Shown: piece after piece, positions 1 to 64,000 of the stretch
How the letters are laid out: the number at the start of each line of letters is the position of its first letter
How positions within the stretch are numbered: the stretch's first letter is position 1
From: a virus
IMG/VR virus record: IMGVR_UViG_3300015371_000013
Span: 16,502 to 80,501 of that record
Length of the DNA: 64,000 nt
Reading direction: 5' to 3' (one strand)
Program-made: the position numbers and the translations under genes
Notes under the pieces: model-generated
Told to the model about the DNA's origin: nothing
Database searches by the model: none
The model's input: only the letters and a program-made list of their open reading frames with translations

Positions 1-3000
1 TCCTCGGCGCCTTCCAAGAATTTGGCGAGTCGTCCATCGAGAAGAAACCGAGCTTTCTCGTAGTCCTCTTGCTTGATCGCCACGCGCGCTTCGGTGAGCG
101 CAGCGTAATTCTTGGTGTAAGGGCCAAATAAGTTTAGAATTTTGATGGTCGTAGGATGCATGCTGACCACATCCAACACTGCCACGTTCTCATAGATTCC
201 GGGTTCGGCGTAGACGTAGCCTCCCTCTCCCGGTTCCTCTCCCTTGTAATAGCTCTTGCCGAGCTCGAACTTGTAACCAGGAAACTGCTCGGAGAGATCT
301 GTGTAGACGAACTTTTTGTGAGCCGTCTTTACATCTTTGCCAAATATGATTCGAGCGGTATGATTCTGAGTGGTGTCATTGACCGTCAATCCGGACAGCT
401 CAGCCAGAATCTGTCGGGCCAGATAATCACCCCTACGAGCCTCGAATACGGCTTCGGTGGCCTTTACGTCATTGACACAGTACTCCACTACTCTTCCCCA
501 GTTCGTCTCGTCTACCGGTTTATCCCAGGGAAGGTCTAACTCCATGTGAAGAATGCCGAGATCGATCTCGAATTTCTTCAAGGATTTCTTCTCGGTGGAG
601 AAGTCCCAAATATCAGCGTAGGAGAGATTGTAAGCCTGGGCGAAGGTGGCTGCGCGGTTTCCCTCGATGATCTTGACAGTCAGACGATACAACTCTTCGT
701 TGCTGGCACCCATAGCCGCAGCGTAGAGAATATGATTGTCAAAGCGGCGATTGTAGAACCCCACCAATTTGAACTTGAACAGTTCTGCCACATCATGCGG
801 CTTGGGGTTGATCATTCTTGCCACGTCGGGTGATCCCTGAAACTTCCAGCACACCACGAAGAGGTTAGGATATACCTCGACATCAAAAAAGACAAGACGA
901 TCATCAGTCACTTCCACTGATCTCTCAGCGGTGAATCTTTCTTCCTTGCTCTCTTCCGTCTCTTCCGAGGCCCACTTCATGTCCTTGACGATTCGCAAAC
1001 AGGCGGCAGCTTGATTAGACGAGTTGTTGGCAAACGCCATGATCTTGCTACGTAGATCAGTCACATCATACTTCATGCCTGATTCGTAGGCATCATCGAG
1101 AATCTTCTTGATGAAATCTATTGACGGCTTGGTGCCGGGATGAATCTCCTTGCGGAGATTTCGATTAATAAGTTCTCGCAGTCCTTGTTCGCTTTGAATC
1201 GTCTTGGCCTTAAGCATCGTTTCCTTTCTCTCCCGCAGCGGCAAGCCTGAACTGATCTTTGCCACTGGTACCCGATTACAACGGGACAACTTCCGTCTTA
1301 GAGAGGCATCGCCCGAGTAGGTCTTAACTTCGACTCCCTCAGCGAACACAGGAGACAGTTCCGACACATCTCCGGTGTAAATATAGTGCAGGTGGATTCC
1401 CGAACCAGAACGGCTGATCTCGGCATAAGTGGCAGGCCACTGAGAGGCCGCTTCCAGATTTCGCTCTAGAGCCTTACGACCGTTTTGACCCTTGAGATCG
1501 AAATCGATCACCACGTGATTTTCCGGGATCTTTACGTAATGAATTTTACGCGTATCAATATCTGAGAGCTTGGTTTCCACATTGGCCCACCGTTTGGTAG
1601 GCATGCCCTCAGAATTGGCCAATTGCGCCGGGCAATCAGCGTAGAAATCATCAAGCAGGGACACCTTCTCTTCTAGGACCAGAGAAAATACGGTTCGATC
1701 GTCGGTCGGGGCCTTGAACTTGTCAGCCGTAAACCCTCGGTACACACTGCGAACCAGCTCGCCATCGATTTCGACCCGGTCCTTGAACTCCTCAAAGTAA
1801 TTTCGCAGTTCTTCACGCATCTTGTACTGCGGAAGAGGCCGGTTGATCCCGCTTTCCTCACAGTAGGTCTTATACAGAAAATATGCTTGCTTTAAGGTAG
1901 TGTAATCCTGGCTCTTGAAGACGTCGTAATGGGCTTCGATGAAGTTAAAGAAGACGTCGGTCTGCAACATCATCTCCATCGGGCGATAGGTATTGTAGTA
2001 ATTCTTACCCATGGACAAATAAACAGAAAGACAATGGTGAGCGATAGCGCCCAGCTCAAAGCCGATCTGGGTCATGAGCGTCTGATAACGCTTGGCCCCG
2101 AACTTGATACCCGTAGGATGCACATCGATCAAGCGGCGGATAATGCCCGACTTGGCGTCAGAAATTCTCACCGGCTGGTTCGAGCCCAGGAACAACATGG
2201 CATCGATCCGGGAAGAATATGCGGGCTTGTACTTCTCGTTCATCGTCATCTGCTCATGAGCGATGATCGAATTAAGCCGAGCGTTTTCCTCGATGCGGCT
2301 CAGATCGCCATCGTGCTGAATCGCCACCAGCGGATTGGACTTGAACACTTCGGTGGCAAAGGCCGAATTGGAAGACCCCAGGGCTTTACCATCAAAGCTC
2401 GTGCAATATCCCTCGAACAGCATGTTGATGATGTTCATCACCGTCGACTTCCCGGTGCCAGGAGGCCCATAGAAGACGATGAACTTCTGGATCTTCTTGG
2501 AATCACCAGCAATAATCGAACCGATCGCCCATTCGATCTTGGCTCGTTCATCTGGCGAATAAAGCGTGGACATGAGTTCATCCCACGCGGAAATATCCCC
2601 CTCGCCGATGGCATAGGGAAGCATCTTGCTGACATAATCTGATTTCTTTATCTCCGCATTGGCGAAGGTCAGATTACGATCCAGCGGTTTACTGTTATCG
2701 GAAATATGGGCCATGAACTTTCGAAATTGAGCCCAGGAGTTGGAATGGAACGATCGCATGAATTTTACGAGATAACGCTGCCCGGTCTCCCGCTGCAGTT
2801 TTTCCTTCTCCTGGGCCAGAACTTCATCGACGAGCCGTTGCACGTCGTATTCGTCTCTCGACCACAGATTCTTTTCGGGATCCCAGATGGCATAGAATCG
2901 TCCACCCTGGACCATCAGATCCTCGGAGCGCCCAACCACAAAGTCAGGATATAGCTCCAACTGCTTGTCCTTTGCTTCCCTCGCAAGGATCTGAATGAAG

Positions 3001-3005
3001 TCCAT
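1..3005 (-). CDS. SF3/D5-like helicase - primase (AEP) - 3'-5' exonuclease - DNA polymerase fusion (3' part runs off the window)
   Basis: Absent from the ORF track because it has no stop in the window. Manual translation from ATG 3005 (RBS GAAAGGAG) gives MDFIQILARE..., Walker A YGPPGTGKST (~2440-2470), AEP-like VIDFD and GIHLHY, exonuclease VFFDVEVY / FYNRRFDNH / YCVNDV, and polymerase-like VLDVVSMHPT near 150-185, which is in frame with the start. Confidence 0.85.
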   Translation of the reverse strand, partial: MDFIQILAREAKDKQLELYPDFVVGRSEDLMVQGGRFYAIWDPEKNLWSRDEYDVQRLVDEVLAQEKEKLQRETGQRYLVKFMRSFHSNSWAQFRKFMAHISDNSKPLDRNLTFANAEIKKSDYVSKMLPYAIGEGDISAWDELMSTLYSPDERAKIEWAIGSIIAGDSKKIQKFIVFYGPPGTGKSTVMNIINMLFEGYCTSFDGKALGSSNSAFATEVFKSNPLVAIQHDGDLSRIEENARLNSIIAHEQMTMNEKYKPAYSSRIDAMLFLGSNQPVRISDAKSGIIRRLIDVHPTGIKFGAKRYQTLMTQIGFELGAIAHHCLSVYLSMGKNYYNTYRPMEMMLQTDVFFNFIEAHYDVFKSQDYTTLKQAYFLYKTYCEESGINRPLPQYKMREELRNYFEEFKDRVEIDGELVRSVYRGFTADKFKAPTDDRTVFSLVLEEKVSLLDDFYADCPAQLANSEGMPTKRWANVETKLSDIDTRKIHYVKIPENHVVIDFDLKGQNGRKALERNLEAASQWPATYAEISRSGSGIHLHYIYTGDVSELSPVFAEGVEVKTYSGDASLRRKLSRCNRVPVAKISSGLPLRERKETMLKAKTIQSEQGLRELINRNLRKEIHPGTKPSIDFIKKILDDAYESGMKYDVTDLRSKIMAFANNSSNQAAACLRIVKDMKWASEETEESKEERFTAERSVEVTDDRLVFFDVEVYPNLFVVCWKFQGSPDVARMINPKPHDVAELFKFKLVGFYNRRFDNHILYAAAMGASNEELYRLTVKIIEGNRAATFAQAYNLSYADIWDFSTEKKSLKKFEIDLGILHMELDLPWDKPVDETNWGRVVEYCVNDVKATEAVFEARRGDYLARQILAELSGLTVNDTTQNHTARIIFGKDVKTAHKKFVYTDLSEQFPGYKFELGKSYYKGEEPGEGGYVYAEPGIYENVAVLDVVSMHPTTIKILNLFGPYTKNYAALTEARVAIKQEDYEKARFLLDGRLAKFLEGAE

Positions 3006-3023
3006 CACTCTCCTTTCTGTTTA

Positions 3024-3164
3024 TTACTCGTCGTCGGGTTTCAGTGGCTCATAACTGAATCCGCGGTTCTCTTCGCGATGGATTCCCCACCACGCTATGA
3101 GAAAGCAGACTACGGCAATCAATAACACAGCCACTGCCGCGTATAACAAAGTGTCTTTACTCAT
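3024..3164 (-). CDS. small membrane protein (46 aa)
   Basis: Manual ORF MSKDTLLYAAVAVLLIAVVCFLIAWWG..., GGAGG RBS, one TM segment. Confidence 0.65.
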   Translation of the reverse strand: MSKDTLLYAAVAVLLIAVVCFLIAWWGIHREENRGFSYEPLKPDDE

Positions 3165-3360
3165 GGACCTCCGGTACATCGTCGCTGTAATATCTAAATC
3201 CCACTGTGGTTTCGGCGTGAGTACTTTCGGCTAGGTTACAGTGTTTGCACAACGACCACCATTCGCCCTTGGGCTCGAACGGATGATCGGTAGTAATAGA
3301 AGGAGTTTGATCGTGTAAGACTTCCTTAGGTCTTGCTTTTCGTGAATCTTCAATTGCCAT
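3157..3360 (-). CDS. hypothetical protein with CxxC...H motif
   Basis: ORF track, restarted at MAIEDS; overlaps both neighbours. Confidence 0.6.
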   Translation of the reverse strand: MAIEDSRKARPKEVLHDQTPSITTDHPFEPKGEWWSLCKHCNLAESTHAETTVGFRYYSDDVPEVHE

Positions 3361-3907
3361 GTCGATGCTCCGGGTGAAGTTCTTCAATGAATGAATTCAT
3401 CTGATACCAGAGTTCGATACGAGTCTGATCGTCATCTGGCCAGGCCAAGGGGAAAAATCCACCTGTGCCGTCAGGCAAATATGTTCTCTCCATGGCAACC
3501 TGCATGATTTCCCCGGCTTTACGCTGCTTGGGTCTGGTAAATGGGTCTGATAGTCGGTTTAGCTCCAGGTTGGTCAAGAGCTCCCATGCCCAACCCGACG
3601 GTCGTCCTCCGGCGGCAAACCCCAATCGACGGGAAAGCCCGATCAGAACTTCCAGGAAAGACCCTGGACCCAGTTTCTCCATGTCACGATGACGAACCTG
3701 AAACTCGCGAGAAAATTCTGTCCGCAATTCCAGGCCGTCGGCAACTCGGTTGTCATCCAAGGGAACACTCCAAATAAATGGAGTATCAAACATGAAGTTG
3801 AGAAGTCCCCAATAGGTTTTTCCCTGACTTCCAGACTTATCATTGAGTTGGGGTTCCAACCAATGAAGGTATTCTTCTCTTACCTCCTCAATCGTCCTCC
3901 TGCTCAT
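3350..3907 (-). CDS. conserved phage hypothetical protein
   Basis: 185 aa; DDNRVADGLELR and GGFFPL...IELWYQM motifs typical of this phage group's replication region. Confidence 0.8.
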   Translation of the reverse strand: MSRRTIEEVREEYLHWLEPQLNDKSGSQGKTYWGLLNFMFDTPFIWSVPLDDNRVADGLELRTEFSREFQVRHRDMEKLGPGSFLEVLIGLSRRLGFAAGGRPSGWAWELLTNLELNRLSDPFTRPKQRKAGEIMQVAMERTYLPDGTGGFFPLAWPDDDQTRIELWYQMNSFIEELHPEHRHGN

Positions 3908-4781
3908 CTCTTTCCTTCATTCGCATCCTTTCCAGATTTCGGTAAGCTGGCGAATCGTGAGTGAATCCGTGAACCTCCTCGGCGAATTTGTTCGGAGATC
4001 TGATCACCTCATAGATGATCTCCACCTTGTCGTTACGAACATAGACGATGACAGGATCTCCTGAGCCATGACCGAAACGGAGCAGGTTGCCTTCGCCTAT
4101 CAACTCAGCACGATCGGTGTGGCCGATGACCTCATCGCGATCATTGCAGAGAACATCATCGCCTTCGTAATAGGTCACCGTGACCATGTCATAGCCTTCA
4201 GAAGCGTCGTCATACTTCTCGTCGACATGAATGACGTAGGGAATCTCCGGGGACCGGCTCTTGCGTTCCTCATGCCAGTCCCACTCAAATTCCTCTTCGA
4301 TCCCATCCTGGACGAATATGTTCTGAACTTCTGTGCTTTTGATCTCTGGCTCAACCCGAGGCGGCTGATCAGAGGGGTCATCGCTTTCGACCACTCGAGT
4401 CGGGGGCGGAACCGCCATGGGAGGCGGGGTTTCCTTCTCAGTTGGAGAATATCCCCGCTCTTTGACGATCTCCCCGACCGGACGTTTGGCTTCCTTGGCC
4501 TCAAGCGCCCGCGCCTTCTCCTGATAGTGGCGCCGCATCTCAGAAATCTCGTCGTCGGAAATCTTGGAGTACTTTGTCTCCGCTCGCGAATATGCGAACT
4601 TGTAAGCTACGAAGGCTCCCGTAGCCGCTCCTAGAAACCATCCTCCCACTGCGTAACTGATCTTGGCCCGATTGAGCGCTCGAATCGCCTGCTCGGCTAG
4701 TTCAGCCTGATCCGAGACTTCGCCCGCCACGTCAGCGGCAACGTTGATGACAGTCTCAGCGGCTTTATCCGCAGCACTCAT
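3888..4781 (-). CDS. conserved phage hypothetical protein (N-terminal TM)
   Basis: 297 aa; PYVI...TYYEGDDVL...VYVRND motif; coupled to neighbours. Confidence 0.8.
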   Translation of the reverse strand: MSAADKAAETVINVAADVAGEVSDQAELAEQAIRALNRAKISYAVGGWFLGAATGAFVAYKFAYSRAETKYSKISDDEISEMRRHYQEKARALEAKEAKRPVGEIVKERGYSPTEKETPPPMAVPPPTRVVESDDPSDQPPRVEPEIKSTEVQNIFVQDGIEEEFEWDWHEERKSRSPEIPYVIHVDEKYDDASEGYDMVTVTYYEGDDVLCNDRDEVIGHTDRAELIGEGNLLRFGHGSGDPVIVYVRNDKVEIIYEVIRSPNKFAEEVHGFTHDSPAYRNLERMRMKERDEQEDD

Positions 4782-5740
4782 AGATCTCCCCGCGCCTTTC
4801 GCTTGTCAATCAGATCCCAGATGGGGCCATCGACATTGAAGTCGAGAAGAATGGATCCCTCTCGACCGTTCATACCTCTGAAGAAATCGCTGCCATGTCC
4901 GTTCTCATCCCAACAACCGAAATCCACCCAGTTATCACCAGCGTGTTTCTCGTTATGTGGATCCCATACCCAGCCCACGATGGCTCCGGCTGAGGTATGT
5001 GACAATCCGATCATGGAATATACTTCATTGAGGAACAGATGGCCTCGGGAATGAAGCATGTCATTGGCCCAATTCTGCTGATCTCGCAACCACTTCCAAT
5101 TTCCGTAATCGAATGCTGGAGACTGGAAGTTAGGATTCTCCTCGTCGAACCAACGAGCATAGCCCGAGGGCTCGCCCGGCTCCACAATGACGGTATCGAC
5201 CGCCTTGCCGGTCTCCTCGTCGATGATGGTAACTTCCTCGGCCCCATATCGGAGCTCGCGATCGGTCTGTTCGCCATAGCGGTCGACCACTCGCTGTCGG
5301 TACATTCTGAAGGCATGGTCTACCGCGACATAGGCTGCCGTCAAAGCTGCGTTGCGATCCTTTAGGATTTGGTGAGACTTGGTCAAACAGACCAGTCCAA
5401 CCCCTCCGAGAATAACCGAGGGAGCATAGAGCTTGGCGATCTTGACTAGTCCCTTGGCCTTGATGATGCGGAGATCCTCTTCCATCTCTGCTTCGCTGTA
5501 CGTCGTACCTTCTCGAGCCTGGCCAGAGTCGACGTAAGCCTTGGCCTCGGCAGCCTTCTTCTTATTGGTTTCAATTTCGTCGAACACTTCTTCGAGTTGA
5601 AGGGTGGCTCGACAGGCCAGGACAGTGGAGCCCACCATGCTGACCACACCAGCGCCGAGCAAGATCGTCGGCGAATTCTTGCGAGCAACTAATACTTGCT
5701 CAGCGACCTTGCGACTGATCGCATGGGGGATGAATTTCAT
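4778..5740 (-). CDS. DUF6353-like conserved phage protein
   Basis: SPTILLGAGVVSMVGSTVLACRAT, LFLNEVY, LDFNVDG motifs; AAGGAG RBS. Confidence 0.8.
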   Translation of the reverse strand: MKFIPHAISRKVAEQVLVARKNSPTILLGAGVVSMVGSTVLACRATLQLEEVFDEIETNKKKAAEAKAYVDSGQAREGTTYSEAEMEEDLRIIKAKGLVKIAKLYAPSVILGGVGLVCLTKSHQILKDRNAALTAAYVAVDHAFRMYRQRVVDRYGEQTDRELRYGAEEVTIIDEETGKAVDTVIVEPGEPSGYARWFDEENPNFQSPAFDYGNWKWLRDQQNWANDMLHSRGHLFLNEVYSMIGLSHTSAGAIVGWVWDPHNEKHAGDNWVDFGCWDENGHGSDFFRGMNGREGSILLDFNVDGPIWDLIDKRKARGDL

Positions 5741-5749
5741 CTAAGCTCC

Positions 5750-5917
5750 TTATTGGGATTCTTGGTCTTCTTGGCCGATCTCTGAATTTTTCAGCAGAGA
5801 GTTACAGTTCAAGCATTGTGAGCGATACTTACCCACTCGAGAATATCCCTTGGTGCTACCACATTCGGTGCAGGGAAAGGGACGTGATTGGGGTTCTGGT
5901 TCTTGATTATCAGGCAT
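5750..5917 (-). CDS. small Zn-ribbon protein (55 aa)
   Basis: Manual ORF with CTEC...CLNC. Confidence 0.65.
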   Translation of the reverse strand: MPDNQEPEPQSRPFPCTECGSTKGYSRVGKYRSQCLNCNSLLKNSEIGQEDQESQ

Positions 5918-6090
5918 CAGTTCTTCTCCGCCAGATGTAAGTGAAGGACACAGTAGATCGGATCAGAATATCCCTTGGGTTTGTCTTCTACGGAAACAAT
6001 GTTCGGACATCCTGGAGCATCACAGTTACGAAACTCGTGTTTGACCACTGGCTTGCGACTTGTATACACCTTCTCTCTTGGTTGTTTCAT
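5917..6090 (-). CDS. small Cys/His protein (57 aa)
   Basis: Manual ORF MKQPREKVY...CDAPGC...YCVLH; TGATG coupling to the next gene. Confidence 0.6.
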   Translation of the reverse strand: MKQPREKVYTSRKPVVKHEFRNCDAPGCPNIVSVEDKPKGYSDPIYCVLHLHLAEKN

Positions 6091-6092
6091 GC

Positions 6093-6749
6093 TTATAGAG
6101 ATTGTGGTTCAGGAAGATCTAGCAAATATCCTTTTCCGCCTTTCATAGGTCGGACCTGAGCCCCAGGAAGAGAAGTCCATCCCCACTTGTGATCGGTGTG
6201 ATCACTACGAATACCAACCATGTCGTAGAGCTCAGACACCTTTACCACGCCAAACCGAGAAAGAAATTCGAACATCTGATCGAGCACTTCAGTGGCTTCG
6301 GCTCGTGAGGAAATAACAATCTCGTCAAAGTCATGTCGAACTCTGGCCTGACGAGACAGCATACGAGTTCCTGAAGAAGTTGGCGGTCGAGTCGTACTGT
6401 AGGATTGATAATTCGTACGAGGAGGGTTGTCAGAATATACCGACTGATTGCCGTAGCGTCGTGAACGTCGTCCCTCGCCATAGATCCACCGATCGAAACC
6501 GCCTTGGATTGCGTTGTAGACCACATCCCGAATCTCCGGAATGACAATTTCGGTCAAAGCGAAATCGACTGCGCTTCGAGGGTCTCCGGCGATGAAGATT
6601 TCTTTAAAACGTCGTCCAACCCCTTTTCTCCGCCGATCGGCCTCGGCAGAGGTGATGCGCTCGATCCTATCCGGCCCCACATCTTGTGGAGGCCCTTCGG
6701 ATCGTGCTCGTGCCTTGGCACTGTTGGCGGGAAACTCTTGCATGTACAT
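6093..6749 (-). CDS. conserved phage hypothetical protein
   Basis: 218 aa; C-terminal V..LYD..G...D.KWGWT.L...YLLDLPEP motif. Confidence 0.8.
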   Translation of the reverse strand: MYMQEFPANSAKARARSEGPPQDVGPDRIERITSAEADRRRKGVGRRFKEIFIAGDPRSAVDFALTEIVIPEIRDVVYNAIQGGFDRWIYGEGRRSRRYGNQSVYSDNPPRTNYQSYSTTRPPTSSGTRMLSRQARVRHDFDEIVISSRAEATEVLDQMFEFLSRFGVVKVSELYDMVGIRSDHTDHKWGWTSLPGAQVRPMKGGKGYLLDLPEPQSL

Positions 6750-6767
6750 CCTTGGTTGAGGTGAAAG

Positions 6768-6797
6768 AAAAAAGAGAGTCCGTGATGGACCCTCTTT
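6768..6797 (-). terminator. intrinsic terminator
   Basis: AGAGGGTCC-ATCAC-GGACTCTCT followed by a T-tract on the minus strand. Confidence 0.75.
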
Positions 6798-6804
6798 AGA
6801 GGTA

Positions 6805-6966
6805 CTACTTGCCAGCGTCCTTCATGGCGCGTCTAGCGACTTCCTGCTTCCAGGCCGCCGAGTTGATGAGCTTGCTTGCGGCGCCGAGCAGTGCAGCTGC
6901 GACTCCGAGAGCAAGAATGGGATTCTCTTCGGCCTGTTCCTTCAGGTTGTGGATAAACTTGTCCAT
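6805..6966 (-). CDS. cassette-borne small membrane protein (53 aa)
   Basis: MDKFIHNLKEQ..., AGGAGG RBS, lies between motif 6993-7019 and a terminator. Confidence 0.75.
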   Translation of the reverse strand: MDKFIHNLKEQAEENPILALGVAAALLGAASKLINSAAWKQEVARRAMKDAGK

Positions 6967-7031
6967 GGATTCCTCCTGGATAGGGTAGCTTTTCATTATA
7001 GGAGGGGTTTTTCCCGCGATCTCACCCGGAC

Positions 7032-7132
7032 AAAAAAGAAAGCCTGTGCGAGAATGAACTCTAAGGTTACTCACAGGTGTCTATCGCATTATTTCTCCAA
7101 AGCCTTGGATCGGCGGGCAATAGCACTCTTTC
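7032..7132 (-). ncRNA. putative cassette-borne structured sRNA (~100 nt)
   Basis: No RBS/ORF between motif 7131 and the U-tract at 7032. Stems GAAAG/CUUUC, GUGCUAUUGC/GCGAUAGACAC, UCCAA/UUGGA, CCUGUG/CACAGG. Confidence 0.65.
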
Positions 7133-7164
7133 ATTAAAGGCTATGTTTTTCACGCGAATTACAC

Positions 7165-7200
7165 AAAAAAGAGAACCTGCGTTTTAGACAGATTCTCCTT
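7165..7200 (-). terminator. intrinsic terminator
   Basis: GAGAATCTG...CAGGTTCTC plus T6. Confidence 0.7.
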
Positions 7201-7205
7201 TGAGA

Positions 7206-7487
7206 TTACTTCTCCTGCTTGTCGTTCTTCTTAGCTTGGCGATTGTTCCACTTCTCGGTGAGGAAGTCGGCGGTCTTGTCGACGGCGATATCGGTGAGAC
7301 TGCCGCAGGCGTTACTTACGCCCCAGCCAACGATACCCGCTCCGATCTTGACGATCATGGCGTCCTTCTCGAAATTGGTGTTGTTGGCTGTGGTGTTGGT
7401 AACAACTTCGGCCGTCTTGATAGCGACGATCGACCTAGCGACCCACTTCGCAATGTTGCGAGCGGTGAAATCAGTAGGATCCAGCAT
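7206..7487 (-). CDS. cassette-borne hypothetical protein (93 aa)
   Basis: MLDPTDF..., AGGAG RBS, downstream of motif 7517. Confidence 0.75.
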   Translation of the reverse strand: MLDPTDFTARNIAKWVARSIVAIKTAEVVTNTTANNTNFEKDAMIVKIGAGIVGWGVSNACGSLTDIAVDKTADFLTEKWNNRQAKKNDKQEK

Positions 7488-7624
7488 AGAATTACTCCTA
7501 GTTTGGGGTTTGGTTCTCATTATAGGCGATGAAATATACGCGAGCCACGCGCTAACCCGTCCCACTGCTCGCACTCTACTGGCGCCGCCACTGGAGATAA
7601 GCCGGTCTTTCGTAGAGCTAAAAC

Positions 7625-7852
7625 TTAGAACAACTCAAGCTGGTCATCTTGATCATCTTGATCTTCTCGAATATCCCGTTCGAGTTCTTCAGGAGTCTCA
7701 GGTTTAGGCTTCTGACTATCTCTGATAAACCTGAGATAAACCGCTGTGATTCGATCTCTCGGCCAATTGGCGACCTTTTCTTGCCAGGCCAGGCCGGGAT
7801 ACATCTTGGATACGTAATTTCGACGATCACGATCTTCTTTGTCTTGACTCAT
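7625..7852 (-). CDS. conserved small phage protein
   Basis: Y....W..KV..W....I.AVY motif with an acidic tail. Confidence 0.7.
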   Translation of the reverse strand: MSQDKEDRDRRNYVSKMYPGLAWQEKVANWPRDRITAVYLRFIRDSQKPKPETPEELERDIREDQDDQDDQLELF

Positions 7853-7855
7853 AAT

Positions 7856-7963
7856 CTATCGCCAGGACCATAGAATGGCAAAGAATATAAGGCACAGCCC
7901 CACCAGCATGATGGCCAGTACCTCACCTGGGCCCAGGCAGAGTCCAAGCCATTTGCAGAGCAT
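7856..7963 (-). CDS. small membrane peptide (35 aa)
   Basis: Manual ORF MLCKWLGLCLGPGEVLAIMLVGLCLIFFAILWSWR with AAAGGA RBS. Confidence 0.55.
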   Translation of the reverse strand: MLCKWLGLCLGPGEVLAIMLVGLCLIFFAILWSWR

Positions 7964-7994
7964 GGATTTGTCCTTTGAAATCGAGATTCTGAGC

Positions 7995-8265
7995 TGCCTC
8001 CATTGCCGTGCGGGATGAGCACCATGGCAATTGGCACTCCCTGCTGTTCTTCACAGCCAGGTCGCAGATCATCCCCTGCCCGTGGCGCCTACGTCTGGAG
8101 GGCGTACGGGTGGAGGAATGACCCCACTCAGAGTCTTTCTGAGTGGTCTTTTCCTAGAGGATATGGGGTACAAGGACGCAACTGCTTCTATCGCTGTTGT
8201 CTTTTATAGGCTAGCACTCTATGGGCTGCCGTCCTTGCCTTGCGCTTACCCCATCTCCCTAGGAG
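7995..8265 (-). ncRNA. putative structured non-coding RNA block
   Basis: No credible ORF; consecutive hairpins plus a long branched stem at 8152-8264. Confidence 0.55.
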
Positions 8266-8269
8266 AGCT

Positions 8270-8485
8270 TTAACCCACCACGCTGATCTGGCGGATCACG
8301 AACGCGTTCGAGGCACTTCCATGCGCGGAGAGTTCCAACCTATCTCCCCGAGGCGTGATCCTCAATCGGGCTTGTGGGTTACTTCTGCTCTCCACGAACA
8401 CTTCTCCGCTGGGATTCGTGTATACCACCACGTCCCGGCTTTCGAAGTGAATCGGAAACTGCTCGGTTCCGATGTGAGAGGCCAT
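8270..8485 (-). CDS. hypothetical protein (71 aa)
   Basis: ORF track; AGGAGG RBS. Confidence 0.7.
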   Translation of the reverse strand: MASHIGTEQFPIHFESRDVVVYTNPSGEVFVESRSNPQARLRITPRGDRLELSAHGSASNAFVIRQISVVG

Positions 8486-8563
8486 GCATCCTCCTACTGT
8501 GGTTTAAGCCACCACATGGGCTTGACTACCTTTTGAAGCCATAGTTTTAAATATGCAAGCCAC

Positions 8564-8799
8564 GGGTCCGAACTATCCTACCCTGCCTGCTCTCTACCGG
8601 CGCCTGACTATTGAACGAACGAAGCCAAGAATTCAATAGTCGGTATTTTGTAGAGCGTCTTACCTCTAGTTTGGGTTTTGGTTATGCGTCAAATATGACC
8701 GTGAGACCGTATAGTTTGCTGGCTCCCGGTGTTCGACGACGAATATGAGGTCAATCAAATCCGGTTACTTAGCCTATTATTTGGTCGTTGCACGGACCC
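8564..8799 (-). ncRNA. putative ~235-nt structured RNA
   Basis: Intergenic; ends pair (GGGTCCG/CGGACCC); perfect 10-bp stem 8606-8615/8632-8641. Confidence 0.45.
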
Positions 8800-8824
8800 C
8801 TTAACAGGTACCAGCTTTAAAGAT

Positions 8825-9460
8825 TTAGGCCAGCTTGAAACGACCGGCAGCTAGACCGGTCTGAAGATCGGATGAATCCATCTCTACGACTTCGGCCTGG
8901 GTGAGAGTGACCGGATTATTAGAAGTGGCTGAGGCAATCTTTTTATCTCGATCAGCCTTCGTCTCGGCTATAGATCTCTGAGCAACCGCCGGTCGGGGAC
9001 CCATAGGTGTCTGAGCTCCATCAGCTTGAGCCTTCTCTGCCTGGGCTCGAATATCACCGGCAATCTTCTCAAGGTTGCTGGGAACCACACCGTTCATGAA
9101 TTCGGCGGCAGCTCCGGCGTCCGTACACAGCTCGAAGAGCAGCTGGGAAAAGGCTTCGGTAGAGGCAAATTCTTCCCAGATGACCGATGACTTGCGGAAG
9201 CTGTCTCCGTCTTTTCTGCCATAGGCTCGACGAATAATATCCTTGATCTCGGTCATGATGGCTTTGCCATCTTCAGAATCGACGATACGCTGAAGCTTGG
9301 CCTGCATACCCGTAAGCGTCTCGCCATCTTTGACGTATTTCACGCCGTGTTCTTCCATCTCCATCTCGACCAGATCAGCCTTGGAAATATGAAAGTAGTG
9401 TTCCTCCGTCACCTCCTCTTCGGTGAACGGGTTCTCGTAGGTGATGGTCTTCTTGAGCAA
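8825..9460 (-). CDS. conserved phage protein (MLKKTITY family)
   Basis: 211 aa; YFHISKADLVEME and AYG.K motifs; GAAAGGAG RBS. Confidence 0.8.
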   Translation of the reverse strand: MLKKTITYENPFTEEEVTEEHYFHISKADLVEMEMEEHGVKYVKDGETLTGMQAKLQRIVDSEDGKAIMTEIKDIIRRAYGRKDGDSFRKSSVIWEEFASTEAFSQLLFELCTDAGAAAEFMNGVVPSNLEKIAGDIRAQAEKAQADGAQTPMGPRPAVAQRSIAETKADRDKKIASATSNNPVTLTQAEVVEMDSSDLQTGLAAGRFKLA

Positions 9461-9521
9461 CGCGCTCCTTTCAACAAGGGAGCCTCCGTGCTCTGGATAA
9501 TTGCGTCCTTTCGAAATATAA

Positions 9522-9592
9522 GGCCATAGCCGGTCGCTGGGATTGCGCCAACTTGTTACATAGCGGTAGCGAACCGTACCGGCATTATGGCC
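9522..9592 (-). ncRNA. putative branched RNA element
   Basis: GGCCATA/TATGGCC and GCCGGT/ACCGGC closing stems around two arms. Confidence 0.45.
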
Positions 9593-9598
9593 CAGGGG

Positions 9599-9691
9599 TT
9601 ACTTGTTCAGCAGCTTCGGCTTGCGCTCAAACCACCATGCGAGTCCGAAGGCACCGAGGGTGGTAGCGAGGATGATGAAAAACGGCTTCAT
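9599..9691 (-). CDS. small membrane peptide (30 aa)
   Basis: Manual ORF MKPFFIILATTLGAFGLAWWFERKPKLLNK; ATGA overlap. Confidence 0.55.
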   Translation of the reverse strand: MKPFFIILATTLGAFGLAWWFERKPKLLNK

Positions 9692-9831
9692 GGCATCGAC
9701 GGGGACGGCTCAGGGGTTGATGGCGATGACGAAGGCGGTGACGGCTTCTCAGGCGCGCTCTTGCCCAGAAAATCGTCGATGATGTCACTGAGCATGTAGC
9801 CAACGGCTACTCCGAGCAGGAACTTGGTCAT
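9688..9831 (-). CDS. small protein with Pro/Ser-rich tail (47 aa)
   Basis: Manual ORF MTKFLLGVAVGYML...; ATGA overlaps at both ends. Confidence 0.6.
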   Translation of the reverse strand: MTKFLLGVAVGYMLSDIIDDFLGKSAPEKPSPPSSSPSTPEPSPSMP

Positions 9832-10079
9832 CGATTTCCCCCATTGGGATCGACCGTTTGGGCGGCCTTGGCCGCTGCCGTCGCTGCCTCGGCCCGCAGG
9901 GTCTTGCTGCCAAAGCGGTTGAGCGTGAACAGGAGGCCTACTCCGACCACCAAGCCTCCCAGCGCGCTCTGCTTGAAGACCTTCTTGCCGTGCTCGGTGA
10001 TGATGAGACGCGCGATCTCGTCCTCTCCCAGCGGTGTGGTGAAACCCTCACCAGTCTTAAGGGTCTTGAAACCCAACAA
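9828..10079 (-). CDS. membrane protein (83 aa)
   Basis: TTG start with AAAGGAGAG RBS; one TM segment. Confidence 0.7.
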   Translation of the reverse strand: MLGFKTLKTGEGFTTPLGEDEIARLIITEHGKKVFKQSALGGLVVGVGLLFTLNRFGSKTLRAEAATAAAKAAQTVDPNGGNR

Positions 10080-10117
10080 TGTACTCTCCTTTGTTTTATA
10101 TGACGATGTTCAGACGG

Positions 10118-10375
10118 TCAGGACTTGACGCAACCGGCTCTGAAACGGAGCACGCCGACGACGAACATGCTCGCGCCCAGCCCCATGAAGGTGGTCCCCC
10201 ACGCCAGGTTTTCTTTGGCGAGCATCTCGGGCGTCTTGTTGATGGTGGTTCGGTTGATCACCGGGGGCTTGACGGCCGCCTTCTCGAGCAGCTCGTTGTA
10301 CCTCTCGACTGCGATCTTGACGGTACCGTCGCTTGCCGTCTTGATGGTCTGGACGTTCTCACTGGATTCGGCCAT
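10118..10375 (-). CDS. membrane protein (85 aa)
   Basis: MAESSEN..., AAGGAGAG RBS; C-terminal TM segment. Confidence 0.7.
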   Translation of the reverse strand: MAESSENVQTIKTASDGTVKIAVERYNELLEKAAVKPPVINRTTINKTPEMLAKENLAWGTTFMGLGASMFVVGVLRFRAGCVKS

Positions 10376-10411
10376 TGTACTCTCCTTGTTGTTATGAATA
10401 TAAATCAACGG

Positions 10412-10620
10412 AGCCCCCGATCCAGTACCGGGCCCTTAGGCAGACCGGCTACTGAACCGAGGGCTGTGATCCGTCGAGGCCGGTTCCCATCCGACCATCC
10501 CTCCTGAGGGATACTTGAAATATGTGGTCCGCGCTGAGGGAGAGGCATCAAAGTCCTTATGCCGACCACTCTCGATAGCCTCTTGCCTATTACCGTTGAT
10601 TAGATAATAGGTCTATCGAG
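10412..10620 (-). ncRNA. putative structured non-coding RNA block
   Basis: 16-bp G-U-containing stem at 10412-10465, followed by further branched hairpins up to 10620. Confidence 0.55.
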
Positions 10621-10633
10621 TACTACTTCAGAA

Positions 10634-10729
10634 CTACTTCTGCTTGGCCCACTTCTCCATCATCTGGAGCAAGGCGTCGGCCAGACGTTGCTTTCGATTC
10701 CTCTTACGACGAAGAAATGGGATGCGCAT
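10634..10729 (-). CDS. small basic peptide (31 aa)
   Basis: Manual ORF MRIPFLRRKRNRKQRLADALLQMMEKWAKQK with AAGGAG RBS. Confidence 0.6.
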   Translation of the reverse strand: MRIPFLRRKRNRKQRLADALLQMMEKWAKQK

Positions 10730-11040
10730 CTTGGGGTCTCCTTATTCTGGATCAAGAAAATATGACTGACTTAACGAGAGGGATGGATCGCCGTATTCAT
10801 TAGTGATCACAAACTGCGCTTCGTCGAATTTCTTTAAGATCCGATTTCGTTTCTGACTATTCCGCATTCGACGTCTATACAACGACGATCGTTTAGGATA
10901 GTCCTGTGTTACTTGATGATTCTCTGCTATTTCCATCGGCCGAGAAACTTCAGACCGACCCCTCCGATGATGCCACTGGCGATGAGCATAAATATGCTGA
11001 TACCAGGGCATCAACCGGAGCTCGGGTGCTTCAAGTCGAT

Positions 11041-11849
11041 CTAGTAGTGCTTTGGGATGTAGTCCGGCTTGGGGAGTACCTGGAAGTCGATTGACAGACA
11101 AGGTCTTCCGTCTGGAGATGTAACCGTATCGTACTTGAGCTCCAGAAGCTCATCGGTGTTCCACCCCATATCGTCGGTCCATGAGGTGGCGGGCATTCCG
11201 AGACGCTCGTAGAAGGCGGTAGCATTGACCCAACCTCGATCGTTGAGGATCTCGGCGTTGGTGTCGTTGACTGCCTTCTTGATCTTCTCCATGGTGCTAT
11301 GGAAATATCGTCCGGTCGGCTCATCAAAACAGAGAACCTCTCCCTCGACCACGACGATTTTCTGATAGCCGTCGGTTCGATTCACCCGATCCTGAGAAAT
11401 CTCCGCCTCGATGGATTGCTTCTTCGGACCGGTGAGCTTCTCGGAGACCTTCTCCTTGTACTCCGAGAGATTGCGTTCAGCCAGACCATAGGCCGCCGCC
11501 AAAGCTGCCGCTTTCTGAGCCGACATGCGATGGGAGAATATGATGGCACTGATCGTGAGACCTCCGGTGACGACAGGAGGCACGAACTGCGGCCAGACCA
11601 GCTTGATCTTCTGAGACGGGCTGAGTCCCATGGTGGCATTGCTTTCACCATCGATGACGTCGGTCACGCCTTCGGGATGAATATGCTCGAGCTCCTTCTC
11701 GCGGATGATCTCCGCGGCTTTAAAGCCAGCTCGGCCGGTGAGGACTGCGGTGGCAACTGTGCCAACAACACCTCCCGCGGTGAGCAGAACGGTCGCGTTC
11801 TCAGAAACGAACTGGGCGCCCTTCTGCTTTACTGCATCAAGAAACTGCA
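11041..11849 (-). CDS. DUF6353-like protein (paralogue of 4778-5740)
   Basis: VLLTAGGVVGTVATAVL, GRYF, N..FYE.LG, D.MGWN motifs. Likely GTG start at VQFLDA after an AGGAGA RBS. Confidence 0.8.
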
Positions 11850-11882
11850 CTCTCCTAGGCCTTTCTCGAACTTGGGTGGACG

Positions 11883-11920
11883 AAAAGAAAAAGAGATTCC
11901 GAATCAACGGATCTCTCTTC
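11883..11920 (-). terminator. hairpin/U-tract directly after motif 11919 (empty cassette)
   Basis: GAGATCCG-TTGATT-CGGAATCTC-TTTTTCTTTT begins right after TATAATGA. Confidence 0.7.
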
Positions 11921-11949
11921 ATTATAGGGGATGTTTTTCCCGCGAATTT

Positions 11950-12135
11950 TCAGCGGTCGTTCTTCCGATGGATTTCGAGCCTCTCGCCAGGCTTGAATCG
12001 GCATCGCCCTAATTTTCCCTCCAAGGTGGTAAGGCCTATCTCACTGGGGGTAACCCATCTCACAGACACCACGTCGGTGACTGCGAAAACGACCTCCTCG
12101 GTTTCCTCATCGACAAATATGAGTTCGAAGGTCAT
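11950..12135 (-). CDS. hypothetical protein (61 aa)
   Basis: ORF track restarted at MTFELIF; a 29-aa ATGA-coupled ORF (12132-12221) lies upstream. Confidence 0.65.
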   Translation of the reverse strand: MTFELIFVDEETEEVVFAVTDVVSVRWVTPSEIGLTTLEGKLGRCRFKPGERLEIHRKNDR

Positions 12136-12217
12136 CGAGACTTTCCGCGAAGAATGGCGGCGAGAGCCAGTAGTTTCTGAGCTTGGTCCTCGCATGACTG
12201 AGCAATCTGATCAGCGG

Positions 12218-12382
12218 TCATCGTCGCATCTCCCGGCAGAATATCCAGATGAGCCAGAGCCCCCCTGTGACAACTGTCAACATGACGTCGAACACAAAGG
12301 AAAAGAAGCCATAGCGCTTTCGCGGCTCTCCGAAGTAGACATGGCGAGAATATGTCTGATTGTCACGAAAGAACTCACGCAT
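12218..12382 (-). CDS. small membrane protein
   Basis: MREFFRDN...FDVMLTVVTGGLWLIWIFCREMR. Confidence 0.7.
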   Translation of the reverse strand: MREFFRDNQTYSRHVYFGEPRKRYGFFSFVFDVMLTVVTGGLWLIWIFCREMRR

Positions 12383-12677
12383 TGTCGTCACGCTCATTGT
12401 ACTTGTTCTGGATCTCAATCAGCTTGGCCGACATGCTGTCGAGAATAACTTGATCGAACTCGCTGAGCTCGATACGATTATCATCCACGATTTGCAAAAG
12501 CCGATTGCGCTGTCTGATCGTCTCTTCGAGAGCGGTAGCCAGATCCTCTCGATGTTCAATTACGATATCAATGCTTTTGAGCAGTCGCTTGACCTGAACT
12601 ATCGATACAATGTTGGTGGCGAAGAGACCAGCAATGATGGCGTAAAAGTAAATATCACTATTGAGAAATTTACGCAT
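12375..12677 (-). CDS. membrane-anchored coiled-coil protein
   Basis: 100 aa; N-terminal TM segment. Confidence 0.7.
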   Translation of the reverse strand: MRKFLNSDIYFYAIIAGLFATNIVSIVQVKRLLKSIDIVIEHREDLATALEETIRQRNRLLQIVDDNRIELSEFDQVILDSMSAKLIEIQNKYNERDDNA

Positions 12678-12828
12678 CCCGCTTTATCCCCTTGGCTGTG
12701 GGGTGAAACTTTAAAGCGCGCCTCTCGGCGAGTTCTCGGGTGACGGCCCGGACTTTGACGGTTCGAGTCATCCCGTTCTCATACTCCACGGTGACGTGAT
12801 ACAAGCGCTTCGACTTCTTGGTCTGCAC
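12670..12828 (-). CDS. small basic protein (52 aa)
   Basis: Manual ORF VQTKKSKRLYHVTVEYENG...; overlaps the next start. Confidence 0.6.
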   Translation of the reverse strand: MQTKKSKRLYHVTVEYENGMTRTVKVRAVTRELAERRALKFHPTAKGIKRDA

Positions 12829-12860
12829 GGCAGGCTCTTTCTGTTGAGGGTAAATATGAC

Positions 12861-13067
12861 TTACGGAAGAAGATCTCTCAGAGCAGCGTAAGCTTCTCGT
12901 TGATTTGGAGTGAGCGAGAACTCAGCATACTCATTTGCGAGTTCTTTGATTTCCTGACGTTCTTCGGGGGTGAACTGTTCACGCAAAGTGCTCGCCATGC
13001 GACGAGCATCGTTGTGAATCGTCATGATCACTGTGTAATGGATGAGAGCTTTGTCTCGTGACTTCAT
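12861..13067 (-). CDS. hypothetical protein (68 aa)
   Basis: MKSRDKAL..., GAAAGGA RBS. Confidence 0.7.
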   Translation of the reverse strand: MKSRDKALIHYTVIMTIHNDARRMASTLREQFTPEERQEIKELANEYAEFSLTPNQREAYAALRDLLP

Positions 13068-13083
13068 CAGATTCCTTTCTGAG

Positions 13084-13163
13084 AAAAAAGAGAGAGAAGG
13101 GAATCTATCCAATTCAATGGCGTATTCCTTTGCAAGCCAACAGTCAGTTGGCTCTTCTCTCTC
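13084..13163 (-). ncRNA. putative cassette-borne sRNA (three-way junction)
   Basis: After motif 13162: closing stem GAGAGAGAAG/CUUCUCUCUC plus U-tract; arms AGCCAAC/GUUGGCU and GGAAU/AUUCC. Confidence 0.7.
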
Positions 13164-13190
13164 ACTATACGGCGTGTTTTCCCCGCGTGA

Positions 13191-13571
13191 CTATGCGGTC
13201 ACTACATCCGGCTTCCTGGCCACCCAGGTCGAGCTGATGAGATAGAGCCCAGCCAGGGTCGACAAGAACAGACCCCAACCCGGCTGAACCAGATCGTTGA
13301 CTCCCGCCTCACTGAGATGGAACCAGACATAGGCCACTTGAGACAGGACTACGAGACCGACGAAGATCGAGACGATCCTCATGTAGAGACCGGAGACGGC
13401 GGACGCGATGACGAGTCCGATGCCTGTGAATATGGCGACCGCCACCTCGGTGAAGTTCATCGGCCCGGCGCTGATGACTCCGAGAAAGCTGATCCAGGGG
13501 CCAAGGGCACCAAAGATAAGCGCGATAGCGCCAATGGTGAGCGCGGTGGGACGGTTGAGCTTGGTAGTCAT
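13191..13571 (-). CDS. four-TM membrane protein (126 aa)
   Basis: MTTKLNRP..., ALGPW and PGWGLFL motifs, AAAGGAG RBS. Confidence 0.75.
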   Translation of the reverse strand: MTTKLNRPTALTIGAIALIFGALGPWISFLGVISAGPMNFTEVAVAIFTGIGLVIASAVSGLYMRIVSIFVGLVVLSQVAYVWFHLSEAGVNDLVQPGWGLFLSTLAGLYLISSTWVARKPDVVTA

Positions 13572-13596
13572 GATGACTCCTTTATGGATTGTGGAT

Positions 13597-13684
13597 AAAA
13601 AAGAGAGACCCATCTCCTCCTGCTGTCGTAGCATGGCTTCGTTGGCAGGTCGCGTAGCATAGCTTCGCTGTGGAGATAGGTCTC
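13597..13684 (-). ncRNA. putative structured sRNA with duplicated hairpin
   Basis: 13-bp closing stem GAGACCUAUCUCC/GGAGAUGGGUCUC plus U-tract; both arms carry CGAAGC(U/C)AUGCUACG. Confidence 0.7.
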
Positions 13685-13691
13685 AAAATAT

Positions 13692-13813
13692 AAAGAAACC
13701 CCAGCACATTGCTCTACCTGGGCGCAATGCACTAGATAGAGTTAGGTGGGCACTCGAGGTACTTTTTACACCGTAGCCTGAGCGCAATGCATCAGACTAA
13801 CTGCTGGGGTTTC
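13692..13813 (-). ncRNA. putative cassette-borne sRNA (~120 nt)
   Basis: After motif 13812: 12-bp closing stem GAAACCCCAGCA/UGCUGGGGUUUC; UGCAUUGCGC(U/C)CAGG occurs twice. Confidence 0.7.
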
Positions 13814-13830
13814 ATTATACCACGGGTTTT

Positions 13831-14238
13831 CTACGCGAATACGGAATTCGGCAAAGCCGCAAACCGTTCTTGTAACCCGTGAATATCCTGAGCAATCTCA
13901 CGAGCGTTTTTGCCAACAACGGCTGCAGCTCGATTGATGCTCGGATAAGGTTCGCCAGTCAGCTTGTCCAAAACAGGAATTGGCTCACGACAAGCTCTTT
14001 TTACGAGGGCTATCTGGGTGATCTTGGGCTTCCAGATAATCAACGCCGTATTCTTTGCTTTCTGCTGTATCTCAAGCGGCAAACCGTTGAGACGAAGTAG
14101 AATGGTGGTCGCAGTGACAGAAGAGCCCACCGCGAGACATCCTGCGCCGACGAGATACACCTTCTTGTTCTCCTGCAGATGCTGCTTAACCCGCTCGATC
14201 TTGGTACGATCGTCCTGCTTTTCTCCTTCCTGACTCAT
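13831..14238 (-). CDS. TM segment plus NUMOD1-like HTH protein (paralogue of 17824-18204)
   Basis: KQHLQENKKVYLVGAGCL shared with the paralogue; C-terminal TGEPYPSINRAA; the stop codon lies inside motif 13812. Confidence 0.75.
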   Translation of the reverse strand: MSQEGEKQDDRTKIERVKQHLQENKKVYLVGAGCLAVGSSVTATTILLRLNGLPLEIQQKAKNTALIIWKPKITQIALVKRACREPIPVLDKLTGEPYPSINRAAAVVGKNAREIAQDIHGLQERFAALPNSVFA

Positions 14239-14399
14239 AGTCCCTTCCTTGGGTTGAACACTGATTTACAAATATGAGCGATGGTGACAGCGGTGATGAT
14301 CTTTATCACTGCGTCCGTCGTCTTGTCAATCACTCGTTCCACGTCTTCGGTGGGGATGTTGATGTTGATGTTTACATCATCTTCGATCTTGTGCTTCAC
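14235..14399 (-). CDS. hypothetical protein (54 aa)
   Basis: Manual ORF VKHKIEDDVNININIP..., AAGGAG RBS, ATGA overlap. Confidence 0.65.
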   Translation of the reverse strand: MKHKIEDDVNININIPTEDVERVIDKTTDAVIKIITAVTIAHICKSVFNPRKGL

Positions 14400-14421
14400 G
14401 ACTCTCCTTGTCGCCCGAGGG

Positions 14422-14485
14422 AAAAAATGAAAGAGATCACAATTTCGAATATGCGATTACAGGAGCCTTTCTCCTTCTCTTTCAT
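14422..14485 (-). ncRNA. putative cassette-borne sRNA (three-way junction, ~60 nt)
   Basis: AAUGAAAGAG/CUCUUUCAUU closing stem plus U-tract; arms AGGAG/CUCCU and AUCGCA/UGUGAU. Confidence 0.6.
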
Positions 14486-14509
14486 TATAGGGGCGGTTTT
14501 TCACGCGAA

Positions 14510-14872
14510 TTATTCACCCTCAATATCTGCTTTGATATCCGGCAATTCCTTCGGGCGTTCTCGTCTTTCTGAGGTGACGATCACGGTTATGGTGGGCAAT
14601 TCCCACCGGCGTTCGGCCAGAGGATCGATCTGCATCTGGCGAAGATCCTCAGGCGTTAAAGAGAACTCGTATACTTCAGGCGTGATGACCTTGTCTCTGT
14701 CGGCCAGCACCGAGTTGAACTTCATCGCCTTGTAGGTAACCGCCGATCCAACCATGGCTCCAAATATCCCGGTGGCGGCGTAAGGATGATCGGTAGCGAA
14801 TCTGATCGAACGAGACAGCAGAAGCAACCAGTTTATCTGGTTCATCTGCTCTTTCATCTGATCTTGCTCCAT
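14510..14872 (-). CDS. hypothetical membrane protein
   Basis: 120 aa; AGGAGG RBS. Confidence 0.75.
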   Translation of the reverse strand: MEQDQMKEQMNQINWLLLLSRSIRFATDHPYAATGIFGAMVGSAVTYKAMKFNSVLADRDKVITPEVYEFSLTPEDLRQMQIDPLAERRWELPTITVIVTSERRERPKELPDIKADIEGE

Positions 14873-15493
14873 CTAGCCAACCTCCTTGCTGGCCTGTATC
14901 GAAGCGCTTACACCAATGATTCTGCAGAGAAGATTGATCGAATCGTGAGAATGCAGCGGCTCGTAATGCGGATTGAGCTTGTCTTGCTTTACCAGATCAA
15001 CGATGCCCTGAATATCCGTACGCCATTGAGAAGACGTATAGTAATCGGCCAGCCCGCGATCCGTACGCTTAAGCGTGTCAAGGAACTTATCCTCGGCAAT
15101 CTCCTTAATACGATTTGCCCATTCCGAGGTAATTTCCATAGTCGCCCCTGTGCCCTTCTGAACGAAGGGCGAATTGTCGACGTACTGCATAGCGTCGTTG
15201 TAGATTCGAGCAACCACGATCTCCTTGAGGGCATCCTGACCATAGATCAGGACAGCATAACCCAAGGGCAGATTCCAGATCTTCTCCGGACGACCATGAT
15301 GAACGCCCTGAGTGAGGCAGTTGTAGCCCCACTCGATTTCCTTCTGAGACTTCTGAGGACCCTTTACCTTGATGAACTTCACCATATTCTCAGCCTCGTA
15401 TTCCGAGACATCAAGTTCTTTGGCGATTTCACTGATAGAACGGTCTTCGCCTATCATCTGACGAGTTCGAGCTAGTTTCTCTTGGGTGTTCAT
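14873..15493 (-). CDS. N-terminal HTH protein (206 aa)
   Basis: RSISEIAKELDVSE helix-turn-helix pattern. Confidence 0.7.
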   Translation of the reverse strand: MNTQEKLARTRQMIGEDRSISEIAKELDVSEYEAENMVKFIKVKGPQKSQKEIEWGYNCLTQGVHHGRPEKIWNLPLGYAVLIYGQDALKEIVVARIYNDAMQYVDNSPFVQKGTGATMEITSEWANRIKEIAEDKFLDTLKRTDRGLADYYTSSQWRTDIQGIVDLVKQDKLNPHYEPLHSHDSINLLCRIIGVSASIQASKEVG

Positions 15494-15598
15494 TACTCTC
15501 CTCTATACGCTTGATCTTTTGCTCCCAGAATGTCCAGTCCCGCCACCGCTGTTCTAGCAAATATAGCCGTTCTGGAGTCAACCACGGAGCAATCAACT

Positions 15599-15841
15599 TC
15601 ATTGATCTCCAAGTCCGGTATCGCGCAGAATTTTTCGCGAGATTTCCTTCGGATCAGTCAACCCTTGCCATTCTGTTCCTTCGCGGATGGCAAACAGGAC
15701 GTCAATCACGGCCAGATTGTATCCGACAAACTTAGCCTGATCCTCCGGAGAAATCTCTAGGTCGCCAGGCACAGGCTCAGCAATCTGCATGAAAGTATCT
15801 TGAAGCTCTTTGAGTCGAGCTTTTTCGGTTTCGGTGATCAT
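15599..15841 (-). CDS. hypothetical protein
   Basis: 80 aa; AGGAGAG RBS. Confidence 0.7.
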   Translation of the reverse strand: MITETEKARLKELQDTFMQIAEPVPGDLEISPEDQAKFVGYNLAVIDVLFAIREGTEWQGLTDPKEISRKILRDTGLGDQ

Positions 15842-15861
15842 TGCTCTCCTAAATATAGTGA

Positions 15862-16068
15862 TTAATCGTCGATAACCAGAGGGTCAAACCATCGACCATC
15901 TAGATCATGACGAAACCCTGCCTCAAGCATACGTTGTTCGATAATCTCCGGATGCTCGGCCTCCATGTGCCGCACCTCTTCGTGCGTATTGTTGGCAACT
16001 GCTCCACAATATGGGCAATGCCTCACACAATAAGGTCCGGAGCTCATGGGGTAATCCTCGTCATACAC
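15862..16068 (-). CDS. C2H2-type Zn-finger-like small protein
   Basis: CPYC...HMEAEH. Confidence 0.65.
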   Translation of the reverse strand: MYDEDYPMSSGPYCVRHCPYCGAVANNTHEEVRHMEAEHPEIIEQRMLEAGFRHDLDGRWFDPLVIDD

Positions 16069-16520
16069 AGACTGATTCCACTCTGGGTACTCATGTAGCG
16101 CGCATCAGGCCAGATTCCCTTGCGATGAAGATCCAGCCGGTCGGCGTCCCAACAGGTGGCGATAGTGGGATTGATCGCTCTTTGACCAGAGCTATGCTCC
16201 ACACAGGCCTCGAACAGTAGTTCTATTTGCTCATCGAAAATATAGCGATGGAGATGCTCTTGCGTCTTGTAGAAGCGTTCCCACAATCGATACCCTCGAT
16301 TTCCATGATCAGGATCTTTACCATCGTTTACCCGCATGGAGTCGTGAAATAAAGCGTACAACGCCACAACTTCCATGTCGGCGCCGGTTTCATACCCGTT
16401 TAGCATCTGAGCGTTCTGCCAGACCCTAAACCAATGGTCAAGACCATGGAGTCGACTCTGGAGAACGTTCAGGGTTATAGACTCGCCCAAGACAAAGGGA
16501 ACGCAATGACTGGCGAGCAT
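16044..16520 (-). CDS. HD-domain phosphohydrolase
   Basis: HGLDHWFRV, LFHDSMR, DHG and CWDADRLDL motifs. Confidence 0.85.
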   Translation of the reverse strand: MLASHCVPFVLGESITLNVLQSRLHGLDHWFRVWQNAQMLNGYETGADMEVVALYALFHDSMRVNDGKDPDHGNRGYRLWERFYKTQEHLHRYIFDEQIELLFEACVEHSSGQRAINPTIATCWDADRLDLHRKGIWPDARYMSTQSGISLCMTRITP

Positions 16521-16546
16521 GGTTACTCCTGCGGGTTGGCCGTTGA

Positions 16547-16819
16547 TTATAAACTTTCCTTTGCTTTCTTGCGCTTTCGTCTCTTGTAGGCACGATCCAC
16601 GGTTCGTCTAGCGCAGATATCGCTACAGTACTGTGCATCGTTTCGAGGCTTTCTTGTTTTCGAGAGAGGCTCTTGGAATAGAAATTCCTTTTGACAGGTT
16701 TCGTCAGCACATCGCTTGATCTCGACATCAAGTAAAGTCAAGATCGCATCTGTGAGAGTGCTGGTTTGAGTATAGGAAAGGGCAGTCTGAACTACTACGT
16801 CGGGTACATCTTGGTTCAT
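16547..16819 (-). CDS. C4 Zn-finger (CGNR-like) protein
   Basis: CADETC...YCSDICARR with a basic tail; start MNQDVP. Confidence 0.65.
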   Translation of the reverse strand: MNQDVPDVVVQTALSYTQTSTLTDAILTLLDVEIKRCADETCQKEFLFQEPLSKTRKPRNDAQYCSDICARRTVDRAYKRRKRKKAKESL

Positions 16820-17028
16820 CACGACTGCAAATATGCGATGTCGCGAGCCTGCTTGAGATCGCGAGCCTGCTCGATGGTCAGACCAAGAAGCTCGGTCTTG
16901 GTGAAGCTCAGCTCGTCGCTGAACCACGGGAAGACAAACTTCTCAGAGCCGTCTTCCATAGTGGCGATGGCCTCCTTGTCACCGTAGCGGTGATTGGAGT
17001 CTTGAAAGATTACTGACTTGATGCGCAT
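16819..17028 (-). CDS. hypothetical protein (69 aa)
   Basis: F.WFSDELSF...EL.GLT..QA..L; AGGAGAG RBS. Confidence 0.75.
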   Translation of the reverse strand: MRIKSVIFQDSNHRYGDKEAIATMEDGSEKFVFPWFSDELSFTKTELLGLTIEQARDLKQARDIAYLQS

Positions 17029-17035
17029 AACTCTC

Positions 17036-17371
17036 CTAGTTTGGGTTGCCGAACAGTTCTTCCAGACGTGTAGCCAGATACTCCTGTCGAACTTCGTGAT
17101 GAACGTCTTTCAACTCTTCAAGAATATCGTGAGCAATCTGCTGATACTCCTGGCTGCTCGTAGTCTCGACGGGGAACCAGCGGTTAAGCTTCGGGTAAGG
17201 CCCTTCGCTTCTAAGGGCGTTTTCCCGCTTGAGTCGTCCGAGCATGGTGGTGATCTGGAGTGGCGGGCCCTCGAAAGAAATCCCAGCAATGATCTCAGAT
17301 CGAGCGGCTCCAGGATTGGCACGGACATATTCTATGATTTGATGTGTAAGAGTGTTGTTGGTTTGTGACAC
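17036..17371 (-). CDS. winged-helix-like DNA-binding protein
   Basis: IIEYVRANPGAARSEI...LGRLKRENAL. Confidence 0.65.
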   Translation of the reverse strand: MSQTNNTLTHQIIEYVRANPGAARSEIIAGISFEGPPLQITTMLGRLKRENALRSEGPYPKLNRWFPVETTSSQEYQQIAHDILEELKDVHHEVRQEYLATRLEELFGNPN

Positions 17372-17436
17372 AAAGTCTCTCAGGTTGTGGGGTCTCAGAA
17401 AAAATGAGAACCCACGAATGGATTCTCATTGAAATA

Positions 17437-17643
17437 CTACGACTTGTTGAGCTTGGCGGTCTCGAGGTTGAGCTTGGCGGTCTCGAGCTGCATCTGGTTC
17501 ACCTTGAGGCCTGCGTACACGGACGCGCCGGTCAGAGCCACGGGAATGACGATCCACGCGGTCATGATGGCGGCATCCTTGATGCGCTGCTTCTTGGTGG
17601 GCTTGGGCGGCTCGACGACCTTGGGGGTCTCGGGCTCGGACAT
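17437..17643 (-). CDS. cassette-borne membrane protein (68 aa)
   Basis: MSEPETPK..., AAAAGGAG RBS, TM segment, C-terminal LETAKLN x2. Confidence 0.75.
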   Translation of the reverse strand: MSEPETPKVVEPPKPTKKQRIKDAAIMTAWIVIPVALTGASVYAGLKVNQMQLETAKLNLETAKLNKS

Positions 17644-17692
17644 GCAACACTCCTTTTGTAGTGGTTTCATTATGAACTGTGAAATATCCGCG

Positions 17693-17797
17693 AAAGAAAA
17701 GAGAGAGCCACCTACCAACGACTTATAGAAGTTGGGATCCGACCCCCTTAAAGGGGATCTCGTCAAGGCGACTTAGAGAAGCCTAGATGACTCTCTC
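17693..17797 (-). ncRNA. putative cassette-borne sRNA (four-way junction)
   Basis: 14-bp closing stem GAGAGAGUCAUCUA/UAGGUGGCUCUCUC (2 G-U) plus U-tract; three arms, two with CUUCU(C/A)UAAGUCG; bracketed by motifs 17796 and 17667. Confidence 0.75.
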
Positions 17798-17823
17798 ACT
17801 ATAAAGCGTGAATATGGCGCGAA

Positions 17824-18204
17824 TTATATGGTGATACGTTCGAAGTGCAACCCATTCGCATGCGGGTATTTACCGTTCAGATGCTGTGAAAGGTTAGTTT
17901 CCGAGATGCCCTTCGCCAAAGCGGCCTCTGCTTGGCTGCTCCACTTCTCCAGAGTTTCGAGACATCGTACTGGATTAGCCGGGTAATTGCGCTGGTTCAA
18001 ATACTTGATGACCACGTCGACATTCTTTGACTTATTGACTATCAGACCAATGTTGTCAGTACCATTGAACGTCTGAATTACATTGGGGCTTGACACCCCG
18101 CGCAGCAAATATCCCGCGGTAAGACATCCTGCACCAACCAAGTAAACCTTCTTGTTGTCCTTCAAATGCTGCTTGATCTTCTGATAACGCGTAGACTCTT
18201 CCAT
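17824..18204 (-). CDS. TM segment plus NUMOD1-like HTH protein
   Basis: PVRCLETLEKWSSQAEAALAKGIS..NLSQHLNG...GLHFER resembles NUMOD1/IENR1. Confidence 0.75.
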   Translation of the reverse strand: MEESTRYQKIKQHLKDNKKVYLVGAGCLTAGYLLRGVSSPNVIQTFNGTDNIGLIVNKSKNVDVVIKYLNQRNYPANPVRCLETLEKWSSQAEAALAKGISETNLSQHLNGKYPHANGLHFERITI

Positions 18205-18259
18205 GATTTCCTTTAGTTCGTTTGAATAAAAAAGGAAAGCCCCTTTTCGGGGCTCGCCT

Positions 18260-18421
18260 TTAGGCGTAGATCTGAACGACGCCGGGGACGAGGGTGGTCT
18301 CAGCCAGCTTGGCCTGGGACTTGGTGATCATTCGCTCGTACTTGTACACCGCACGGATAGTGCGGAGAACGTTGACGTTTGCGTTGATCTCGGTCTTAAC
18401 GGCCTTGATGGGATGGAACAT
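18260..18421 (-). CDS. cassette-borne small protein (53 aa)
   Basis: Manual ORF MFHPIKAVKTEIN..., AAAGGAG RBS. Confidence 0.7.
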   Translation of the reverse strand: MFHPIKAVKTEINANVNVLRTIRAVYKYERMITKSQAKLAETTLVPGVVQIYA

Positions 18422-18508
18422 AATGGTCTCCTTTGGTGGTTTAGGTCTTCATTATGTACCATGTTTTTCACGCGAAAAAGGAAAGCCCGTGCGGACTCTC
18501 CTTAGAAA

Positions 18509-18706
18509 TTACTTCACCTGGTTGGAAGCTGCCTTGAGGGTTTCGAGGACGATCCTCTTGTCGAGCATCTTGTACGAGATGAATGAGTTGGCGACTGCGG
18601 TAGCACAGTAGATGGAAAAGCATCCGAGTACTAGCTTTTGGCTGCCAGTCATCATCATGATACGAGACCTCCTAAGAGGCTCACGGGTTTCGTTTGACTC
18701 GGGCAT
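18509..18706 (-). CDS. cassette-borne membrane protein (65 aa)
   Basis: AGGAGAG RBS; lies between motif and terminator. Confidence 0.7.
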   Translation of the reverse strand: MPESNETREPLRRSRIMMMTGSQKLVLGCFSIYCATAVANSFISYKMLDKRIVLETLKAASNQVK

Positions 18707-18794
18707 AACTCTCCTAGAGTTGATAGTGGTTTCATTATAGCCTGTGAAAAGTATGCGAAAAACTGAAAGCCCGGGTTAGGGGCTCTCAGTTTGA

Positions 18795-18932
18795 TTAGCT
18801 GCTCTTCTTCGAAAGCAGATGATCGGCGATGACGATTGAACTCGTTGCCAGCGTAAGCCACGCACTGGCCCGAGTGGCCCGATGGGCGTGGGGGGCGGTG
18901 ACGTGGATGACGGCGGCGAGCTTGTTCTTCAT
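18795..18932 (-). CDS. cassette-borne small protein (45 aa)
   Basis: Manual ORF MKNKLAAVIH..., GAAGGAG RBS. Confidence 0.7.
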   Translation of the reverse strand: MKNKLAAVIHVTAPHAHRATRASAWLTLATSSIVIADHLLSKKSS

Positions 18933-19030
18933 GGCAAATCTCCTTCTGATAAGAGGGTTTACTTTTCATTAGAAGCTATGAAATATCCGCGAAAAACCTA
19001 GAGACCGGGTTAGGGTCTCAGGGTTTTGAA

Positions 19031-19222
19031 CTAGAACTTACGGGCGATGATGACTTGGGAGTTCGGCTCGAGTGCGGCCAGAGCATCGACATGTTCCTGG
19101 ATGCGGCGCTGACGCTCCTGCTCTTCCCCAGCTGCAGCGAATGCAGTGAGGGTGAACAGAGCGGCGCCACCCAGGGCCTTGCCGGTGTTGCGGGCGTACT
19201 TCTTGGCGGTTTCCTTGGTCAT
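19031..19222 (-). CDS. cassette-borne membrane protein (63 aa)
   Basis: AAAAGGAG RBS; hydrophobic segment. Confidence 0.75.
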   Translation of the reverse strand: MTKETAKKYARNTGKALGGAALFTLTAFAAAGEEQERQRRIQEHVDALAALEPNSQVIIARKF

Positions 19223-19322
19223 GGTTTTTCTCCTTTTGAGTTTGATTTAGTTCTCATTATAAGACATGAAAATTACGCGAAAAAAGAAAGAAAGAGAATC
19301 CGATGCGGACTCCCTTCTTGAT

Positions 19323-19454
19323 TTAGACCTGCGAGGTGTACTGGTGACCAACGTCTTGTAGACTGGCGTACACGTCCATTGCAAATATGCTTCCCATCGC
19401 GAGGATGGTGAGCAGGATTACAACGAACATGAGGCGTCCGAGGGACAGGGTCAT
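19323..19454 (-). CDS. cassette-borne membrane peptide (43 aa)
   Basis: Manual ORF MTLSLGRLMFVVILLTILAMGSIFAM..., AAGGAG RBS. Confidence 0.7.
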   Translation of the reverse strand: MTLSLGRLMFVVILLTILAMGSIFAMDVYASLQDVGHQYTSQV

Positions 19455-19542
19455 GAGGTATCTCCTTGTTTAGGTTTGGTTTCATTATACTCCATGAAAT
19501 ATGCGCGAAAAAGGAAAGCCCGTGCGGACTCTCCTGTTGAGG

Positions 19543-19761
19543 TTACTTCTTGGGGTTAATGTTCTCGACAGCGCGCCTGGCGGAAGTGAGAGCGATCTGC
19601 TCCTCGAGGTACATGATGCGGGCATTGACCTTGTTGGTGTGGCTCTCGCTAGCGGCAGGGCTAGCGGAAAGCTGCCAACGAGTCATTTCGGCATTCAGGT
19701 ACTCGAGGATGGCATCAAGCTTCTCAACTTCTGTAATAGGCTTACGGGTCTTGAAAAACAT
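19543..19761 (-). CDS. cassette-borne helical protein (72 aa)
   Basis: AAGGAG RBS; lies between motif and terminator. Confidence 0.75.
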   Translation of the reverse strand: MFFKTRKPITEVEKLDAILEYLNAEMTRWQLSASPAASESHTNKVNARIMYLEEQIALTSARRAVENINPKK

Positions 19762-19842
19762 GTTGACTCCTTGATAGTGGTTTCACTATAATCCATGAAA
19801 TATGCGCGAAAAAGGAAAGCCTGGGTAGGCTCTCCTGTGAAA

Positions 19843-20019
19843 CTAATTGTTCTGCTGGGAAACGTCGGCTTCGAACTTGCGCTTATTTCGGCGGTCCAGA
19901 TAGTTGACGAATCCGATACCCACGACGATCAGAGTAGCGTTGAGGGCAACGTACTGAACGGGGTGACTACGAATCCAGTCGTACTGGACCTCCTGAGACT
20001 TGCGGTAAAGCTTGAACAT
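19843..20019 (-). CDS. cassette-borne membrane protein (58 aa)
   Basis: MFKLYRKS..., one TM segment. Confidence 0.7.
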   Translation of the reverse strand: MFKLYRKSQEVQYDWIRSHPVQYVALNATLIVVGIGFVNYLDRRNKRKFEADVSQQNN

Positions 20020-20113
20020 TGGAGTTCTCCAGTGTAGAGGTTTGGTTTCATTATAACCCATGAAATATGCGCGTAAAAAAAGAGAAGCCGGGTTAGGACT
20101 CCTCTCTAACGAT

Positions 20114-20347
20114 CTAATCGATGGGAATCAGGTCGTAGTGAAATCGCGGAAAGCCGATACGTCTCATCTGGAAACGATAACGACCGGGCGGCACGGTGCG
20201 GAAATCTCCGTCCTGACACATGTTCATGAAAGTTCCGTGAAGAATCTTTTCTTTTTGTGTCGGGTCAGAGGTGACATAGGCAACGTGGGCCACATCGTCG
20301 TCGTTTATAGTGACGAGAATATAGGGTTTTGACGATTTTCGAAACAT
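20114..20347 (-). CDS. cassette-borne hypothetical protein (77 aa)
   Basis: GAAAGGA RBS. Confidence 0.75.
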   Translation of the reverse strand: MFRKSSKPYILVTINDDDVAHVAYVTSDPTQKEKILHGTFMNMCQDGDFRTVPPGRYRFQMRRIGFPRFHYDLIPID

Positions 20348-20434
20348 GATGTTCCTTTCGGGTAGGTGTCATTATAAGCTGTGAAATGTTCGCGAAAAAA
20401 GAAAGTCCCGGATTGAGACTCTCTTTTTGACTAC

Positions 20435-20683
20435 TTACACGACAGGACTCGCTTCGTTGAGGACGAAGATGTTGAGGCGATCAGAAGTCCACTTGAGAGC
20501 ATCTCCTGGATTGTCCAGCAGCTTCTGGAGATTCTCAGGGCTGACCGAGAGGAACAGATCGCTGGTGTTGTTGGACATCAGGCGATGTGCTCCTACGGCT
20601 CCTGCAATAACTCCAGCACCGTAGACGATGACAGTGTGATGCTTCCGATAGAACTTCTTAGCACGTTGGTACTTGTCGTTCAC
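20435..20683 (-). CDS. cassette-borne membrane protein (82 aa)
   Basis: GTG start VNDKYQ after AAAGGAG. Confidence 0.7.
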   Translation of the reverse strand: MNDKYQRAKKFYRKHHTVIVYGAGVIAGAVGAHRLMSNNTSDLFLSVSPENLQKLLDNPGDALKWTSDRLNIFVLNEASPVV

Positions 20684-20777
20684 GAAATACTCCTTTGAGT
20701 AGTAGGTTGTCACTATACCCCATGAAATATGTGCGAAGACAAAAAGAGAAGCCGCGTTAGGGCTCCTCTCTTTGAGA

Positions 20778-20999
20778 CTACTTCACCATGTAGATGGCGT
20801 AGCCGTGTCCAACGACTTTGACACTCATCTCGAACAGGTCATCGTGGTCAATGATCCTGTGGTTTGTGGTATCGGTGGGGCCATCGATCTCGAAGACGAA
20901 CCAGGTATGTTCTTCTTCAATCTCGGGACGGACGCCACCGTTCAGAACCTGGATCAAATCCAGAGTGTTCTGTTCGATGGGAATGGCGTATGTGGACAC
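20778..20999 (-). CDS. cassette-borne hypothetical protein (73 aa)
   Basis: GTG start VSTYAIP after AAAGGAGG. Confidence 0.7.
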   Translation of the reverse strand: MSTYAIPIEQNTLDLIQVLNGGVRPEIEEEHTWFVFEIDGPTDTTNHRIIDHDDLFEMSVKVVGHGYAIYMVK

Positions 21000-21194
21000 G
21001 AAAATCCTCCTTTGGTTAGGTGTGGTTTCACTATAAACCATGAAATATACGCGCCAGTATTTACAGTAAATGCGAGTCAGTATCTGGACTTTTCACCAAA
21101 ATTACCCCCCGGGAATTTTTTGATAGTGAAAAAAAGAGAGGCTGTGTTTTTCACACGAACCTCTCTCTTCGATAACTTATTTCAGGATTTGGCG

Positions 21195-21545
21195 TTACGA
21201 TCGAGGCTTCATCACGAAGCCAAGCGCGGATCTGCTTCTGATCACATGTTCGCGCTCGTAGCGGGCCAACCAGAGGATCCCGAAGATATTGGCGGCGACG
21301 ACAAGCACGGTGTCCGGGCTGATCTGCTTGCTGAATCCGAATCGTCGTTCATCCGCCAGTTCCTGCTCTTGTTTTTTCAGTTTGGCGGTCTGTTCGACTT
21401 CTTCGATCTTCAGTTTGTGCAGCTCGGAAATATGCTTGACAATCGATGCGTATTCCTCGGAGGTCTTCGCATGGTTTGGCAGCTCTTTGAGGGCGGCTTG
21501 GATCTCAGCATCGAGCTTGGTCTCGATTTGAGTCTTGATAAACAA
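21195..21545 (-). CDS. cassette-borne membrane protein (116 aa)
   Basis: ISPDT.LVV.ANI.GIL....YE...VI.S.ALGFVMK motif, typical of the first post-lysis gene in this group. Confidence 0.8.
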   Translation of the reverse strand: MFIKTQIETKLDAEIQAALKELPNHAKTSEEYASIVKHISELHKLKIEEVEQTAKLKKQEQELADERRFGFSKQISPDTVLVVAANIFGILWLARYEREHVIRSRSALGFVMKPRS

Positions 21546-21598
21546 TTACTCTCCTTTGATAGGGTTGTCATTATAGGCTGTGTATCAGCCGCGAAACC

Positions 21599-21688
21599 CT
21601 ATAACCCAGGTAGCCAGGCAATGAGGAAGATGGTCACCACCGCAAATATGCCGATGATGCAGATGACCAAGATCCCTAACCTATTCAC
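21599..21688 (-). CDS. small TM peptide (29 aa)
   Basis: Manual ORF overlapping the holin stop. Confidence 0.5.
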   Translation of the reverse strand: MNRLGILVICIIGIFAVVTIFLIAWLPGL

Positions 21689-21998
21689 GTACCACCTTGA
21701 ACGTCACTTCGTCTTTCTTCTCAAGCAATTCTGGATCGTCGTTGAGTTCTAAAGAGAATATCTTCTTATCCCCTACCTCTTTTACAACAAGGTCTCCTCC
21801 TGTAGCATCCTTTTGGTATTTGCTGGAGGACAACTGCAAAAGCACTCCGATAAAGGTATCCACCGCTACAATGGTTCCCACGACTTGTTCCGCCGCCGGT
21901 AGGCCCCAAATCCCTGCCAAGGTGAAATATAACGTTCCCACCGCTGGGAGGGCAATCTGAGCCAGAAACTTGAGTCGATCATAAAGAGTATTGCTCAT
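21681..21998 (-). CDS. holin (Dp-1-like)
   Basis: [51 protein letters not shown]. Confidence 0.85.
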
Positions 21999-22345
21999 TC
22001 CTTGAAACATACGTAGAGGGTCTCCTGGCCTCCTGGGTGATTGATGATGAGACGACCAAATACAAATCCGGCCGGACAAGTAGTACCCCCAGGTTCACCC
22101 TTAGGCCCCGCTGGACCCGGCTCGCCTTTCTCGCCTTTCTCGCCTTTCTCTCCTTTCTCTCCTTGTTCGCCTTTGGGACCCGGTGGCCCGGCTGGGCCTG
22201 GTGGTCCTGGCTCCCCATTTTTGATAGTGATGGTCCTTGTCGGCCCTTCATCGGTTTGGGATACAGCTTGGCTGGCGAAAAATCCTGCGGCCCCTGTGAG
22301 TGCCAGTCCGCTGGCGAGCATTAACGCTGTGATTCGGCTACTCAT
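21995..22345 (-). CDS. exported collagen-like protein
   Basis: Signal/TM segment, G-X-Y repeats (GEK x4), C-terminal Cys pair. Confidence 0.7.
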
Positions 22346-22568
22346 CAGCCTCTCCATACTTTAGTCGTAGTTCTCGGAGCTCCTTTGAGAGTTTCTCGGT
22401 AGTACGTTCTTCTTCCAGTAGTCGTTCGTGGCACTTACGACTGGCTTCTTCAGCTGCGTTCTTACGGGTTGAAATATGACTTAGGACGGCCATGGCAATC
22501 CCCATAAGGGAGCAACCCGCCGCAATGATCCCGAATATTGTGGGTTCTGCGATTGCCAACACCATCAT
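22338..22568 (-). CDS. membrane protein with coiled coil (lysis region)
   Basis: 76 aa; TM segment plus coiled coil. Confidence 0.7.
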
Positions 22569-23780
22569 TCACGTTCCCGCCTCCGGGTTAATAACCGCGA
22601 TCGTTGGGTATTCCCGTTCTCCGCTCTTGTCTTGTGATCGAATATACTCAGTAACTCTAGACTTGGTAATCAGTCCAGTGATGCCCTTGAGCTCAATTAC
22701 GTCTCCCAGCCCGTAGTTCACTCCGTACTTGTAGTCGTTGTTAGGCGACGTCTGACCGTCGATGGCTCGAATATAATTGTGATTGGCCAGAGCGTCCTTG
22801 GCGTTTTGGTCAATAAAGGCTAGGATCTCGTCGGGACCGACAACATACTCTGTCCATCTTTGAAGAACCCCTCCATATATTGTAACTTTTCGACCCACCG
22901 GCTCACCCTCAGCATCGGTTACCATCACCCGTCTCGCAAACCCCTCGGGCTTGGGAAGCGTAGGTTCAGCGTATCGAGTATATAGCTTTCCCTTGTACCA
23001 CACATAGATGACGTTCTTGTAGTCCGCATTGGATCGAATCTCTTTGAGATCCGACAGTGAATCCATGTCAGGCACCAAGCGAACCAGAGGATATGCGCTG
23101 CCCGTGGTGTGATCCACGCCTTTATAAGTCTTGAACTTTAGGACATAGCCCTCATCGATGGTAGCCGAGTCCAAATATAACGAGAGCCCAACTCCCTCCT
23201 GCTGAGCCAGATGGACTATGCCGTCATACAACGGCCCGGTGGGAATCGTGAGTCGTTTGGCGGTTCCCGAAGTATCGGTATCACCCAGTTCAAGATGCTC
23301 GATCGTTTCATAAGGCCAGTCAAGGTTGACCACGTTCTGAAAATCAGTGTACCCGGTACCAGTCATGGGCACCGGATGAATAACCATCTTGTCGACTACA
23401 TAAGATATGAATTCGCCCGGCTTCTTGGCGTTTGGTTGATCAAGCGTAAAGTCTACAATCTTTGGAGAATTTTCGTCACTGGGATTGTAGTCAGGATTCT
23501 TAAACCATACAAGCCGATTATTGAGAAATTCTATCAGCGACGAGCCTAGAATCGTCATCAGCCGTTCCTCAATCGACTGAGTATGCAAATACATGACCTC
23601 TTTGGTCCCCCGCAAGGCCAGAAACGTACCTGGAGTCAACTTTTCGATGTTACTTGGCGTAGCAGGCACCACCAGTTGTACATCTCCTGCTGAATAATAT
23701 CGTTCTGTCCAGATGGCGGAGACAAATTCGTCAATAACGTCCTTGGGGAGAAAGGTGTCGGTGAGAGTATAGAGATCCAC
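22569..23780 (-). CDS. minor tail protein (ReqiPepy6 gp37-like)
   Basis: SAIWTERYYSAGD and YGVNYGLGDVI...RVTEYIRSQD..G..EYPT motifs; follows Dit. Confidence 0.85.
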   Translation of the reverse strand: MDLYTLTDTFLPKDVIDEFVSAIWTERYYSAGDVQLVVPATPSNIEKLTPGTFLALRGTKEVMYLHTQSIEERLMTILGSSLIEFLNNRLVWFKNPDYNPSDENSPKIVDFTLDQPNAKKPGEFISYVVDKMVIHPVPMTGTGYTDFQNVVNLDWPYETIEHLELGDTDTSGTAKRLTIPTGPLYDGIVHLAQQEGVGLSLYLDSATIDEGYVLKFKTYKGVDHTTGSAYPLVRLVPDMDSLSDLKEIRSNADYKNVIYVWYKGKLYTRYAEPTLPKPEGFARRVMVTDAEGEPVGRKVTIYGGVLQRWTEYVVGPDEILAFIDQNAKDALANHNYIRAIDGQTSPNNDYKYGVNYGLGDVIELKGITGLITKSRVTEYIRSQDKSGEREYPTIAVINPEAGT

Positions 23781-24628
23781 TACAACCCACCGAACCGGTT
23801 GTAATAGGCCATGACCCAATTTTGCCCCGTCTCAGCTGCTGCTACCGACAGCAGATTAGTCCCCGGACGAATCTCGGGCCACACCGAATCCGCCGTCATC
23901 TTCGACAATACGTTCGTGACCGCGCCATCCTCTCGAGATACTACCTGGGCCCGCTTTTCGTTTCTCACGGAGCTGAGCTTGAAATATCTCGTCGCATCGA
24001 CCAATACGCCTTCCACCTCAAAGTGTTGAGGATCTTCGGGAGCCTTGGTCTGGATAGTAATATCCCCGGTATAGGTCGGCTTGGCCACTGATCCATCGAC
24101 TCGAAGCTCAAATCCGGTGGATACAGTTCCGACATACTCAAACTCCAACTCAGAGGTGCCATCGTCGACCACGCCTTCATAGAGAGTAGCATCGATGTCG
24201 ATGAAATCCGGACGATGACACAGGATGGAGATTTGGATCTCCGGGTCCTCTGAGAATATGTTCGGCTCGAAACTCTCGACCACGCCTTCGATGTCGACCG
24301 TAGGCAAGTCTTCACTGAAGAACCGAAGTTTGGTCCACGCCTCGGGAAGAAAATATGCATACAACTGATGACGAAGATTGGTCATGGTCTGATCGACCCA
24401 GTTCGGGTTTAACCCAAGATTTAAGACGATGTTTCGTTTACCGATAGAGCTGCCTTGAAACAGTTCTCCACGTCCCGAGGCGAAGGCGGTAGAGGCCAGT
24501 TCGGCCTTGACCGGTCCCAATCCGTCGATCGTACGAAGTTGCACTGGGTCATCGTTCGGCATGAAACCGCCCAGCGGGAGCTCTGGCGCGGACGGATTCG
24601 AGCTAAACACTTCCAACCTTCTTAGCAC
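23780..24628 (-). CDS. distal tail protein (Dit-like)
   Basis: IDGLGPVKA, RNIVL.L, WPEIRPGTN motifs; follows tape measure. Confidence 0.85.
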   Translation of the reverse strand: MLRRLEVFSSNPSAPELPLGGFMPNDDPVQLRTIDGLGPVKAELASTAFASGRGELFQGSSIGKRNIVLNLGLNPNWVDQTMTNLRHQLYAYFLPEAWTKLRFFSEDLPTVDIEGVVESFEPNIFSEDPEIQISILCHRPDFIDIDATLYEGVVDDGTSELEFEYVGTVSTGFELRVDGSVAKPTYTGDITIQTKAPEDPQHFEVEGVLVDATRYFKLSSVRNEKRAQVVSREDGAVTNVLSKMTADSVWPEIRPGTNLLSVAAAETGQNWVMAYYNRFGGL

Positions 24629-24656
24629 GCTCAGACCTCCTTTCGGAATATGAGTA

Positions 24657-24855
24657 CCTCAGCCAGGCCCCGCAAGGCGATTTCCCACACATTCCTCGAG
24701 GGAGTATGTAGTCCTCACGAGACCTGGCCAAGCTTCCTCAGCCGGGCCCTGGATGACGCGAAGGCAGAGTCGCGGGCGGGCGCAACCCTACCTTTTCCAG
24801 GACCCGGCCAAGTTGATGGCGCGGAGCCCAGAGCTTTGACACCCTGGGCCCCGCG
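24657..24855 (-). ncRNA. tandem long-stem RNA elements between tape measure and Dit
   Basis: Two units (24658-24732, 24737-24812) closed by CUUGGCCRGGUC...GGCCYGGCUGAG with covariation, plus a hairpin at 24820-24855. Confidence 0.6.
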
Positions 24856-24861
24856 TACGGG

Positions 24862-27800
24862 CTAGGACACAAGCCCCAGCGCCGACTTGACTTGCGCCAG
24901 TTGATTCTTGGTTTGACGGTAGATCTCCACATCCGACAACTTCTCCGGAGAGTAGTTGTTCTGCGTGTATTCGAAGGTGGGACCCGCTTGGCCACCTTGG
25001 GTGGTTGCAGTCGTTTCCACCCTCGCCTTCTCGGCAGATATAGTGGCTGCTTGCCCAAATGAAGCAGCTGCGGTTATCGGAGTAACGTTGGTGAGACCGT
25101 CTAGATTCTTTGCTTCTCTTTGAACCTTGGAGAGATCGAGCACCGGAGTGATGACCGGATCAACCTCGATGTCATCGGTGATAGCGCTGGATATGGCTGA
25201 CAGGGTGTCTTTGCCGAGCTGTGCGGCCGCAACAGCCGCATCCGAGGAATCCAGCCCTCGAGCCAGACCCTGAGATATGAACTTGCCGATCTCGGCAAAC
25301 ACCTCGGACGGCGACTTGATCTTCAGTTGCCGCTTGATGGAACGCACCATCATGTCGGCAAGATTGTCCATCTCCTTCTGAAGATCGGCTCGCTTCGCCT
25401 TCAGACCGTCGACCAGACCCTGAGCTGCTTGAATACCTGCCGCGTAAAGTTCCTTCACGGCTTGGTTTGAGATATTTGTGGCCTGAGCCAACATCTCAGA
25501 ATTCAGCTTGTTGATCTCGTCGACCCCACTCTTACCCGAGGCGAGAAGTTGCTCGGCAAATTCTTGCCCAGATGTGCCCTTCTCCAAGAGCTTCTTGTAG
25601 GTTGTATCGTCCAACCCAAGATCTCGTAGCCTTTGCAGAGTCTCATTGTACTTTATAGTGGCGTTAATCTGTTCTTGCAGGGCCTTCTTGTACAAGGCAA
25701 CCTGGTCGATCCTCCGCCGAGCCTCTGCCTTCTTTCGAATTTCGTCGAGCTTCTCTTGACGCGCTGTTTCAGTAAGCTCGGCTTCAGCTACTGCGTCGTC
25801 TACAAGACGATCAATATCCGGCGTACCTGAATACTGATCAAACCTGGACTTACCGTAAGACTCGGCTTCCCCCTTCAGCCTGTCTAGCTCCTGCTGAGCT
25901 GCTTCCAGCTTCTTGGTGACCTTCTCGTAGTCCTTAGAGAGTCCTATGAGTTCCTGCTTCTCTTCTTTGAGCCCTCGATTGAGAACTCGACGAGCCTCGG
26001 ACAATTTGTTAAGATTTGCTGTATTCTGACGAATCGAGGCCTGAAGCTCTGCGATCAGTTTCGGATCGCGCTCTTCACCTCGCTTTTTCAGTTCTTCCTC
26101 GAGCTGCTCCTTGTCGGACTTGACTTGGTCTCGAGTCGTCTTGATATCCTGGTTAAGCCGATCTCTCAAACTGGCGAAGGCACTACGAATATCGGACGCA
26201 GATCCGTGAATTCCTTGAGCAAACCCTCTTCCCACTTCTTTGCCGATCTCACGCATGACCTCGGAGGGCGAGTGAACTCCGAGAATATCCTTGATCTGCT
26301 TGATCATTCCCACGGCCGACTGCTCGCCTGACTTTTGAACCATCTTAGCGTTGTCATCGACGCCCTTGGCAAAGCCCTGCATGGTGAACTTGCCGATCTC
26401 CATGAACACCGAGGAGGGTGAATGAATGCCAAGAATCTTCTTGGCCCAGCCCGGAAGCTTTCCGAACACGGCATCGAGAACTCTCTTCAAAAGTCCGCTG
26501 AGCTTTCCGAACTGATCGACAAGCCCGTCAATGATGGCGTCAGCCACTCCGGCCCCTGCCGAGAACAAATCGTCGAAATTATCCCGAATAGATTTCTCAA
26601 GACCGTTGAGGAACCTGATGATGGCCCTGAACCCGACATTGGCCAGCCCTGAGAGACCATCGGCAATGCCGTTCAGGAACTTGCGTGCGACTTCAAGTCC
26701 CTTCTGAACCAGTCTCGGAATTGCATCCCCGATACCATCCATGAACTTGAGAATAAGATTGGTACCAGCGGCGATAATCCTGGGGACCTGAGTCGCAATC
26801 GAATTGATGAACTTGATGACCAGATTGGCCCCGGAGGCAACAATCTTCGGAATATGCGACGCCACCGAATTGATATAGAGGGTGATCATCTTGGCCACAA
26901 GGGCAATGATCCGTGGAATCTGAACCGCGACCCCGGCCAGGAACTTGAACAGCAGATTGCCGCCCGCTTGCGTGATCTTGGGCATCTGCATGGCCAAAGC
27001 GTTGAGGAACTTGGTAACGATCTCCCCTACCTTGGTCACCACTTGACCAATATTCTGAGATATACCGTTGAGCAGGCCCAACAACAATTTCATACCTGCT
27101 GCTTGGATCTTTGGCACATTCTCTATCAGCACCTGGAGAATGGAATTCACCAGGACCCCGATACCGATGGCCAGCTTGGGCGCGTTCTCAGTGACAAATT
27201 TGATAATGAAATCAAGCATCTTCCCCAAGGCTTCAAGCACCTTGGGTGACAGCTTGGTCAACTCTTCGACAATGCTCAGCAAACCCTTGACAAAGGTGAT
27301 GACCAGTGTCGGTATTGCCGCGACGAAGGCAGTCAAAGCCGTGACCATGACGGCTATGCCTTTTCCACCTTCTCCGGCCAACAGAGAAAGCGCCTTGGCG
27401 AATATGAACACCGCCGTGGCGGTTAGGAGAAATACCCCAGCCAACGGCAATAGGGCTACGCCCAGAGACACCAACCCAGGTCCGGCCAGCAGACCCGCTA
27501 CCGCTAGCGTACCCAGAGCCAAAGCCACCGCGGCCAATCCCTTAAATATGGTTCCCCAATCCAAGGTCCCCAAGAAAGCCAGAGTAGGAGCCAGCAGAGC
27601 TAGTGCCACCGAAGCCGCCAGCAAGGCTACTGAACCGGCGAGAGTACCTGTCATGGCCGTGAGACCCACGGCAAGAATAACCAGCGCCCCGGCCATGGCG
27701 ACCAATCCCTTGACCAAGGTGTCTACGCCCAGATTACCGAGAATTCCGATCGCCTTGGCGAGAACCACCATGGCTCCTGAAACGATGAGCACCCCAGCCG

Positions 27801-30777
27801 CGGTTAGGGCAATGTTGGGAGGAACCAGCCACATGGCGACGCCAATACCGGCAATGGCTGCCGTCATAGCGCCCAAGCCTTGGACCAGCTTGAGAATATC
27901 CATCTCCCCGAAGGCTCTGACCGCCGCGGCAATCGCTGACAGGCCAACCCCCAAAATAACCAGACCGGCTGCCGTGATAGGCAAAGTCGGAGGTATGAGG
28001 ACCATGGCATTACCGATCAGAGCGATAGCACTGGCCATGCCGAGAAGACCCTTGACCAAGTCTTCCCAAGACATACTGGCAAATACTTTGACCGCTGCGG
28101 CAATCAGATTGATTCCGATAGCCAGCGGAATAAGCGCCAGGGCCACGGCCATGATCCGAGGTCCACCTACGAGATTCATGGATACGCCAATAGCGGCGAT
28201 GGAACCGGCGACACCTACCATACCCTTGGCAATGTCTTCCCAGCTCATGGTGGCAAATATCTTCATCGCTCCGGCCAAGATGGTGACCGCGATGGCCAGA
28301 CCAATCATGGATCCGGCGATAACCGGAAGCTGGAGAAGACCCAGCTTACCCATTCCGCCCATCATCAACTTCATAGCGCCCATCAATTCGCCCAGACCCA
28401 CGGCTACAGCGGTCATAGCCTTGGCCAACTTATCGCCATCGATGGTCGAGAGAATATAGACACCCGCTGACAAAGCCAGAATGGCGGCAGCGATGGTCAA
28501 GATGGTTTGGGCTTGGACCTTCTTCTGCATAGCTTCGAGATTTCCAGTAAGGCCTTTGAATACCCCACTGATAGAGTCGAGAGTTCCGGTGAGAGAGCCG
28601 ATAACCCCCTTATCCCCCAACGCCTTTCTCAAAGTCAAGAGAAGGCCCGCCAGAAGTCCGGTTTGAAGAGCGTCCAACGCCTTTTCGAAGTCAAGATTCT
28701 GAAATACTTCGGCCAAAATATCGCCGAAGCCTTTGAGCTTGTCAACAAAGCTCGAGAAGAACGGTTCAAGAGCTTGCTTGGTCCTCTCAAATGCCCCCAC
28801 CAATTTGGCCCAAGCATCTTTGACTCTGATAACCAGCCGCTCCATCGGAGTGAGCACCTTGCCGAAGAGAAGCAATTCGTGATTGCGCTCACTCAACTTT
28901 GTCGTGTCTTCGCCACCGCCGAACAAGCCACCAATAGCCTGAGCCAGCTTGCCAATGAGCTCCAGCGGTACCTTGAGAACTGACTTTAACCCCTCGAAAA
29001 ATCCCTTGAGCAAACCGCCCTTGGTAAGAGCAGTATCCACCGACACCAGAAAATCGCCGATACTGGCGATGAAGCCCAGGAATCCCCCGGAGCCCTTTCC
29101 AACTACCCCAAGAAGATCAAATATGACTCCGACAAATTCCTTGACAATGGTCCAACCGATGTGGACAATGGCGAAGAATCCGGCAAACGCGCGCTTAATT
29201 TTGTCCGCTGTGTCTTTGCCAATAATCAGATTTCCCATCAACTCCCGGAAGGTCTTGGTTATCTCAGCCAAGTCCTTACCGGTTTGAGCCGGAAATATCT
29301 CTCGAAAGGCATCCTTGATTGGTTTCAGAACGGCGAGGATCGCCGCGAACATGTTCTTCAAGCCCATGAGGAGATCGGTACGACCTCCCAGTTCTTTCCA
29401 ATCGCCAAGAACCTTGTTTCGGGCATCTGAAACCCTGCTTATGAACCCATTAACGACATTGCTGACCGTCGTGAACAGAGCTTTGGCTTCGTTGAAATCG
29501 CCGAATATGAGTTGAAACGTTTTCGACCAACCAGAGCCAATCGACTCCCGAGCCACATCAAAGACTTGAGGCAAAGTCTTGACTTCGGTAGCCGCCTTCT
29601 GAGCCGTAGTAGCCGTAGCCTGGATGGCCTTGATCTGCTCAGCGGAGAATCCTTGCGCGGCCAGTTGAGCATCGGTCATATCGCCTGTGAACTGACCCAG
29701 CGTCTTGGTAAGCACGTCTGAAGTCAACCAGGATTGCTCACCTGGCTTGGCCATGATCGAGTCTCGGAAAGACTTCCCGTTGACCGTAGCCTTACCCGTG
29801 GCCTTGTCGATCTTGACCGCGCCTTTCTCAAGCGCGCCCATATTCTCGGCCGTACGCATGAGCGACTGCTGGAATTTAGCGCCACCCATACCCGCGTTGA
29901 CCACCGAGTTCCAGTCCTGCAAACCCACTCGTCCCGAGGCAATGGCCTGAGACAGCTGATACATGGCGGTGGACGCCTGTTGCGAGCTAGCGCCCGACAA
30001 CGCAGCCAAGTTGGCGATACCCTTGATCGACTCGACCGATTTGGGAAGATCGACACCGGCAGCTGTGAAGGTGCCGATGTTCTTGGCCATCTGGCCAAAG
30101 TTGTAAATCGTCTTGTCCGAATATTGATTCAGCGCGCCCAGAGCTTTGTTGGTGGCGCCCAGACCCGAAACCTGTTGGCCCTCAGTATTGGCCATAATGG
30201 TCTGGATCGACTGAAGATTAGTCTGGTACTCCTCAAAGCCCTGTTTGGCCGGACCAAAGGCAAACGACTTGGCGAACGAAGCGCCCTTCGAAACCGCCTG
30301 AGAAGCGATGTTACCCAAAGCTACCGAAGCTGCGCCCTGAAGCACGCTGAACTTCTGGGTAACGTTGTCCAAAGCACTGGTCAGACCCTGAAGTGAGATT
30401 CGACTCGACGCCTTCTCAATATCCGTGAAAGTCTGCCCAGCATTGAGCTGACCCATCTTGCCCTGCAGTTTGTCCACCGCTCGGGAGGGCCCTTCCAGAG
30501 TGACCTTGTTACCCGCCCGATCAATCTCGCCCAGACCTTGGGCCGCGCCTTCCCCCGAGTGGCCAAGCTTGGCTCGAAGCTTATCCAGCGCCGACATGGG
30601 ACCTTGCAGGGTGACCTTGTTGGCCGATTTTTCGATGTTCTCCAGCCCACTGGTCCCACCGACGTTCTTGACCGCCGTATCCAGCTTGGTCAGCGTGGTC
30701 ATGGTCTGAGCCACACGCTGCTCGAACACCTGGTTCTCAAACGCGATAGAGACAACGCGCTCATCAATACTTGGCAT
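24862..30777 (-). CDS. tape measure protein
   Basis: About 1970 aa; tape-measure N-terminal domain (YSDKTIYNFGQM), Ala/Gly/Leu repeats, LGIHSPS.VF motifs. Confidence 0.95.
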   Translation of the reverse strand: MPSIDERVVSIAFENQVFEQRVAQTMTTLTKLDTAVKNVGGTSGLENIEKSANKVTLQGPMSALDKLRAKLGHSGEGAAQGLGEIDRAGNKVTLEGPSRAVDKLQGKMGQLNAGQTFTDIEKASSRISLQGLTSALDNVTQKFSVLQGAASVALGNIASQAVSKGASFAKSFAFGPAKQGFEEYQTNLQSIQTIMANTEGQQVSGLGATNKALGALNQYSDKTIYNFGQMAKNIGTFTAAGVDLPKSVESIKGIANLAALSGASSQQASTAMYQLSQAIASGRVGLQDWNSVVNAGMGGAKFQQSLMRTAENMGALEKGAVKIDKATGKATVNGKSFRDSIMAKPGEQSWLTSDVLTKTLGQFTGDMTDAQLAAQGFSAEQIKAIQATATTAQKAATEVKTLPQVFDVARESIGSGWSKTFQLIFGDFNEAKALFTTVSNVVNGFISRVSDARNKVLGDWKELGGRTDLLMGLKNMFAAILAVLKPIKDAFREIFPAQTGKDLAEITKTFRELMGNLIIGKDTADKIKRAFAGFFAIVHIGWTIVKEFVGVIFDLLGVVGKGSGGFLGFIASIGDFLVSVDTALTKGGLLKGFFEGLKSVLKVPLELIGKLAQAIGGLFGGGEDTTKLSERNHELLLFGKVLTPMERLVIRVKDAWAKLVGAFERTKQALEPFFSSFVDKLKGFGDILAEVFQNLDFEKALDALQTGLLAGLLLTLRKALGDKGVIGSLTGTLDSISGVFKGLTGNLEAMQKKVQAQTILTIAAAILALSAGVYILSTIDGDKLAKAMTAVAVGLGELMGAMKLMMGGMGKLGLLQLPVIAGSMIGLAIAVTILAGAMKIFATMSWEDIAKGMVGVAGSIAAIGVSMNLVGGPRIMAVALALIPLAIGINLIAAAVKVFASMSWEDLVKGLLGMASAIALIGNAMVLIPPTLPITAAGLVILGVGLSAIAAAVRAFGEMDILKLVQGLGAMTAAIAGIGVAMWLVPPNIALTAAGVLIVSGAMVVLAKAIGILGNLGVDTLVKGLVAMAGALVILAVGLTAMTGTLAGSVALLAASVALALLAPTLAFLGTLDWGTIFKGLAAVALALGTLAVAGLLAGPGLVSLGVALLPLAGVFLLTATAVFIFAKALSLLAGEGGKGIAVMVTALTAFVAAIPTLVITFVKGLLSIVEELTKLSPKVLEALGKMLDFIIKFVTENAPKLAIGIGVLVNSILQVLIENVPKIQAAGMKLLLGLLNGISQNIGQVVTKVGEIVTKFLNALAMQMPKITQAGGNLLFKFLAGVAVQIPRIIALVAKMITLYINSVASHIPKIVASGANLVIKFINSIATQVPRIIAAGTNLILKFMDGIGDAIPRLVQKGLEVARKFLNGIADGLSGLANVGFRAIIRFLNGLEKSIRDNFDDLFSAGAGVADAIIDGLVDQFGKLSGLLKRVLDAVFGKLPGWAKKILGIHSPSSVFMEIGKFTMQGFAKGVDDNAKMVQKSGEQSAVGMIKQIKDILGVHSPSEVMREIGKEVGRGFAQGIHGSASDIRSAFASLRDRLNQDIKTTRDQVKSDKEQLEEELKKRGEERDPKLIAELQASIRQNTANLNKLSEARRVLNRGLKEEKQELIGLSKDYEKVTKKLEAAQQELDRLKGEAESYGKSRFDQYSGTPDIDRLVDDAVAEAELTETARQEKLDEIRKKAEARRRIDQVALYKKALQEQINATIKYNETLQRLRDLGLDDTTYKKLLEKGTSGQEFAEQLLASGKSGVDEINKLNSEMLAQATNISNQAVKELYAAGIQAAQGLVDGLKAKRADLQKEMDNLADMMVRSIKRQLKIKSPSEVFAEIGKFISQGLARGLDSSDAAVAAAQLGKDTLSAISSAITDDIEVDPVITPVLDLSKVQREAKNLDGLTNVTPITAAASFGQAATISAEKARVETTATTQGGQAGPTFEYTQNNYSPEKLSDVEIYRQTKNQLAQVKSALGLVS

Positions 30778-31157
30778 TACTTGGTCACCTCCCTCCACAT
30801 GTCGGCTATGATCTGGTCAAATATAGGCCGCATGGCCGGATTGATGTAATCTATGCCTGTGACGTATCCACCGGTACGGGTAGCATGGCCATACTGGATG
30901 ATCGCAGCAATAGAAATCCTTCCCGGGTCTTCCACGTGGGAGTTGTACCAGTGGATGGCGAAATATCCCTGACGATTGACGGTTTCGTAATACCATGCCG
31001 CTGCGGTTCCCCCACTTTCTACGGGGGTAGCCGCACTCAAAGCCGCTACGCCTATGGGTCCATACTTCTCCAAGACTTTGAACTGTTCCCGATTGACCAT
31101 ACGCTGCAAAAATGCTTGCGACTTGGCAAAGGAGCCGCGGCTCGTCACCTTGATCAC
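30777..31157 (-). CDS. HK97 gp10-like tail-completion protein
   Basis: ATPVESGGTAAAW, IIQYGH.T, DYINPAM motifs. Confidence 0.8.
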   Translation of the reverse strand: MIKVTSRGSFAKSQAFLQRMVNREQFKVLEKYGPIGVAALSAATPVESGGTAAAWYYETVNRQGYFAIHWYNSHVEDPGRISIAAIIQYGHATRTGGYVTGIDYINPAMRPIFDQIIADMWREVTK

Positions 31158-31170
31158 GGCTCCTCCTCTC

Positions 31171-32553
31171 TCAGATAGGCTTGGTAAGACGCATCACCAC
31201 ATGGCCGTTTGGATTATAACCTGCGGCCCTAGACCCATAGGGGTACTTTCTAAGCGCTCTTACTCCGCCGCCGCCTCCGGCTACATACTTCGACGTAGTT
31301 ACGCTTGTAGATTCGCTTTGAAGTTCGCCTGTATTAATATTGTAGGTACGCTTTATACGAACCCAGTAGGACCAAATCTCTCCTCTTCCGTATACTGAAG
31401 TGTCAGCATAAGACATGGTTCCTCGTCCACCGCTGGTGGCATCTCGCGTCGGATCTACTCCCGTGGCAACAGCTCCGCCTCGGCCACCTCCGCCGCCTTT
31501 ACCGATCCCATTGATCCAGGTGCCCTCTTTACCAGGATTGTAGTCGGTACTTCCTGCCGCTCCTCCTCCGGCTGGAAGTCGACCCCCAACGCCCCCATCT
31601 CCTCCAGAGCCATCGATCTTCTTTACTCCTCCCTCCCAAATAAAGGCAGGTTTTCCACCCCTACCTCCTGAAGCTAGACAAATATTCCCAGCAAACGACG
31701 TAGAACCTCCGTCTTCTCCTGGCTGCGGCGGCATAAATTGAGGTAGCGGTTCCACGAAGCTATATTGCCATTTGGATACGATATGAGACACCTCTACCAA
31801 TCTTCTTGCGTAGCCGCTTCCGTAAAGCGTGTCCAAATCTCCAACTTTATCTTCCTTCGGCGGCATCCATAAACCGTTAGCCCGTTGCTGTCCAGGCGCC
31901 GCATCCTTCCCGGCCTTTCCTATAACGATGGGAGAAAAATCCGGAAGAATAGAAAGCTCTCCACTCACCACATGGGTTCCGCCGCCTCCGCCTCCGCCTC
32001 CGAGACCAAACCGCAAAGGTATGTAAGGAGATGCGGTATCAAGTTCTTCTTCAAGAATCGGATCTACTTTGTAGGTTATCGATTGGATGGGATTGCGATT
32101 TGGATACAAACGGTCTGCCCAATGCACCCAATAATCAGTAGCCCCATAGGGAAACAGATCAGGCCTTCCCGGATACCAACCTGGAGTATCGATCATACGT
32201 CCGTTTTCATGCCACCAGATTCCGTTGTAGCTCTCAAACTGGGACCCAGACTCCCATATAAGAACATCTTGTTCTTTGTAGGCATCCCAAACATTGACAG
32301 GCATAGTAGGATTGGTCTGAGAATCCATCTCGATCCATTGTGGTCGTCCGGGGGACCCTCCACGACCCCCAGCCGCTCCCACACACCAGACTTCGAAATG
32401 AGTAAACCCCAGATTGGTCCACCATTCCTTGTCAAATATGTCTCCATCCTCGAACTCGATAACCGTGGAAGGCAATTCTCCTAACAGGCTGGGATCGGGA
32501 AGCGCCAGAATAGGAATCGGATCGCCTTTTCCTCCTAACTCAATCCGGGTCAT
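31171..32553 (-). CDS. glycine-rich minor virion protein
   Basis: 460 aa; VWCVGAAGG, GGGGGGGG and ASGGRGG motifs. Confidence 0.75.
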   Translation of the reverse strand: MTRIELGGKGDPIPILALPDPSLLGELPSTVIEFEDGDIFDKEWWTNLGFTHFEVWCVGAAGGRGGSPGRPQWIEMDSQTNPTMPVNVWDAYKEQDVLIWESGSQFESYNGIWWHENGRMIDTPGWYPGRPDLFPYGATDYWVHWADRLYPNRNPIQSITYKVDPILEEELDTASPYIPLRFGLGGGGGGGGTHVVSGELSILPDFSPIVIGKAGKDAAPGQQRANGLWMPPKEDKVGDLDTLYGSGYARRLVEVSHIVSKWQYSFVEPLPQFMPPQPGEDGGSTSFAGNICLASGGRGGKPAFIWEGGVKKIDGSGGDGGVGGRLPAGGGAAGSTDYNPGKEGTWINGIGKGGGGGRGGAVATGVDPTRDATSGGRGTMSYADTSVYGRGEIWSYWVRIKRTYNINTGELQSESTSVTTSKYVAGGGGGVRALRKYPYGSRAAGYNPNGHVVMRLTKPI

Positions 32554-33188
32554 ACGTCCACCATGTTCAAGAGATCAACCAGAGAGGGAAGAGAGGGGTT
32601 CGTCGTAGAAGAACCATAGAGAAGCTTTTCAAGCGTATTAAGCATAGTGGAATCAATTCGGCGTGAATCCAGAGAAATATGGCTGGTAGGACGAATGCCG
32701 AACATTTGCGCAGGAGTTCCGGAGATCGTCCACTCAAAGGTCTGAGGATCTATCGATTCGGCATTGGTGCTGTAAGTGACGTCGCCTGGAATAGCCAACA
32801 AGTTGTAGAGAATATGAACCTTGTAGGCGTGATCCAGACCTTCCAAATCGTTACCAACCAAAGTCCGGTAAGAAAGATTGAACAGCTTTGGAGAGCGTTG
32901 ATCGTGAACGAAGACCCCCGGAACAAATTCCTGAGTCCCGCCCAGCTCATCCATCTCGTCCGGGTAGGTGAAGGCCGAGAGTTTTGCCGAATACGATCCC
33001 GGAACATGATGATCGAGAAACTTGACACCATCGATAAAATATGACTTGACCTCACGGCTGACTGTCTCGTTGACCGAGATCAATCCGTTCCAAGGTACGG
33101 CAATCCCATTGGGCGGATACAGGACGCCGCGATCGACGCCTGTCTCGTAGCGACGTTCACCCGCTTGGTCCCAGACCAGTGCAGTCAT
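32550..33188 (-). CDS. second major-tail-like protein
   Basis: Paralogue of 33892-34773 (WDQ.GER.YETGVDRGVLY). Confidence 0.85.
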   Translation of the reverse strand: MTALVWDQAGERRYETGVDRGVLYPPNGIAVPWNGLISVNETVSREVKSYFIDGVKFLDHHVPGSYSAKLSAFTYPDEMDELGGTQEFVPGVFVHDQRSPKLFNLSYRTLVGNDLEGLDHAYKVHILYNLLAIPGDVTYSTNAESIDPQTFEWTISGTPAQMFGIRPTSHISLDSRRIDSTMLNTLEKLLYGSSTTNPSLPSLVDLLNMVDV

Positions 33189-33200
33189 ACGGCCTCCTTT

Positions 33201-33743
33201 CTATCCTCTTGTCCCCAACTGCGCTTTACGCTGGGCGTTGAGTTCTCGGTTACGAGCTGCAACCTCAGCCCGACTCATCTTCTTGGGCTTAGCCTGTTTG
33301 ACATTGCAGATTCGGATGAGGGTGAATAAACGATTGAGATGCCAGGTTTCACATTCGAAGGGAATCTGAAACACGGTCATCCAGTAGTAAACCAACTCTG
33401 AGGTAATGACCTCACGTGATCGAGGCGCTCCCGGTTGATCTGAAAACCAAGTAGCCGTCATCTTACGCTCAATGTAGGCGTTAATAGTTTCCAGATTCTC
33501 TTTAGAAAGCCTCTGGAGAAAATCCCCCGGAGGATCTTGACCTAACACCATACAGCGAATGTAGGCCAGCGTCTCTTCCAGAGTTTTAGTGTCTTTGCCC
33601 AAAAACGGCTTTTCGAATTCCGACTCCCATTTTGAAAGAGAGACCAGAGAATGCTCCAGATCCAAGGTGATGTCGCCAATAGAAACGAATTGTTCTAGCT
33701 TTTCGTCGTAGGATTCAACCCCTGAAACTGTGATAGTGAGCAT
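33201..33743 (-). CDS. tail assembly chaperone (putative)
   Basis: LEHSLVSLSKWES, ITSELVYYWM, WHLNRL motifs; follows the major tail gene. Confidence 0.7.
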   Translation of the reverse strand: MLTITVSGVESYDEKLEQFVSIGDITLDLEHSLVSLSKWESEFEKPFLGKDTKTLEETLAYIRCMVLGQDPPGDFLQRLSKENLETINAYIERKMTATWFSDQPGAPRSREVITSELVYYWMTVFQIPFECETWHLNRLFTLIRICNVKQAKPKKMSRAEVAARNRELNAQRKAQLGTRG

Positions 33744-33771
33744 TCTCCGGTCCTCTCTTTAACTTTTTGGC

Positions 33772-33889
33772 GCGCGCGGTGGCCCGGTTACGAAATCTCC
33801 CACCGAATTACGAGCGATCCCGGAGAGTAAGAGGATCATAGTGCTCAACGGCGCCCCGCGACCCTTACCTGGGAGTCACGACCGCGCAC
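33772..33889 (-). ncRNA. structured intergenic RNA after the major tail gene
   Basis: Closing stem GUGCGCGGU/ACCGCGCGC; inner stems CGUGAC/GUCGCG and GAUCC/GGAUC; loop complementarity GUAAG/CUUAC. Confidence 0.45.
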
Positions 33890-33891
33890 TC

Positions 33892-34773
33892 CTAGTAGTC
33901 GAACGTCCAGGTGTCGTCGCCTTCGAGGTTGTAACCTGACTGGGCCACGGCCTGAACCTCGGCAGTCTGCCCAGCAGTAAGGGGAGGCTGGGCACCCGAA
34001 GGCTTGTTGACCCCATTGACCTTCCACTGGACCCCGGTGACGGCCGGGAGGGTCACGACATGGGTACCGGCGCTGTAGGTCGGCTGATTGGCTGCGGTAC
34101 CCAGATCGACGTCGACCACCCCGGCCCCGAAGATGGAAACGACCTCGTCAGGGCCGGGCAGCCGGGCATCGTCACCCACCGTTCCGAACAAAATGTCCTC
34201 GAGCGTCTGGAGATCAGTGGCATCCGACTTGGTGGAATCGACGGTGATGACTGACGTCGGCCTTCCGGTTCCGTAGGTGACAGGGGTAGTCGTAAACTCC
34301 CACGAAAATGCGATGGCCTCGGGCGAATCGTTGACTGTGGCGTAGGCCTTCTCTGACGGCGAGGCCTGCGCTCCGTAGATGAGATGCAGCTTGTAGCCGT
34401 ACTCTTGGCCTTCGGAATCGTTGCCCACGAGGGTGCGATAGACCAAACCGAAGGGACGACGTCCCTGCTGACCGAAAGACACACCCGGAGCAGGCGCATT
34501 CGTACCGTCGTTTTGTCCGAACTCGTCCGGATAGGTAAAGGCCTCGATCGTACCGCCGAACTCCTCGGCCGAGATGAGGTTCACGTAGATGATGTTGTCT
34601 GCGTACTGCTTGTTCGATTCGGCGCCCGACGGCGACTCGGTGACGGTTGTGAGACCGTTCCACGGGACGCCATCGACGTACTCACCGTTCGCGTCGAGTT
34701 GGTAAAGGACTCCGCGATCGACGCCCGTCTCGTAGAAACGCTCGCCGACCTGGTCCCACTGCAGGACTGTCAT
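33892..34773 (-). CDS. major tail protein
   Basis: PSGAESNKQYADNI.Y, EAFTYPDEF, YATVNDSPEA motifs; C-terminal Ig-like extension similar to the capsid C-terminus. Confidence 0.92.
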   Translation of the reverse strand: MTVLQWDQVGERFYETGVDRGVLYQLDANGEYVDGVPWNGLTTVTESPSGAESNKQYADNIIYVNLISAEEFGGTIEAFTYPDEFGQNDGTNAPAPGVSFGQQGRRPFGLVYRTLVGNDSEGQEYGYKLHLIYGAQASPSEKAYATVNDSPEAIAFSWEFTTTPVTYGTGRPTSVITVDSTKSDATDLQTLEDILFGTVGDDARLPGPDEVVSIFGAGVVDVDLGTAANQPTYSAGTHVVTLPAVTGVQWKVNGVNKPSGAQPPLTAGQTAEVQAVAQSGYNLEGDDTWTFDY

Positions 34774-34791
34774 TACTGAAGGGCTCCTTTT

Positions 34792-35091
34792 CTAAAAGAA
34801 GATGTTGAAGACGTAGTGGTTGAGATCGTCGGCTGCGAAAGCTCGTTCGAAACTTGAATATTGCAGCGCCTCGATCTGATCTGCGAGCTCGGTGTCGGGG
34901 TCTCGATCAACCACCGTAACCTGATACCGCTTGGCGTGTCGATACAGTCTGTTGTTCGCATGATCCGTCGAAGTTCCATCCCGTACATAGATGATGCACG
35001 GATACTCCATATGGATACTCGCCGGAGGCTGAAAATATACGTTCTCGGTCACCTCTTGAAGAAGTGACTGAAGCTCAAGCCGTGGGGCCAT
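34792..35091 (-). CDS. tail terminator
   Basis: NVYFQPP...YPCIIY, YQVTVVDRDPD motifs. Confidence 0.8.
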   Translation of the reverse strand: MAPRLELQSLLQEVTENVYFQPPASIHMEYPCIIYVRDGTSTDHANNRLYRHAKRYQVTVVDRDPDTELADQIEALQYSSFERAFAADDLNHYVFNIFF

Positions 35092-35398
35092 TGTACACCT
35101 CCCCCAACTGGAGGATAAGACGGGGGAGTTGGACTTCGACATCATTTACAGTCCAAAGCTCCCCCGCCCATTCCACGTATCGAATGGCGAAGAAATTGCC
35201 ACGCGCATAAGCGTTGGCCACGATACTGATCGAAATGCCGACAGAGACATCTTTGTTCAGATTCTCTTCTTGTCGGAGAATCCTCCTATTTTGAACAATG
35301 TCGCCATAGTAGGTATACTCCACAATGTTATCGGCAAACACACCCGGCGATCCTTCAACAGATTCACCGAACCCGATCCGACCGTGAAACTTCGCCAT
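35075..35398 (-). CDS. head-to-tail stopper
   Basis: MAKFHGRIGF, IRYVEW.G..W.V..VEVQ.PRLIL.LG motifs. Confidence 0.8.
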   Translation of the reverse strand: MAKFHGRIGFGESVEGSPGVFADNIVEYTYYGDIVQNRRILRQEENLNKDVSVGISISIVANAYARGNFFAIRYVEWAGELWTVNDVEVQLPRLILQLGEVYNGPTA

Positions 35399-35413
35399 GG
35401 TCAGATCAGCGAA

Positions 35414-37477
35414 CTAGGAGCCTGCCGTGCCGCGGAAGGTCCACTCGTCTTCGACATTGTTCTCGAAGAAGTATCCTGCGTTGGAGACAGCGTAGATCGT
35501 GAGGTCCACGCCTTCGTCGACGGTGTACGGCGAGCCCGATGCCGTCACAGCCGCGTTGGTATCGCCGCGACGGTAGGTGACACCGGTGGTGTCGACGATC
35601 GAGAACGTCGAGTTGTCGGGGTCGAAGGTCGGCTCCTTGGGAGTGACCTTGGTGGCGCCCGCCGCAGCCTGCTTGATCACCAGGGCCGATCGGATCTTGG
35701 TGAGGGCTCCGGACGACCGGGCCTCGATCAGGTACTTGTACTGGTTGTAGTCGATGTCGAAGTCGTCGAAGAACGACACCTCGCCACCGCGATCGGCACC
35801 GACCGTATAGTCCTGGAGGTTGACGATGATCCCGACCAGCTCGGGCTCGTCCTCCATGACCTCCACGGGCACGACCGAGGACACCCCCAGCTCGGAGGCC
35901 AGCTCGGACCCCGTCCGGTAGTAGCGACGTCCCTGGGAGTCACGGGCCAGGAGCATCTGGGTCATCACGGGCAGCGTGGTGTAGAACGTCGGCAGCCCGG
36001 AGCCCTTGTAGAAGCGCATGGACTCGAGAATCTTGTCCACGAGGTCCGTCTTGCGCAGGTCGCCATCGACGTCGACCATGATGGTGGCCGCATAGAGATC
36101 GTCGTCGTTGAGGATCGAGCGAATGCCCGCCCCGTCCGTGGCCCCCTTGGGATCGCGGATCTTGTCCTCGTCGTCGACATCGCGACCGTCACCGATGAGA
36201 ATGGCTCGCGCCAGCTCCTCGTCGAGCATGAGACGCATCTCGGCCTTCAGCCACAGCACGACGTCGAAGTCGGTGATGTCGATGATGTCGTCACGGTCGA
36301 GTCGTTGCTTCTTGTAGATCGTGCTCGGCGTGGTGACCCGCTTCATCAGGCCGAAGAACTCCTCCTTCTTCAGCGTGCCCTTGATGTATCCTCGGGCCCG
36401 GGCCTCGGCGTGGGTGATGTCCGCCGTGAGCGACTTGATCCGAGAGAACGGGCTCTTGCGCACGCCCGAGAGAACCGCTGCGACCCACTCGTTGCGACGC
36501 CTGTCGAACTCGGGGGTGTCGGTAATGGTTCGCGCATCCGGGAACAGGGTGTCGATGTTCTCGATGCCATGCTTGAAGGCGTAGTCCTCCACCGCCTCCT
36601 TCAGCGAGCCACGCTTGACGGCGTCCGCGGCGATGCCACGCATGGCGTCGTGGGAAAGCACGGTCCGGGGACCGCCATTGCCGTTGGAGGCGGCTTCGCT
36701 CGCCTTTTCGAAGACGTTGCGTCCGCTCATCTCGTTCTCGTCCTTGTCCTCGTGGGTGACGCCCTCCTCTTCGGAGGCGCTGGTTTCGGTGCTGGTTTCA
36801 GAAGTTGCGACACTCTCCAGAGCCGCGCCCACCATGTAGTGGACGACTTGCTGCTGATCTTCGGTCATCGACTCGTAGACATCCTGAACGGTCACATCGT
36901 CGTCATCCGACGAAGTCTCCGTCTCGGTCGTCTCGGTCGTCTCGGAGTTGTCGGCATGCTCGAGTTCGAGACCGGTGTAGATGATCGCTTCGTCAGAAAC
37001 GATGTCGACCTCTCCGTCAGCATGCGCGATCTCGATGTTGTCGATCAGAGCTCCGGGATTGGCTCCGGCCAGGACGAGTGAGAGCTCGCGAATGATCCCG
37101 TGAGAAACCTGCTTGGCCTTCTCGACGAGCGAATTAGCGAAGATCGACAGCGCGTTGATATCCTCGTGCTGCACCAACGTCTTCGCGTTCTTGCCCTGGG
37201 TTGTTTCGTTGAAGAACCCGTAGCAATATGTACCCTCGTTCTTGTGCTCGAGAACCGCGTGGCCCAGAACGTTTTCGGGTGAGTTGTGACCGTGCTGCCA
37301 AACCAGCGGAACCCGCTCGCCATCTTGGTGCTGAAAAGCGCCGCTGAGGATGGTTCGTCCGTCCGAGCACCTCAGGCCATACTTCGTAGCCCAGCCACTG
37401 AAATCAGGGACCGAGTGCATCAAGCTGTTCTCCGGCGAAGAGTCACCGAAGACCAGTCGGCGGGACTTTGCTCCCAT
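35414..37477 (-). CDS. capsid maturation protease - major capsid protein fusion
   Basis: HK97-type protease motifs (VPLVWQHGH, LSIFAN, ELSLVLAGANPGA), acidic linker, then capsid domain (TTPSTIYKKQRLDRDD, FDDFDIDYNQ). Confidence 0.92.
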   Translation of the reverse strand: MGAKSRRLVFGDSSPENSLMHSVPDFSGWATKYGLRCSDGRTILSGAFQHQDGERVPLVWQHGHNSPENVLGHAVLEHKNEGTYCYGFFNETTQGKNAKTLVQHEDINALSIFANSLVEKAKQVSHGIIRELSLVLAGANPGALIDNIEIAHADGEVDIVSDEAIIYTGLELEHADNSETTETTETETSSDDDDVTVQDVYESMTEDQQQVVHYMVGAALESVATSETSTETSASEEEGVTHEDKDENEMSGRNVFEKASEAASNGNGGPRTVLSHDAMRGIAADAVKRGSLKEAVEDYAFKHGIENIDTLFPDARTITDTPEFDRRRNEWVAAVLSGVRKSPFSRIKSLTADITHAEARARGYIKGTLKKEEFFGLMKRVTTPSTIYKKQRLDRDDIIDITDFDVVLWLKAEMRLMLDEELARAILIGDGRDVDDEDKIRDPKGATDGAGIRSILNDDDLYAATIMVDVDGDLRKTDLVDKILESMRFYKGSGLPTFYTTLPVMTQMLLARDSQGRRYYRTGSELASELGVSSVVPVEVMEDEPELVGIIVNLQDYTVGADRGGEVSFFDDFDIDYNQYKYLIEARSSGALTKIRSALVIKQAAAGATKVTPKEPTFDPDNSTFSIVDTTGVTYRRGDTNAAVTASGSPYTVDEGVDLTIYAVSNAGYFFENNVEDEWTFRGTAGS

Positions 37478-37514
37478 TTTGACTGTTCCTTTCGTCATTT
37501 GGATCTTCGGCGCT

Positions 37515-38135
37515 CTAGAGCGCAGCTAGCTTTTGTTTGGCGACTGCGATTTGTCCTTTCATTTTGGTAGCCAAAGTCTTGAGTGAAGAGATCTTATGGG
37601 CTCTCTTCTTAGACTCTGCCTTATCCCCCTTGGACTTGTCGCCGTCCTTCTTATCTTTGGACTTCTCTGTCTGCTGTTTCTTGGCTCGATCTTTCTTGGC
37701 CTCACGGGCCTTTTCAGCCTTTTCGGCAGCGGTATCTGGTTTTTCTCGCTCTTTGGCTGCACGCTCCTTTTTGGCCGCCGACTTTCGGTCTTCACGAGCC
37801 TCTTCATGCTGCAATTCTCGAATCCGGGCTTCAATCTTTTGAAGTTTCCCCTCGAGAGATCGGATTTGAGTGGACAGTTCCTTGCGTTGCTTGGCTATGG
37901 CTTCCTTATGGATCTGGTCCATAGTCTTGCCGGTACGAGGATCGATCCTACCGACTTTAGCCCGGGCTCTACGCTGCTGGGCTCGATTCTCTGCCCGGGT
38001 ATCGACATCGAAATCCTCGGCTCTGCCCTTACGACGACCTTTCAACTCTCGGGTTCTCAGATAATATTGATGAGCTTTGATCGGATCGTAAAGGGGACCG
38101 TGACGAAGCTCGAATTCAGTGGGAGTTCGCATCAT
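37515..38135 (-). CDS. basic coiled-coil virion-region protein
   Basis: LRH...YDPIKAHQYYLRTRELKGR; lies between portal and capsid. Confidence 0.8.
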   Translation of the reverse strand: MMRTPTEFELRHGPLYDPIKAHQYYLRTRELKGRRKGRAEDFDVDTRAENRAQQRRARAKVGRIDPRTGKTMDQIHKEAIAKQRKELSTQIRSLEGKLQKIEARIRELQHEEAREDRKSAAKKERAAKEREKPDTAAEKAEKAREAKKDRAKKQQTEKSKDKKDGDKSKGDKAESKKRAHKISSLKTLATKMKGQIAVAKQKLAAL

Positions 38136-39460
38136 TCACCCGCCAATGCTGCGTCGGCTTCGGCTCCCGTTGCCGCAAGCTCCTCGATCATGGCTTGGGC
38201 TGCTGGATCACCTTCATCAGTGATGTCTTCCGCCGTGGAATCAACGACCTCAACCCCCGTATCCCCCTGAGGCATGTTGGCATTGATCAACTTATCGGCC
38301 TTAGGCTCCTGAGACGGCTTCATCCCGATGGCCTGTCGGATCTCGTTGGACGAGGTGATCTCGTTTCGGGTGAACTTGTCGGCGATGTCAGCGATGCCAC
38401 CTTCGCCACCAATGGGCACGAACTTGAATGGATCTCGGAAGTACATGATCGACTGACCCTGAGTACGTGCCGTCTTGGTGAGAAAGACTCGGATCATCGA
38501 TTCCACGATTGAATCCAACAGAGGCTCGATGGTACGAGCGTAGTAGTTCAGCATGACCTTCTCATCAGCCGTGCCGTTCATAACCTCCGGAGTCAATCCC
38601 AGCTCACCGTACAGCTGGGTTTTAAGTTCTTGAATTTGCGGTAGGAGGTTGTTGTCTACGGCACGATTAAGTTGAACGATCTTCTCAGTACCATCAGTAT
38701 AGGCGATGCCATACTGACTTCCCTTGAGCTGAAACTCAATATCCTTTCGCCTTTGTTCGGCCTGCTGACGACGAGCTTCCGACTTGATGACATAAGGAAG
38801 CTGAATGATGAGGTCGAGCTTGCCCGAAGCCGACTGTTCATCCACGGTATCGAGAAGATTGAGCTTACGAATCAATCGTTGCAAGGTCGAATTCGGCTCA
38901 TTCATCACCGAATATAGAGGATTCTCGACGATGGCCACCGTCTTCTTGGGAAGTGTGATCTCTTCTCGAGTTCCCCGATTTTCATCGTACAGAGAAACTC
39001 GAACATGGTGAGGAAACCATGTCATGATGCGACCCACACGCATGGTCTTGATGTCGTAGCCCCCTGATTCCTCTGGAGACAAGGTGGTGTCTACGGGGAC
39101 AATGGCAGCCACACCTTCATCCAGGATGGTCATGGCGATGTCTTGACGAAATGCTCGACCCGCCTGATCGACATTGGCCTCCAAAGTCAAACAGTTGTCG
39201 AGACCACTTTCGATGTCTTCCAAATATCGGCGTTGCTCATCAGTACGGACATGCCTCATAGGCACCGAAGCCACATCGATACCAATCCGGGTATAAATCG
39301 AGGAGATGATCGATCGCTCATTCGAAAACCGAGGACGAATTCGATCGGGCCGTCCACCAAAATATGATCCGGACACGATCTCCATCGGGCGATCTCTCAC
39401 GCTGTCACTATCTGTGAACGCGTTCCAAGCGTGTCTCAGCCGGTCTCCGAGCTTTGCCAT
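38132..39460 (-). CDS. portal protein
   Basis: 442 aa; HK97-like portal (LTLEANVDQ, ENPLYSVMNEPNS, NEIRQAIG). Confidence 0.92.
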   Translation of the reverse strand: MAKLGDRLRHAWNAFTDSDSVRDRPMEIVSGSYFGGRPDRIRPRFSNERSIISSIYTRIGIDVASVPMRHVRTDEQRRYLEDIESGLDNCLTLEANVDQAGRAFRQDIAMTILDEGVAAIVPVDTTLSPEESGGYDIKTMRVGRIMTWFPHHVRVSLYDENRGTREEITLPKKTVAIVENPLYSVMNEPNSTLQRLIRKLNLLDTVDEQSASGKLDLIIQLPYVIKSEARRQQAEQRRKDIEFQLKGSQYGIAYTDGTEKIVQLNRAVDNNLLPQIQELKTQLYGELGLTPEVMNGTADEKVMLNYYARTIEPLLDSIVESMIRVFLTKTARTQGQSIMYFRDPFKFVPIGGEGGIADIADKFTRNEITSSNEIRQAIGMKPSQEPKADKLINANMPQGDTGVEVVDSTAEDITDEGDPAAQAMIEELAATGAEADAALAGE

Positions 39461-39475
39461 ACATCACCTCCTCTC

Positions 39476-39706
39476 TCATCGTGGCCAGATTTGACCGACG
39501 TTGGGCTCCAGGTACTTCCCTTCTACACTAACCGCGCCTTGCACCACATAGGGGGATTGCAGTTTATAAGCTGGAAAGGGCACCGCATTTTCGCCCTCGG
39601 TCAAGAACGCATAAGCTGTGGGTGGCACTGTAAATATAATCGATCTCGGAATAACCTGACCCGAAGTTATACCCAAAGGAGAAGTTACATTGGCTATGAT
39701 TGCCAT
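39476..39706 (-). CDS. small virion accessory protein (paralogue of 40702-41007)
   Basis: Ends LEPNVGQIWPR. Confidence 0.7.
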   Translation of the reverse strand: MAIIANVTSPLGITSGQVIPRSIIFTVPPTAYAFLTEGENAVPFPAYKLQSPYVVQGAVSVEGKYLEPNVGQIWPR

Positions 39707-40686
39707 CAGGCTGATACTCCGGTATCCCACATACGACCATCGGCAGCATTATAAGGAACCCACAACCGGCTTTGAAGCACGTAGCCATCACCGAAAGAAA
39801 ATCCTACCGGAGGCACTGTGGTGTTGACTCGCATGCGCTTCACTTTTCCTACTGCCCAACCCATCGTAGGATACCCTCGCGAATCAGATGCTCCAAACGC
39901 TTGATAAAGAGTAATTCCTTGTTCTGCGACTAGACGTTGACCACCTTGAAGAGCATCATTTAGTTTGAGATCACCCTCGAAACCCAAAACTGGACCATTA
40001 ACCGAAGTCAAACTAAGCATGTTCATCAAAGCACAGCCAAAATGACTGATTCCAGCCACGGCAGGATTACGAAGCATATGTCCTTGAGCAGAGCTCGGTG
40101 CTGCAGACCCATAACAATGAACCGGCATGGCGATGGGAAGAGTCATGATCGGAGTATAGGTGCCACAATGGAAAAACCCGTTGGAAGCCCCACTAAACGC
40201 CACGGCAAACCCATCATCAGCTACGATGATCCAATACTTGGTTGAGCTTCCACTAGGTGCCCATGAGTTAAAATACGGAGTACCCTGAGCAGATCCGTTA
40301 GGGACTGTGGTACTCAGAATATAAGTAGTAGCATCAGGAATACGACCTAGTGAATCGTATACTATCGCTCCAGTAGTAGCAGAAGCCGAACAGAACTTCG
40401 CCACCGTATGCGTCGCTAAGGTATAACTCTCACAAATAAAGAAACGAAGCGATCCGTCACCCAAGGTGCGCCCGATGACCACGAAATAATCAGAGGGTAA
40501 CCCCGACTGAGAAGCCAAGCACTTAAATACATACCAACGCACGAGACCGCTAGCCGGAGTAAACTCCTCGACTAGATCCCAGGCAGCGTGAACAATGAGA
40601 TCGTCACGAAGCTGCTCAACCATAGCCAATCCAACCGACCCCGCATCGGGCTGATTGATGGTACCGGTGGTAAACGCGAGTGCCAC
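39706..40686 (-). CDS. virion accessory protein (paralogue of 41007-41978)
   Basis: TGTINQPDAGSVGLAMVE N-terminus shared with the paralogue. Confidence 0.8.
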   Translation of the reverse strand: MALAFTTGTINQPDAGSVGLAMVEQLRDDLIVHAAWDLVEEFTPASGLVRWYVFKCLASQSGLPSDYFVVIGRTLGDGSLRFFICESYTLATHTVAKFCSASATTGAIVYDSLGRIPDATTYILSTTVPNGSAQGTPYFNSWAPSGSSTKYWIIVADDGFAVAFSGASNGFFHCGTYTPIMTLPIAMPVHCYGSAAPSSAQGHMLRNPAVAGISHFGCALMNMLSLTSVNGPVLGFEGDLKLNDALQGGQRLVAEQGITLYQAFGASDSRGYPTMGWAVGKVKRMRVNTTVPPVGFSFGDGYVLQSRLWVPYNAADGRMWDTGVSA

Positions 40687-40701
40687 TCTTTACCTCCTCT
40701 C

Positions 40702-41007
40702 TCAGCGGGGCCAGATTTGTCCGACGTTGGGTTCCAGAACGTCAAGCGTAGGACTAAGAATGCTATTAATAGATCGAGTAATTCCTGGACCAGGAAGAAC
40801 CCATCCTGGATCAGCTTCTAGAGTAGTGTCTATAAGAAATCCTCCTGCCATAGGAGCAGTCGGAAATCGATTCGTGATAGGGCCTGAAAGAAGATCGATC
40901 GAAGTCAGAGTGGTCCGATCAATCAAATCCCCCGTAGGAATTGGAGGGAGGAATTCAAGCGTGGTTATAAGAGGAGTTACTTCAACTAGGTTGCCCTGAA
41001 CCGCCAT
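40702..41007 (-). CDS. small virion accessory protein
   Basis: Ends LEPNVGQIWPR. Confidence 0.7.
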   Translation of the reverse strand: MAVQGNLVEVTPLITTLEFLPPIPTGDLIDRTTLTSIDLLSGPITNRFPTAPMAGGFLIDTTLEADPGWVLPGPGITRSINSILSPTLDVLEPNVGQIWPR

Positions 41008-41978
41008 CAGGAAGCCGCCACTCCGGTGTCCCAGACCCGATAATCAGTAGGATGAAAAGGAACCCACAGCCGGTTCTGAAGCACGTAAGCATCTCCAAAA
41101 GCAAATCCAGGAGGAGTCTGGCCTCCACCCACCCTAAGACGCTTATGCTTCCCCAGAACATAGCCAAATCCTGGAATCCCAATCTGCGGTTGATACTGGA
41201 GAGTAACCATTCCAATCTCGGCGACCGCTCGTTGATTACCTTGCAGTTTGTCATTGTAATTCATATACGAGGCAAATCCGAGAATATTCTGAGTCGGCTG
41301 ACTTGAACCTTGCCCTCCGGTGAACCCCAAAGCACCCCCAAACATATTGCTAACATTGGCTACCGCCGGATTACGACAGAAAATCCCAATACCGTCATAA
41401 CCCATAATCATGATAGGCAAGGTCATGGACAACTGGGTAAGGGGAATAAACGCCCCACCATGGACATATCCGTTGGACGCGCCATTGAAGGCTACTGAAA
41501 ATCCGTCATTATCGACAATCAGCCACCACTTTGTTGACGTACCACTGGGAGTCCAGGTAGTGAAATTGGGGAAAGGACCTCCTCCAGTGTTAAACGGCCC
41601 AGTAGCCAACACAAAAGTATTTGGTACAGCCAATCGTCCTAGAGAATCATAATTGTAACTAGAAGTATAGTTTTGCCCGATGGAAAAATATGTCATGATA
41701 TGGGCAGCCGCGGTATACTCTTCACAGATAGAAAAGCGAAGCGATCCGTCACCGAGGGTACGAGAAATAACCAAAAACCAATCAGCCGACATACCGGATT
41801 GCGAAGCCAGACACTTGAACACATACCAACGCACGGTACCGCTAGCTGCGGTAAATTCCTCGACCAAATCCCAGGCTACGTGGGCAACGAGCTCATCTCG
41901 GATCTTCTCAACCATGGCCAATCCAACTGATCCCGCATCCGGTTGGTTGATGGTTCCGGTATTAAAGCTAATTGCCAT
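41007..41978 (-). CDS. virion accessory protein
   Basis: Start MAISFNTG; paralogue of 39706-40686. Confidence 0.8.
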   Translation of the reverse strand: MAISFNTGTINQPDAGSVGLAMVEKIRDELVAHVAWDLVEEFTAASGTVRWYVFKCLASQSGMSADWFLVISRTLGDGSLRFSICEEYTAAAHIMTYFSIGQNYTSSYNYDSLGRLAVPNTFVLATGPFNTGGGPFPNFTTWTPSGTSTKWWLIVDNDGFSVAFNGASNGYVHGGAFIPLTQLSMTLPIMIMGYDGIGIFCRNPAVANVSNMFGGALGFTGGQGSSQPTQNILGFASYMNYNDKLQGNQRAVAEIGMVTLQYQPQIGIPGFGYVLGKHKRLRVGGGQTPPGFAFGDAYVLQNRLWVPFHPTDYRVWDTGVAAS

Positions 41979-41979
41979 A

Positions 41980-42489
41980 TTACTCCGTCCTGAAGTAGTG
42001 GTAGGTGACGGAAATCGAATTTGCCGTGAGACCAAGATTTGTTACAGTGGAGTAAAAATTCGAATCGAACGCATCCTGAGAAGTCATGTCCACGGCAGGA
42101 CTAAGAATCAGCTCGAGCAGCCCTACGTAAGTCACTACCTCAAGCAGACGACCGTGATTACCCTGAGGCTTGATTCCGATGGATCGTGTAATATCGGCGT
42201 CACGTGTAGCACTGGTGGGATAGAGCCGTACCCGAGCTGGACGATTGGTGGCAATCTTGTACAACCTCACTGACGGATATAACTCAAGGGTGTCAGTTTC
42301 CGTCGAACCCGCGTTCAATACTGCAGTATTCTCGGTCTTAATCACCCGAGTAGAAAACCCACCACCAATCATGAGTGGTTCGCCCAACTCATTAAAAAGT
42401 TGTAGCTTCTCCGGCAAGAGATTGGGATCTTGGGGATCGCCCGACGTGAGGAGCATCTGACGAGTTCGCTGCTGGGTAACTCTGGCCAT
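41980..42489 (-). CDS. virion accessory protein
   Basis: 169 aa; PARVRLYPT...RDAD; N-terminal EKLQLFNELGEP motif. Confidence 0.75.
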   Translation of the reverse strand: MARVTQQRTRQMLLTSGDPQDPNLLPEKLQLFNELGEPLMIGGGFSTRVIKTENTAVLNAGSTETDTLELYPSVRLYKIATNRPARVRLYPTSATRDADITRSIGIKPQGNHGRLLEVVTYVGLLELILSPAVDMTSQDAFDSNFYSTVTNLGLTANSISVTYHYFRTE

Positions 42490-42683
42490 CAGACCTCCTT
42501 CTTTAGTTTCGATATCGGCTGATCTCCAATGAGCTTTAAAACGTCTTCTGGTGATGCCCCTTCAATGAGAATGGGTGTAGTCGAGAATGGAAGCGTAGAA
42601 TATACCCAGTCACCCGCTTCTTCGTTCTTTCTCGCTGCGGCTTCCAACCTCTCGACCGCCTTCTTATCAGCCGGAGCGCTCAT
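42489..42683 (-). CDS. hypothetical protein
   Basis: 64 aa; coupled to neighbours. Confidence 0.65.
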   Translation of the reverse strand: MSAPADKKAVERLEAAARKNEEAGDWVYSTLPFSTTPILIEGASPEDVLKLIGDQPISKLKKEV

Positions 42684-44128
42684 CTAACCCCTCCCATTTC
42701 ATCAAATAGAGCTTTGGCCGCAGTTAGCTGTTTCGTCGTAAGTTTACTACGCATCTCAGGAGTAAAGTAATGTCCGGACAATTCCGCCAATGCCTCAGCC
42801 GGTTCTGTGGCTCCGTATGGACTCAATTTGCTCAACTCTTTAAAGCTCAAACCATGCTTTTTGAGAATGGCTTTGTGAGCGTTGTGTTTGCTCTTAGACC
42901 ATTTGAGCTGAGATCTGACCTGAGCTGTAATACTACTACCACTTCCTGAACCTGACATCATATCCCAGGCATCCGGAATCTCACCATGTGCCACAGCCAG
43001 CATATGACCCATTTCGTGATAGCCCAGAAACTTCTTTGTGAAGATTCCCGGTTGAAGTCGCTTCACATACTCGGCTTCACTAGGAGAATATCCATCAAAC
43101 AGATCGTTGTACATCAAACGAGCTTCACCCTTCTTGATTCCCATTACCGCAGCCGGTGACTTTCCAGCCAAAAGTCCTTCCATTCCCGGAACCTGCGACA
43201 TGGGTACAACTTCGACTGCCAGATCCCTTACTGACGGATATCGCTTTCGCATGTCTTCGAACGTATCGATAAGTTCGGCATGATGCCGAGCTACCATCTC
43301 GTTGGCAAACCCAGTCTTTGGGCGAATATCAGCATAGCCTTTGCTAAGATCTACTACCAGATCTCCAGGCCGCTTGAGCTGAAAGGCTGGATTGTCTCGC
43401 CCTAAGCCTTTCAGCAGAACCTCAGGATTAGCTGGTTTCCGAGGGCCCAGACTGCTGATGTTAAATCCGGCTCCCCCACTTGAATACGCCTTGTACGCTA
43501 CGAATCCGACTACCGAAGCCGCTCCGATACCGAGAGCAATCTTTTGATTTCGAGTAAGACCCTTCCTCTTTCCACCCTGTTCTTGAGGTGGTAAAGTCGG
43601 ATCTATTTTTTCCGAAGTCTGCGATGACGATTTAGTCGCAAGCTTGAGATTCGGCTTACCTACTGCCAATTCTGCAGCTCGTTGTCGTTTCTCGGATTCG
43701 TTTCGAGCCACGGCCTCCCGAGACGAAGTCTCCTCCTTCTTTTGGATTCCCCAGCGCATGCCTTTGACGCCGTGATGAGCCAAAGACTCCGGGGGCTCCT
43801 CATCCAGCTGTGAGTAATATCGTCTCAGCGCGTTGGCGGCTTTTTTCTTCTCTTCATCAGAGACCCCCTTGAGCCCGCCTCGAGCGCCTGCCAAAGCCGC
43901 AGCGGCAGCATGCACGCCGTTTCGATTCAGAGAGCCGTCTGGCGTCTTGACCGGTAACTTGCACTGACTCTTGGAGGTCGGTTCTCCATCGTGAATATGA
44001 ACTAGACATGCCGCATGCCACTGCTCAAGCGTGTAGTCCGCTTTGGTCCAATTGCTCCACGGCGTCTCGGAAATATGGGCGAGTGCCTCTTCTGGGGAGG
44101 CAAACACTTGATTACCTCCCTGGTACAT
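42680..44128 (-). CDS. HxGVKGM[KR]WG-motif protein with C-terminal HExxH metallopeptidase-like domain
   Basis: LAHHGVKGMRWG; TM-like segment; YHEMGH...YGATEPAEALAE. Confidence 0.8.
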   Translation of the reverse strand: MYQGGNQVFASPEEALAHISETPWSNWTKADYTLEQWHAACLVHIHDGEPTSKSQCKLPVKTPDGSLNRNGVHAAAAALAGARGGLKGVSDEEKKKAANALRRYYSQLDEEPPESLAHHGVKGMRWGIQKKEETSSREAVARNESEKRQRAAELAVGKPNLKLATKSSSQTSEKIDPTLPPQEQGGKRKGLTRNQKIALGIGAASVVGFVAYKAYSSGGAGFNISSLGPRKPANPEVLLKGLGRDNPAFQLKRPGDLVVDLSKGYADIRPKTGFANEMVARHHAELIDTFEDMRKRYPSVRDLAVEVVPMSQVPGMEGLLAGKSPAAVMGIKKGEARLMYNDLFDGYSPSEAEYVKRLQPGIFTKKFLGYHEMGHMLAVAHGEIPDAWDMMSGSGSGSSITAQVRSQLKWSKSKHNAHKAILKKHGLSFKELSKLSPYGATEPAEALAELSGHYFTPEMRSKLTTKQLTAAKALFDEMGGVR

Positions 44129-44141
44129 TCAAGGCCTCCTT

Positions 44142-45119
44142 TTAGAGAGCGGAAAGATCGATCGGGTTCCCATCGTGATCAAACAACTTCAGTCGAACTT
44201 CCTCACGATCACCACGTTGACGGTGACCAAATATGTGAGCATAGCTGCCCGGAAGATCGATCAGATTTCCATCGGAATCAAACAACTTCAATCGAACTTT
44301 CTCACGATCTCCACGATGGCTACGACCAAATATGTGCGCATCGCTACCTGAAAGATCGATTCGATTTCCCTCACGATCAAATACCTTCAGTCGAACTTCT
44401 TCACGATCACCACAACGACGTCGACCAAATATGTGAGCATCGAATACGTAGCTTGGCTCGCCTCCTGGTGAAGAAACCTCAGGCACGCTGTTGAAAATGA
44501 CGTTTCCGTCAACTTCCAGATAATCCCATTTCACAACTGCTGAGCGAGGAGTTCCCTCTTCCCAGTCTCCCCAGTCATCAGGACTTTCCGAGTTGGCATA
44601 GACATCAACTTCGATTTCGCCCTCAGTAATCAGAGTTCCGTTCCACGGAATACTACCTAATTCCGTAAAGACATCACCATCTTCAGAAACTTCCCAATAA
44701 AGAGTTCCCGACTCTACCCGAGCTCGCCACCACGGAGTAATCGCCGGATCAATGGCCGGATTCGGAGAAATCCCTACGTTTGTTTCACCAGCGACCATAC
44801 GCGCATCACAGATTGCTGTGCCCAGATACGAATACCAATCAAACTGTATCCAACGCCAATTGCTATTAATTTCACGATTACGTAGGAAAGCCACAACATC
44901 CAGATCGTAGGCTCCATCTCCAGTAGGAGCGGGTAGTCTCACCGTGAACTGAAAATCTCCTGTAATCGGACACATCGGACTGATAGTACCCGCATACCAC
45001 TGATCAGGTGGATTATGAGTATCAACCGTCAACAGAATCCCCTCTGTAGGAGAGAACTCGACGATGGTGTCATCGCTTCCTTTCACCCAACCAGTTGGAT
45101 CAACAGGAATCTGTGGCAT
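44142..45119 (-). CDS. beta-sandwich virion accessory protein with three C-terminal 33-aa repeats
   Basis: Acidic lectin-like N-terminal part; AHIFGR...GDRE.VRLK.FD..GN.IDL x3. Confidence 0.8.
   Translation of the reverse strand: MPQIPVDPTGWVKGSDDTIVEFSPTEGILLTVDTHNPPDQWYAGTISPMCPITGDFQFTVRLPAPTGDGAYDLDVVAFLRNREINSNWRWIQFDWYSYLGTAICDARMVAGETNVGISPNPAIDPAITPWWRARVESGTLYWEVSEDGDVFTELGSIPWNGTLITEGEIEVDVYANSESPDDWGDWEEGTPRSAVVKWDYLEVDGNVIFNSVPEVSSPGGEPSYVFDAHIFGRRRCGDREEVRLKVFDREGNRIDLSGSDAHIFGRSHRGDREKVRLKLFDSDGNLIDLPGSYAHIFGHRQRGDREEVRLKLFDHDGNPIDLSAL
44152..44445. repeat. 3 x 99-bp tandem repeat
   Basis: CCAAATATGTG recurs at 44227, 44326, 44425. Confidence 0.9.
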
Positions 45120-45136
45120 CTACTCGAAGACCTCCT

Positions 45137-46762
45137 TTATACGATGGCTCGATAACGAAGTACAGAACCCGTGTAAACCAGAGTAGGACTACCTGCTGTC
45201 TTGGTATTCTGTGCCCACCGGAATTTGAACAGACCGCCGTTGCCAACGTGATGAGCCAGACCTCGACATACTCGCTTTGCCGCCGCGGTTCCAAAGGTAG
45301 CACTTACACCACCCACGTCAGTAGTGGTAAGCGTTTGTGCCGCATCTGCAGTACTCAGACCAACCCACATGGTTGAGCCACGTGCAGTAGCATCCTCGGA
45401 CAGCTCACACTTAATATCAGGAGTCCCACTACCAGCAGGCGAAGCATAAAGCAAAAGCAGCTCGATTTCGTATGCCGTACCCGCCACCGTCTGAAACTGC
45501 AATTCGTTATCGTCTTGAAGGACGTTGTCGTTGTACGACTCGTCAACCGCTTTACGCACTACCGTCCAGCCAGCCGTATTAACGATCCACTGACTATCGT
45601 AGTCAGTATCCGATTTCTTGGAAAGAACTTGTCCAACCGTTCCCCCGGCGGCTACGCCAGGACCAGTAGCTCCCTGAGCACCGGTATCACCCTTAGGCCC
45701 TTGAGCACCGGTATCACCCTTCGCCCCCTGAGCACCGGTGTCACCCTTAGGGCCTTGAGGACCCTGCGGACCAGGGGATCCATCAACTCCTGGAGGTCCT
45801 TGGATAGCGCCTCCGTTGACCCACTGGTCGCCATCCCAAATCCACAGCGAATCGTCGGCCTCGACCAGGTAAGCGTCGCCGTTTTTCAGATTGCTAAAGG
45901 TCTGGGAACTAGGCAAGTCGGCCTCAGTCGGAACCGATCCCTTAAACGTTATGCCTGTGCCCGTCGCGCCCTGCAGACCTTGCGGTCCAGTCGGACCAGG
46001 ATCACCCTTATCGCCCTTCGGCCCCGCCGGACCCGGTACCGTAGAATCAGCACCAGACGGACCAGGATCGCCTTGAGGCCCCTGAGGACCTTCCGGACCG
46101 GGCATCGTAGAGTCTTCTCCGGGAGGACCAGTTGGCCCCGGATCGCCCTTCAATCCCTGCGGCCCTTCCGGGCCCTGAGGACCAGGTACAGTCGAATCAG
46201 CACCAGGAGGACCTTCGGGACCAGTATCACCTTGAGCACCCGTAGGACCAGGAACGGTTGAGTCAGCCCCAGCAGGGCCAGGATCGCCTTGAGGCCCCGC
46301 AACTCCAGTGTCTCCCTTTGGCCCTGCCGGTCCTTGAATTCCGGCGGGACCGGCCAAGCCCGTATCACCAGTATCTCCCTTTGGACCTTGTTGACCCGGT
46401 TCCCCCATAGGTCCCTGAGGACCTTCGGGACCGGGCTCGCCTTGAAGTCCTTGCGGTCCTTGAGGACCTTCGACTCCTTGTTGACCTGGCTCGCCTGTGG
46501 GCCCCGGAGACCCGGTATCTCCCGTATCTCCCTTTGGACCTGGAGGGCCAGGCTCGCCCTTTGGGCCCTGAGGTCCTTCCGGACCTTCTGGACCCATCGG
46601 GCCTTGAATACCTTCGCCAATCGACTCGGAAGTCAGATCAACAAAGTTGTTCAAGTCGATGGGAGTCATATCTGGCTTGTACAGCGCCACTCGAATGTAT
46701 TCCTGGCCCTCACGTGGCTTTGCGTTAGGAATAACAATGGCTTGCATGGGTCCTGCTGGCAT
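45137..46762 (-). CDS. collagen-like fibre protein
   Basis: Long G-X-Y tracts (GADSTVPGP repeats), GDAYLV...LWIWDG.QW.NGG.IQGP; start MPAGP. Confidence 0.85.
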
Positions 46763-46781
46763 TACTCGAAGGCCTCCTGAT

Positions 46782-47363
46782 CTATAGAATTCCACTAGCA
46801 GGTATGAAAAATGCACTGGCAGAAGAAACCAGTACTTCGCCTTCGGTTCCAACTAAGAGTTCCGAAGATTGATCAGTGACCAGTCGCCAACTAAGCTTAG
46901 CTGTAATTGGAGAAACCGGGATACACGTATCGTATCCATCGATATAAATTTCTCCAGAACTTGATTCAGACGTTTGAGTAGTTTCGAGATTACCTGTCTC
47001 TTGTACAAATGGAGGATCCGGAGCATCTTCGATAATCATACTCAGTTGAAACAACGGAACAATTTCATCAGGACTTACCGGATTGGGTTCGGGACCAAAC
47101 ATAAAAAACGCAATCTCACACGGACGAGCAGGAATTGTCAAACTCCCCCATTCTACCCAAGGAGTGACATGAAAATAAGGAGGTGATTGTTCTTCCCCAA
47201 ACACTCCTTTACAACTTCCCGAAAGCGTAGCTTCAGAGCTCTGTACTGATAGACCCCCTCTACCATCTACGCCTAACGGATTACCCTCTTTGTCGAACAA
47301 CTTCATTCGAATTTCTTCTCGATCTCCAAATCTTCGGCGACCGAAAATATGAGCATTGAACAT
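46782..47363 (-). CDS. virion accessory protein
   Basis: N-terminal [27 protein letters not shown] matches the repeat in 44142-45119. Confidence 0.75.
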
Positions 47364-49108
47364 TACTCGAAGGCCTCCTGGTTGGCTTTGAACGCGATGT
47401 AGGCATCCATCATAGCTGCTACATTGTCAATCTTCTCTTCTTGACGTTTCTTGAGCAGCTTGCGATTACCGTTGGTATCCTCCAGAGTAATAGCATTGCC
47501 CATGGCGAAAGACATCAAAGACTGGTCAAATATGAGATGTCGATCCTCGGACAGCTTCTTAAGTTCACCCAACGGAACCGACTCGGTCTTAGCCCCTTGA
47601 ATAACCTTCTCAATCCCAAACGGTCCGTTCTCGACTTCCCAGCGCTTAACAAACTCTTTAGCGTTGTACGGATCATAGCCAAAGCAGCGAACATCATACT
47701 CGGATTGAATAACAAACTGATCGAGATCTTCATAGATCTCTTCCCAGTTTAGCACCGTACCATTCATGACATGGAGACTACCCTCCTGAATGAACTCCTC
47801 GTACTTCTGACGCATGGAAGCTTGAAGTAAGAAAAGTGTACGCTCGGTGATGTAACTCCGCGTCTTGACCCCGAAGAGATCGCCGCCCAGTGGAAAGAGG
47901 AAGGTGAAGGCCCAGAAGTCGTCGCCCTGCGACGCATCCATTCCCAATGCACAAGGCAGTTGCCAGAACTCGCGCATACGGTGTAGCAAGGTCTCTTCGT
48001 AGGTAAAGAAATATGTATACCCCTCCATAGGGATACCAAACCGCTTGGCGAGGATATCGTTACGCGCTGCCGGAGCCTTCTCGGCGCGTTCGACGTCTAA
48101 CTGATATGTCTCGTACGTCACGGTTTGCCCAAGATTTGGATTCGCCTTCAGCCACATAGCTGGATCACCAACTTCGTCCAGTTCATCCAGCTTATAGTGC
48201 CAAATAGAGATGTGAGGAGCGTGGTATTCTCCCTTGAGGATGTCAGCCAGCTCCATTTTGATTGTGTCACCGGAGCCGTTGCGAACTGTGCCCTCTGAGG
48301 AGATGGCAATGATCAGATAGTCCTCCAGCTTGGAGGCTCCCTGTTCCACCGCCCCGATGACATCCTCACGAAGATCACCGGACAGCCACTCATCGATGGT
48401 GGCAATCTTGGTCCGAAGACCTTGAAGTTTATTGATAGTCATGGGCCGGATCTCGAGCAAAGACCCGGTGAGGAAGTTTTCGATACCCTTCTTGGTGGTG
48501 GCCAGTTTTTGCCGTAGCATCCGATTGCCCGTGGTATTCTGCATCGAACCCTCGGTTAAGAACTTGAACAGTGGACCTCGAGCACGAGTTATGGCAGTTC
48601 GGAAGGGGGACAACACTTCTTCTGCCTGCTTCATAGTCGGGGCGGCTGTGATCTGATGCGTGGTAGCAGTATCGACGGTCATGAAGTAAGCTTGGATGAG
48701 GGCAGCAAACATCGACTTGGCCGCCCCTCGGGCTACGATGAGATAGAACTTCTTGACCAGTCGGATCCTGATGGTCCTCGTCTCGTAATGGCCACCGTGG
48801 TTTCCATCTGAGGGGACATAGACTGAGCGGTCTACAAAGTAGCACCAGCCAAAGATCTGCTCTGACCATAGTTTGAAGGTGAACAGGAGGTGGAGGTCAC
48901 TACCCTCGGTAAGGGTCATTTCTCCCTCACAGAAACGTAGAAAACCCTCCACCGCCTGATCATCGTAGTAGATGTTAGGATTGGCGATGAGCGCATCAAT
49001 CCGATTCATCTCCAAGGAGATCTCACGATTAACCGGAATCTCCCCTCGCATCACTGCATCGCGGAACTGCCCGTAATACACCGGGACTGCAGTATTGGAC
49101 AGCGCCAC
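47363..49108 (-). CDS. terL: terminase large subunit
   Basis: Walker A VARGAAKS, Walker B ATIDEW, ISSEG, nuclease GMDASQGDD, KIDNVAAMMDA. Confidence 0.95.
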   Translation of the reverse strand: MALSNTAVPVYYGQFRDAVMRGEIPVNREISLEMNRIDALIANPNIYYDDQAVEGFLRFCEGEMTLTEGSDLHLLFTFKLWSEQIFGWCYFVDRSVYVPSDGNHGGHYETRTIRIRLVKKFYLIVARGAAKSMFAALIQAYFMTVDTATTHQITAAPTMKQAEEVLSPFRTAITRARGPLFKFLTEGSMQNTTGNRMLRQKLATTKKGIENFLTGSLLEIRPMTINKLQGLRTKIATIDEWLSGDLREDVIGAVEQGASKLEDYLIIAISSEGTVRNGSGDTIKMELADILKGEYHAPHISIWHYKLDELDEVGDPAMWLKANPNLGQTVTYETYQLDVERAEKAPAARNDILAKRFGIPMEGYTYFFTYEETLLHRMREFWQLPCALGMDASQGDDFWAFTFLFPLGGDLFGVKTRSYITERTLFLLQASMRQKYEEFIQEGSLHVMNGTVLNWEEIYEDLDQFVIQSEYDVRCFGYDPYNAKEFVKRWEVENGPFGIEKVIQGAKTESVPLGELKKLSEDRHLIFDQSLMSFAMGNAITLEDTNGNRKLLKKRQEEKIDNVAAMMDAYIAFKANQEAFE

Positions 49109-49121
49109 TTACTCTCCTTTC

Positions 49122-49280
49122 TTACGGCGGTGGTCCTCTTCGGCCCCGCCAACTCGAGTACCCATACGGAACCGCGGGAACAAACATGAGGACTATCCCG
49201 ATCACCATGAGGATGACTCCCCAGAACAAAGACAGGAAAATCGCCACAATGAGTCCGATCAGGACCAGAGCCAGACCCAA
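49122..49280 (-). CDS. small two-TM membrane protein (52 aa)
   Basis: Manual ORF; TTG start after GGAGGT. Confidence 0.6.
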   Translation of the reverse strand: MGLALVLIGLIVAIFLSLFWGVILMVIGIVLMFVPAVPYGYSSWRGRRGPPP

Positions 49281-49296
49281 CAGACCACCTCCTTTC

Positions 49297-49419
49297 TTAC
49301 ACCAGTTTCACCGCTAGTAACACGATAATTACAAATAAGAGAAAACCAACAACCCACCAAGCAATGTAACGCACCGCTTCTTTACGAGTACGAAACATAC
49401 CCGGATCGTCATCAGACAT
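49297..49419 (-). CDS. small membrane peptide (40 aa)
   Basis: Manual ORF MSDDDPGMF...WWVVGFLLFVIIVLLAVKLV. Confidence 0.55.
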   Translation of the reverse strand: MSDDDPGMFRTRKEAVRYIAWWVVGFLLFVIIVLLAVKLV

Positions 49420-49421
49420 GA

Positions 49422-51773
49422 CTAAATAAGAGCTGTTACCGCGGCTGTGGCCACGCCCTTACGAGCTTTCTTGACCACCTTACGACCAACAACAGGAGCG
49501 CCCTTCTTGAATCCTTCTCGAGCCAGCCCCTTGGTTGCGGTCTCAAATTCTCGACTTACAAATTGCCTACCCTTGGATGAAGTAAGAATGGCCACCTGAT
49601 TTTCGACCTGGAGCCGATTGGCCAAATCTCTGAGCTCTTGAGTAGAGAGTGCGTCGGGGCCGCTTTTCTTGAGCTTTTGCTTTTGCACCGCGGCTTTGAT
49701 GGCATCGGTATGGGCAGGATGAGAAGCGCCACCCGTGGCTCGGACTTTGGTTTTACGCTTGAGAATCCCAGTGTCGGGAAGCGATCGAGCCGAGATCTCT
49801 TGTTGACCTCGCACTCCCCAACGCATACCCTTGACCCCGTAGTGCTCAAGAATAAACGCTTCACCTAGATCGGCCGATTGCGCCATAGATTCTTGCTGGA
49901 GATGATCGAATTCGAACCCGACAATATGGCCCGTGCCATCACGCTTGATCTTGCCCGTGATCTCGACGGTGATCTCCTCATCACCAATATCATCATCCGC
50001 GTGCTTCACTCGCGTCGGCTGAGGCGTTGGACTACCTTCTCGAGCATGGATCTTAAAATCCAAACCATCGTTTACGAACTCGAGATCGAGATGCATTCTT
50101 TTGTTCCCGATCGAATTGGCCGACTGACGATAGCCATCCTGCATCGTCTTCAGAACTTCGGCATCGTATTTCTTCCGCGTGGATACGCTTTTATTCGGGT
50201 TCGGGTATCTTTTGTTGATTCCATCAATATCCCGATTAGTCTTTTCAAGCGATCCATTATGGATTGCCACGAAGTTCTTAGGCGACATAGCCTTCTTGGC
50301 AAATCGTTTATCCTGAATATCGGCCGCTTTGGCCTTGACTCCTCGAGCACCGCCTCGGATCAGACGAACCTGGGCAGGCCAGGTAAGAGGAGCGGTGATC
50401 GGAAGCAGATAACCAATAGCAAACTTGGCAATGTCTGTACTTAGATCATGACCTTGCGGATCCAGAAATCGCTGTGCTCCTTCTCGCTTGGTTTCGGTCG
50501 TACGGCCTGTAGTAGGATTCACATTGCGAACCCCCCACTTCATGCCCTTGACCCCATAATGAGCCAAAAATGCCGAACCCAGATCGACGGTCTGGGCCAT
50601 GGAATTCTCGACCGGCTTGAGGTCGGAAATATACCCCTCGTCGTCGACAACAACCTCAATGTCCCAGGTAAAGTCACCGTCAGCGTGCTTGACCTCACGA
50701 GTGGTAACCGTCCAGAAATGCTTGGACGAAGGAAGGGCTCCACCTTCAGCCGGAAGTTCCCAGCCTCGCTCACGAATCGTGTACTGACGAGTACCCGAGA
50801 CATTGGTCATCGAGTTGGCAGCTTCTTCCAACCGCTTGATGTAGGTCTTCCTGGCGTCTTTGCGATAGGCCCGAGCTTCTTTAGAAAACGGCTTCTTCGC
50901 TCGATTGATCATCTTACCGTAATCGCCGTGTCGTTCCTTGAGAGCAGGCAGATCCGTCCGTTTGAATGCCGATCGAGCCTTCGAATCGATTGACATGTTG
51001 ACAACATTTCGGCCGGTCTCATCCTGGAGACGAGTTTCGAACTGAACATCTCCAACCGCCCGACTCACTGACGTGGCAGCTCTGCCTACTGTGCCTCCTG
51101 CAGACCTGGCTGCACGTCCCACAGATCTGGCGGAGCTTCCAACATCCGACTTACTAAATCCCCACTTCATTCCCTTGACCCCGAAGTGCTCAATCTCGCT
51201 CATAGCAACATCCATGGGCACGGTGTCCAACGCTGCAAACTCATCTTCGTAATCCTTGAGCAAGAATTCCATCCCCTCGAAGTCGCCGGTCCACACCGCG
51301 ATCTTGTTAAAGCAGACATCGTAGAAACGATAGTCCTGATCATCGTCAACCGGCTTGGCCGGAGATGTCGGGTAACCCAAGGTCAGATGTGGAATCCACG
51401 AATGTCCAGAAGCCCCCACCGCCTCGGGGGCTTCGAATTGTGTCGCAGAATCATAGGCCGTCTTGATGTTTGGATCCTTCAACAGGAGGCTTCGAAACTC
51501 GCGGATTGCCTTGTAGTCATAGCGTCCCTTCTTGAAGAAGAGGACGTCGGCTTGATCAGCTCCCAGCTCACCTCGTCGATCCACCGGCAAGTAAAAACGC
51601 TTCAGCGTCGTGCTGGCAGCATGCTCCACGAATTGGATGATCTGGTCAAGGTTGGCGACATTATCCATCTCACCCAGAAACAAAAGGGTAAGATGAGGAA
51701 CCTTCTCGCTGGAGATCTTCCACACCCGATCGTTCTCTTCAGGAATAGCCACGATGACAAGATTACTACTCAT
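49422..51773 (-). CDS. 2H phosphoesterase domain fused to three HxGVKGM[KR]WG modules
   Basis: Two PHLTL motifs in the first ~190 aa; IEHFGVKGMKWG, LAHYGVKGMKWG, LEHYGVKGMRWG. Confidence 0.85.
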   Translation of the reverse strand: MSSNLVIVAIPEENDRVWKISSEKVPHLTLLFLGEMDNVANLDQIIQFVEHAASTTLKRFYLPVDRRGELGADQADVLFFKKGRYDYKAIREFRSLLLKDPNIKTAYDSATQFEAPEAVGASGHSWIPHLTLGYPTSPAKPVDDDQDYRFYDVCFNKIAVWTGDFEGMEFLLKDYEDEFAALDTVPMDVAMSEIEHFGVKGMKWGFSKSDVGSSARSVGRAARSAGGTVGRAATSVSRAVGDVQFETRLQDETGRNVVNMSIDSKARSAFKRTDLPALKERHGDYGKMINRAKKPFSKEARAYRKDARKTYIKRLEEAANSMTNVSGTRQYTIRERGWELPAEGGALPSSKHFWTVTTREVKHADGDFTWDIEVVVDDEGYISDLKPVENSMAQTVDLGSAFLAHYGVKGMKWGVRNVNPTTGRTTETKREGAQRFLDPQGHDLSTDIAKFAIGYLLPITAPLTWPAQVRLIRGGARGVKAKAADIQDKRFAKKAMSPKNFVAIHNGSLEKTNRDIDGINKRYPNPNKSVSTRKKYDAEVLKTMQDGYRQSANSIGNKRMHLDLEFVNDGLDFKIHAREGSPTPQPTRVKHADDDIGDEEITVEITGKIKRDGTGHIVGFEFDHLQQESMAQSADLGEAFILEHYGVKGMRWGVRGQQEISARSLPDTGILKRKTKVRATGGASHPAHTDAIKAAVQKQKLKKSGPDALSTQELRDLANRLQVENQVAILTSSKGRQFVSREFETATKGLAREGFKKGAPVVGRKVVKKARKGVATAAVTALI

Positions 51774-51797
51774 TTTGAAGTTCCACCTCCTTTCGTT

Positions 51798-54700
51798 TCA
51801 AAGTTTGATGATGGTTACCTTCGGTGCGCTGCGCTTTTCAACCTTAGCTATGATACCTCTCTGAAGCGCAACCTGAGCTAGGGGCGGCGGTGTGATTGTC
51901 ACTACCGACCGAATCGACGCCGTGGTCCCGACCGAAACCTTGATCGGGTTAAGAGCAATGACAGTCGAGAACGGTATCGGCTGCGTGCTGCTGTGGCCCT
52001 CTCGGCTAGACCCAGTAAGTACCACAATCCCCAACGAGCTGTCGTCGTAGACAGACTTCTCGAGGGAAACCCCTGTAAGTAGTGTATCGCCTGTCGAACT
52101 ATCAGTGTAGGCATGACTCTCAACCCTGCTTCCGAACCAGGTGGTAGCTCCGGTTGATACGTCGCTATAGGAAACCGACTCAATCCCGGTACCCGTACTG
52201 GTGACGGATCCTTCGGCAAAGTCGGTATAGATGATTTGGTATGACTCGACAGAGGTGCCACTGACGACCAAGTAGCCAGTTGCCGTACTCGTATGTGAAT
52301 ACGACTCGAGACTGGTGCCTTTAATCGGCAATGCGCCGGGGGTAGTACTCGTATGCGAATACGCTTCGACACTGATCCCCTCGACTGACACAGCACCAGT
52401 CGAGATACTCGCATGTGATTGAGCTTCTGAGCTGGATCCCTCAACTGAGAAAGAGCCAATTTCGGTATCTGTATAGGCTTGCGATTCGACGCCTGTACCT
52501 GAGACCAATACAGAGCCAGTGGCCGTACTGGTACGAGATTGTGATTCGTTGCTTGTACCATTGACAAGCCCAGAGCCGATCTCCGCATTGACATGCAAAT
52601 GCGACTCGGTGCTCGTACCACTGGCGTTGATCTGCCCACTACCATAATCAATATAGCCGATAAGAATTTCGTGGGTCTCGGTACTCGAGCCACTGATCAA
52701 AGCGATGCCCGAAGCAACATCGGTGTAGACCCGGCTATCAATCCCGGTTCCGCTGAAGACAGCTGTACCGGTAGAGCTTTCACTATGAGTAAAGGTTTCC
52801 GAGCTAGTCCCACTGGCTATGGCCGTACCTGTGGCACTGGCCGAATACGAAACCGATTCGACGCCGGTACCTGAGACTACCGCGGAGACAGTCCCAGTGT
52901 CATCGTAGACAACGGTGTCAGATCCCGTACCGGTGAAGACAATCGTCCCGATAGCGGTATCAGTGTAGATATACGACTCCGTGCCTGACCCACTGATCGT
53001 GACAGTGGTAACACCGGTTCCCGAATGATCAAAAGTATCAGTACCGGTTCCCGTAACGACACTTGTACCCGTTCGAATATCCGAATAGGTATACGACTCC
53101 GTACCGGAGCCACTTGCCGTTACTGTACCGCTAGCGCTGACATTATGAGTAGATGACTCAGTGCTCGCGCCATTTGCTGTAATCGTTCCACTAGATACAT
53201 CAGTGAAGTTATAGAACTCGGTAGAAATCCCACTTGCCGTAATCGTGCCGCTGGCACTGACACTATGAAGATATGATTCGGTAGAGCTTCCACTTGCCGT
53301 AGTCGTTCCTGAGAAAGCGTCAGACGTGCTGTAGGACTCTGTAGACGTCCCACTTGCCGTAATCGTGCCGGAAAGAACGTCAGAAGCACTAGAGGACTCT
53401 GTAGACGCTCCACTTGCCGTAATCGTGCCTGAAGTAGCATCGGAAGCACTAGAGGACTCCGTACCTGTACCGGAAGAAATAACCGTACCACTCGCGCTGT
53501 CATCGTAGGTAGGGCCACCAGTTACCGGCTGATAGTCCTCAACTCCGGTGCCTGAGACGGTGATAATACCTGAGTTGATGTCATCAAAAATCGTTGATTC
53601 AGTACGAGTACCATTAACCCCAATTGTGGGGATAAGCCCGACACGATAGTGCTCGAGAATACGAGCCGGAGAAAGCAATGAGTTATACCAGGCAACTTCG
53701 TCAACTAGTCCATCAAAGGTTCTATCGCTACTACCCACCAAGGAATCTGCGCCAATGACCGGAACATCATCAGGTCTTGACACCACACTTCCAGGATCAG
53801 CAACAATAGTAATTACCAAAACATTATTGGCATAGAGAGTCAACGTCGTTCCGTCAAATCTCAGAACAAGATGAACAACCTTCCCCAACGTAACCGTATA
53901 CGAGGTGTTATAAACATTGCTTCCGGTTCGGATCCATATTTTTTGGTCGTTTTCGATACGAATATCCAGCGCAGTACTACGACCCAGAAGCCATCGTCGA
54001 TTAACTACCAATTTACTTGCTCTAAACCAAGCCTCGACTGAGAACGACCCCGTATTATAAGGTAACCCAAGATTAGTCGCAGAATCAATGCCAAACTTCT
54101 GAGATGCGGCAATAAAGGATGATGAATCCGACGAATTAGCAATTAGAGATTTATCCGCGGCGACAGGACCATTGACGGCCGGAAGATTCCGTACGCCCTT
54201 GCGATCTGTGGCTTGATTAGCTTCACCGAGCTTCCAATGAGAAACCGGATTATCTTGGTCGATCGTAGCGTCGTAACCAGAGGCTACGCCAGCATTATAG
54301 TGAGCGAGAATACGAGCCGGAGAGAGAGCCGTACCATAGACAGCAGCTTCATCAACAACTCCATCGAAATAACTCGTACCTGTTCCTGTAAAAAACCCGA
54401 TTTCTGGAGCCCTAGTGGGTTCTGGCCAACTCGTAGCATTAGAAATTCGTCCAACTTCCGTACCATTGATATAGAAAATCATCGTGGCACCATCATAAGT
54501 GCCAACCAGATGGTACGTTGTGCCAACGATCAGAGGTGTAAAACTTTCGACGTCTCTATTCGCACCTCCGCTGGTCCACATTCTCAACCGAATCGAGTTT
54601 GTAAATAAGAAGATGTTCCACGCGCTGCCTCGTGCTATTACCCATGCTCCAGTAAGGCTAGCAGGCTTTATCCAAACCTCTACGGTCCAGGCTGGAGTTT

Positions 54701-57700
54701 CATAAGGTTTACCCTGATTGGCAACGGCACCATTCCCCAACCCCTGCTGAGACGAACCAGCAAGATTTGTAGCTAGATCAGAAGCATTGTTTCGAATAAT
54801 ACCAGAAGTAATGGTTGGGCCATTATTTGCCGTAAGGTTTCGAACACCCTTGCGGTCAATCGCATCTCCCGAATTACCCAGCTTCCAATGCGAAATCGGT
54901 TGGTCAGCATCGATTACGTTGTCGTAGTAAGTAGCGTCATCACCGTAAACAAGCTTCTCAACGCTGGTACCACTCGCCATAATCGTGCCACTGGCGGAGT
55001 CATCTACGCTGTAAGCTTCAGTACTGATACCCGAAACACTAATCGTACCTAAACGGCTGTCATCGTAAATATACGACTCGGTACCAGAGCCACTACTACC
55101 AATCTCGAAGCGAAGACCAGTTCGGTAATGAGCTAGAATTCGTTCAGGAGTAAGAGCAGTATTGTAGTAGGCGACCTCATCTAGAATACCGGGAAATGTG
55201 GTCTGACTGAGATCTTCCGATGCGCCGATGGAGAGTACATTGTTTGGCCCGAGACTTGGTGTATCCGGCGTAATATCGGCTGAACCGAGGGAGAAGCCGT
55301 TGATATAGACTCGGATACGCGTTCCGTCGAACGTGCCGACCACATGACAGGCTCGACCAATAACTAGCTTTGGATTAGAGGTGGACCCGAGATTACCCCC
55401 ACTCGAAATTTTTAGACCAACCTGCACAGAAAGATCAGACGACGTACTCATCCACTGCCCAGAGCCAAGCCGGTTCAAGATGTGCGGAAATCCAGTAATC
55501 GCTTCAGTAACCTTTACCCACGTTTCAAGACTCCAAGCAGCAGTCGAATAGGGAGCACCAATACCCGCTATACCTGCTGCTGCAAATCTCTGCCTGGATG
55601 GCTTGTCAAGCCTGCTTGCTACTACATCACTTCCATTATTGACAACAAGTCCAGACTCAACAGCAACCGGACCATTGACGGCCGGAAGATTCCTTACACC
55701 TTTACGATCGGTAGCTTGATTAGCCTCACCCAACTTCCAATGGGAGACGGGATTGTCTTGGTCGATGGTGGCATCGTAACCAGAGGCAACCCCGGCATTG
55801 TAATGGGCGAGGATGCGAGCGGGAGAAAGGGCGTTCTGATACCAGGCAACTTCGTCAATGATGCCATCGAAATTGAATACGGCACCACTAAAAGGAATAT
55901 CCGGCACTCTTCCTGCTGCGCCAGTTGAACCAACCATCGCAGTTCGTGCACGTTCAATGCCATTGACATACAGAATCAGATCTGAGCCATTATACAACCC
56001 GACAATATGCAGCAATGTTCCTATCGGCCAGGTTGCCGCAGAAGTTGCCGATTTGGAGGCGCCCACACCATCAGTGGCCTCAATAGCAACAGTTCCGTCC
56101 ACATTGAGATAAATAGCTTGACTAGCTGAGCGATTGACTACATATCCACCACTAGCAACCGTTCTAAGTGCCCATACTTCTACTGACCATTGAGGAGTGC
56201 TATAAGGGATTCCACTTACTGCATCAGCAGCTTTACCAAAATATTGACCTGTCGTCTTGACGAATGTGTTAGCCCCATTACTCGCATTGTTGAATATCAG
56301 ACCATCCGAAGAAACCATAGAGCCAGCACGAACAGAAAGGTCAGCGAGCCCCTTGCGATCTACGGCGGTTGCTGTCGTGCCTAGCTTCCAGTGTGAAATC
56401 GGCTGGTCAGCATCAATTACATTGTCGTAATAAGTAGCGTTGTCACCGTAAATAAGCTTCTCAACGCCGGTTCCACCCGCTGTAATCGTGCCACTGGCGG
56501 AATCAGTATAGATAGCCGGAGTTGAATATGACTCGGTAGCACTACCACTGGAAACGATCGTACCTGACGCACTCGCAGAATGATCGTAGGACTCGGTGCT
56601 GGTGCCACTCGCTCCGATCGTACCGCTACCACTGTCGGTGTAGTTGATGCCGACTAGCGGCCCGCCACGTAGATTGTCCCAGCGCGAGGTCGTTTCGTTG
56701 ATCTGTACCCCGACTACTCCGCTGGTTGGGTTGTGGTCGGTATCGATGGCGCTGCCTATGAATGAGTAGACACCGCTTCTGATGCGGATAACATCAAGTC
56801 GTGAGCCACGCTTGCGGAACCACATGGTGTCGCCCGCCGTTAAAGTATTGTTCACCGCGCCCAATACTTCGGCCTGACTCCCGGTAGCCCAGCGACTTAG
56901 TGTCACAGTGCCGAGCGTGGTATTGAACAGTACCCGATAAGCCGAGTAGTTCGCGGTCCCTGGGTTAGTTATTAGGACCGCAAGGATGGCCGATGAGCTA
57001 ATCGGGACTGTTACGCAGTCGATCAGCACATCACAGTTGCCGCCAGAATTGTCGATGGCGATCGTTGTGTACGCCTCACGGATGGCAATTGTCTGTCCGC
57101 CCAGAGTGTTGGAGATAACCCGCAGGTCTTGAGCAGCTCCTCCAGCGAAAGGTAGGAGCACCCAGGGACCGCCTACATCGAGCAGGCCGTCTGCGCGGTC
57201 GAAGGTGTCAATACTGGTTGTGTAAGTCGGTGGCGCGATGACTTCGATAGGCCAATCGACTTCCAGCATCATCGCCTGGACGGTCGGGACCGGGCTAATA
57301 TCAGCCGACGTGCAGCCACCGAAGCGGAACCGGACGGCGTTGACTTCAGTCCTATTCCAACCATTCGGAGGTACGTCAACAATCGCACCCTTGAAGTTGT
57401 TGGCAGTGACGTTGTACGCCTTGCCCACTCCTCCGGTTAGCCCCCACAGTTCATCAACTGCTCCGGCAGAATTACGCACATCGCAGGCAGCGAGATTGGC
57501 TTGGGTAGCCGAAGACGAGTAGGACATGATCGCCCGGACCGCATTGGCCAGTCCTACCTCGTTAGTGATTACGGGCTTGAGCTCTGCATAGGCTCCTACT
57601 GTGGCTGTCCGTAACGCAATGTTGTCAGTGGTGCTTCGAGTCGCAGTCCAACCCAGTGTGCCTGGTGGATCGTCGACCATCGTGTTGACATTCGTCGGCG

Positions 57701-58415
57701 TGCCCGAATATGCCGTACCAGCATCACCAGGAGAAAGGCTGGTTATCGTGGCATGAGTACCGTCCAAACCCGCCAATTGCGCAAGCACCTTGCCATCGCC
57801 GTACCAGTCGGTTACCCTGTTTGTCCACTCCCCAATGATAAAATCGTCATAGTCGGCGGTGAAAGCAGGCTGACCTGCCGAGACATGCGTACCCAACCCA
57901 ATGTAACGTGCAAAACCGCTAACACTACCGGGGGAAACCGCTTGCGTCTGAGTTACACCATCGACCTTCCAGTCAAGTACCGAACCCGACCACTCGAACT
58001 GCCACTCGATTAGATGCCAATTCGTCGTATCAATCGTGGGGCCGGTTACGGTCGTACCACCCAAAAGTGTCGCAGAGAGCACCCCCGTGCTAGAAATCGT
58101 AATCCGGAAATGCTCGGCAGCGGTAACTCCCTGTTGGTGTAGAATAATGGCTGTTCCACTAGATGGATGGGATGAAACCTTGACTGCCACCCTTGCTACG
58201 AGCTGCTGAAGTCCTCCCGCAGACAAATCCTTTACTATACGAGTCACGGTGGCTGCGGGAGCTACAACCCGAGCACAGTAATTCCCATTTCGAGGCGTCG
58301 TCGTGCTAGCCGAACAGCCTGCGGTAACCGTGTCGAACAACCCCAGCCCCGCCGTAGCAGCGGAACCCACAAAACCGTGCTCGAACCCCGTCAAGAACAG
58401 GGTGTTGATAGCCAT
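51798..58415 (-). CDS. giant virion adhesin-like protein with four LamG/ConA-like domains and Ser/Thr-rich repeats
   Basis: P.SHWKLG ... DEVA.Y...LSP.RI..HY x4; about 20-aa SGT.TASG.STES repeats. Confidence 0.85.
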   Translation of the reverse strand: MAINTLFLTGFEHGFVGSAATAGLGLFDTVTAGCSASTTTPRNGNYCARVVAPAATVTRIVKDLSAGGLQQLVARVAVKVSSHPSSGTAIILHQQGVTAAEHFRITISSTGVLSATLLGGTTVTGPTIDTTNWHLIEWQFEWSGSVLDWKVDGVTQTQAVSPGSVSGFARYIGLGTHVSAGQPAFTADYDDFIIGEWTNRVTDWYGDGKVLAQLAGLDGTHATITSLSPGDAGTAYSGTPTNVNTMVDDPPGTLGWTATRSTTDNIALRTATVGAYAELKPVITNEVGLANAVRAIMSYSSSATQANLAACDVRNSAGAVDELWGLTGGVGKAYNVTANNFKGAIVDVPPNGWNRTEVNAVRFRFGGCTSADISPVPTVQAMMLEVDWPIEVIAPPTYTTSIDTFDRADGLLDVGGPWVLLPFAGGAAQDLRVISNTLGGQTIAIREAYTTIAIDNSGGNCDVLIDCVTVPISSSAILAVLITNPGTANYSAYRVLFNTTLGTVTLSRWATGSQAEVLGAVNNTLTAGDTMWFRKRGSRLDVIRIRSGVYSFIGSAIDTDHNPTSGVVGVQINETTSRWDNLRGGPLVGINYTDSGSGTIGASGTSTESYDHSASASGTIVSSGSATESYSTPAIYTDSASGTITAGGTGVEKLIYGDNATYYDNVIDADQPISHWKLGTTATAVDRKGLADLSVRAGSMVSSDGLIFNNASNGANTFVKTTGQYFGKAADAVSGIPYSTPQWSVEVWALRTVASGGYVVNRSASQAIYLNVDGTVAIEATDGVGASKSATSAATWPIGTLLHIVGLYNGSDLILYVNGIERARTAMVGSTGAAGRVPDIPFSGAVFNFDGIIDEVAWYQNALSPARILAHYNAGVASGYDATIDQDNPVSHWKLGEANQATDRKGVRNLPAVNGPVAVESGLVVNNGSDVVASRLDKPSRQRFAAAGIAGIGAPYSTAAWSLETWVKVTEAITGFPHILNRLGSGQWMSTSSDLSVQVGLKISSGGNLGSTSNPKLVIGRACHVVGTFDGTRIRVYINGFSLGSADITPDTPSLGPNNVLSIGASEDLSQTTFPGILDEVAYYNTALTPERILAHYRTGLRFEIGSSGSGTESYIYDDSRLGTISVSGISTEAYSVDDSASGTIMASGTSVEKLVYGDDATYYDNVIDADQPISHWKLGNSGDAIDRKGVRNLTANNGPTITSGIIRNNASDLATNLAGSSQQGLGNGAVANQGKPYETPAWTVEVWIKPASLTGAWVIARGSAWNIFLFTNSIRLRMWTSGGANRDVESFTPLIVGTTYHLVGTYDGATMIFYINGTEVGRISNATSWPEPTRAPEIGFFTGTGTSYFDGVVDEAAVYGTALSPARILAHYNAGVASGYDATIDQDNPVSHWKLGEANQATDRKGVRNLPAVNGPVAADKSLIANSSDSSSFIAASQKFGIDSATNLGLPYNTGSFSVEAWFRASKLVVNRRWLLGRSTALDIRIENDQKIWIRTGSNVYNTSYTVTLGKVVHLVLRFDGTTLTLYANNVLVITIVADPGSVVSRPDDVPVIGADSLVGSSDRTFDGLVDEVAWYNSLLSPARILEHYRVGLIPTIGVNGTRTESTIFDDINSGIITVSGTGVEDYQPVTGGPTYDDSASGTVISSGTGTESSSASDATSGTITASGASTESSSASDVLSGTITASGTSTESYSTSDAFSGTTTASGSSTESYLHSVSASGTITASGISTEFYNFTDVSSGTITANGASTESSTHNVSASGTVTASGSGTESYTYSDIRTGTSVVTGTGTDTFDHSGTGVTTVTISGSGTESYIYTDTAIGTIVFTGTGSDTVVYDDTGTVSAVVSGTGVESVSYSASATGTAIASGTSSETFTHSESSTGTAVFSGTGIDSRVYTDVASGIALISGSSTETHEILIGYIDYGSGQINASGTSTESHLHVNAEIGSGLVNGTSNESQSRTSTATGSVLVSGTGVESQAYTDTEIGSFSVEGSSSEAQSHASISTGAVSVEGISVEAYSHTSTTPGALPIKGTSLESYSHTSTATGYLVVSGTSVESYQIIYTDFAEGSVTSTGTGIESVSYSDVSTGATTWFGSRVESHAYTDSSTGDTLLTGVSLEKSVYDDSSLGIVVLTGSSREGHSSTQPIPFSTVIALNPIKVSVGTTASIRSVVTITPPPLAQVALQRGIIAKVEKRSAPKVTIIKL

Positions 58416-58460
58416 CAGCTCCACCCTTTCCCATTGGTTACGAGCACAAAAATGACGTGT

Positions 58461-58868
58461 TTACGCCAAGGTCAATGTCGGTGTGAAATTCTCCGTGGTA
58501 TTGGCGGCATTCATGGCGCGGCCCGCCCCTCCTGGTTGTAGGTGCCAGGCGCAAATAAGTTTGGAACCCGCCGCGTTGCGCATGATGACGCTGTAGACGT
58601 TGGCAGGCCAATCGGTGGCAGAGCCCGTGGCCCATGACTTGACCGCGAAGGCCGCCGAGCCATTGGACGGTGTCGGCTCGGCTTCGGTCTTGGACGCGTA
58701 GCCAGTGCCGGTGGCAACTCCGTAGCCACCCGCATGGGTGGTAGCCGCGGTCAGCGGCGTGCCGCCCGCGCCAATCTGCCTCGTCGAGAGTTCAAAAGTG
58801 CAGGTGGCAGGAAGTCCGTTGGCCAGAAGTTCGTTGGCCCCTTCGGTGAACATGAGAAAATCAGGCAT
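58461..58868 (-). CDS. virion structural protein (partner of the giant LamG protein)
   Basis: 135 aa; TGTGYA motif; AGGAG RBS. Confidence 0.7.
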   Translation of the reverse strand: MPDFLMFTEGANELLANGLPATCTFELSTRQIGAGGTPLTAATTHAGGYGVATGTGYASKTEAEPTPSNGSAAFAVKSWATGSATDWPANVYSVIMRNAAGSKLICAWHLQPGGAGRAMNAANTTENFTPTLTLA

Positions 58869-58869
58869 G

Positions 58870-59247
58870 TTATGGTCTCCTGGTTACATCGAGGTCACAG
58901 ATCACAGTGCCTTGCACCAGCGTGCGCGGCTCTTCTCCTTCGGCAAGCCACTGAACATCCCACGCGCCTTTAAATTGCTTTCCGTCCGCAAACAATTCAG
59001 AAGTTTGCTGACCCGTGAGAAAAAGATCTAGGATGCCATTCTCCGCCTGATCTGAATTGATGGTAAACTCAACTAAAGGTTCTGTGTCAGCCCGGTGCGC
59101 CTTGACGTGGGCCAAAAGCTCACCACCAAGATCAAGACTATTACCATTCTCCGCATTGGTCGCTGTCAGACGCAAGGCCACGCCATCCCCCGCGTACAAG
59201 ATGAGATTTACTTGCTGAGGAATATTGCTGACTTCTGAGGCTTTCAT
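58870..59247 (-). CDS. BppU-N-like small structural protein
   Basis: L.LYAGD ... WDVQ ... TLVQGTV...DVTR. Confidence 0.65.
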   Translation of the reverse strand: MKASEVSNIPQQVNLILYAGDGVALRLTATNAENGNSLDLGGELLAHVKAHRADTEPLVEFTINSDQAENGILDLFLTGQQTSELFADGKQFKGAWDVQWLAEGEEPRTLVQGTVICDLDVTRRP

Positions 59248-59630
59248 TCCTCACCATCCACAACCAGAATCGTCGGTGGATCGGGATCGACCCACGCGAT
59301 CGCTTCGCGGTTGGTGTTAAGACGCCATTCTGCTTCTTGGAGCTGTTCCTTGACGGCTTCTAAAAGAAATCCCACCGTGGGCGGATCAAACAGCAAGCGT
59401 ACTCGCAAATAGATCGCGGTCTTGACCTTGCTGAGCACGATCTGATCTTGTAGATATGACTCCCATTCCGTAAACTCATCGATGACGAAGCCTGCTTCAG
59501 GCCCCACTCCCATGTCGGTGAGGTTGGAGAACGCTGAATTGATGTGGATGATGATGTCAAGATCAAACGACGTGTCGTCAGGGTCGATACCCAGGATCTT
59601 CTTGGTGCTGTTCAGGATGCTCTGTGCCAT
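59244..59630 (-). CDS. head-to-tail adaptor
   Basis: SILNSTKKILGI....FD.DII.HINSAF..L...GVGP; VRLLFDPP; E.EWRL. Confidence 0.85.
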   Translation of the reverse strand: MAQSILNSTKKILGIDPDDTSFDLDIIIHINSAFSNLTDMGVGPEAGFVIDEFTEWESYLQDQIVLSKVKTAIYLRVRLLFDPPTVGFLLEAVKEQLQEAEWRLNTNREAIAWVDPDPPTILVVDGEE

Positions 59631-59740
59631 TCTCCACCTCCTTTATGCGCTGTAAAGCAAACCTATCCCAATCCTTCAGCTTGCCGAATATGGTTGTGGC
59701 GCTAACCGGAGCTCCGATTGTTGGGACCACATGAGGATAA

Positions 59741-60082
59741 TCAGACGACGCTCGAAACCCGTCGATTGTGCTCGTCGAGCTGAGCCTGAAGCTCTCCCTC
59801 GCGGACCTTGCCCCCACCGGCACGCTCATTGTGCTCGCTCACCTGTGATTCTCTCAGGTGAATATGCTCCTCAGGCGCGGGCGGATTGACGTCGGCCTCC
59901 TGAGGAGGCGAGGGAGACTCATCCTTCTGAGGCTCCTCCGAGTCCTGCCCCTCGTTCGGCTGCGGCTGCTCCTGCGGCTGCTCCTGAGGCTGCTCCTGCG
60001 GTTGCTCTTCGGAAGCCTGCTCGTCCTTCTGAGGCTCCTCAGCCTTCGGCTCTTCGTTCTTTTTCTTCTTACCCTGGGCCAT
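59741..60082 (-). CDS. low-complexity Gln/Glu/Pro protein
   Basis: EQPQ repeats; AGGAGG RBS. Confidence 0.7.
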   Translation of the reverse strand: MAQGKKKKNEEPKAEEPQKDEQASEEQPQEQPQEQPQEQPQPNEGQDSEEPQKDESPSPPQEADVNPPAPEEHIHLRESQVSEHNERAGGGKVREGELQAQLDEHNRRVSSVV

Positions 60083-60119
60083 TCAAATCGCCTCCTGATA
60101 GATTGGTCTCAGATACGGG

Positions 60120-60464
60120 TCAGTCGTCCTCGTCGTCGAACTCCTTGTCAATCCCCGACAAGTCGTTCGGTTCCTCTCGAACTTCCTTGTTGTCCATCGT
60201 GTCGTTGTTGTCAGCGTAGTCGTCGAAGTCCTCGTCCGCCACCTGTTCCGGATAAAAATCATCCGGGTCACCCTCTTCAGGCAGATCAGGATTGTCGACC
60301 GGCTTGGCCGGAGTCTCCTCCGCCGTGTCTCCGCCCTCAGTAGAGGCGACGGTCTCCTCCACGTCGTCTCGACCCTGCTCTTCTGGTGTCTCCATCAACC
60401 CTCCAAATAGATCGACATGGTCTATGCCTTGATTTAGCACAGCTAAGTCGCTAGCTTCAGCCAT
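60120..60464 (-). CDS. highly acidic protein
   Basis: Asp/Glu-rich; true start may be METPEE (~60395). Confidence 0.65.
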   Translation of the reverse strand: MAEASDLAVLNQGIDHVDLFGGLMETPEEQGRDDVEETVASTEGGDTAEETPAKPVDNPDLPEEGDPDDFYPEQVADEDFDDYADNNDTMDNKEVREEPNDLSGIDKEFDDEDD

Positions 60465-60469
60465 GCCTA

Positions 60470-61378
60470 TCAGATCAAGGCGATGGGAAAACGATTCAGA
60501 CCTTCACCGTATCCGCTTCGCACGTTGCCGTAGCAGGCTCGACGGATGCTGATGTGAGTGCCTCGTCGGAACGGTCCCCCACGCACACTGACCTGATAAC
60601 GAATCCGAGCAGTGTACACGCCTCGAGGAAGCCCGGACAGACTGATACGAACCACGTACATCACGCGCCCTCCGCGCGTACGCGTGCGCGTGACCGGAGT
60701 CGGACTACCTTCGAAAAATGCCTTTAGACGTCGCACACGATGAGTACGAACCACGATCACTCGCCATTGAGCGGTTCGTCCCGATGTGCACGCTGGCGGA
60801 GCGTCCGTACCTCTTGGTCCAGCAGGTCCAGCTGGTCCTGGCACGCCTTGAGGGCCTGGCGCACCTGCCGGACCCTGAGCGCCAGGAGGGCCAACCGTTC
60901 CCGGTAGCCCATTGCAGACAAAGAAGACCGCGTCCGTCGGCCGCCCATTCTCATCGTCAGGTCCTTCTCTGGGCAGAACGATCTTCACACCGCCATTGGG
61001 ACAGTTGGGTCCTGCGAGTTCCACCGTAATAACCGGCTTTACCCCCGGCGGACCCGGAGGTCCAGGAGGTCCTTGCGATCCGGGTAGGCCGTTTACTCCA
61101 TTGCATACGAAGAAAATAAGGTCAACCGGATCATTGTCCCTATCGTTGGGATCTTCCAATCCGCGAATGACGATGATCTTGACCCCGCCGTTGGGACAGT
61201 TGGCTCCGGGGGGCTCTGCCACTACGACCACTCGGTCGCAGAGATCGGTCGGGTTACCGTTGGCGCAGGGCGTCTGTTGTGCCGGGGCCACAGCTGGCAA
61301 GGCCAACCCAAAGCTAATGACAATCCCTGCGGCGATCGCCAGTGCGACGATCTTCTCTCTCAACATCATCCCCGCCAA
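60470..61378 (-). CDS. exported collagen-like protein
   Basis: Signal peptide; G.NCPNGGVKI...FFVCNG x2 with G-X-Y tracts; Arg-rich C-terminal beta domain. Confidence 0.75.
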   Translation of the reverse strand: MAGMMLREKIVALAIAAGIVISFGLALPAVAPAQQTPCANGNPTDLCDRVVVVAEPPGANCPNGGVKIIVIRGLEDPNDRDNDPVDLIFFVCNGVNGLPGSQGPPGPPGPPGVKPVITVELAGPNCPNGGVKIVLPREGPDDENGRPTDAVFFVCNGLPGTVGPPGAQGPAGAPGPQGVPGPAGPAGPRGTDAPPACTSGRTAQWRVIVVRTHRVRRLKAFFEGSPTPVTRTRTRGGRVMYVVRISLSGLPRGVYTARIRYQVSVRGGPFRRGTHISIRRACYGNVRSGYGEGLNRFPIALI

Positions 61379-61782
61379 TTCGCCTCATAGTCGCGAATAT
61401 CGATGTGGACGAAAGTGCTGTAGAGCCCCAGCCCGCCGCGTCGTCCTCGCTTGCGACGCCGAATCGAGTTGGCCATGGCGTGCCAGTCTGCCGAGCTTCC
61501 TCGCGCAAAGCTCACGTCGGCCGCCTGATCGTTGCCATCGTGATCAGGATAGATATGGAAGCTGTGGTCCTCGCCCCCCACATGCTCGTTCCATGACCTG
61601 GTCCTAAACCCGGAATGCACCGAGCACGCTCCGAAGCGACGTCGCATGGGCTCGAGATACTGACGACACAAATAACGAAGCCCCTTGTACTCTCGGGAAC
61701 TGACCTTGGTACCGTCCTTGCAGTCGAACTCCTCGACCACAAAATGCTTGCTAAGCCGATGACGTGTCTTTGCCATCTTCAC
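61366..61782 (-). CDS. endolysin-like Zn peptidase, M15 family
   Basis: LSKHF..EEF.CKDG, SGFR...N..VGG...S.H, AAD, FVHID motifs. Confidence 0.85.
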   Translation of the reverse strand: MKMAKTRHRLSKHFVVEEFDCKDGTKVSSREYKGLRYLCRQYLEPMRRRFGACSVHSGFRTRSWNEHVGGEDHSFHIYPDHDGNDQAADVSFARGSSADWHAMANSIRRRKRGRRGGLGLYSTFVHIDIRDYEANWRG

Positions 61783-62017
61783 TCCCCTTTCGATGAATAG
61801 CCGCGCAGGGTTCGCACATGGAGACGTTGATTATGGTAGTTTTGGTATTAGGTCCAATACCAGGAAGCTTTTGCAATGAAACATTACGTTGCGCGGCCCC
61901 CGTACAGATACCTGGTTGGTTAGGATGAAGGATCGAACACAGACAGTGACAACCGATAGTACCCTTGGCTTTAAGCTCAGCCTCAATATCTACTTGGCGC
62001 CGACGTGTCTTCGCCAC
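61751..62017 (-). CDS. Cys-rich hypothetical protein
   Basis: CHCLC..H....C and MCEPC motifs. Confidence 0.6.
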   Translation of the reverse strand: MAKTRRRQVDIEAELKAKGTIGCHCLCSILHPNQPGICTGAAQRNVSLQKLPGIGPNTKTTIINVSMCEPCAAIHRKGSEDGKDTSSA

Positions 62018-62020
62018 CGT

Positions 62021-62206
62021 TTACTCTCCTTGACGCGGAACGTCTTTACCAATACGATCGATACGACTCAACCACTTTTGACCCGAAGGGGTCGTCCCAA
62101 TTCGAGTCTCAAGCTCTTGACGTCGTTGATTACGTTCTTCACTTTCTCGAAATTGCTTTCGAGTTTCTCGCCTTCGAGCTTCCTCATCTTCATCTTTGTC
62201 TACCAC
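62021..62206 (-). CDS. hypothetical protein
   Basis: 61 aa, highly charged. Confidence 0.55.
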   Translation of the reverse strand: MVDKDEDEEARRRETRKQFRESEERNQRRQELETRIGTTPSGQKWLSRIDRIGKDVPRQGE

Positions 62207-62613
62207 AGCTTGGTGTCCCCTGGTTGACGCTCAACCGGTGCGCGAGGAATAAGACTGGAGTCTCCATAGTGAAGAGCGTTGTGAGTTCGATGAGAAGTAG
62301 TGATCAAATACTCTGGATCAAGAATCCATCCCTCACCACTCACCAGATCTTCTTCGATAAGGGGATTCATGTGATGAACCAGAACAGGACCCCATTGGAT
62401 CATCCTTCCCGAAATACCCAGATCACAACCGTTGTCACGCACGATGACCAAACTTCGAACGTGCTTCCATTGCGAAGATTGATAGAACTGCTGATTCATC
62501 CATCGATCAAACCCGAAGGTGTCTCTTCCCACCTGACCATGCAGATTCAAATAGTCAAAGCGCTCTTCAAAGCTCTCAAGGCTACGAAGCTCGGAATAAG
62601 ATCTGAACCTCAT
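62200..62613 (-). CDS. HNH endonuclease (packaging-associated type)
   Basis: FYQS.QW..VR..VIVRD.GCDL, VHHMNP, THNALH; start MRFRSY. Confidence 0.85.
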   Translation of the reverse strand: MRFRSYSELRSLESFEERFDYLNLHGQVGRDTFGFDRWMNQQFYQSSQWKHVRSLVIVRDNGCDLGISGRMIQWGPVLVHHMNPLIEEDLVSGEGWILDPEYLITTSHRTHNALHYGDSSLIPRAPVERQPGDTKLW

Positions 62614-62780
62614 GGCACGAGCTTTACGATCTCGCCGATGGCTTCCCCCACATGAGCAATGGCGCTGATGATGGTCATAGCGGCCACCACCTTGGCTAAG
62701 GTCCATTGCCAACGCTCGATGCAGACTTTTTGAGTAGCTTTATCAATCGCTTTCTCAGTTACTCTAGAATCATCCCCCAT
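62610..62780 (-). CDS. small membrane protein
   Basis: MGDDSRV... with a TM segment; ATGA overlap. Confidence 0.5.
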   Translation of the reverse strand: MGDDSRVTEKAIDKATQKVCIERWQWTLAKVVAAMTIISAIAHVGEAIGEIVKLVP

Positions 62781-62791
62781 GATTATATCCG

Positions 62792-63235
62792 TTAATCGTG
62801 GGAAAACGGCATGTACTTGCGCCGCCATTTGATCACAACCGTATTCGCTTCCTCTGGAGTATCGAAATAGCCGAGCCAATATTGTTTACCATTAACATAA
62901 CCTCGAGCATCCCAACGCCCAGACCTCTTATCAAAACTAACCCCTCGGTAACCGCTTGTATTTCGAATTGACTGACTAAGGTTCTGAGCATTCTGAGCAT
63001 GTGTACACAGTCTAAGATTCGAGCGTCGGTTATCCAAAGTGTTACGATTTCGATGATCGACTTCTATTCCTGATGGAGGATGCATGATAGCGACATGAAG
63101 ATACTCCATTCGGCCACCACCGATGTTACGAATAACATAGCCATGTGTGCTAACTAACCAATTGTAATCATACACGACAGGTAAATCATCATCATCAATC
63201 AGAACTCGATTTCCCGTAATCATTATCTCTGCCAT
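62792..63235 (-). CDS. HNH-AP2 homing endonuclease
   Basis: VDHRNRNTLDNRRSNLR, NTSGYRGV, LGYFDTPEEA; AT-rich insert. Confidence 0.9.
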   Translation of the reverse strand: MAEIMITGNRVLIDDDDLPVVYDYNWLVSTHGYVIRNIGGGRMEYLHVAIMHPPSGIEVDHRNRNTLDNRRSNLRLCTHAQNAQNLSQSIRNTSGYRGVSFDKRSGRWDARGYVNGKQYWLGYFDTPEEANTVVIKWRRKYMPFSHD

Positions 63236-63242
63236 GTTTATC

Positions 63243-63584
63243 TCATCCATCTTCTATTTCGAGTTCACCTTCCGACGGCAGTCCCGAATACGAGCGCATA
63301 GCCTCCAGCGCCGAGACGTAGAGTTCCTCCACTCGCTTCTGGCCTTCGAGCTGCTCCTTCTTGACCTGCATGAGTTCGATCTCGTGCTCCATACGCATCT
63401 GCTCCATGCGCTCTCGCCGAGATCCCGCCTTGAGAAAATGGGTGATGACCTGCGACGAGGCAGTTCCACTGCGGATCTGTTCTTCGGCCAGATCATAAGC
63501 GTAAGCTGCCAGCTCATCTTCTCTTGCTTCAGAAGTGCGAGCTGGTGACGGTCGATGACCGTTCTCAGATCGTTGTCTGGCCAT
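63243..63584 (-). CDS. probable terminase small subunit
   Basis: A.DLAEEQIR.GTASSQVITHFLK ... A.EAMRSYSG; position near the genome end. Confidence 0.65.
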   Translation of the reverse strand: MARQRSENGHRPSPARTSEAREDELAAYAYDLAEEQIRSGTASSQVITHFLKAGSRRERMEQMRMEHEIELMQVKKEQLEGQKRVEELYVSALEAMRSYSGLPSEGELEIEDG

Positions 63585-63618
63585 GTCTCACACTCCTTTC
63601 TTTGCGAACTTGGCCCAG

Positions 63619-63885
63619 CTATTCAGATGGTGATGTGATCTCTCGAGCGATGGCTGCGTTGGCCCAGAACATGGCATTCTCGAGCGAAGTGATTGCGAGC
63701 GACTGTTCTCGAATAGGAGAGCCCGTCAACTCGATGAGCACCTTAGCCGCGCTGAGACACGTCGATCGGACCTGTTGATGGCGACGAATCTTGTCATCGG
63801 TGTTGGGTGGATGATAGTCGAAGCGACGAGTCAGCTCGTCATCGGTGATGTGAATCTTTTGCCGCCCTTTCTCTTGGTTTGTCAT
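63619..63885 (-). CDS. Acb2/Tad1-like helical-hairpin protein
   Basis: F.YH.P ... REQSLAITSLENAMFWANAAIAR. Confidence 0.7.
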   Translation of the reverse strand: MTNQEKGRQKIHITDDELTRRFDYHPPNTDDKIRRHQQVRSTCLSAAKVLIELTGSPIREQSLAITSLENAMFWANAAIAREITSPSE

Positions 63886-64000
63886 CGCTTCAGTAGAGTT
63901 TCAAAGCCCTTTCTCGATTGTCAAAGCGAGTTTAAGGCCCTTTTTAAGGGGTGCCTTTAGGATTGTTTCCACCAAAAGTCCCCGCGGGGCTTTTTCGAAG

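Follow-up and report, generated by a model that had tools for sequence, protein, structure and literature searches.

Two stable RNAs, C and D (species 1 and 2), are encoded in the tRNA region of phage T4; they are cut from a long precursor, and their function is unknown. Lambda and T7 place a structured RNA close behind a promoter: in lambda, PR'-tR' gives the 6S transcript and Q acts as antiterminator; in T7, the promoters precede RNase III sites, which lack U-runs. CsrB and RsmZ sequester a protein through repeated hairpin motifs, and adenovirus VA RNA and the Y RNAs combine a terminal stem with a U-tail.

The sequence considered here, referred to as the window, is a 64-kb stretch of record IMGVR_UViG_3300015371_000013, an uncultured soil actinophage from rhizosphere metagenomes. 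Some of its promoters are followed by what appear to be structured RNAs and not by genes. Like the T4 RNAs C and D, these would be small RNAs found beside tRNAs or in their place, with paired 5' and 3' ends. Unlike them, each would have its own promoter and U-run terminator, an interior that is not tRNA-like, and repeated loop modules.

The phage shares several features with an actinophage supercluster (Gordonia DJ, Arthrobacter AM/AU, Streptomyces BI, and Rhodococcus ReqiPoco6). The promoter motif TCGCR-N14-TATARTGA is also present in Rima, CapnMurica, ReqiPoco6, and Conley, and the supercluster has, same as the window phage, a polymerase homologue and tail genes followed by arrays of small membrane-protein genes. 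Papers on the supercluster (bioRxiv 10.1101/842583; Vardy PMC9671010; Arthrobacter phages PMC5513430) treat the motif as a 50-bp element that contains a sigma-70 -10 box, call the polymerase putative, and make no mention of ORF-free cassettes. The YonO-like RNA polymerase, of 959 aa, matches phrog_4291 (E = 0) and has an SGADFDGD loop. Motif and polymerase gene are found together in G000, G001, G004, Rima, CapnMurica, ReqiPoco6, and Conley; in G006, rated 94% complete, the motif is present and the polymerase gene was not matched. The motif, common to the supercluster, may be read by its YonO-like single-chain RNA polymerase.

Allowing up to one mismatch, the motif occurs 20 times in the 64-kb window, always on the minus strand, against 0.19 copies expected. 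A script placed an SD-led ORF 19–33 nt past the motif at 14 of the 20 promoters; at six, a T-run at +24 to +112 comes before any SD-led ORF. An earlier note on this DNA, made by reading the sequence, had counted 20 motifs and six cassettes lacking an RBS or ORF, and both counts stand. We identify the six by the position at which the motif ends: 7131, 11919, 13162, 13812, 14482, and 17796. Together they hold seven RNA units, one of which (13597–13684) has no promoter of its own, and the unit interiors are, as the note had said, unrelated to one another.

All features listed here lie on the minus strand. In cassette 7131, the motif (7131–7157; one mismatch, GAAAAAC spacer subclass) is followed by a unit at 7032–7130 with two serial hairpins and a U-run after the second; it runs straight into the next promoter (6993–7019), which drives a 53-aa gene (6805–6966). 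Cassette 11919 has a motif match at 11919–11945 and, at 11883–11918, the bare hairpin described previously (10 pairs plus a U-run), immediately before the leader and RBS of a conserved 269-aa membrane-protein gene (11041–11850). In cassette 13162 (motif 13162–13188, one mismatch), the unit at 13084–13161 consists of a closing stem and two arms, with a U-run and then the RBS of gene 12861–13067. Cassette 13812 (motif match 13812–13838) is the double one. Its unit 4A (13692–13811) has a 10-pair closing stem, three arms, and the tail UUUAUAUUUU. Unit 4B, the one without a promoter, has a 13-pair closing stem, two hairpins that each carry CGAAGCYAUGCUACG, and a U-run followed by the RBS of a 126-aa membrane-protein gene. 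The unit of cassette 14482 (motif match 14482–14508), at 14422–14481, combines two small hairpins with a weak closing stem and ends in a U-run; the RBS of a 54-aa gene comes next. Finally, cassette 17796 (motif 17796–17822, ATATTCA spacer) has a unit at 17693–17795 with a 12-pair closing stem (2 G-U), three arms, of which the first and third both display UUCUMUAAGUC, and a U-run; the promoter at 17667–17693 comes straight after it and drives a 73-aa gene (17426–17647).

The comparison with shuffled sequences that the note had proposed gave a mixed answer. Folding is far stronger than in the shuffles for four units (z between -3.3 and -6.7), namely 13595–13688 (-6.65), 13080–13161 (-4.9), 13688–13811 (-3.7), and 17690–17795 (-3.3); one, 11880–11918, is borderline (-1.8), and 14418–14481 (-0.45) and 7030–7130 (-0.27) do no better. 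A weak score is compatible with a real RNA, because two bona fide tRNAs of relatives score only -0.7 and -1.9. The sense strand is the more stable in all seven units, which contain 12 G-U pairs in total, and the claim that G-U pairs favor the minus strand holds. The note had also claimed that, in every cassette, the bases after the motif pair with those before the U-tract. This closing stem, formed by the first bases after TGA and those just before the U-run, is part of the minimum free energy (MFE) fold of every unit except 7030–7130, whose MFE fold is two serial hairpins with no end-to-end closing stem.

All seven units end in a stem and then 5–7 U within 8–10 nt, which fits a predicted intrinsic terminator, taken here as a G+C-containing stem with a U-run immediately after it. 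A simple terminator scanner lists only the terminators of gene cassettes because its loop limit of 3–8 nt excludes multi-arm stems. If the motif were an ordinary -10 box with a start ~7 nt downstream, transcripts made by a cassette itself would lack the 5' strand of its closing stem, which speaks against the discrete small RNAs proposed below.

Among relatives, the space between promoter and U-run holds recognizable RNA. All three tRNAs in the relatives examined are in this slot. Two, in the uncultured L015 and L018 (RF00005 54.8 and 47.6 bits), are the only tRNAs in their records; they start 1–3 nt past the motif and run into the U-run. In the cultured phage ReqiPoco6, the order is promoter, tRNA-like RNA (RF00005 37.4 bits), U-run, and next promoter. 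Every relative examined has a closing stem right after TGA, two to four arms, and a U-run, and 7 of the 13 promoter-proximal units folded (two of the 13 being tRNAs) have z from -3.3 to -5.2. ORF-free cassettes also lie in parts of GenBank records left without annotation in cultured phages of Gordonia, Arthrobacter, and Rhodococcus; 15 of 18 such cassettes have another promoter next and are, therefore, stand-alone units. These observations support the view that the promoter-to-U-run space is a slot for RNA.

The note had asked for the same slots to be collected from relatives, and compensatory changes were seen in two RNA families of cultured phages. The first, from Gordonia DJ phages (Conley 12921–13008), is defined here by a stem starting with GACCC(C)AG, two AGCAUUGCGCA hairpin loops, and a U-rich tail; compensatory changes affect 5 of 20 pairs across four sequences. 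The second is conserved across 20 records of Gordonia phages; ReqiPoco6 has a look-alike that blastn missed. Where a motif is repeated, its stems vary in sequence yet keep their pairing, with compensatory changes.

Unit 4A shows the 9-mer GCAUUGCGC on arms 1 and 3, on unrelated stems, and this 9-mer is found nowhere else in the 64 kb. It is likewise twinned in the Gordonia twin-loop family. Unit 4A starts with AACCCCAG and has a UUUAUAUUU tail, its two copies of GCAUUGCGC lie in hairpin loops, and it has an extra arm. Neither blastn nor covariance model R1 (effective n 1.49) links the unit to this family; what may connect them is the shared motif.

Comparison with close relatives of the window phage is also informative. 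Unit 13084–13161 differs from its counterpart in L022 by one change in 82 nt, at an unpaired base, and the flanking gene is ~9% different (binomial p about 0.003). Cassette 7020–7164 is precisely missing from related strains, where contigs from three runs have 10 other letters between 7019 and 7165; it is a clean presence/absence difference, a whole cassette gained or lost between strains. In L021, the counterpart of unit 4B has its own promoter, and the counterpart of the 11883 hairpin has a completely different sequence although the leader behind it is conserved. The element at 11883 is probably only a hairpin. The note's idea that small RNAs are swapped in the slots of small proteins is borne out as far as an RNA slot and the gain or loss of cassettes go; the replacement of a protein cassette by an RNA is still conjecture.

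Unannotated small-RNA genes are the most likely explanation because tRNAs or conserved RNAs fill this slot in relatives. With slightly better than even confidence, we propose that the cassettes produce discrete small RNAs, that the closing stem doubles as terminator, and that four of the six are also leaders or attenuators. The phage's standard promoter-terminator cassette would thus accommodate non-coding RNA genes. Transcription would start at, or a few bases past, TATARTGA, and the first bases of the RNA would pair with the last ones before the U-run. The closing stem would both seal an RNA of two or three arms and work as an intrinsic terminator, releasing RNAs of ~35–125 nt. Several units present the same apical sequence on two arms with different stems, and such repeated loops suggest that the partner, most likely a protein, is dimeric or repeated. 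At the four cassettes with no promoter next, read-through past the closing stem would feed the downstream genes, and such units would therefore also be attenuators, as well as terminators of upstream genes.

These four fit the arrangement of lambda PR'-tR' and T7, in which a structured RNA comes immediately after the promoter, with a terminator as well in lambda, and a long operon follows. Unlike in lambda and T7, many cassettes have a new promoter next and not an operon. The note had thought the cassettes at 7032 and 17693 unlikely to be leaders, and both do run into a promoter; the other four directly precede an RBS and a promoterless gene.

It is possible, if on balance unlikely, that the units act only in cis, as compound terminators or attenuators, which would stop transcripts arriving from upstream, tune read-through, and protect mRNA ends, the short RNA being a by-product. 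In one variant, transcription would start inside the 5' strand of the stem, such that upstream transcripts terminate and the cassette's own pass; a -10-like TATAAT would put a sigma-type start ~4–5 nt into the stem. The four promoterless genes suit this explanation. Five of the six window cassettes come after a stop codon without an intervening terminator, so a role as terminator or attenuator is required of them as well. Also in its favor, the closing stems and U-runs resemble the terminators of protein cassettes, and 11883 is a bare hairpin whose L021 counterpart keeps the leader and not the sequence. Against it, a full promoter comes next in 21 of 36 cassettes (window and relatives together), so no downstream gene depends on those, and cassette 7131 already has a terminator upstream. 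In addition, tRNAs occupy the same place, and termination requires neither a nearly perfectly conserved interior nor the same loop repeated two or three times on different stems.

The tRNAs in that slot raise another explanation, which we consider improbable: the units could be tRNA relics or accessory modules like the T4 RNAs, processed through an acceptor-like stem and having little or no function. Units of CapnMurica do contain T-arm-like hairpins, GGUUCGAAUCC and GGUUGAAAUCC, and unit 17693–17795 is cloverleaf-shaped. However, searches of the window with RF00005 and ARAGORN, which recognize a cloverleaf with D and T arms, returned no tRNA even at a relaxed threshold, and the genome lacks the T-loop motif save for one chance match on the other strand. 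Twin loops are not a tRNA feature, and 81 of 82 bases kept beside a drifting gene is unlike a relic.

A role at the DNA level, with the units as protein binding sites or recombination boundaries between cassettes and the hairpins incidental, is very improbable. Direct repeats of 10–15 bp could be paired operator sites, and strains do differ at cassette junctions, but the stems around the repeats differ while keeping their pairing through compensatory changes, G-U pairs favor the sense strand in all units, and every unit lies between a promoter and a U-run.

Translation is the least credible explanation. Micro-peptides could come from ORFs that are unled or leaderless, with the RTG of TATARTGA as one candidate start. 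In favor are two RTG ORFs, 29 and 32 aa long, in cassettes 14482 and 13162 and the SD-led 23-aa hydrophobic ORF in a short cassette of L020, but the six RTG ORFs (8, 29, 7, 32, 293, and 17 aa) are inconsistent and just 7–8 aa long in two of the best-folded units, the motifs of the L021 counterparts read TATAATAG, without RTG, and no SD-led start precedes the U-run. The unled micro-ORFs of 7–32 aa in the window units, which the note had raised as an alternative, are neither SD-led nor conserved, and the AAGGAG in the unit of cassette 14482 has no start codon behind it.

If the units are indeed small RNA genes, what might they do? One tentative and rather doubtful idea is a swappable arsenal of multivalent decoy RNAs, in which two or three copies of a loop module capture a dimeric host protein and strains exchange cassettes. 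An RNA-binding defense factor or an RNA-turnover factor would be example targets, with exchange as for small anti-host protein genes. ToxI, pseudo-ToxI, and Racr are similar in that repeated RNA motifs are borne by a phage and proposed to neutralize a host protein. Racr RNAs mimic the CRISPR repeat of the host's own system, and a likeness of the units to them is conjectural. The likeness to ToxI suggested in the note finds no support, a ToxI-like system being understood as tandem 34–40-nt direct repeats beside an endoribonuclease toxin gene. The modules here are loops of 9–15 nt, no window unit contains a tandem array of 34–40-nt repeats, and the eight neighboring proteins gave no match to PADLOC families and include no defense- or toxin-type neighbor.

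Like CsrB/RsmZ, VA RNA, and the Y RNAs, the units show several loop copies of a short motif, paired ends, and a 3' U-run. They have no GGA loops of the kind through which CsrB/RsmZ RNAs bind CsrA/RsmA, the loops being GCAUUGCGC, AGCYAUGCU, or UUCUMUAAGUC, and no Rfam match to CsrB/RsmZ or Y RNA; this is a likeness of design and not membership. Rfam 15 gave no match across the whole window at gathering thresholds and, at E up to 10 over 6800–18200, five weak matches, none inside any unit; as for the Rfam check proposed in the note, no window unit matches a known family.

More than 200 sequenced cultured actinophages of Gordonia, Arthrobacter, Streptomyces, and Rhodococcus (SEA-PHAGES) belong to this supercluster, and in those inspected the units lie in gaps without annotation. 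If small RNAs are made from a dedicated phage promoter, they would form a sizeable new set of phage ncRNAs that is not yet catalogued. They would also reveal, as a natural read-out, the start and stop positions of the putative single-chain polymerase, and their repeated-loop design would point to specific protein partners that could be fished for.

Twenty copies of the promoter motif TCGCR-N14-TATARTGA (at most one mismatch) lie in the window, all on the minus strand, against 0.19 expected, which bears out the array reported in the earlier note. They head two classes of cassette, separated here by script. Behind 14 of the 20 promoters, an A/C-rich leader and a Shine-Dalgarno sequence (SD) bring in an ORF at +19 to +33, and a T-run comes only past that ORF. 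Behind the other six (motif ends 7131, 11919, 13162, 13812, 14482, and 17796), the T-run comes at +24 to +112, and no SD-led ORF precedes it; the proposed class of ORF-free cassettes also stands. A seventh unit, 13597-13684, comes after 13692-13811 without a promoter. The possibility that the motif's RTG starts leaderless translation was set aside, since it gave no consistent ORF across the cassettes.

Two spacer subclasses, GAAAAAC and ATATTTCA, divide the promoters of window positions 6993-21594. The GAAAAAC form accompanies RNA cassettes and longer operons, and the other form a row of single small genes lying head to tail at 17667-21054. The GAAAAAC spacer is found in five of six RNA cassettes versus two of 14 protein cassettes (hypergeometric p ~0.007, confounded with genome position), and the relative L021 has both the split into subclasses and this tendency. 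Another heptamer, CATATTT, supplies the spacer in one promoter subclass (TCGCGCATATTTCA). The whole window has 37 copies of it on the coding (minus) strand and a single copy on the opposite strand, versus 5.5 expected in total, both within and between genes and often just 3' of a hairpin (for example, 8549-8555, 8691-8697, and 10518-10524, minus strand). Streptomyces phage Rima is likewise rich in CATATT(C/T), and CATATTT may serve as a signal specific to one strand, for example for pausing, stopping, or processing.

In relatives, tRNAs occupy the slot between motif and U-run, and nothing argues more strongly that the contents of this slot are meant to become RNA. In one related record (L015:4265-4338, minus strand), a tRNA (RF00005, 54.8 bits) begins at the base right after the motif, and the 3' strand of its acceptor leads into the U-run. 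In another (L018:10259-10344, minus strand), a tRNA of 47.6 bits with an enlarged anticodon region begins three bases past the motif. Neither record has any other tRNA. Similarly, the annotated “tRNA-OTHER” of Rhodococcus phage ReqiPoco6 (37.4 bits) has the promoter before it and a U-run after it, followed by the next promoter. These positions suggest that transcription starts very close to the motif end, because the tRNAs could otherwise be derived only from upstream read-through. The L018 tRNA has a 22-nt insertion in place of the normal anticodon loop and the L015 tRNA an A where U33 is expected; the two may not be ordinary decoders.

A candidate reader of the motif is encoded outside the window, at 561-3440 of the virus genome (L023:564-3440, minus strand). 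Along its entire length, this 959-aa protein matches phrog_4291 (E = 0). It contains the metal loop typical of two-barrel RNA polymerases, SGADFDGD, and has weak matches to RdRP and to sigma-70 region 4, the latter in a C-terminal HTH. It resembles a YonO-like single-chain RNA polymerase, and the same family has been described as the putative YonO-like polymerase that marks this supercluster (preprint 10.1101/842583). YonO itself has no known promoter (PMC5467207). Homologues in ~250 cultured phages are variously labeled HTH DNA-binding protein, hypothetical protein, or RNA-dependent RNA polymerase. The motif recurs in IMG/VR relatives, two of which have the polymerase gene, and is also found in the cultured phages Rima (Streptomyces), CapnMurica (Arthrobacter), ReqiPoco6, and Conley (Gordonia); in the genome note for Gordonia phage Vardy it appears as a 50-bp motif that includes a sigma-70 -10 box (PMC9671010). 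One motif-bearing relative, rated 94% complete, has no polymerase match.

Folding energies were compared with those of dinucleotide shuffles, and part of the set folded better than its shuffles. Four of the seven minus-strand units are clearly structured (13080-13161, z -4.9; 13688-13811, z -3.7; 13595-13688, z -6.65; 17690-17795, z -3.3) and one is borderline (11880-11918, z -1.8), but two are not (7030-7130, z -0.27; 14418-14481, z -0.45). By this test, true tRNAs of the relatives do no better than -0.7 and -1.9. The claimed strand preference was seen throughout, the sense strand being more stably folded than the antisense in all seven units. No Rfam family or tRNA was found in the window and no tandem repeat in the units; 10-mer searches for antisense targets in the phage genome gave chance-level matches only. 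PADLOC found no match among neighboring proteins, and no neighbor is of toxin-antitoxin or defense type. Two ORF-poor minus-strand stretches without a promoter motif, 8130-8300 and 10395-10640 (z -3.2 and -4.85), may be further structured RNA within a long operon.

The window covers bases 16502-80501 of an 80.5-kb IMG/VR virus record. Its products include a capsid-protease fusion and a tape measure protein, which identify a siphovirus; nearly all of the longest ORFs are on the minus strand, and G+C runs at ~0.48-0.59. A conserved 269-aa protein assigns the phage to an actinophage group infecting Arthrobacter, Gordonia, Streptomyces, and Rhodococcus. Rhizosphere and soil metagenomes contain DNA resembling the window; against 50,697 phage records, neither near nor distant DNA searches, with the region or with single units, gave a match.

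The relative L021, 69% identical to the window phage in the 269-aa protein, has RNA units at corresponding places: one ahead of the 269-aa gene, one ahead of a small gene, one followed by a promoter, and two ahead of a 127-aa gene that occupies the position of the window's 126-aa gene. (The latter has 13 homologues; its protein profile found nothing in viral contigs, and a single metagenome scan returned one 1.4-kb contig.) The L021 units reach z -2.4 to -5.2. Their interiors differ from those of the window, while the design is the same: a closing stem from the first bases, two to four arms, often with one motif in two of them, then a U-run. The counterpart of promoter-less unit 13597-13684 has a promoter in front, and the two closing stems are alike (GAGAUGGGUCUC).

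Cultured phages have the same arrangement. In CapnMurica (L030:13476-13831; record 31475-31830), three tandem promoters, each followed by an ORF-free RNA, lie in a 392-nt unannotated gap just ahead of the conserved membrane-protein gene's homologue, and the first two RNAs form hairpins resembling a tRNA T-arm (GGUUCGAAUCC, GGUUGAAAUCC). One variable gap holds one or two such units in Conley, Pherobrine, Perkunas, Untouchable, OhMyWard, and Artorias, with interiors that vary on a common design. The motif ACUUGUCAUUGCGACUCG occurs twice in Conley unit 1 and in Pherobrine unit 2, CCCCUUUAUGAGGAG three times in Perkunas unit 1, and AGCAUUGCGCA-type loops twice in Conley unit 2, Artorias, Perkunas unit 2, and OhMyWard. 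For this last group (n = 4 sequences), RNAalifold recovered the two hairpins, and in 5 of 20 pairs both partners have changed. A second RNA of ~110 nt, with the core GGCGAGAC...CCUACCCGCCUGG...UAAUCAC, occurs in 20 Gordonia phage records, in all of which it is “no annotated feature”; copies include L032:4546-4662 (Conley) and those in records L257-L260. A further copy, identified by eye, lies in Rhodococcus phage ReqiPoco6 (L031:6356-6478). Each Gordonia copy fetched sits in a promoter-RNA-U-run-promoter frame, and in ReqiPoco6 the next promoter is ~100 nt past the U-run. This RNA has no Rfam match and is absent from the window.

One window unit shares a motif with the Gordonia RNAs. Unit 13692-13811 starts with AACCCCAG, shows the 9-mer GCAUUGCGC in two arm loops whose stems are unrelated, its only sites in the 64-kb window, and ends with UUUAUAUUUU; Conley unit 2 starts with GACCCCAG, shows the same 9-mer twice, and ends with UUUAUAUUU. 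We estimate that a match of this kind would arise by chance among the compared repeat motifs with a probability of <0.001. A covariance model built from four Gordonia units (R1) did not detect the window unit, nor did blastn connect it with the Gordonia RNAs, and it is a candidate family member only. Each scan of viral contigs for two copies of GCATTGCGC separated by a gap yielded >119 loci, against an estimated ~50 by chance, and none of these loci has the promoter motif upstream. Among closer strains, unit 13084-13161 differs from a metagenome contig by one change in 82 nt, in an unpaired base, and the neighboring gene by ~9% of bases. Contigs from three other metagenome runs join 7019 to 7165 with ten other letters between; what related strains are missing is therefore precisely cassette 7131, with its promoter, RNA, and terminator. 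Runs X7, X8, and X10 yielded no contig over 13658-14038, a gap that is neutral as evidence.

Some of the units probably stand alone rather than serve as leaders. Two window RNA cassettes, which the earlier note held unlikely to be leaders, lead straight into another promoter, as do 15 of 18 cultured-phage cassettes and 21 of 36 overall by our own count, but four are followed by a leader, an RBS, and a gene without its own promoter. Five of the six come after a stop codon with no terminator between. With such stop codons upstream and promoter-less genes downstream, the stems would therefore also end upstream transcripts and pass some polymerase. A structural rather than sequence-specific job fits the 11883 hairpin (11883-11918), because its L021 counterpart is of different sequence while the leader behind is nearly identical. 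As the evidence for an RNA slot and for a cis role both stand, we read the set as mixed: putative RNA genes doubling as terminators or attenuators, plus at least one plain attenuator hairpin.

Earlier papers already cover the motif, the putative polymerase, and the small membrane-protein gene arrays; the literature searched on these phages does not describe ORF-free RNA cassettes, and the RNAs they carry are in no catalogue. Judged by design, the recurrence of an apical module on different stems hints at a protein partner with at least two binding sites, and a possible function for these RNAs is to act as decoys, as the earlier note proposed.

Follow-up and report, generated by a model that had tools for sequence, protein, structure and literature searches.

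A clamp-closed twin-hairpin RNA domain in an uncultured soil phage and its relatives among promoter-linked cassette RNAs

The 80-nt RNA domain described here, which we call W2, shares features with several known regulatory RNAs. Like intrinsic terminators and terminator-embedded regulatory RNAs, it has a GC-rich stem followed at once by a U-tract and lies at the end of a short unit, before a gene. Its "loop", however, is a two-armed interior carrying a duplicated conserved tip, and its homologues are stand-alone units with promoters both before and after them. In the thrS operator, twin hairpins are bound by a dimer. Protein sponges of the CsrB/RsmZ type also carry a repeated small hairpin on a compact, terminator-ended RNA, and a bivalent layout of this kind suits a dimeric binder. 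W2 differs from them in its motif (an A.A mismatch, a stem of 3-4 bp and a UAU-type triloop, the loops being UAU and CAU with no GGA loops), in a copy number of only two to three, and in being encoded by a phage with a phage-specific promoter.

Phages offer further parallels. The lambda/P22 N-nut (boxB) and HK022 put sites are small, specific, promoter-proximal hairpins upstream of terminators, and their specificity varies among related phages, as is seen in the family described below. W2, in contrast, has triloops rather than a pentaloop and lacks a boxA, its hairpins lie inside the terminator, and many members of its family are not leaders. The T4 rnaC/rnaD and T5 stable RNAs have paired 5′ and 3′ ends around a variable cargo, a design shared by the RNAs considered here, whose cassettes lie alongside tRNA-like expression units (one of ReqiPepy6 contains a tRNA); the lineage, promoter and clamp sequence of the RNAs considered here differ, and their cargo is two to three identical tips. 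Racr RNA anti-CRISPRs and ToxI antitoxin repeats are phage-borne non-coding RNAs made up of repeats, and a terminator separates them from the gene that follows. Their units are 28-37-nt CRISPR repeats or 34-36-nt tandem repeats, whereas those found here are tips of 13-20 nt on unrelated lower stems. W2 also does not look like part of a type III toxin-antitoxin system, as its repeats are 15 nt long and not in tandem, and the downstream gene encodes a membrane protein without a ToxN-like domain.

The window analysed is a stretch of 64,000 nt, bases 16502-80501 of an 80.5-kb IMG/VR genome of an uncultured siphophage from soil and rhizosphere metagenomes (G0 below). Almost all genes of the window are on the minus strand, as are W2 and the features around it. 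The capsid-protease fusion is about 55% identical to versions in Streptomyces, Arthrobacter and Gordonia phages. Just outside the window lies the gene for a 959-aa protein homologous to the two-barrel single-chain RNA polymerases (phrog_4291, E = 0). About 250 cultured phages have this protein too; their hosts are Arthrobacter, Gordonia, Streptomyces, Rhodococcus, Lactococcus and others. The polymerase has been recognised as the YonO/crAss-like signature of the lineage, in a preprint that contains nothing on promoters or RNAs (10.1101/842583).

W2 occupies 13605..13684. In the minimum free energy fold its ends are joined by a clamp of 13 bp (7 G-C pairs and one U.G pair), formed by the 5′ arm GAGACCUAUCUCC (13672..13684) and the 3′ arm GGAGAUGGGUCUC (13605..13617) and followed directly by the U-tract UCUUUUUU (13597..13604). 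The closing stem, U-tract and coordinates given in the original prediction were exact. Within the clamp lie 54 nt folded into two arms, arm 1 at 13668-13652 and arm 2 at 13649-13619, both tipped by the same 15-nt element. Copy 1 (13653..13667) reads CGAAGC-UAU-GCUACG and copy 2 (13627..13641) CGAAGC-CAU-GCUACG, 14 of the 15 positions being identical. Each has its triloop on a 3-bp stem, AGC/GCU, below which come the A.A mismatch and two C-G pairs, all as first described. The lower stems differ, arm 2 having an unrelated 5-bp CCUGC/GCAGG helix beyond a 3x3 internal loop.

Compared with 200 dinucleotide shuffles, the fold, at -40.3 kcal/mol, has z = -5.8 to -6.6; this one structure makes up about 80% of the ensemble. 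When the interior was shuffled 5000 times with its dinucleotides preserved, a 15-nt repeat with at most one mismatch appeared only twice. These results confirm W2 as a real, tightly folded, non-coding structured RNA element. The metagenome contigs that contain it do not add to this comparison: rhizosphere DNA contigs are identical over 13133-13949 and so give no covariation signal, and the sequencing runs listed as containing the sequence are DNA runs, with no RNA run among them. Rfam 15 had nothing at the gathering threshold in the whole window and nothing at E <= 10 in window positions 12900-18000, and the window has no tRNA or tmRNA genes. Searching IMG/VR for the exact twin-motif pattern gave 0 matches, and megablast of the W2 region against cultured phages found nothing.

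The gene that follows W2 encodes a 126-aa protein (13191..13571), and its extension into W2 had been named as a possible refutation. A 147-aa frame is indeed open from an AUG at 13634, within tip 2, and the gene caller gave a 140-aa version (P0001), both of which would make part of W2 the N-terminal coding region of this gene. All 12 aligned homologues (55-90% identical), however, begin M..LNRPTAL, at the position of ATG 13571. This codon is preceded by a strong ribosome-binding site, AAAGGAG (13577..13583), 13 nt past the U-tract, whereas the AUG at 13634 has none and is buried in a hairpin. In the closest relative (L052, 90% identical) an in-frame TGA lies 45 nt upstream of the gene start; the L052 contig reaches only 55 nt beyond the gene on that side, which is too little for a comparison of W2 itself. 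By this comparison the true start of the gene is shown to be ATG 13571. The 147-aa extension is an open-frame artefact, and that the region is coding is extremely improbable.

The 126-aa product is a multi-helix membrane protein with no Pfam or PHROG match. A profile built on it found nothing in viral contigs and only two incomplete loci, one of them L052, in metagenome contigs, and locus searches with single proteins flanking W2 found no relatives. The genome contains about 18 copies of TTCGCG-N14-TATAAT followed by GA(G/A)A(C/A)C, all in gene orientation and all in the early, non-structural region; most have a Shine-Dalgarno site and start codon 12-21 nt past TATAAT. The motif recurs in the related loci G001, G002, L062 and L092-L097, and a version with TCGCA for TCGCG is found in Gordonia phage Conley, Rhodococcus phage ReqiPepy6, Streptomyces phage Rima and Arthrobacter phage Gordon.

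A spacing of 14 nt does not suit a sigma-70 -35 element. The motif occurs together with the single-chain polymerase, which suggests that the YonO-like enzyme of the phage itself probably reads it. At a subset of these promoters, TATAAT is followed within 0-2 nt by an ORF-free unit of constant layout: a clamp, one to four inner hairpins, the 3′ arm of the clamp and at once a U-tract. We defined these units in this analysis as cassette RNAs. As the clamp always begins at this point, transcription would start right after TATAAT, as at a T7 promoter, and not 7 nt further on; a sigma-70-type enzyme using TATAAT as its -10 element would start about 7 nt inside the clamp. Literature searches on the promoter motif, on ReqiPepy6 and on Arthrobacter-phage transcriptomics turned up neither the RNAs nor the promoter.

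Besides W2 and the RNA immediately upstream of it, the window contains a cassette with twin CUUCUMUAAGUCG elements (17797->17701), another at 13163->13090 and a further two, of smaller size, behind the promoters that end at 14484 and 11921. The next gene has its own promoter after several cassettes (17797->17701, both L062 RNAs, X and Y, and those of Conley and ReqiPepy6), so they appear to be self-contained units. One cassette of ReqiPepy6 contains a tRNA, which suggests that the format serves to express functional small RNAs; this tRNA was the only match in an Rfam scan at gathering thresholds of 129 kb of related loci. In GenBank the cassette stretches are unannotated gaps, after gene 54 in Conley and between gp065 and gp066 in ReqiPepy6. 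The cassette RNAs are thus apparently an undescribed class of phage RNAs, present also in cultured Gordonia and Rhodococcus phages. This lineage-wide system, tied to a phage-specific promoter, had been missed by the original prediction.

The duplicated tip of W2 is typical of the class. At least 15 cassette RNAs have two to three near-identical hairpin tips of 13-28 nt on dissimilar lower stems. L093 has ACCCGCUUACGGGA twice and CACCCGAUAAGGGAGA three times, and L092 has GUCAGUCAUUGCGAC twice and CACCGUUAUGCGGAGA three times. Two RNAs of L096 have three tip copies each and two of L097 have two copies each. A 20-nt tip occurs twice in G001 (7621) and another twice in G002 (36508), Conley has tips of 23 nt and 18 nt, each twice, and ReqiPepy6 has one tip three times and one twice. 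The two-site design that had been likened to that of the 17797->17701 RNA is indeed shared with it, and also with the RNA directly upstream of W2.

This upstream RNA, W1 (13695..13813), has a 12-bp clamp, three arms and the twin element UGCAUUGCGCYCAGG, and it abuts a phage-type TTCGCG-N14-TATAAT promoter (13814..13839). Its homologue, L062-X, has a common core of CUACGGUGUAAA...CACCUAAC...GAGCAAUGU; of the 29 loci that a scan with the core pattern returned, L062 alone is truly related, and the others are coding coincidences. W1 and W2 are separated by the 10-nt junction UUUAUAUUUU (13685..13694), made up of the interrupted U-tract of W1 and TATATT. As had been noted, W2 has no promoter motif of its own: before its stem there is only TATATT-tt, with no TTCGCG box, and a sigma-70 scan was blank there. 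This sets it apart from its homologue in L062 (L062-Y) and from G002 36508, in which the clamp follows the phage-type promoter within 0-2 nt. In L062-Y the promoter stands directly before the clamp, where this phage has only TATATT. On this comparison, TATATT looks like the remnant of a cassette promoter lost through a deletion of about 20 nt. As W2 has no promoter, it would be made only from transcripts that start at the W1 promoter (13839-13814). W1 is thus the probable source of the transcripts reaching W2, which most likely arises through read-through of W1. The junction was proposed to be a site of processing or read-through, and its leaky, U/A-rich sequence agrees with a link to the upstream RNA.

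In other respects W2 conforms to the cassette layout. Its purine-rich GAGA.. 5′ arm pairs with the 3′ arm and is followed by U6, and its near-identical tips stand on different lower stems. The clamp sequence GAGACCYA...UGGGUCUC is common to W2, L062-Y (L062:3516->3440) and G002 36509-36580, being found in the G002 RNAs A and B, and the two-arm layout to W2, L062-Y and G002 36508. Its genomic position is also conserved. In this phage, G002, L062, L092-L097, Conley and ReqiPepy6 an array of cassettes directly follows the gene for a homologue of p135 (here 13831..14238), a 135-aa protein with a transmembrane helix and a NUMOD-like DNA-binding C-terminal domain. The array usually opens with an RNA of the CAUUG(C/G)G type, here W1, and an RNA with tips of the W2 design comes after it. 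W2 is the second RNA of its array, and the same order is seen in G0, L062, L092, Conley and ReqiPepy6.

The W2 tip design can be described as at least 2 bp, an unpaired A on each side, a stem of 3-4 bp and a UAU-type triloop. Such tips occur twice in this phage, twice in L062-Y (with A.G for A.A), in the third RNA of L092 and in the third RNA of ReqiPepy6, and L097 has an AUA variant. The stems covary: AGC/GCU, GCC/GGC, GCU/AGC, CCGU/GCGG and CCUU/GAGG, with GCGC/GCGC and GUGC/GCAC in the AUA variant. The unpaired As and the loop type are thus kept from phage to phage while the stem changes, which would be the pattern expected of a structure-specific recognition site and the opposite of that expected of a seed. 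The tip motif had been called unrelated to that of the 17797->17701 RNA. In design it does have relatives, as an A.A mismatch, a short covarying stem and a UAU-type triloop recur in homologous RNAs of other phages.

The same prediction had suggested a different target for W2, as for a base-pairing RNA, and this too is weak. If W2 were a trans-acting sRNA, its two identical elements would be the seeds for host or phage mRNAs. It is compact, with the terminator-like 3′ end of many sRNAs, and some known sRNAs contain repeated motifs. Each tip, however, is a closed hairpin with 3 nt single-stranded, short of an accessible seed of at least 6-7 nt; the phage genome has no complementary site for the repeated element and no further copy of it on either strand, allowing up to 2 mismatches; and it is the structure that is kept across homologues while the stem sequence drifts. 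We consider this reading very unlikely. Mimicry of an anticodon arm, suggested by the CAU and UAU loops, was dropped, an anticodon loop having 7 nt and these loops 3. Kissing between palindromic loops suits some RNAs of the W1 type, and W2 is not among them.

The dyad symmetry of the tips could also act in the DNA. Each copy is a near-palindrome, CGnAGC-N3-GCTnCG, and the copies are 26 bp apart; relatives have two to three copies at similar spacing. They might be iteron- or operator-like sites in double-stranded DNA, used for tethering, as a replication origin or for roadblock control, with p135 as the candidate binder. The conserved upstream gene does code for a membrane-anchored protein whose DNA-binding domain is of the NUMOD/I-HmuI-like type, and the CAUUG(C/G)G core is kept in the first RNA of the array across G0, Conley, L092, L096 and ReqiPepy6. 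Nor do folding energies clearly favour the sense strand. It was the more stable in 18 of 29 cassette RNAs, and these energies do not discriminate an RNA from symmetry at the DNA level.

DNA sites, on the other hand, need no distinct lower stems, no 12-17-bp clamp running from promoter to U-tract and no G.U pairs, which make up 75 of the 939 predicted pairs in the cassette RNAs. Nor would they call for compensatory changes by which a 3-4-bp hairpin survives a change of its sequence, and in both W2 copies the palindrome is interrupted at the same position by the conserved A.A mismatch. A DNA-level role is therefore improbable to our minds. The likeness of p135 to DNA-binding proteins needs some care, as the I-HmuI NUMOD-like model matches its C-terminal domain only in distant members, and the matches from a fold search with a model of p135 are weak (E = 0.06 at best), pointing to small DNA-binding domains, I-HmuI and I-TevI among them. 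Only its position links p135 to the RNAs. Even so, the only conserved neighbour looks like a DNA-binding and not an RNA-binding protein, and this counts against the protein-docking role for the RNA that we favour below.

A third possibility is that W2 works purely in cis, as an elaborate intrinsic terminator or attenuator in the leader of the 126-aa gene, with tips that may be nut- or boxB-like antiterminator sites for regulated read-through. The clamp would indeed double as a terminator directly before a gene, a feature that had not been remarked on: U6 adjoins its 13-bp GC-rich stem, the ribosome-binding site comes 13 nt later, and no promoter lies between. The 126-aa gene has none of its own and can be reached only through W2 read-through. 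The same position between a promoter and a promoterless gene is held by the 13163->13090 cassette, that at window position 14484, those at G001 5364 and 7621 and that at G002 35537. In L093, moreover, the tip CCC-GAUAA-GGG, present three times, is one we take to resemble the pentaloop hairpins of the lambda/P22 boxB type.

Several features fit less well with a role in cis alone. The ordinary genes of this phage use simple hairpin terminators, and a branched interior is unnecessary for termination. W2 is not of the simple form with a loop of 3-8 nt, and it was absent from a consensus terminator scan that did list the ordinary terminators of the phage. After L062-Y, the second RNA of Conley and the third of ReqiPepy6, the next gene has a separate promoter, which means that none of these three RNAs is a leader. 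The tips are part of the terminator loop and do not compete with the clamp. We saw no boxA, and no N-like protein came to notice. On balance a purely cis-acting element seems to us rather unlikely.

The reading we favour, tentatively and at slightly less than an even chance, is that W2 is a bivalent docking or decoy RNA for a protein which in this phage also has a terminator or attenuator role. It is favoured by the stand-alone cassettes, by an end-to-end clamp typical of stable RNAs, by the two to three identical closed hairpins and by the conservation of mismatch and loop with covarying stems. A non-coding transcript of about 215 nt would start at the promoter at 13839-13814, most likely with the G after TATAAT, pass through W1 and its leaky U/A tract and continue into W2 as a second domain. 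The predicted products are W1 alone (about 125 nt), W1-W2 (about 215 nt) and rare read-through into the 126-aa gene. By joining the 5′ and 3′ ends, the clamp would both stabilise the RNA and, with the U-tract, form a hairpin terminator, and it would present the two to three identical small hairpins of a cassette. The two A.A/YAU-triloop tips of W2 would most likely be a bivalent docking site for a dimer or for two copies of a protein, making the RNA a decoy, sponge or platform. The W2 clamp would at the same time attenuate transcription into the promoterless 126-aa gene.

It is possible, if doubtful, that this extends to the class: phages with YonO-like polymerases, the uncultured ones from soil and, at a minimum, those of Gordonia and Rhodococcus studied here, may have a dedicated expression system in which a phage-polymerase promoter, clamp and terminator frame "display RNAs" that act as multivalent decoys or platforms for host or phage proteins. 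If so, W2 would be a new protein-recognition hairpin, with its A.A mismatch, short stem and UAU triloop, and the arrays would be an unannotated RNA layer of host takeover or counter-defence. Gordonia and Rhodococcus phages at least, and probably many of the roughly 250 members of the lineage, would then hold regular small-RNA genes that have escaped annotation, and gene calls that extend ORFs into cassette RNAs would need correction. These natural multivalent hairpin RNAs would allow their partners to be fished for in tractable hosts such as Gordonia and Arthrobacter. The promoter, if it is that of the unusual single-chain enzyme, would provide a handle on the promoter, start-site and termination signals of YonO-like polymerases, none of which has to our knowledge been reported. 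Even if W2 is only a terminator, it documents a peculiar grammar of promoter-terminator cassettes.

Hairpins of the looser form A/stem/YAU/stem/A are not enriched in this genome outside W2, where a genome-wide scan found 4 against about 3 expected. In G001, two matches to this form fall in a repeated coding motif.

A promoter-like motif of rigid form, TTCGCG-N14-TATAAT-GA(G/A)A(C/A)C, occurs about 18 times in this genome, on the minus strand of the window between 6995 and 21570 and at L061:9015-9040. All copies point in the direction of the genes, and in most of them a Shine-Dalgarno sequence and start codon follow 12-21 nt beyond the motif. The same TTCGCG-N14-TATAAT motif is present in related uncultured phages, and a variant, TCGCA-N14-TATAAT, is present in phages of Gordonia, Rhodococcus, Streptomyces and Arthrobacter; a search of Lactococcus phage P1046 did not find the motif. 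The genome also encodes, outside the window (L061:561-3440, minus), a 959-aa ORF whose match (E = 0) is phrog_4291, labelled 'RNA-dependent RNA polymerase'. Its product is a YonO-like two-barrel single-chain polymerase, which some 250 cultured phages also have. This polymerase probably reads the TTCGCG-N14-TATAAT promoter family.

Copies of the motif also precede cassettes in which a closing stem, or clamp, surrounds inner hairpins and is followed by a U-tract. The minus-strand cassette at 17701-17823 combines a promoter of its own, TTCGCG-N14-TATAGT, with a clamp of 14 bp and three arms, and it carries the twin motif CUUCUMUAAGUCG. A second promoter, serving the next gene, lies directly after it, and the cassette is therefore a clean stand-alone small-RNA unit. 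Three further minus-strand promoter-clamp-U-tract units, of 74 nt (13090-13169), 55 nt (14425-14509) and, as a simple hairpin, 33 nt (11885-11946), lack long repeats, and each precedes a gene otherwise lacking a promoter. A near-identical copy of the 74-nt unit is present in a contig from a 90% relative (L052).

W1, the minus-strand cassette RNA at 13695-13813, has a homologue on a related phage contig (L062 3700->3540). The two RNAs have a common core, CUACGGUGUAAA...CACCUAAC...GAGCAAUGU, but the twin motif of the homologue, UCGGAGUAUACAA, is completely different from that of W1. Gordonia phage Conley also has the twin core of W1, GCAUUGCGC, in its second RNA.

Cassettes in cultured phages also carry other cargo. 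Rhodococcus phage ReqiPepy6 has a tRNA inside a promoter-clamp-U-tract cassette (L101:5173-5300), called tRNA-OTHER in GenBank, Ala with anticodon AGC by ARAGORN and tRNA by Rfam, and its acceptor stem is lengthened by the clamp GAAAGGAAAG/CUUUCCUUC. A different cargo with the common core ..GUAGGUGAAAnUCCUACC.. is conserved in Conley (L100:4524-4680), ReqiPepy6 (L101:5296-5450) and Arthrobacter phage Gordon (L103:5597-5700); it is unannotated and matches no Rfam family.

Directly upstream of the RNA array there is always a gene of a 135-aa protein family (13831-14238, minus, in the window). The protein has an N-terminal transmembrane helix and a conserved NUMOD/I-HmuI-like C-terminal motif, PIPVLDKLTGExYxSIxRAA..TG....I..D..G, and is annotated variously in cultured phages as a membrane protein, an HNH endonuclease or an HTH protein.

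Within a 326-aa ORF of the window, CGA-GGG-UAU-CCU-ACG (39863-39877, minus) has flanks and loop identical to the hairpin tips of W2, the RNA running 13684->13605, with a covarying stem. The likeness is probably chance, as a genome is expected to contain about three hairpins of this kind. The local MFE fold does not include this one. A 99-nt element outside the window (L061:6231-6329, minus), with a 14-bp closing stem and iteron-like repeats TTGCCAAAATTGCCAAGATTTTGCCAAGATTG, may serve as an origin or as an array of protein-binding sites. In the window, direct repeats with a 60-nt period (53230-53443) lie within a 2208-aa ORF that has Laminin_G_3 domains and probably encodes a tail fibre or a protein for host recognition.

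Follow-up and report, generated by a model that had tools for sequence, protein, structure and literature searches.

CsrB, RsmY and RsmZ are small RNAs, running from promoter to terminator, that repeat a short hairpin and are thereby able to hold several copies of a protein, and the phage RNA described here would work like them, although it is without GGA loops, its presumed partner is a membrane-anchored helix-turn-helix (HTH) protein and not CsrA, and partner gene and RNA lie in one module whose motif varies from phage to phage. ToxI/ToxN likewise places a repeated RNA motif beside the gene of a protein partner, putative in our case, with the RNA in excess; our locus differs from it in that the repeats are not in tandem, no endoribonuclease is encoded, gene and RNA come in reverse order and the hairpins stand on a four-way junction. 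The N protein and boxB hairpin of phages lambda and P22 form a phage-specific pair of small protein and RNA hairpin in which the hairpin sequence varies between related phages, but boxB lies in mRNA leaders and serves antitermination, whereas here doubled hairpins lie in a closed, terminated RNA and the protein combines an HTH domain with a membrane helix. Protein p16.7 of phage phi29, which is about 130 aa long and joins a membrane helix at its N-terminus to a nucleic-acid-binding domain at its C-terminus, resembles in these features the protein encoded beside our RNA (P0001); p16.7 differs in binding DNA non-specifically and in having no cognate RNA gene. RNA anti-CRISPRs (Racrs) are small, promoter-driven phage RNAs made from repeat-like hairpins (PMC10651486), a description that our RNA partly shares, except that we found no resemblance to CRISPR repeats in it and that phages infecting a single host strain differ in their hairpin tops.

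The locus lies in a 64,000-nt stretch of DNA (the window) that belongs to a complete 80.5-kb IMG/VR virus record. Positions 17797..17693 of its minus strand are a genuine small structured RNA gene, about 100 nt long and non-coding, of an uncultured phage of the actinobacteria type. This gene is one half of a module that we observe at 15 phage loci, in which a gene for a protein of about 125 aa with a transmembrane segment and a NUMOD-like HTH is followed by a promoter at or over its stop codon and then by an ORF-less RNA, whose stem starts right after a TATAAT hexamer and encloses two or three hairpins. We found no Rfam family for the gene-RNA module and no description of it in the searchable literature: Rfam 15 returns nothing at gathering score in the window and nothing at E<=5 over the contig containing the locus, the related RNAs of isolates are also without a match, and the one Rsm-like signal, an RsmY match at chance level, lies elsewhere in a relative. 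The linkage of gene and RNA, its occurrence in isolates, the covariation of the stems and the concerted switching of the hairpin tops are established here.

RNAfold predicts a four-way junction for the RNA strand, with a 14-bp closing stem and three arms (Table 1), at a minimum free energy (MFE) of -43.4 kcal/mol (z = -4.96; 0 of 200 dinucleotide shuffles equally stable), and a fold 7 kcal/mol weaker for the antisense strand. The minus-strand closing stem and three arms of the preliminary description were thus reproduced, as was its second arm, a hairpin with a UUA loop, while other parts needed adjustment: the first arm, given there as AGG/CCU, is present but pairs GGC/GCC in the MFE structure, its A being part of the closing stem, and the third, given as CCAA/UUGG, is present but has a stem of 5 bp, CCAAC/GUUGG. 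Nor is the repeated hairpin bulged, as had been stated; its irregularity is a 2x2 internal loop (UU/UC) beneath a 2-bp stem with a triloop. The 13-nt motif said to be kept on two different stems is indeed there, in copies (CTTCTCTAAGTCG and CTTCTATAAGTCG) that match at 12 of 13 positions, with the consensus CUUCU(C/A)UAAGUCG, and that lie 50 nt apart on separate arms, one on the lower stem GGC/GCC and the other on CCAAC/GUUGG. When the 105 nt were shuffled 5000 times, 24 of the shuffled sequences contained a 13-nt direct repeat with no more than one mismatch; the 80.5-kb genome holds no further copy of the motif with 0-1 mismatch beyond these two. The likeness of arm 2 to a hairpin of the Rhodococcus phage ReqiPepy6 (Pepy6) is marginal, with 2 of 300 shuffles scoring equally well.

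Table 1. Features of the studied RNA locus and of the second module of the same genome (window coordinates).
Feature	Position	Strand	Remarks
P0001 gene, 126 aa	17824..18204	-	ORF; no promoter of its own; sits behind a terminator
RNA promoter, TTCGCG-N..-CACGCTTTATAGTGA	17796..17823	-	TATAGT hexamer at 17803..17798; 4 mismatches to the window consensus
Closing stem, 5' half (GAGAGAGUCAUCUA)	17784..17797	-	14 bp; first base directly after the promoter hexamer
Arm 1, GGC / UU / CU-CUA-AG / UC / GCC	17767..17783	-	bears motif copy 1 (17781..17769)
Arm 2, GAUCCCCU-UUA-AGGGGGUC	17741..17759	-	central hairpin, unrepeated
Arm 3, CCAAC / UU / CU-AUA-AG / UC / GUUGG	17715..17735	-	bears motif copy 2 (17731..17719)
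Closing stem, 3' half (UAGGUGGCUCUCUC), and U-run (UUUUCUUU)	17693..17714	-	two G.U pairs in the stem; U-run at 17700..17693; end resembles an intrinsic terminator
Next promoter	17667..17694	-	0 mismatches to consensus; directly after the T-run of the RNA
68-aa membrane-protein gene	17437..17643	-	driven by the promoter at 17667..17694
P0001 paralogue, 135 aa, 31% identity	13831..14238	-	tblastn E 2e-11; second module of the same genome
Promoter of the paralogue RNAs	13839..13812	-	overlies the stop codon of the paralogue
RNA domains behind the paralogue	13594..13813	-	B1 13813..13685, TGCATTGCGCYCAGG twice; B2 13684..13594, CGAAGCYATGCTACG twice

The RNA is embedded in an array (21600..17400) of head-to-tail cassettes, each made up of a promoter-like block that reads TTCGCG..TATTTCA..TATAATGA, an AAGGAG leader, a gene of 43-116 aa, a hairpin and a T-run. 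The promoter family has at least 12 copies in the window, where 0 are expected, with 12 copies within 3 mismatches of the consensus, and its core CACGNNNTATAATGA occurs 10-15 times, in a single orientation, in the studied phage, Avazak, ReqiPepy6 and the Arthrobacter phage Qui, against 0-1 times in controls. This promoter motif had already been noted, as a 50-bp motif with five copies in a DJ phage, in the genome announcement of Vardy (PMC9671010). The promoter of our RNA begins one base beyond the stop codon of P0001, and the RNA ends in a putative intrinsic terminator, a stable 14-bp stem followed by a U-run (UUUUCUUU) on the transcribed strand. The claim that the RNA has a promoter and a U-tract of its own is therefore borne out, and the locus is a self-contained unit from promoter to U-run.

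The module occurs in the IMG/VR relatives G002, G003, L022 and L023/L024 and, by tblastn, in the Gordonia phages Avazak/Captrips, Artorias, Perkunas, Petito, Pherobrine, Rickmore and Gravy and in the Rhodococcus phage ReqiPepy6. In the isolates the RNAs always lie within unannotated gaps behind the gene, gaps that hold a TATAATGAGA promoter, a clamp reaching from the G after the hexamer to the U-run, and two or three hairpins. The studied RNA, which follows a P0001-family gene immediately on its 3' side, shares this geometry with all relatives, a TATAAT-like hexamer abutting the first paired base of the clamp and the clamp ending in a U-run, and its arms 1 and 3 set near-identical tops (12/13) on different lower stems. 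Arthrobacter phage Qui carries gene and promoter but no RNA. The second module of the studied genome has two RNA domains behind the paralogue, B1 and B2 (z -4.66 and -6.04), each of which doubles a different 15-nt motif. Direct repeats of 13-24 nt with at most one mismatch are found in 14 of 19 RNA units behind P0001-family genes, compared with none of eight ORF-less promoter-to-terminator RNAs elsewhere in these genomes, which hold no repeat longer than 10 nt. The module RNAs fold far better than shuffles (z -2.9 to -6.1), and each motif is confined to its RNA gene in Avazak, Captrips, Artorias, Perkunas, ReqiPepy6 and the studied genome. In all, analogous RNAs stand behind homologous genes, and 12 of 15 modules carry two or three copies of a motif of 13-24 nt, the copies in Gordonia DJ phages switching together, which upholds the earlier suggestion that the doubled hairpin top is under selection; clean doubling is missing in the other three, L022, Gravy and Qui, the last of which lacks the RNA altogether.

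Alignment of six RNAs from DJ phages (RNAalifold) yields a single four-way junction with a clamp and three arms, as in the studied RNA, and 15 of its 36 pairs show compensatory double changes. The covarying pairs lie in the clamp (e.g. CCCAC/GUGGG vs AGGAAC/GUUCCU) and in the lower arm stems, which are unlike in sequence from arm to arm yet still paired; clamp pairs 5-7 nt past the hexamer covary, and every clamp begins at the hexamer boundary. In the DJ phages the antisense strand folds equally well or better than the RNA strand, because C.A mismatches turn into G.U pairs, which weakens the case for an RNA ligand. A covariance model of the DJ RNAs finds the domains of Pepy6 (E 2.6e-19 and 1.4e-15) and, with filters off, gives the studied RNA 8.5 bits (E 0.22), short of a homologous match, so that its membership of the class rests on context and architecture. 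The studied RNA is thus an analogue or a very diverged relative of the DJ RNAs, with homology not demonstrable.

The tops change in concert within an RNA. Between Avazak and Artorias the scaffolds are identical and 12 of the 13 RNA differences are four substitutions repeated in each of three tops, one substituted pair being a compensation from G-C to U-A; the adjoining genes differ at 41 positions in their last ~118 nt, which encode the HTH, and at 7 in their first ~280 nt. More widely, helices of the form ..SL(A/Q)KISRN.. and ..AMSRH.. accompany CCUUUAUGAGG-type tops, ..HLSQISKH.. accompanies CCGUUAUACGG tops, ..SLSRISQN.. accompanies CCCGCCUAUCGGG tops, and the ..ARISEHL.. subfamily (Pepy6, Gravy) has another RNA in common. 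Behind P0001, whose helix segment ..GISETNLSQHLNGK.. is the same in some homologues, the RNA carries CUUCUMUAAGUCG. Five different tops occur among phages that share the host strain G. rubripertincta NRRL B-16540. The joint switching of HTH and tops could also be linkage within one recombination tract and not co-adaptation, a possibility that counts against the RNA being a ligand of the protein.

P0001 has a basic N-terminus, a hydrophobic helix (at about aa 18-38) and a C-terminal HTH of the I-HmuI/NUMOD-like type. We found 33 homologues, close ones sharing 60-82% identity, and one that is 66% identical matches PF22083 (I-HmuI_NUMOD-like, E 6.5e-6). In the AlphaFold (AF2) model, residues 70-126 have pLDDT >90, and the best fold matches of the C-terminal part are I-HmuI (1u3e) and the DNA-binding domain of I-TevI; a sequence profile search of the PDB gave no significant match, PADLOC gave no match, and IMG/VR yielded no loci when P0001 or its close relatives were the queries. 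Homologues in isolates are annotated as HTH protein, membrane protein or 'HNH endonuclease', and gp065 of ReqiPepy6 as 'periplasmic'. Two further features weigh against RNA as the ligand of this protein. HTH domains of this kind are known to bind double-stranded DNA, and by the positive-inside rule the basic N-terminus would be cytoplasmic and the HTH possibly outside the membrane, a position that would exclude RNA binding.

The phage is of the siphovirus type, with a tape measure protein, a terminase large subunit (TerL) and a protease-capsid fusion, and its TerL is 79-81% identical to those of Streptomyces and Gordonia phages. Its genome size and G+C resemble those of Rhodococcus cluster CC (Pepy6, 76.8 kb, 53.4%; PMC13313380). 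Upstream of the window lies an ORF of 959 aa that has homologues of 45-49% identity in Gordonia DJ, Streptomyces, Arthrobacter and Lactococcus P078-type phages. In a preprint (10.1101/842583) the family of this ORF is taken to be a putative two-barrel RNA polymerase of the YonO/crAss-like kind and to mark an actinobacteriophage supercluster as its signature; Pfam gives the ORF weak matches only, to RdRP and to sigma-70 region 4.

We give an even chance to the RNA being a multivalent cognate ligand, whether decoy or scaffold, of the adjacent NUMOD-like HTH protein, which can now be named as the candidate partner. The RNA would be expressed from its own promoter of the phage family. Since the clamps start at the hexamer boundary and their pairs covary, transcription probably starts at or next to the G that follows the TATAAT hexamer, and would probably be carried out by the phage's own two-barrel RNA polymerase; we infer that a start at that G is less in keeping with a sigma-70 -10 box than with a promoter read by a phage polymerase. 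The 5' and 3' ends would then form the clamp, with its U-run, which would display the same irregular hairpin top twice, and the two tops are most likely the cognate sites that the neighboring protein's HTH domain binds, so that one RNA would hold two protein molecules (three in relatives). A decoy or titrating role, with the RNA in excess of the protein, appears more likely to us than that of an assembly scaffold, because the RNA has a promoter and the protein gene none, because the motif is absent elsewhere in the phage genome, and because multivalency is typical of decoy RNAs; a promoterless protein gene beside a promoter-bearing RNA fits an RNA in excess.

More tentatively, and as a possibility that we rate below an even chance, a membrane-tethered NUMOD/I-HmuI-like HTH may have been re-used as a sequence-specific reader of RNA hairpins, its specificity re-programmed through concerted changes of the tops and the recognition helix, in a family of pairs spread through the actinobacteriophages of the two-barrel-polymerase supercluster. 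If this holds, phages would possess a ribonucleoprotein module of a new kind, which might serve in conflict between phages or between phage and host. If the pairing is real, it would also define a new class of phage non-coding RNA, supply a function for a gap left without annotation in dozens of SEA-PHAGES genome sequences, and mean that a homing-endonuclease DNA-binding fold reads RNA hairpins with a switchable code. As the module occurs in cultured lytic phages whose laboratory hosts, Gordonia and Rhodococcus, are harmless, and the near-identical phages Avazak and Artorias amount to a natural 'specificity swap', the idea is directly testable. The fixed frame of promoter, clamp and U-run is further relevant to where the supercluster's putative two-barrel phage RNA polymerase starts and stops, and by what signals.

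The motif copies could instead act as duplex-DNA sites, such as operators, iterons or a membrane-attachment site, for the NUMOD-type HTH, the RNA fold being secondary or a terminator only, a reading that we consider unlikely. It accords with an HTH of the kind that binds double-stranded DNA, and I-TevI uses such a domain as an autorepressor; the putative sites also adjoin the gene of their binding protein and are followed by a T/A-rich stretch, an arrangement that recalls phage and plasmid origins, and the tops are imperfect palindromes, so that symmetric changes would equally suit a dimer on DNA. Duplex DNA, however, has no need of lower stems that differ between arms and yet stay complementary and covary between phages, as do the 10-14-bp clamps, and the 26-nt spacing corresponds to one hairpin and not to whole helical turns; on both counts we disfavor DNA sites. 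The G.U pairs in the stems of the studied phage likewise favor the transcribed strand, and in their frame of promoter, clamp and U-run the units match other ORF-less RNAs exactly.

A further reading, to which we assign a low probability, takes the unit for no more than an elaborate intrinsic terminator, or an insulator separating cassettes, whose arms are a neutral insertion in the loop and have no function in trans. The closing stem and U-run are indeed the same element as the terminator hairpins between all neighboring small genes and are homologous to them, and the next promoter follows immediately. Such an element would not require a promoter that transcribes nothing besides the RNA, nor would it explain why relatives keep identical tops and change them in concert, why the unit is tied to one protein family in 15 loci, or why it folds far more stably than shuffles.

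Rather less probable still is a trans-acting antisense RNA whose identical loops would base-pair with an mRNA, of the host or of the phage, or would imitate a hairpin of a host RNA. Exposed identical loops are typical of small RNAs with several seeds, and such an RNA could have its targets in the host. The phage genome, however, holds no complementary site with 0-1 mismatch, and its 2-mismatch matches are at control level; five tops among related phages of one host strain are hard to square with a fixed host target, and pairing to an mRNA leaves the linkage to the HTH gene unexplained.

We regard as very improbable that RNA and membrane/HTH protein make up a toxin-antitoxin pair of a type III-like kind, in which the RNA would be the antitoxin and the protein the toxin. 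Here, too, a repeated RNA motif stands beside a small protein gene in an arrangement that yields an excess of RNA, but the repeats do not form tandem units of 34-45 nt, the order of gene and RNA is the other way round, the protein has neither a ToxN/AbiQ-like nuclease fold nor a PADLOC match, and the carriers are lytic phages.

Hardly credible, finally, is an RNA anti-CRISPR or mini-array in which the hairpins mimic a host CRISPR repeat and poison Cas proteins, even though the layout of repeat, unique sequence and repeat behind a promoter in a phage is that of Racrs (PMC10651486) and in L016, a contig of a Firmicute phage, two 36-nt repeats that lie 64 nt apart contain the same 13-mer in a hairpin. 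Indirect evidence against it is that the CRISPR arrays of 185,579 species genomes lack the paired motif, as does IMG/VR, where the exact scan found none; the conserved part is just 13 nt, five different tops occur in phages of G. rubripertincta NRRL B-16540, and the CRISPR-DR models of Rfam give not even a weak match at the locus. The paired-motif scan returned four matches in metagenomes and two in species genomes, four of the six being coding tandem repeats and the remaining two, L016 and L017, two-copy repeats of 36-37 nt that are compatible with chance. The links to CRISPR repeats, type III antitoxin repeats or mRNA operators that the preliminary description had proposed were looked for and did not materialize.

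A tRNA or tRNA-like RNA (ARAGORN finds 0 genes in the window, the closing stem has 14 bp as against 7 bp in an acceptor stem, and no T/D consensus is visible, in line with the earlier view that the cloverleaf shape is not that of a tRNA), a Y-RNA-like RNA (without ARAGORN or Rfam support), an anticodon-loop reading of the tops (which fits a few modules only) and a sponge of the CsrB/RsmZ type (neither repeated loop has GGA) were considered and rejected.

The module is accessory, since its slot is empty in one relative and holds other sequence in another. In G002, the closest relative, the promoter that serves the 68-aa gene's homologue directly adjoins the terminator of the syntenic 53-aa gene, and in a metagenomic relative with near-identical flanks 431 other bases replace the 560-nt module. 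A blastn search of the region against isolate phages gave no match. The stretch is present in contigs of rhizosphere metagenome runs; among the contigs of these runs were several relatives with other cargo in the slot and no variant of the RNA, and one contig from another run is identical across the RNA.

The promoter core CACGNNNTATAATGA occurs in a single orientation only, both in this uncultured phage (window 17667-21595, minus strand) and in W01, W05 and W06, and this phage has it in common with phages whose hosts belong to three or more genera (Gordonia, Rhodococcus and Arthrobacter). In all RNAs the clamp, or closing stem, begins at the first base after the TATAAT-like promoter hexamer, which suggests a phage-polymerase promoter with its start at the G that follows the hexamer. 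Upstream of the window, the same genome encodes a 959-aa ORF. Gordonia DJ, Streptomyces, Arthrobacter and Lactococcus P078 phages carry homologues that are 45-49% identical to it, and some of these homologues are labelled 'RNA-dependent RNA polymerase'; the family has been described as a putative two-barrel RNA polymerase (preprint 10.1101/842583).

Coordinates of the additional RNA units and of the upstream ORF
Feature	Location	Strand	Remarks
ORF-less promoter-to-U-run unit, no doubled motif	window 14415-14483	minus	
ORF-less promoter-to-U-run unit, no doubled motif	window 13080-13167	minus	three-way junction at 13167..13080
ORF-less promoter-to-U-run unit, no doubled motif	window 11878-11920	minus	
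ORF-less promoter-to-U-run unit, no doubled motif	window 7028-7132	minus	
Unannotated 365-nt gap, three consecutive RNA domains	L025:1873-2237		ReqiPepy6, between gp065 and gp066
959-aa ORF	L014:561-3440 (genome 561-3440)	minus	weak RdRP (PF05183) and sigma-70 region 4 matches
~130-nt ORF-less RNA, own promoter	L011:7376-7506(-); L013:4445-4574(+) = L010:2144-2275		kept in two IMG/VR relatives

The slot that holds the protein gene and its RNA (window 17668-18227) runs from the terminator of the 53-aa gene to the 68-aa gene's promoter, and its content is hypervariable even between relatives that are nearly identical: the IMG/VR relative G002 has nothing there, one metagenomic contig has 431 other bases, and a third has a different hairpin. 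Within the hydrophobic helix of the P0001 family, the cysteine of a G-x-x-C-L motif is kept in most members (alignment A1 and isolates) and spans this phage to Gordonia and Rhodococcus phages.

The ReqiPepy6 gap contains one RNA domain common to Gordonia phage Gravy, another with three hairpins, and a last, two-hairpin domain whose top, CCUUUAUGAGG, is identical to that of Artorias, Perkunas and G002. Arm 2 of the four-way-junction RNA (CCCCUUUAAGGGGGUC, window 17741-17759) is similar to one hairpin in the RNA of the Pepy6/Gravy type (L025:1926-1947), a likeness that in local alignment stands only marginally above shuffles (2/300). The ~130-nt RNA of the relatives combines an AAAGGAG/CUCCUUU clamp with four hairpins (z -2.8), and no HTH gene adjoins it.

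Several of the four ORF-less units that lack a doubled motif precede promoter-less genes, and these units could therefore be attenuator-like leaders. The four include a promoter followed directly by a simple hairpin terminator (11946..11883).

The 13-mer of the four-way-junction RNA also occurs at the end of a Firmicute siphophage contig encoding Sipho_Gp157, a DUF927 primase and a GH25 lysin, where two 36-nt repeats, 64 nt apart, each carry it in a 7-bp hairpin (L016:11886-11985); the pair could be a mini-array or a Racr-like unit, or could have arisen by chance.
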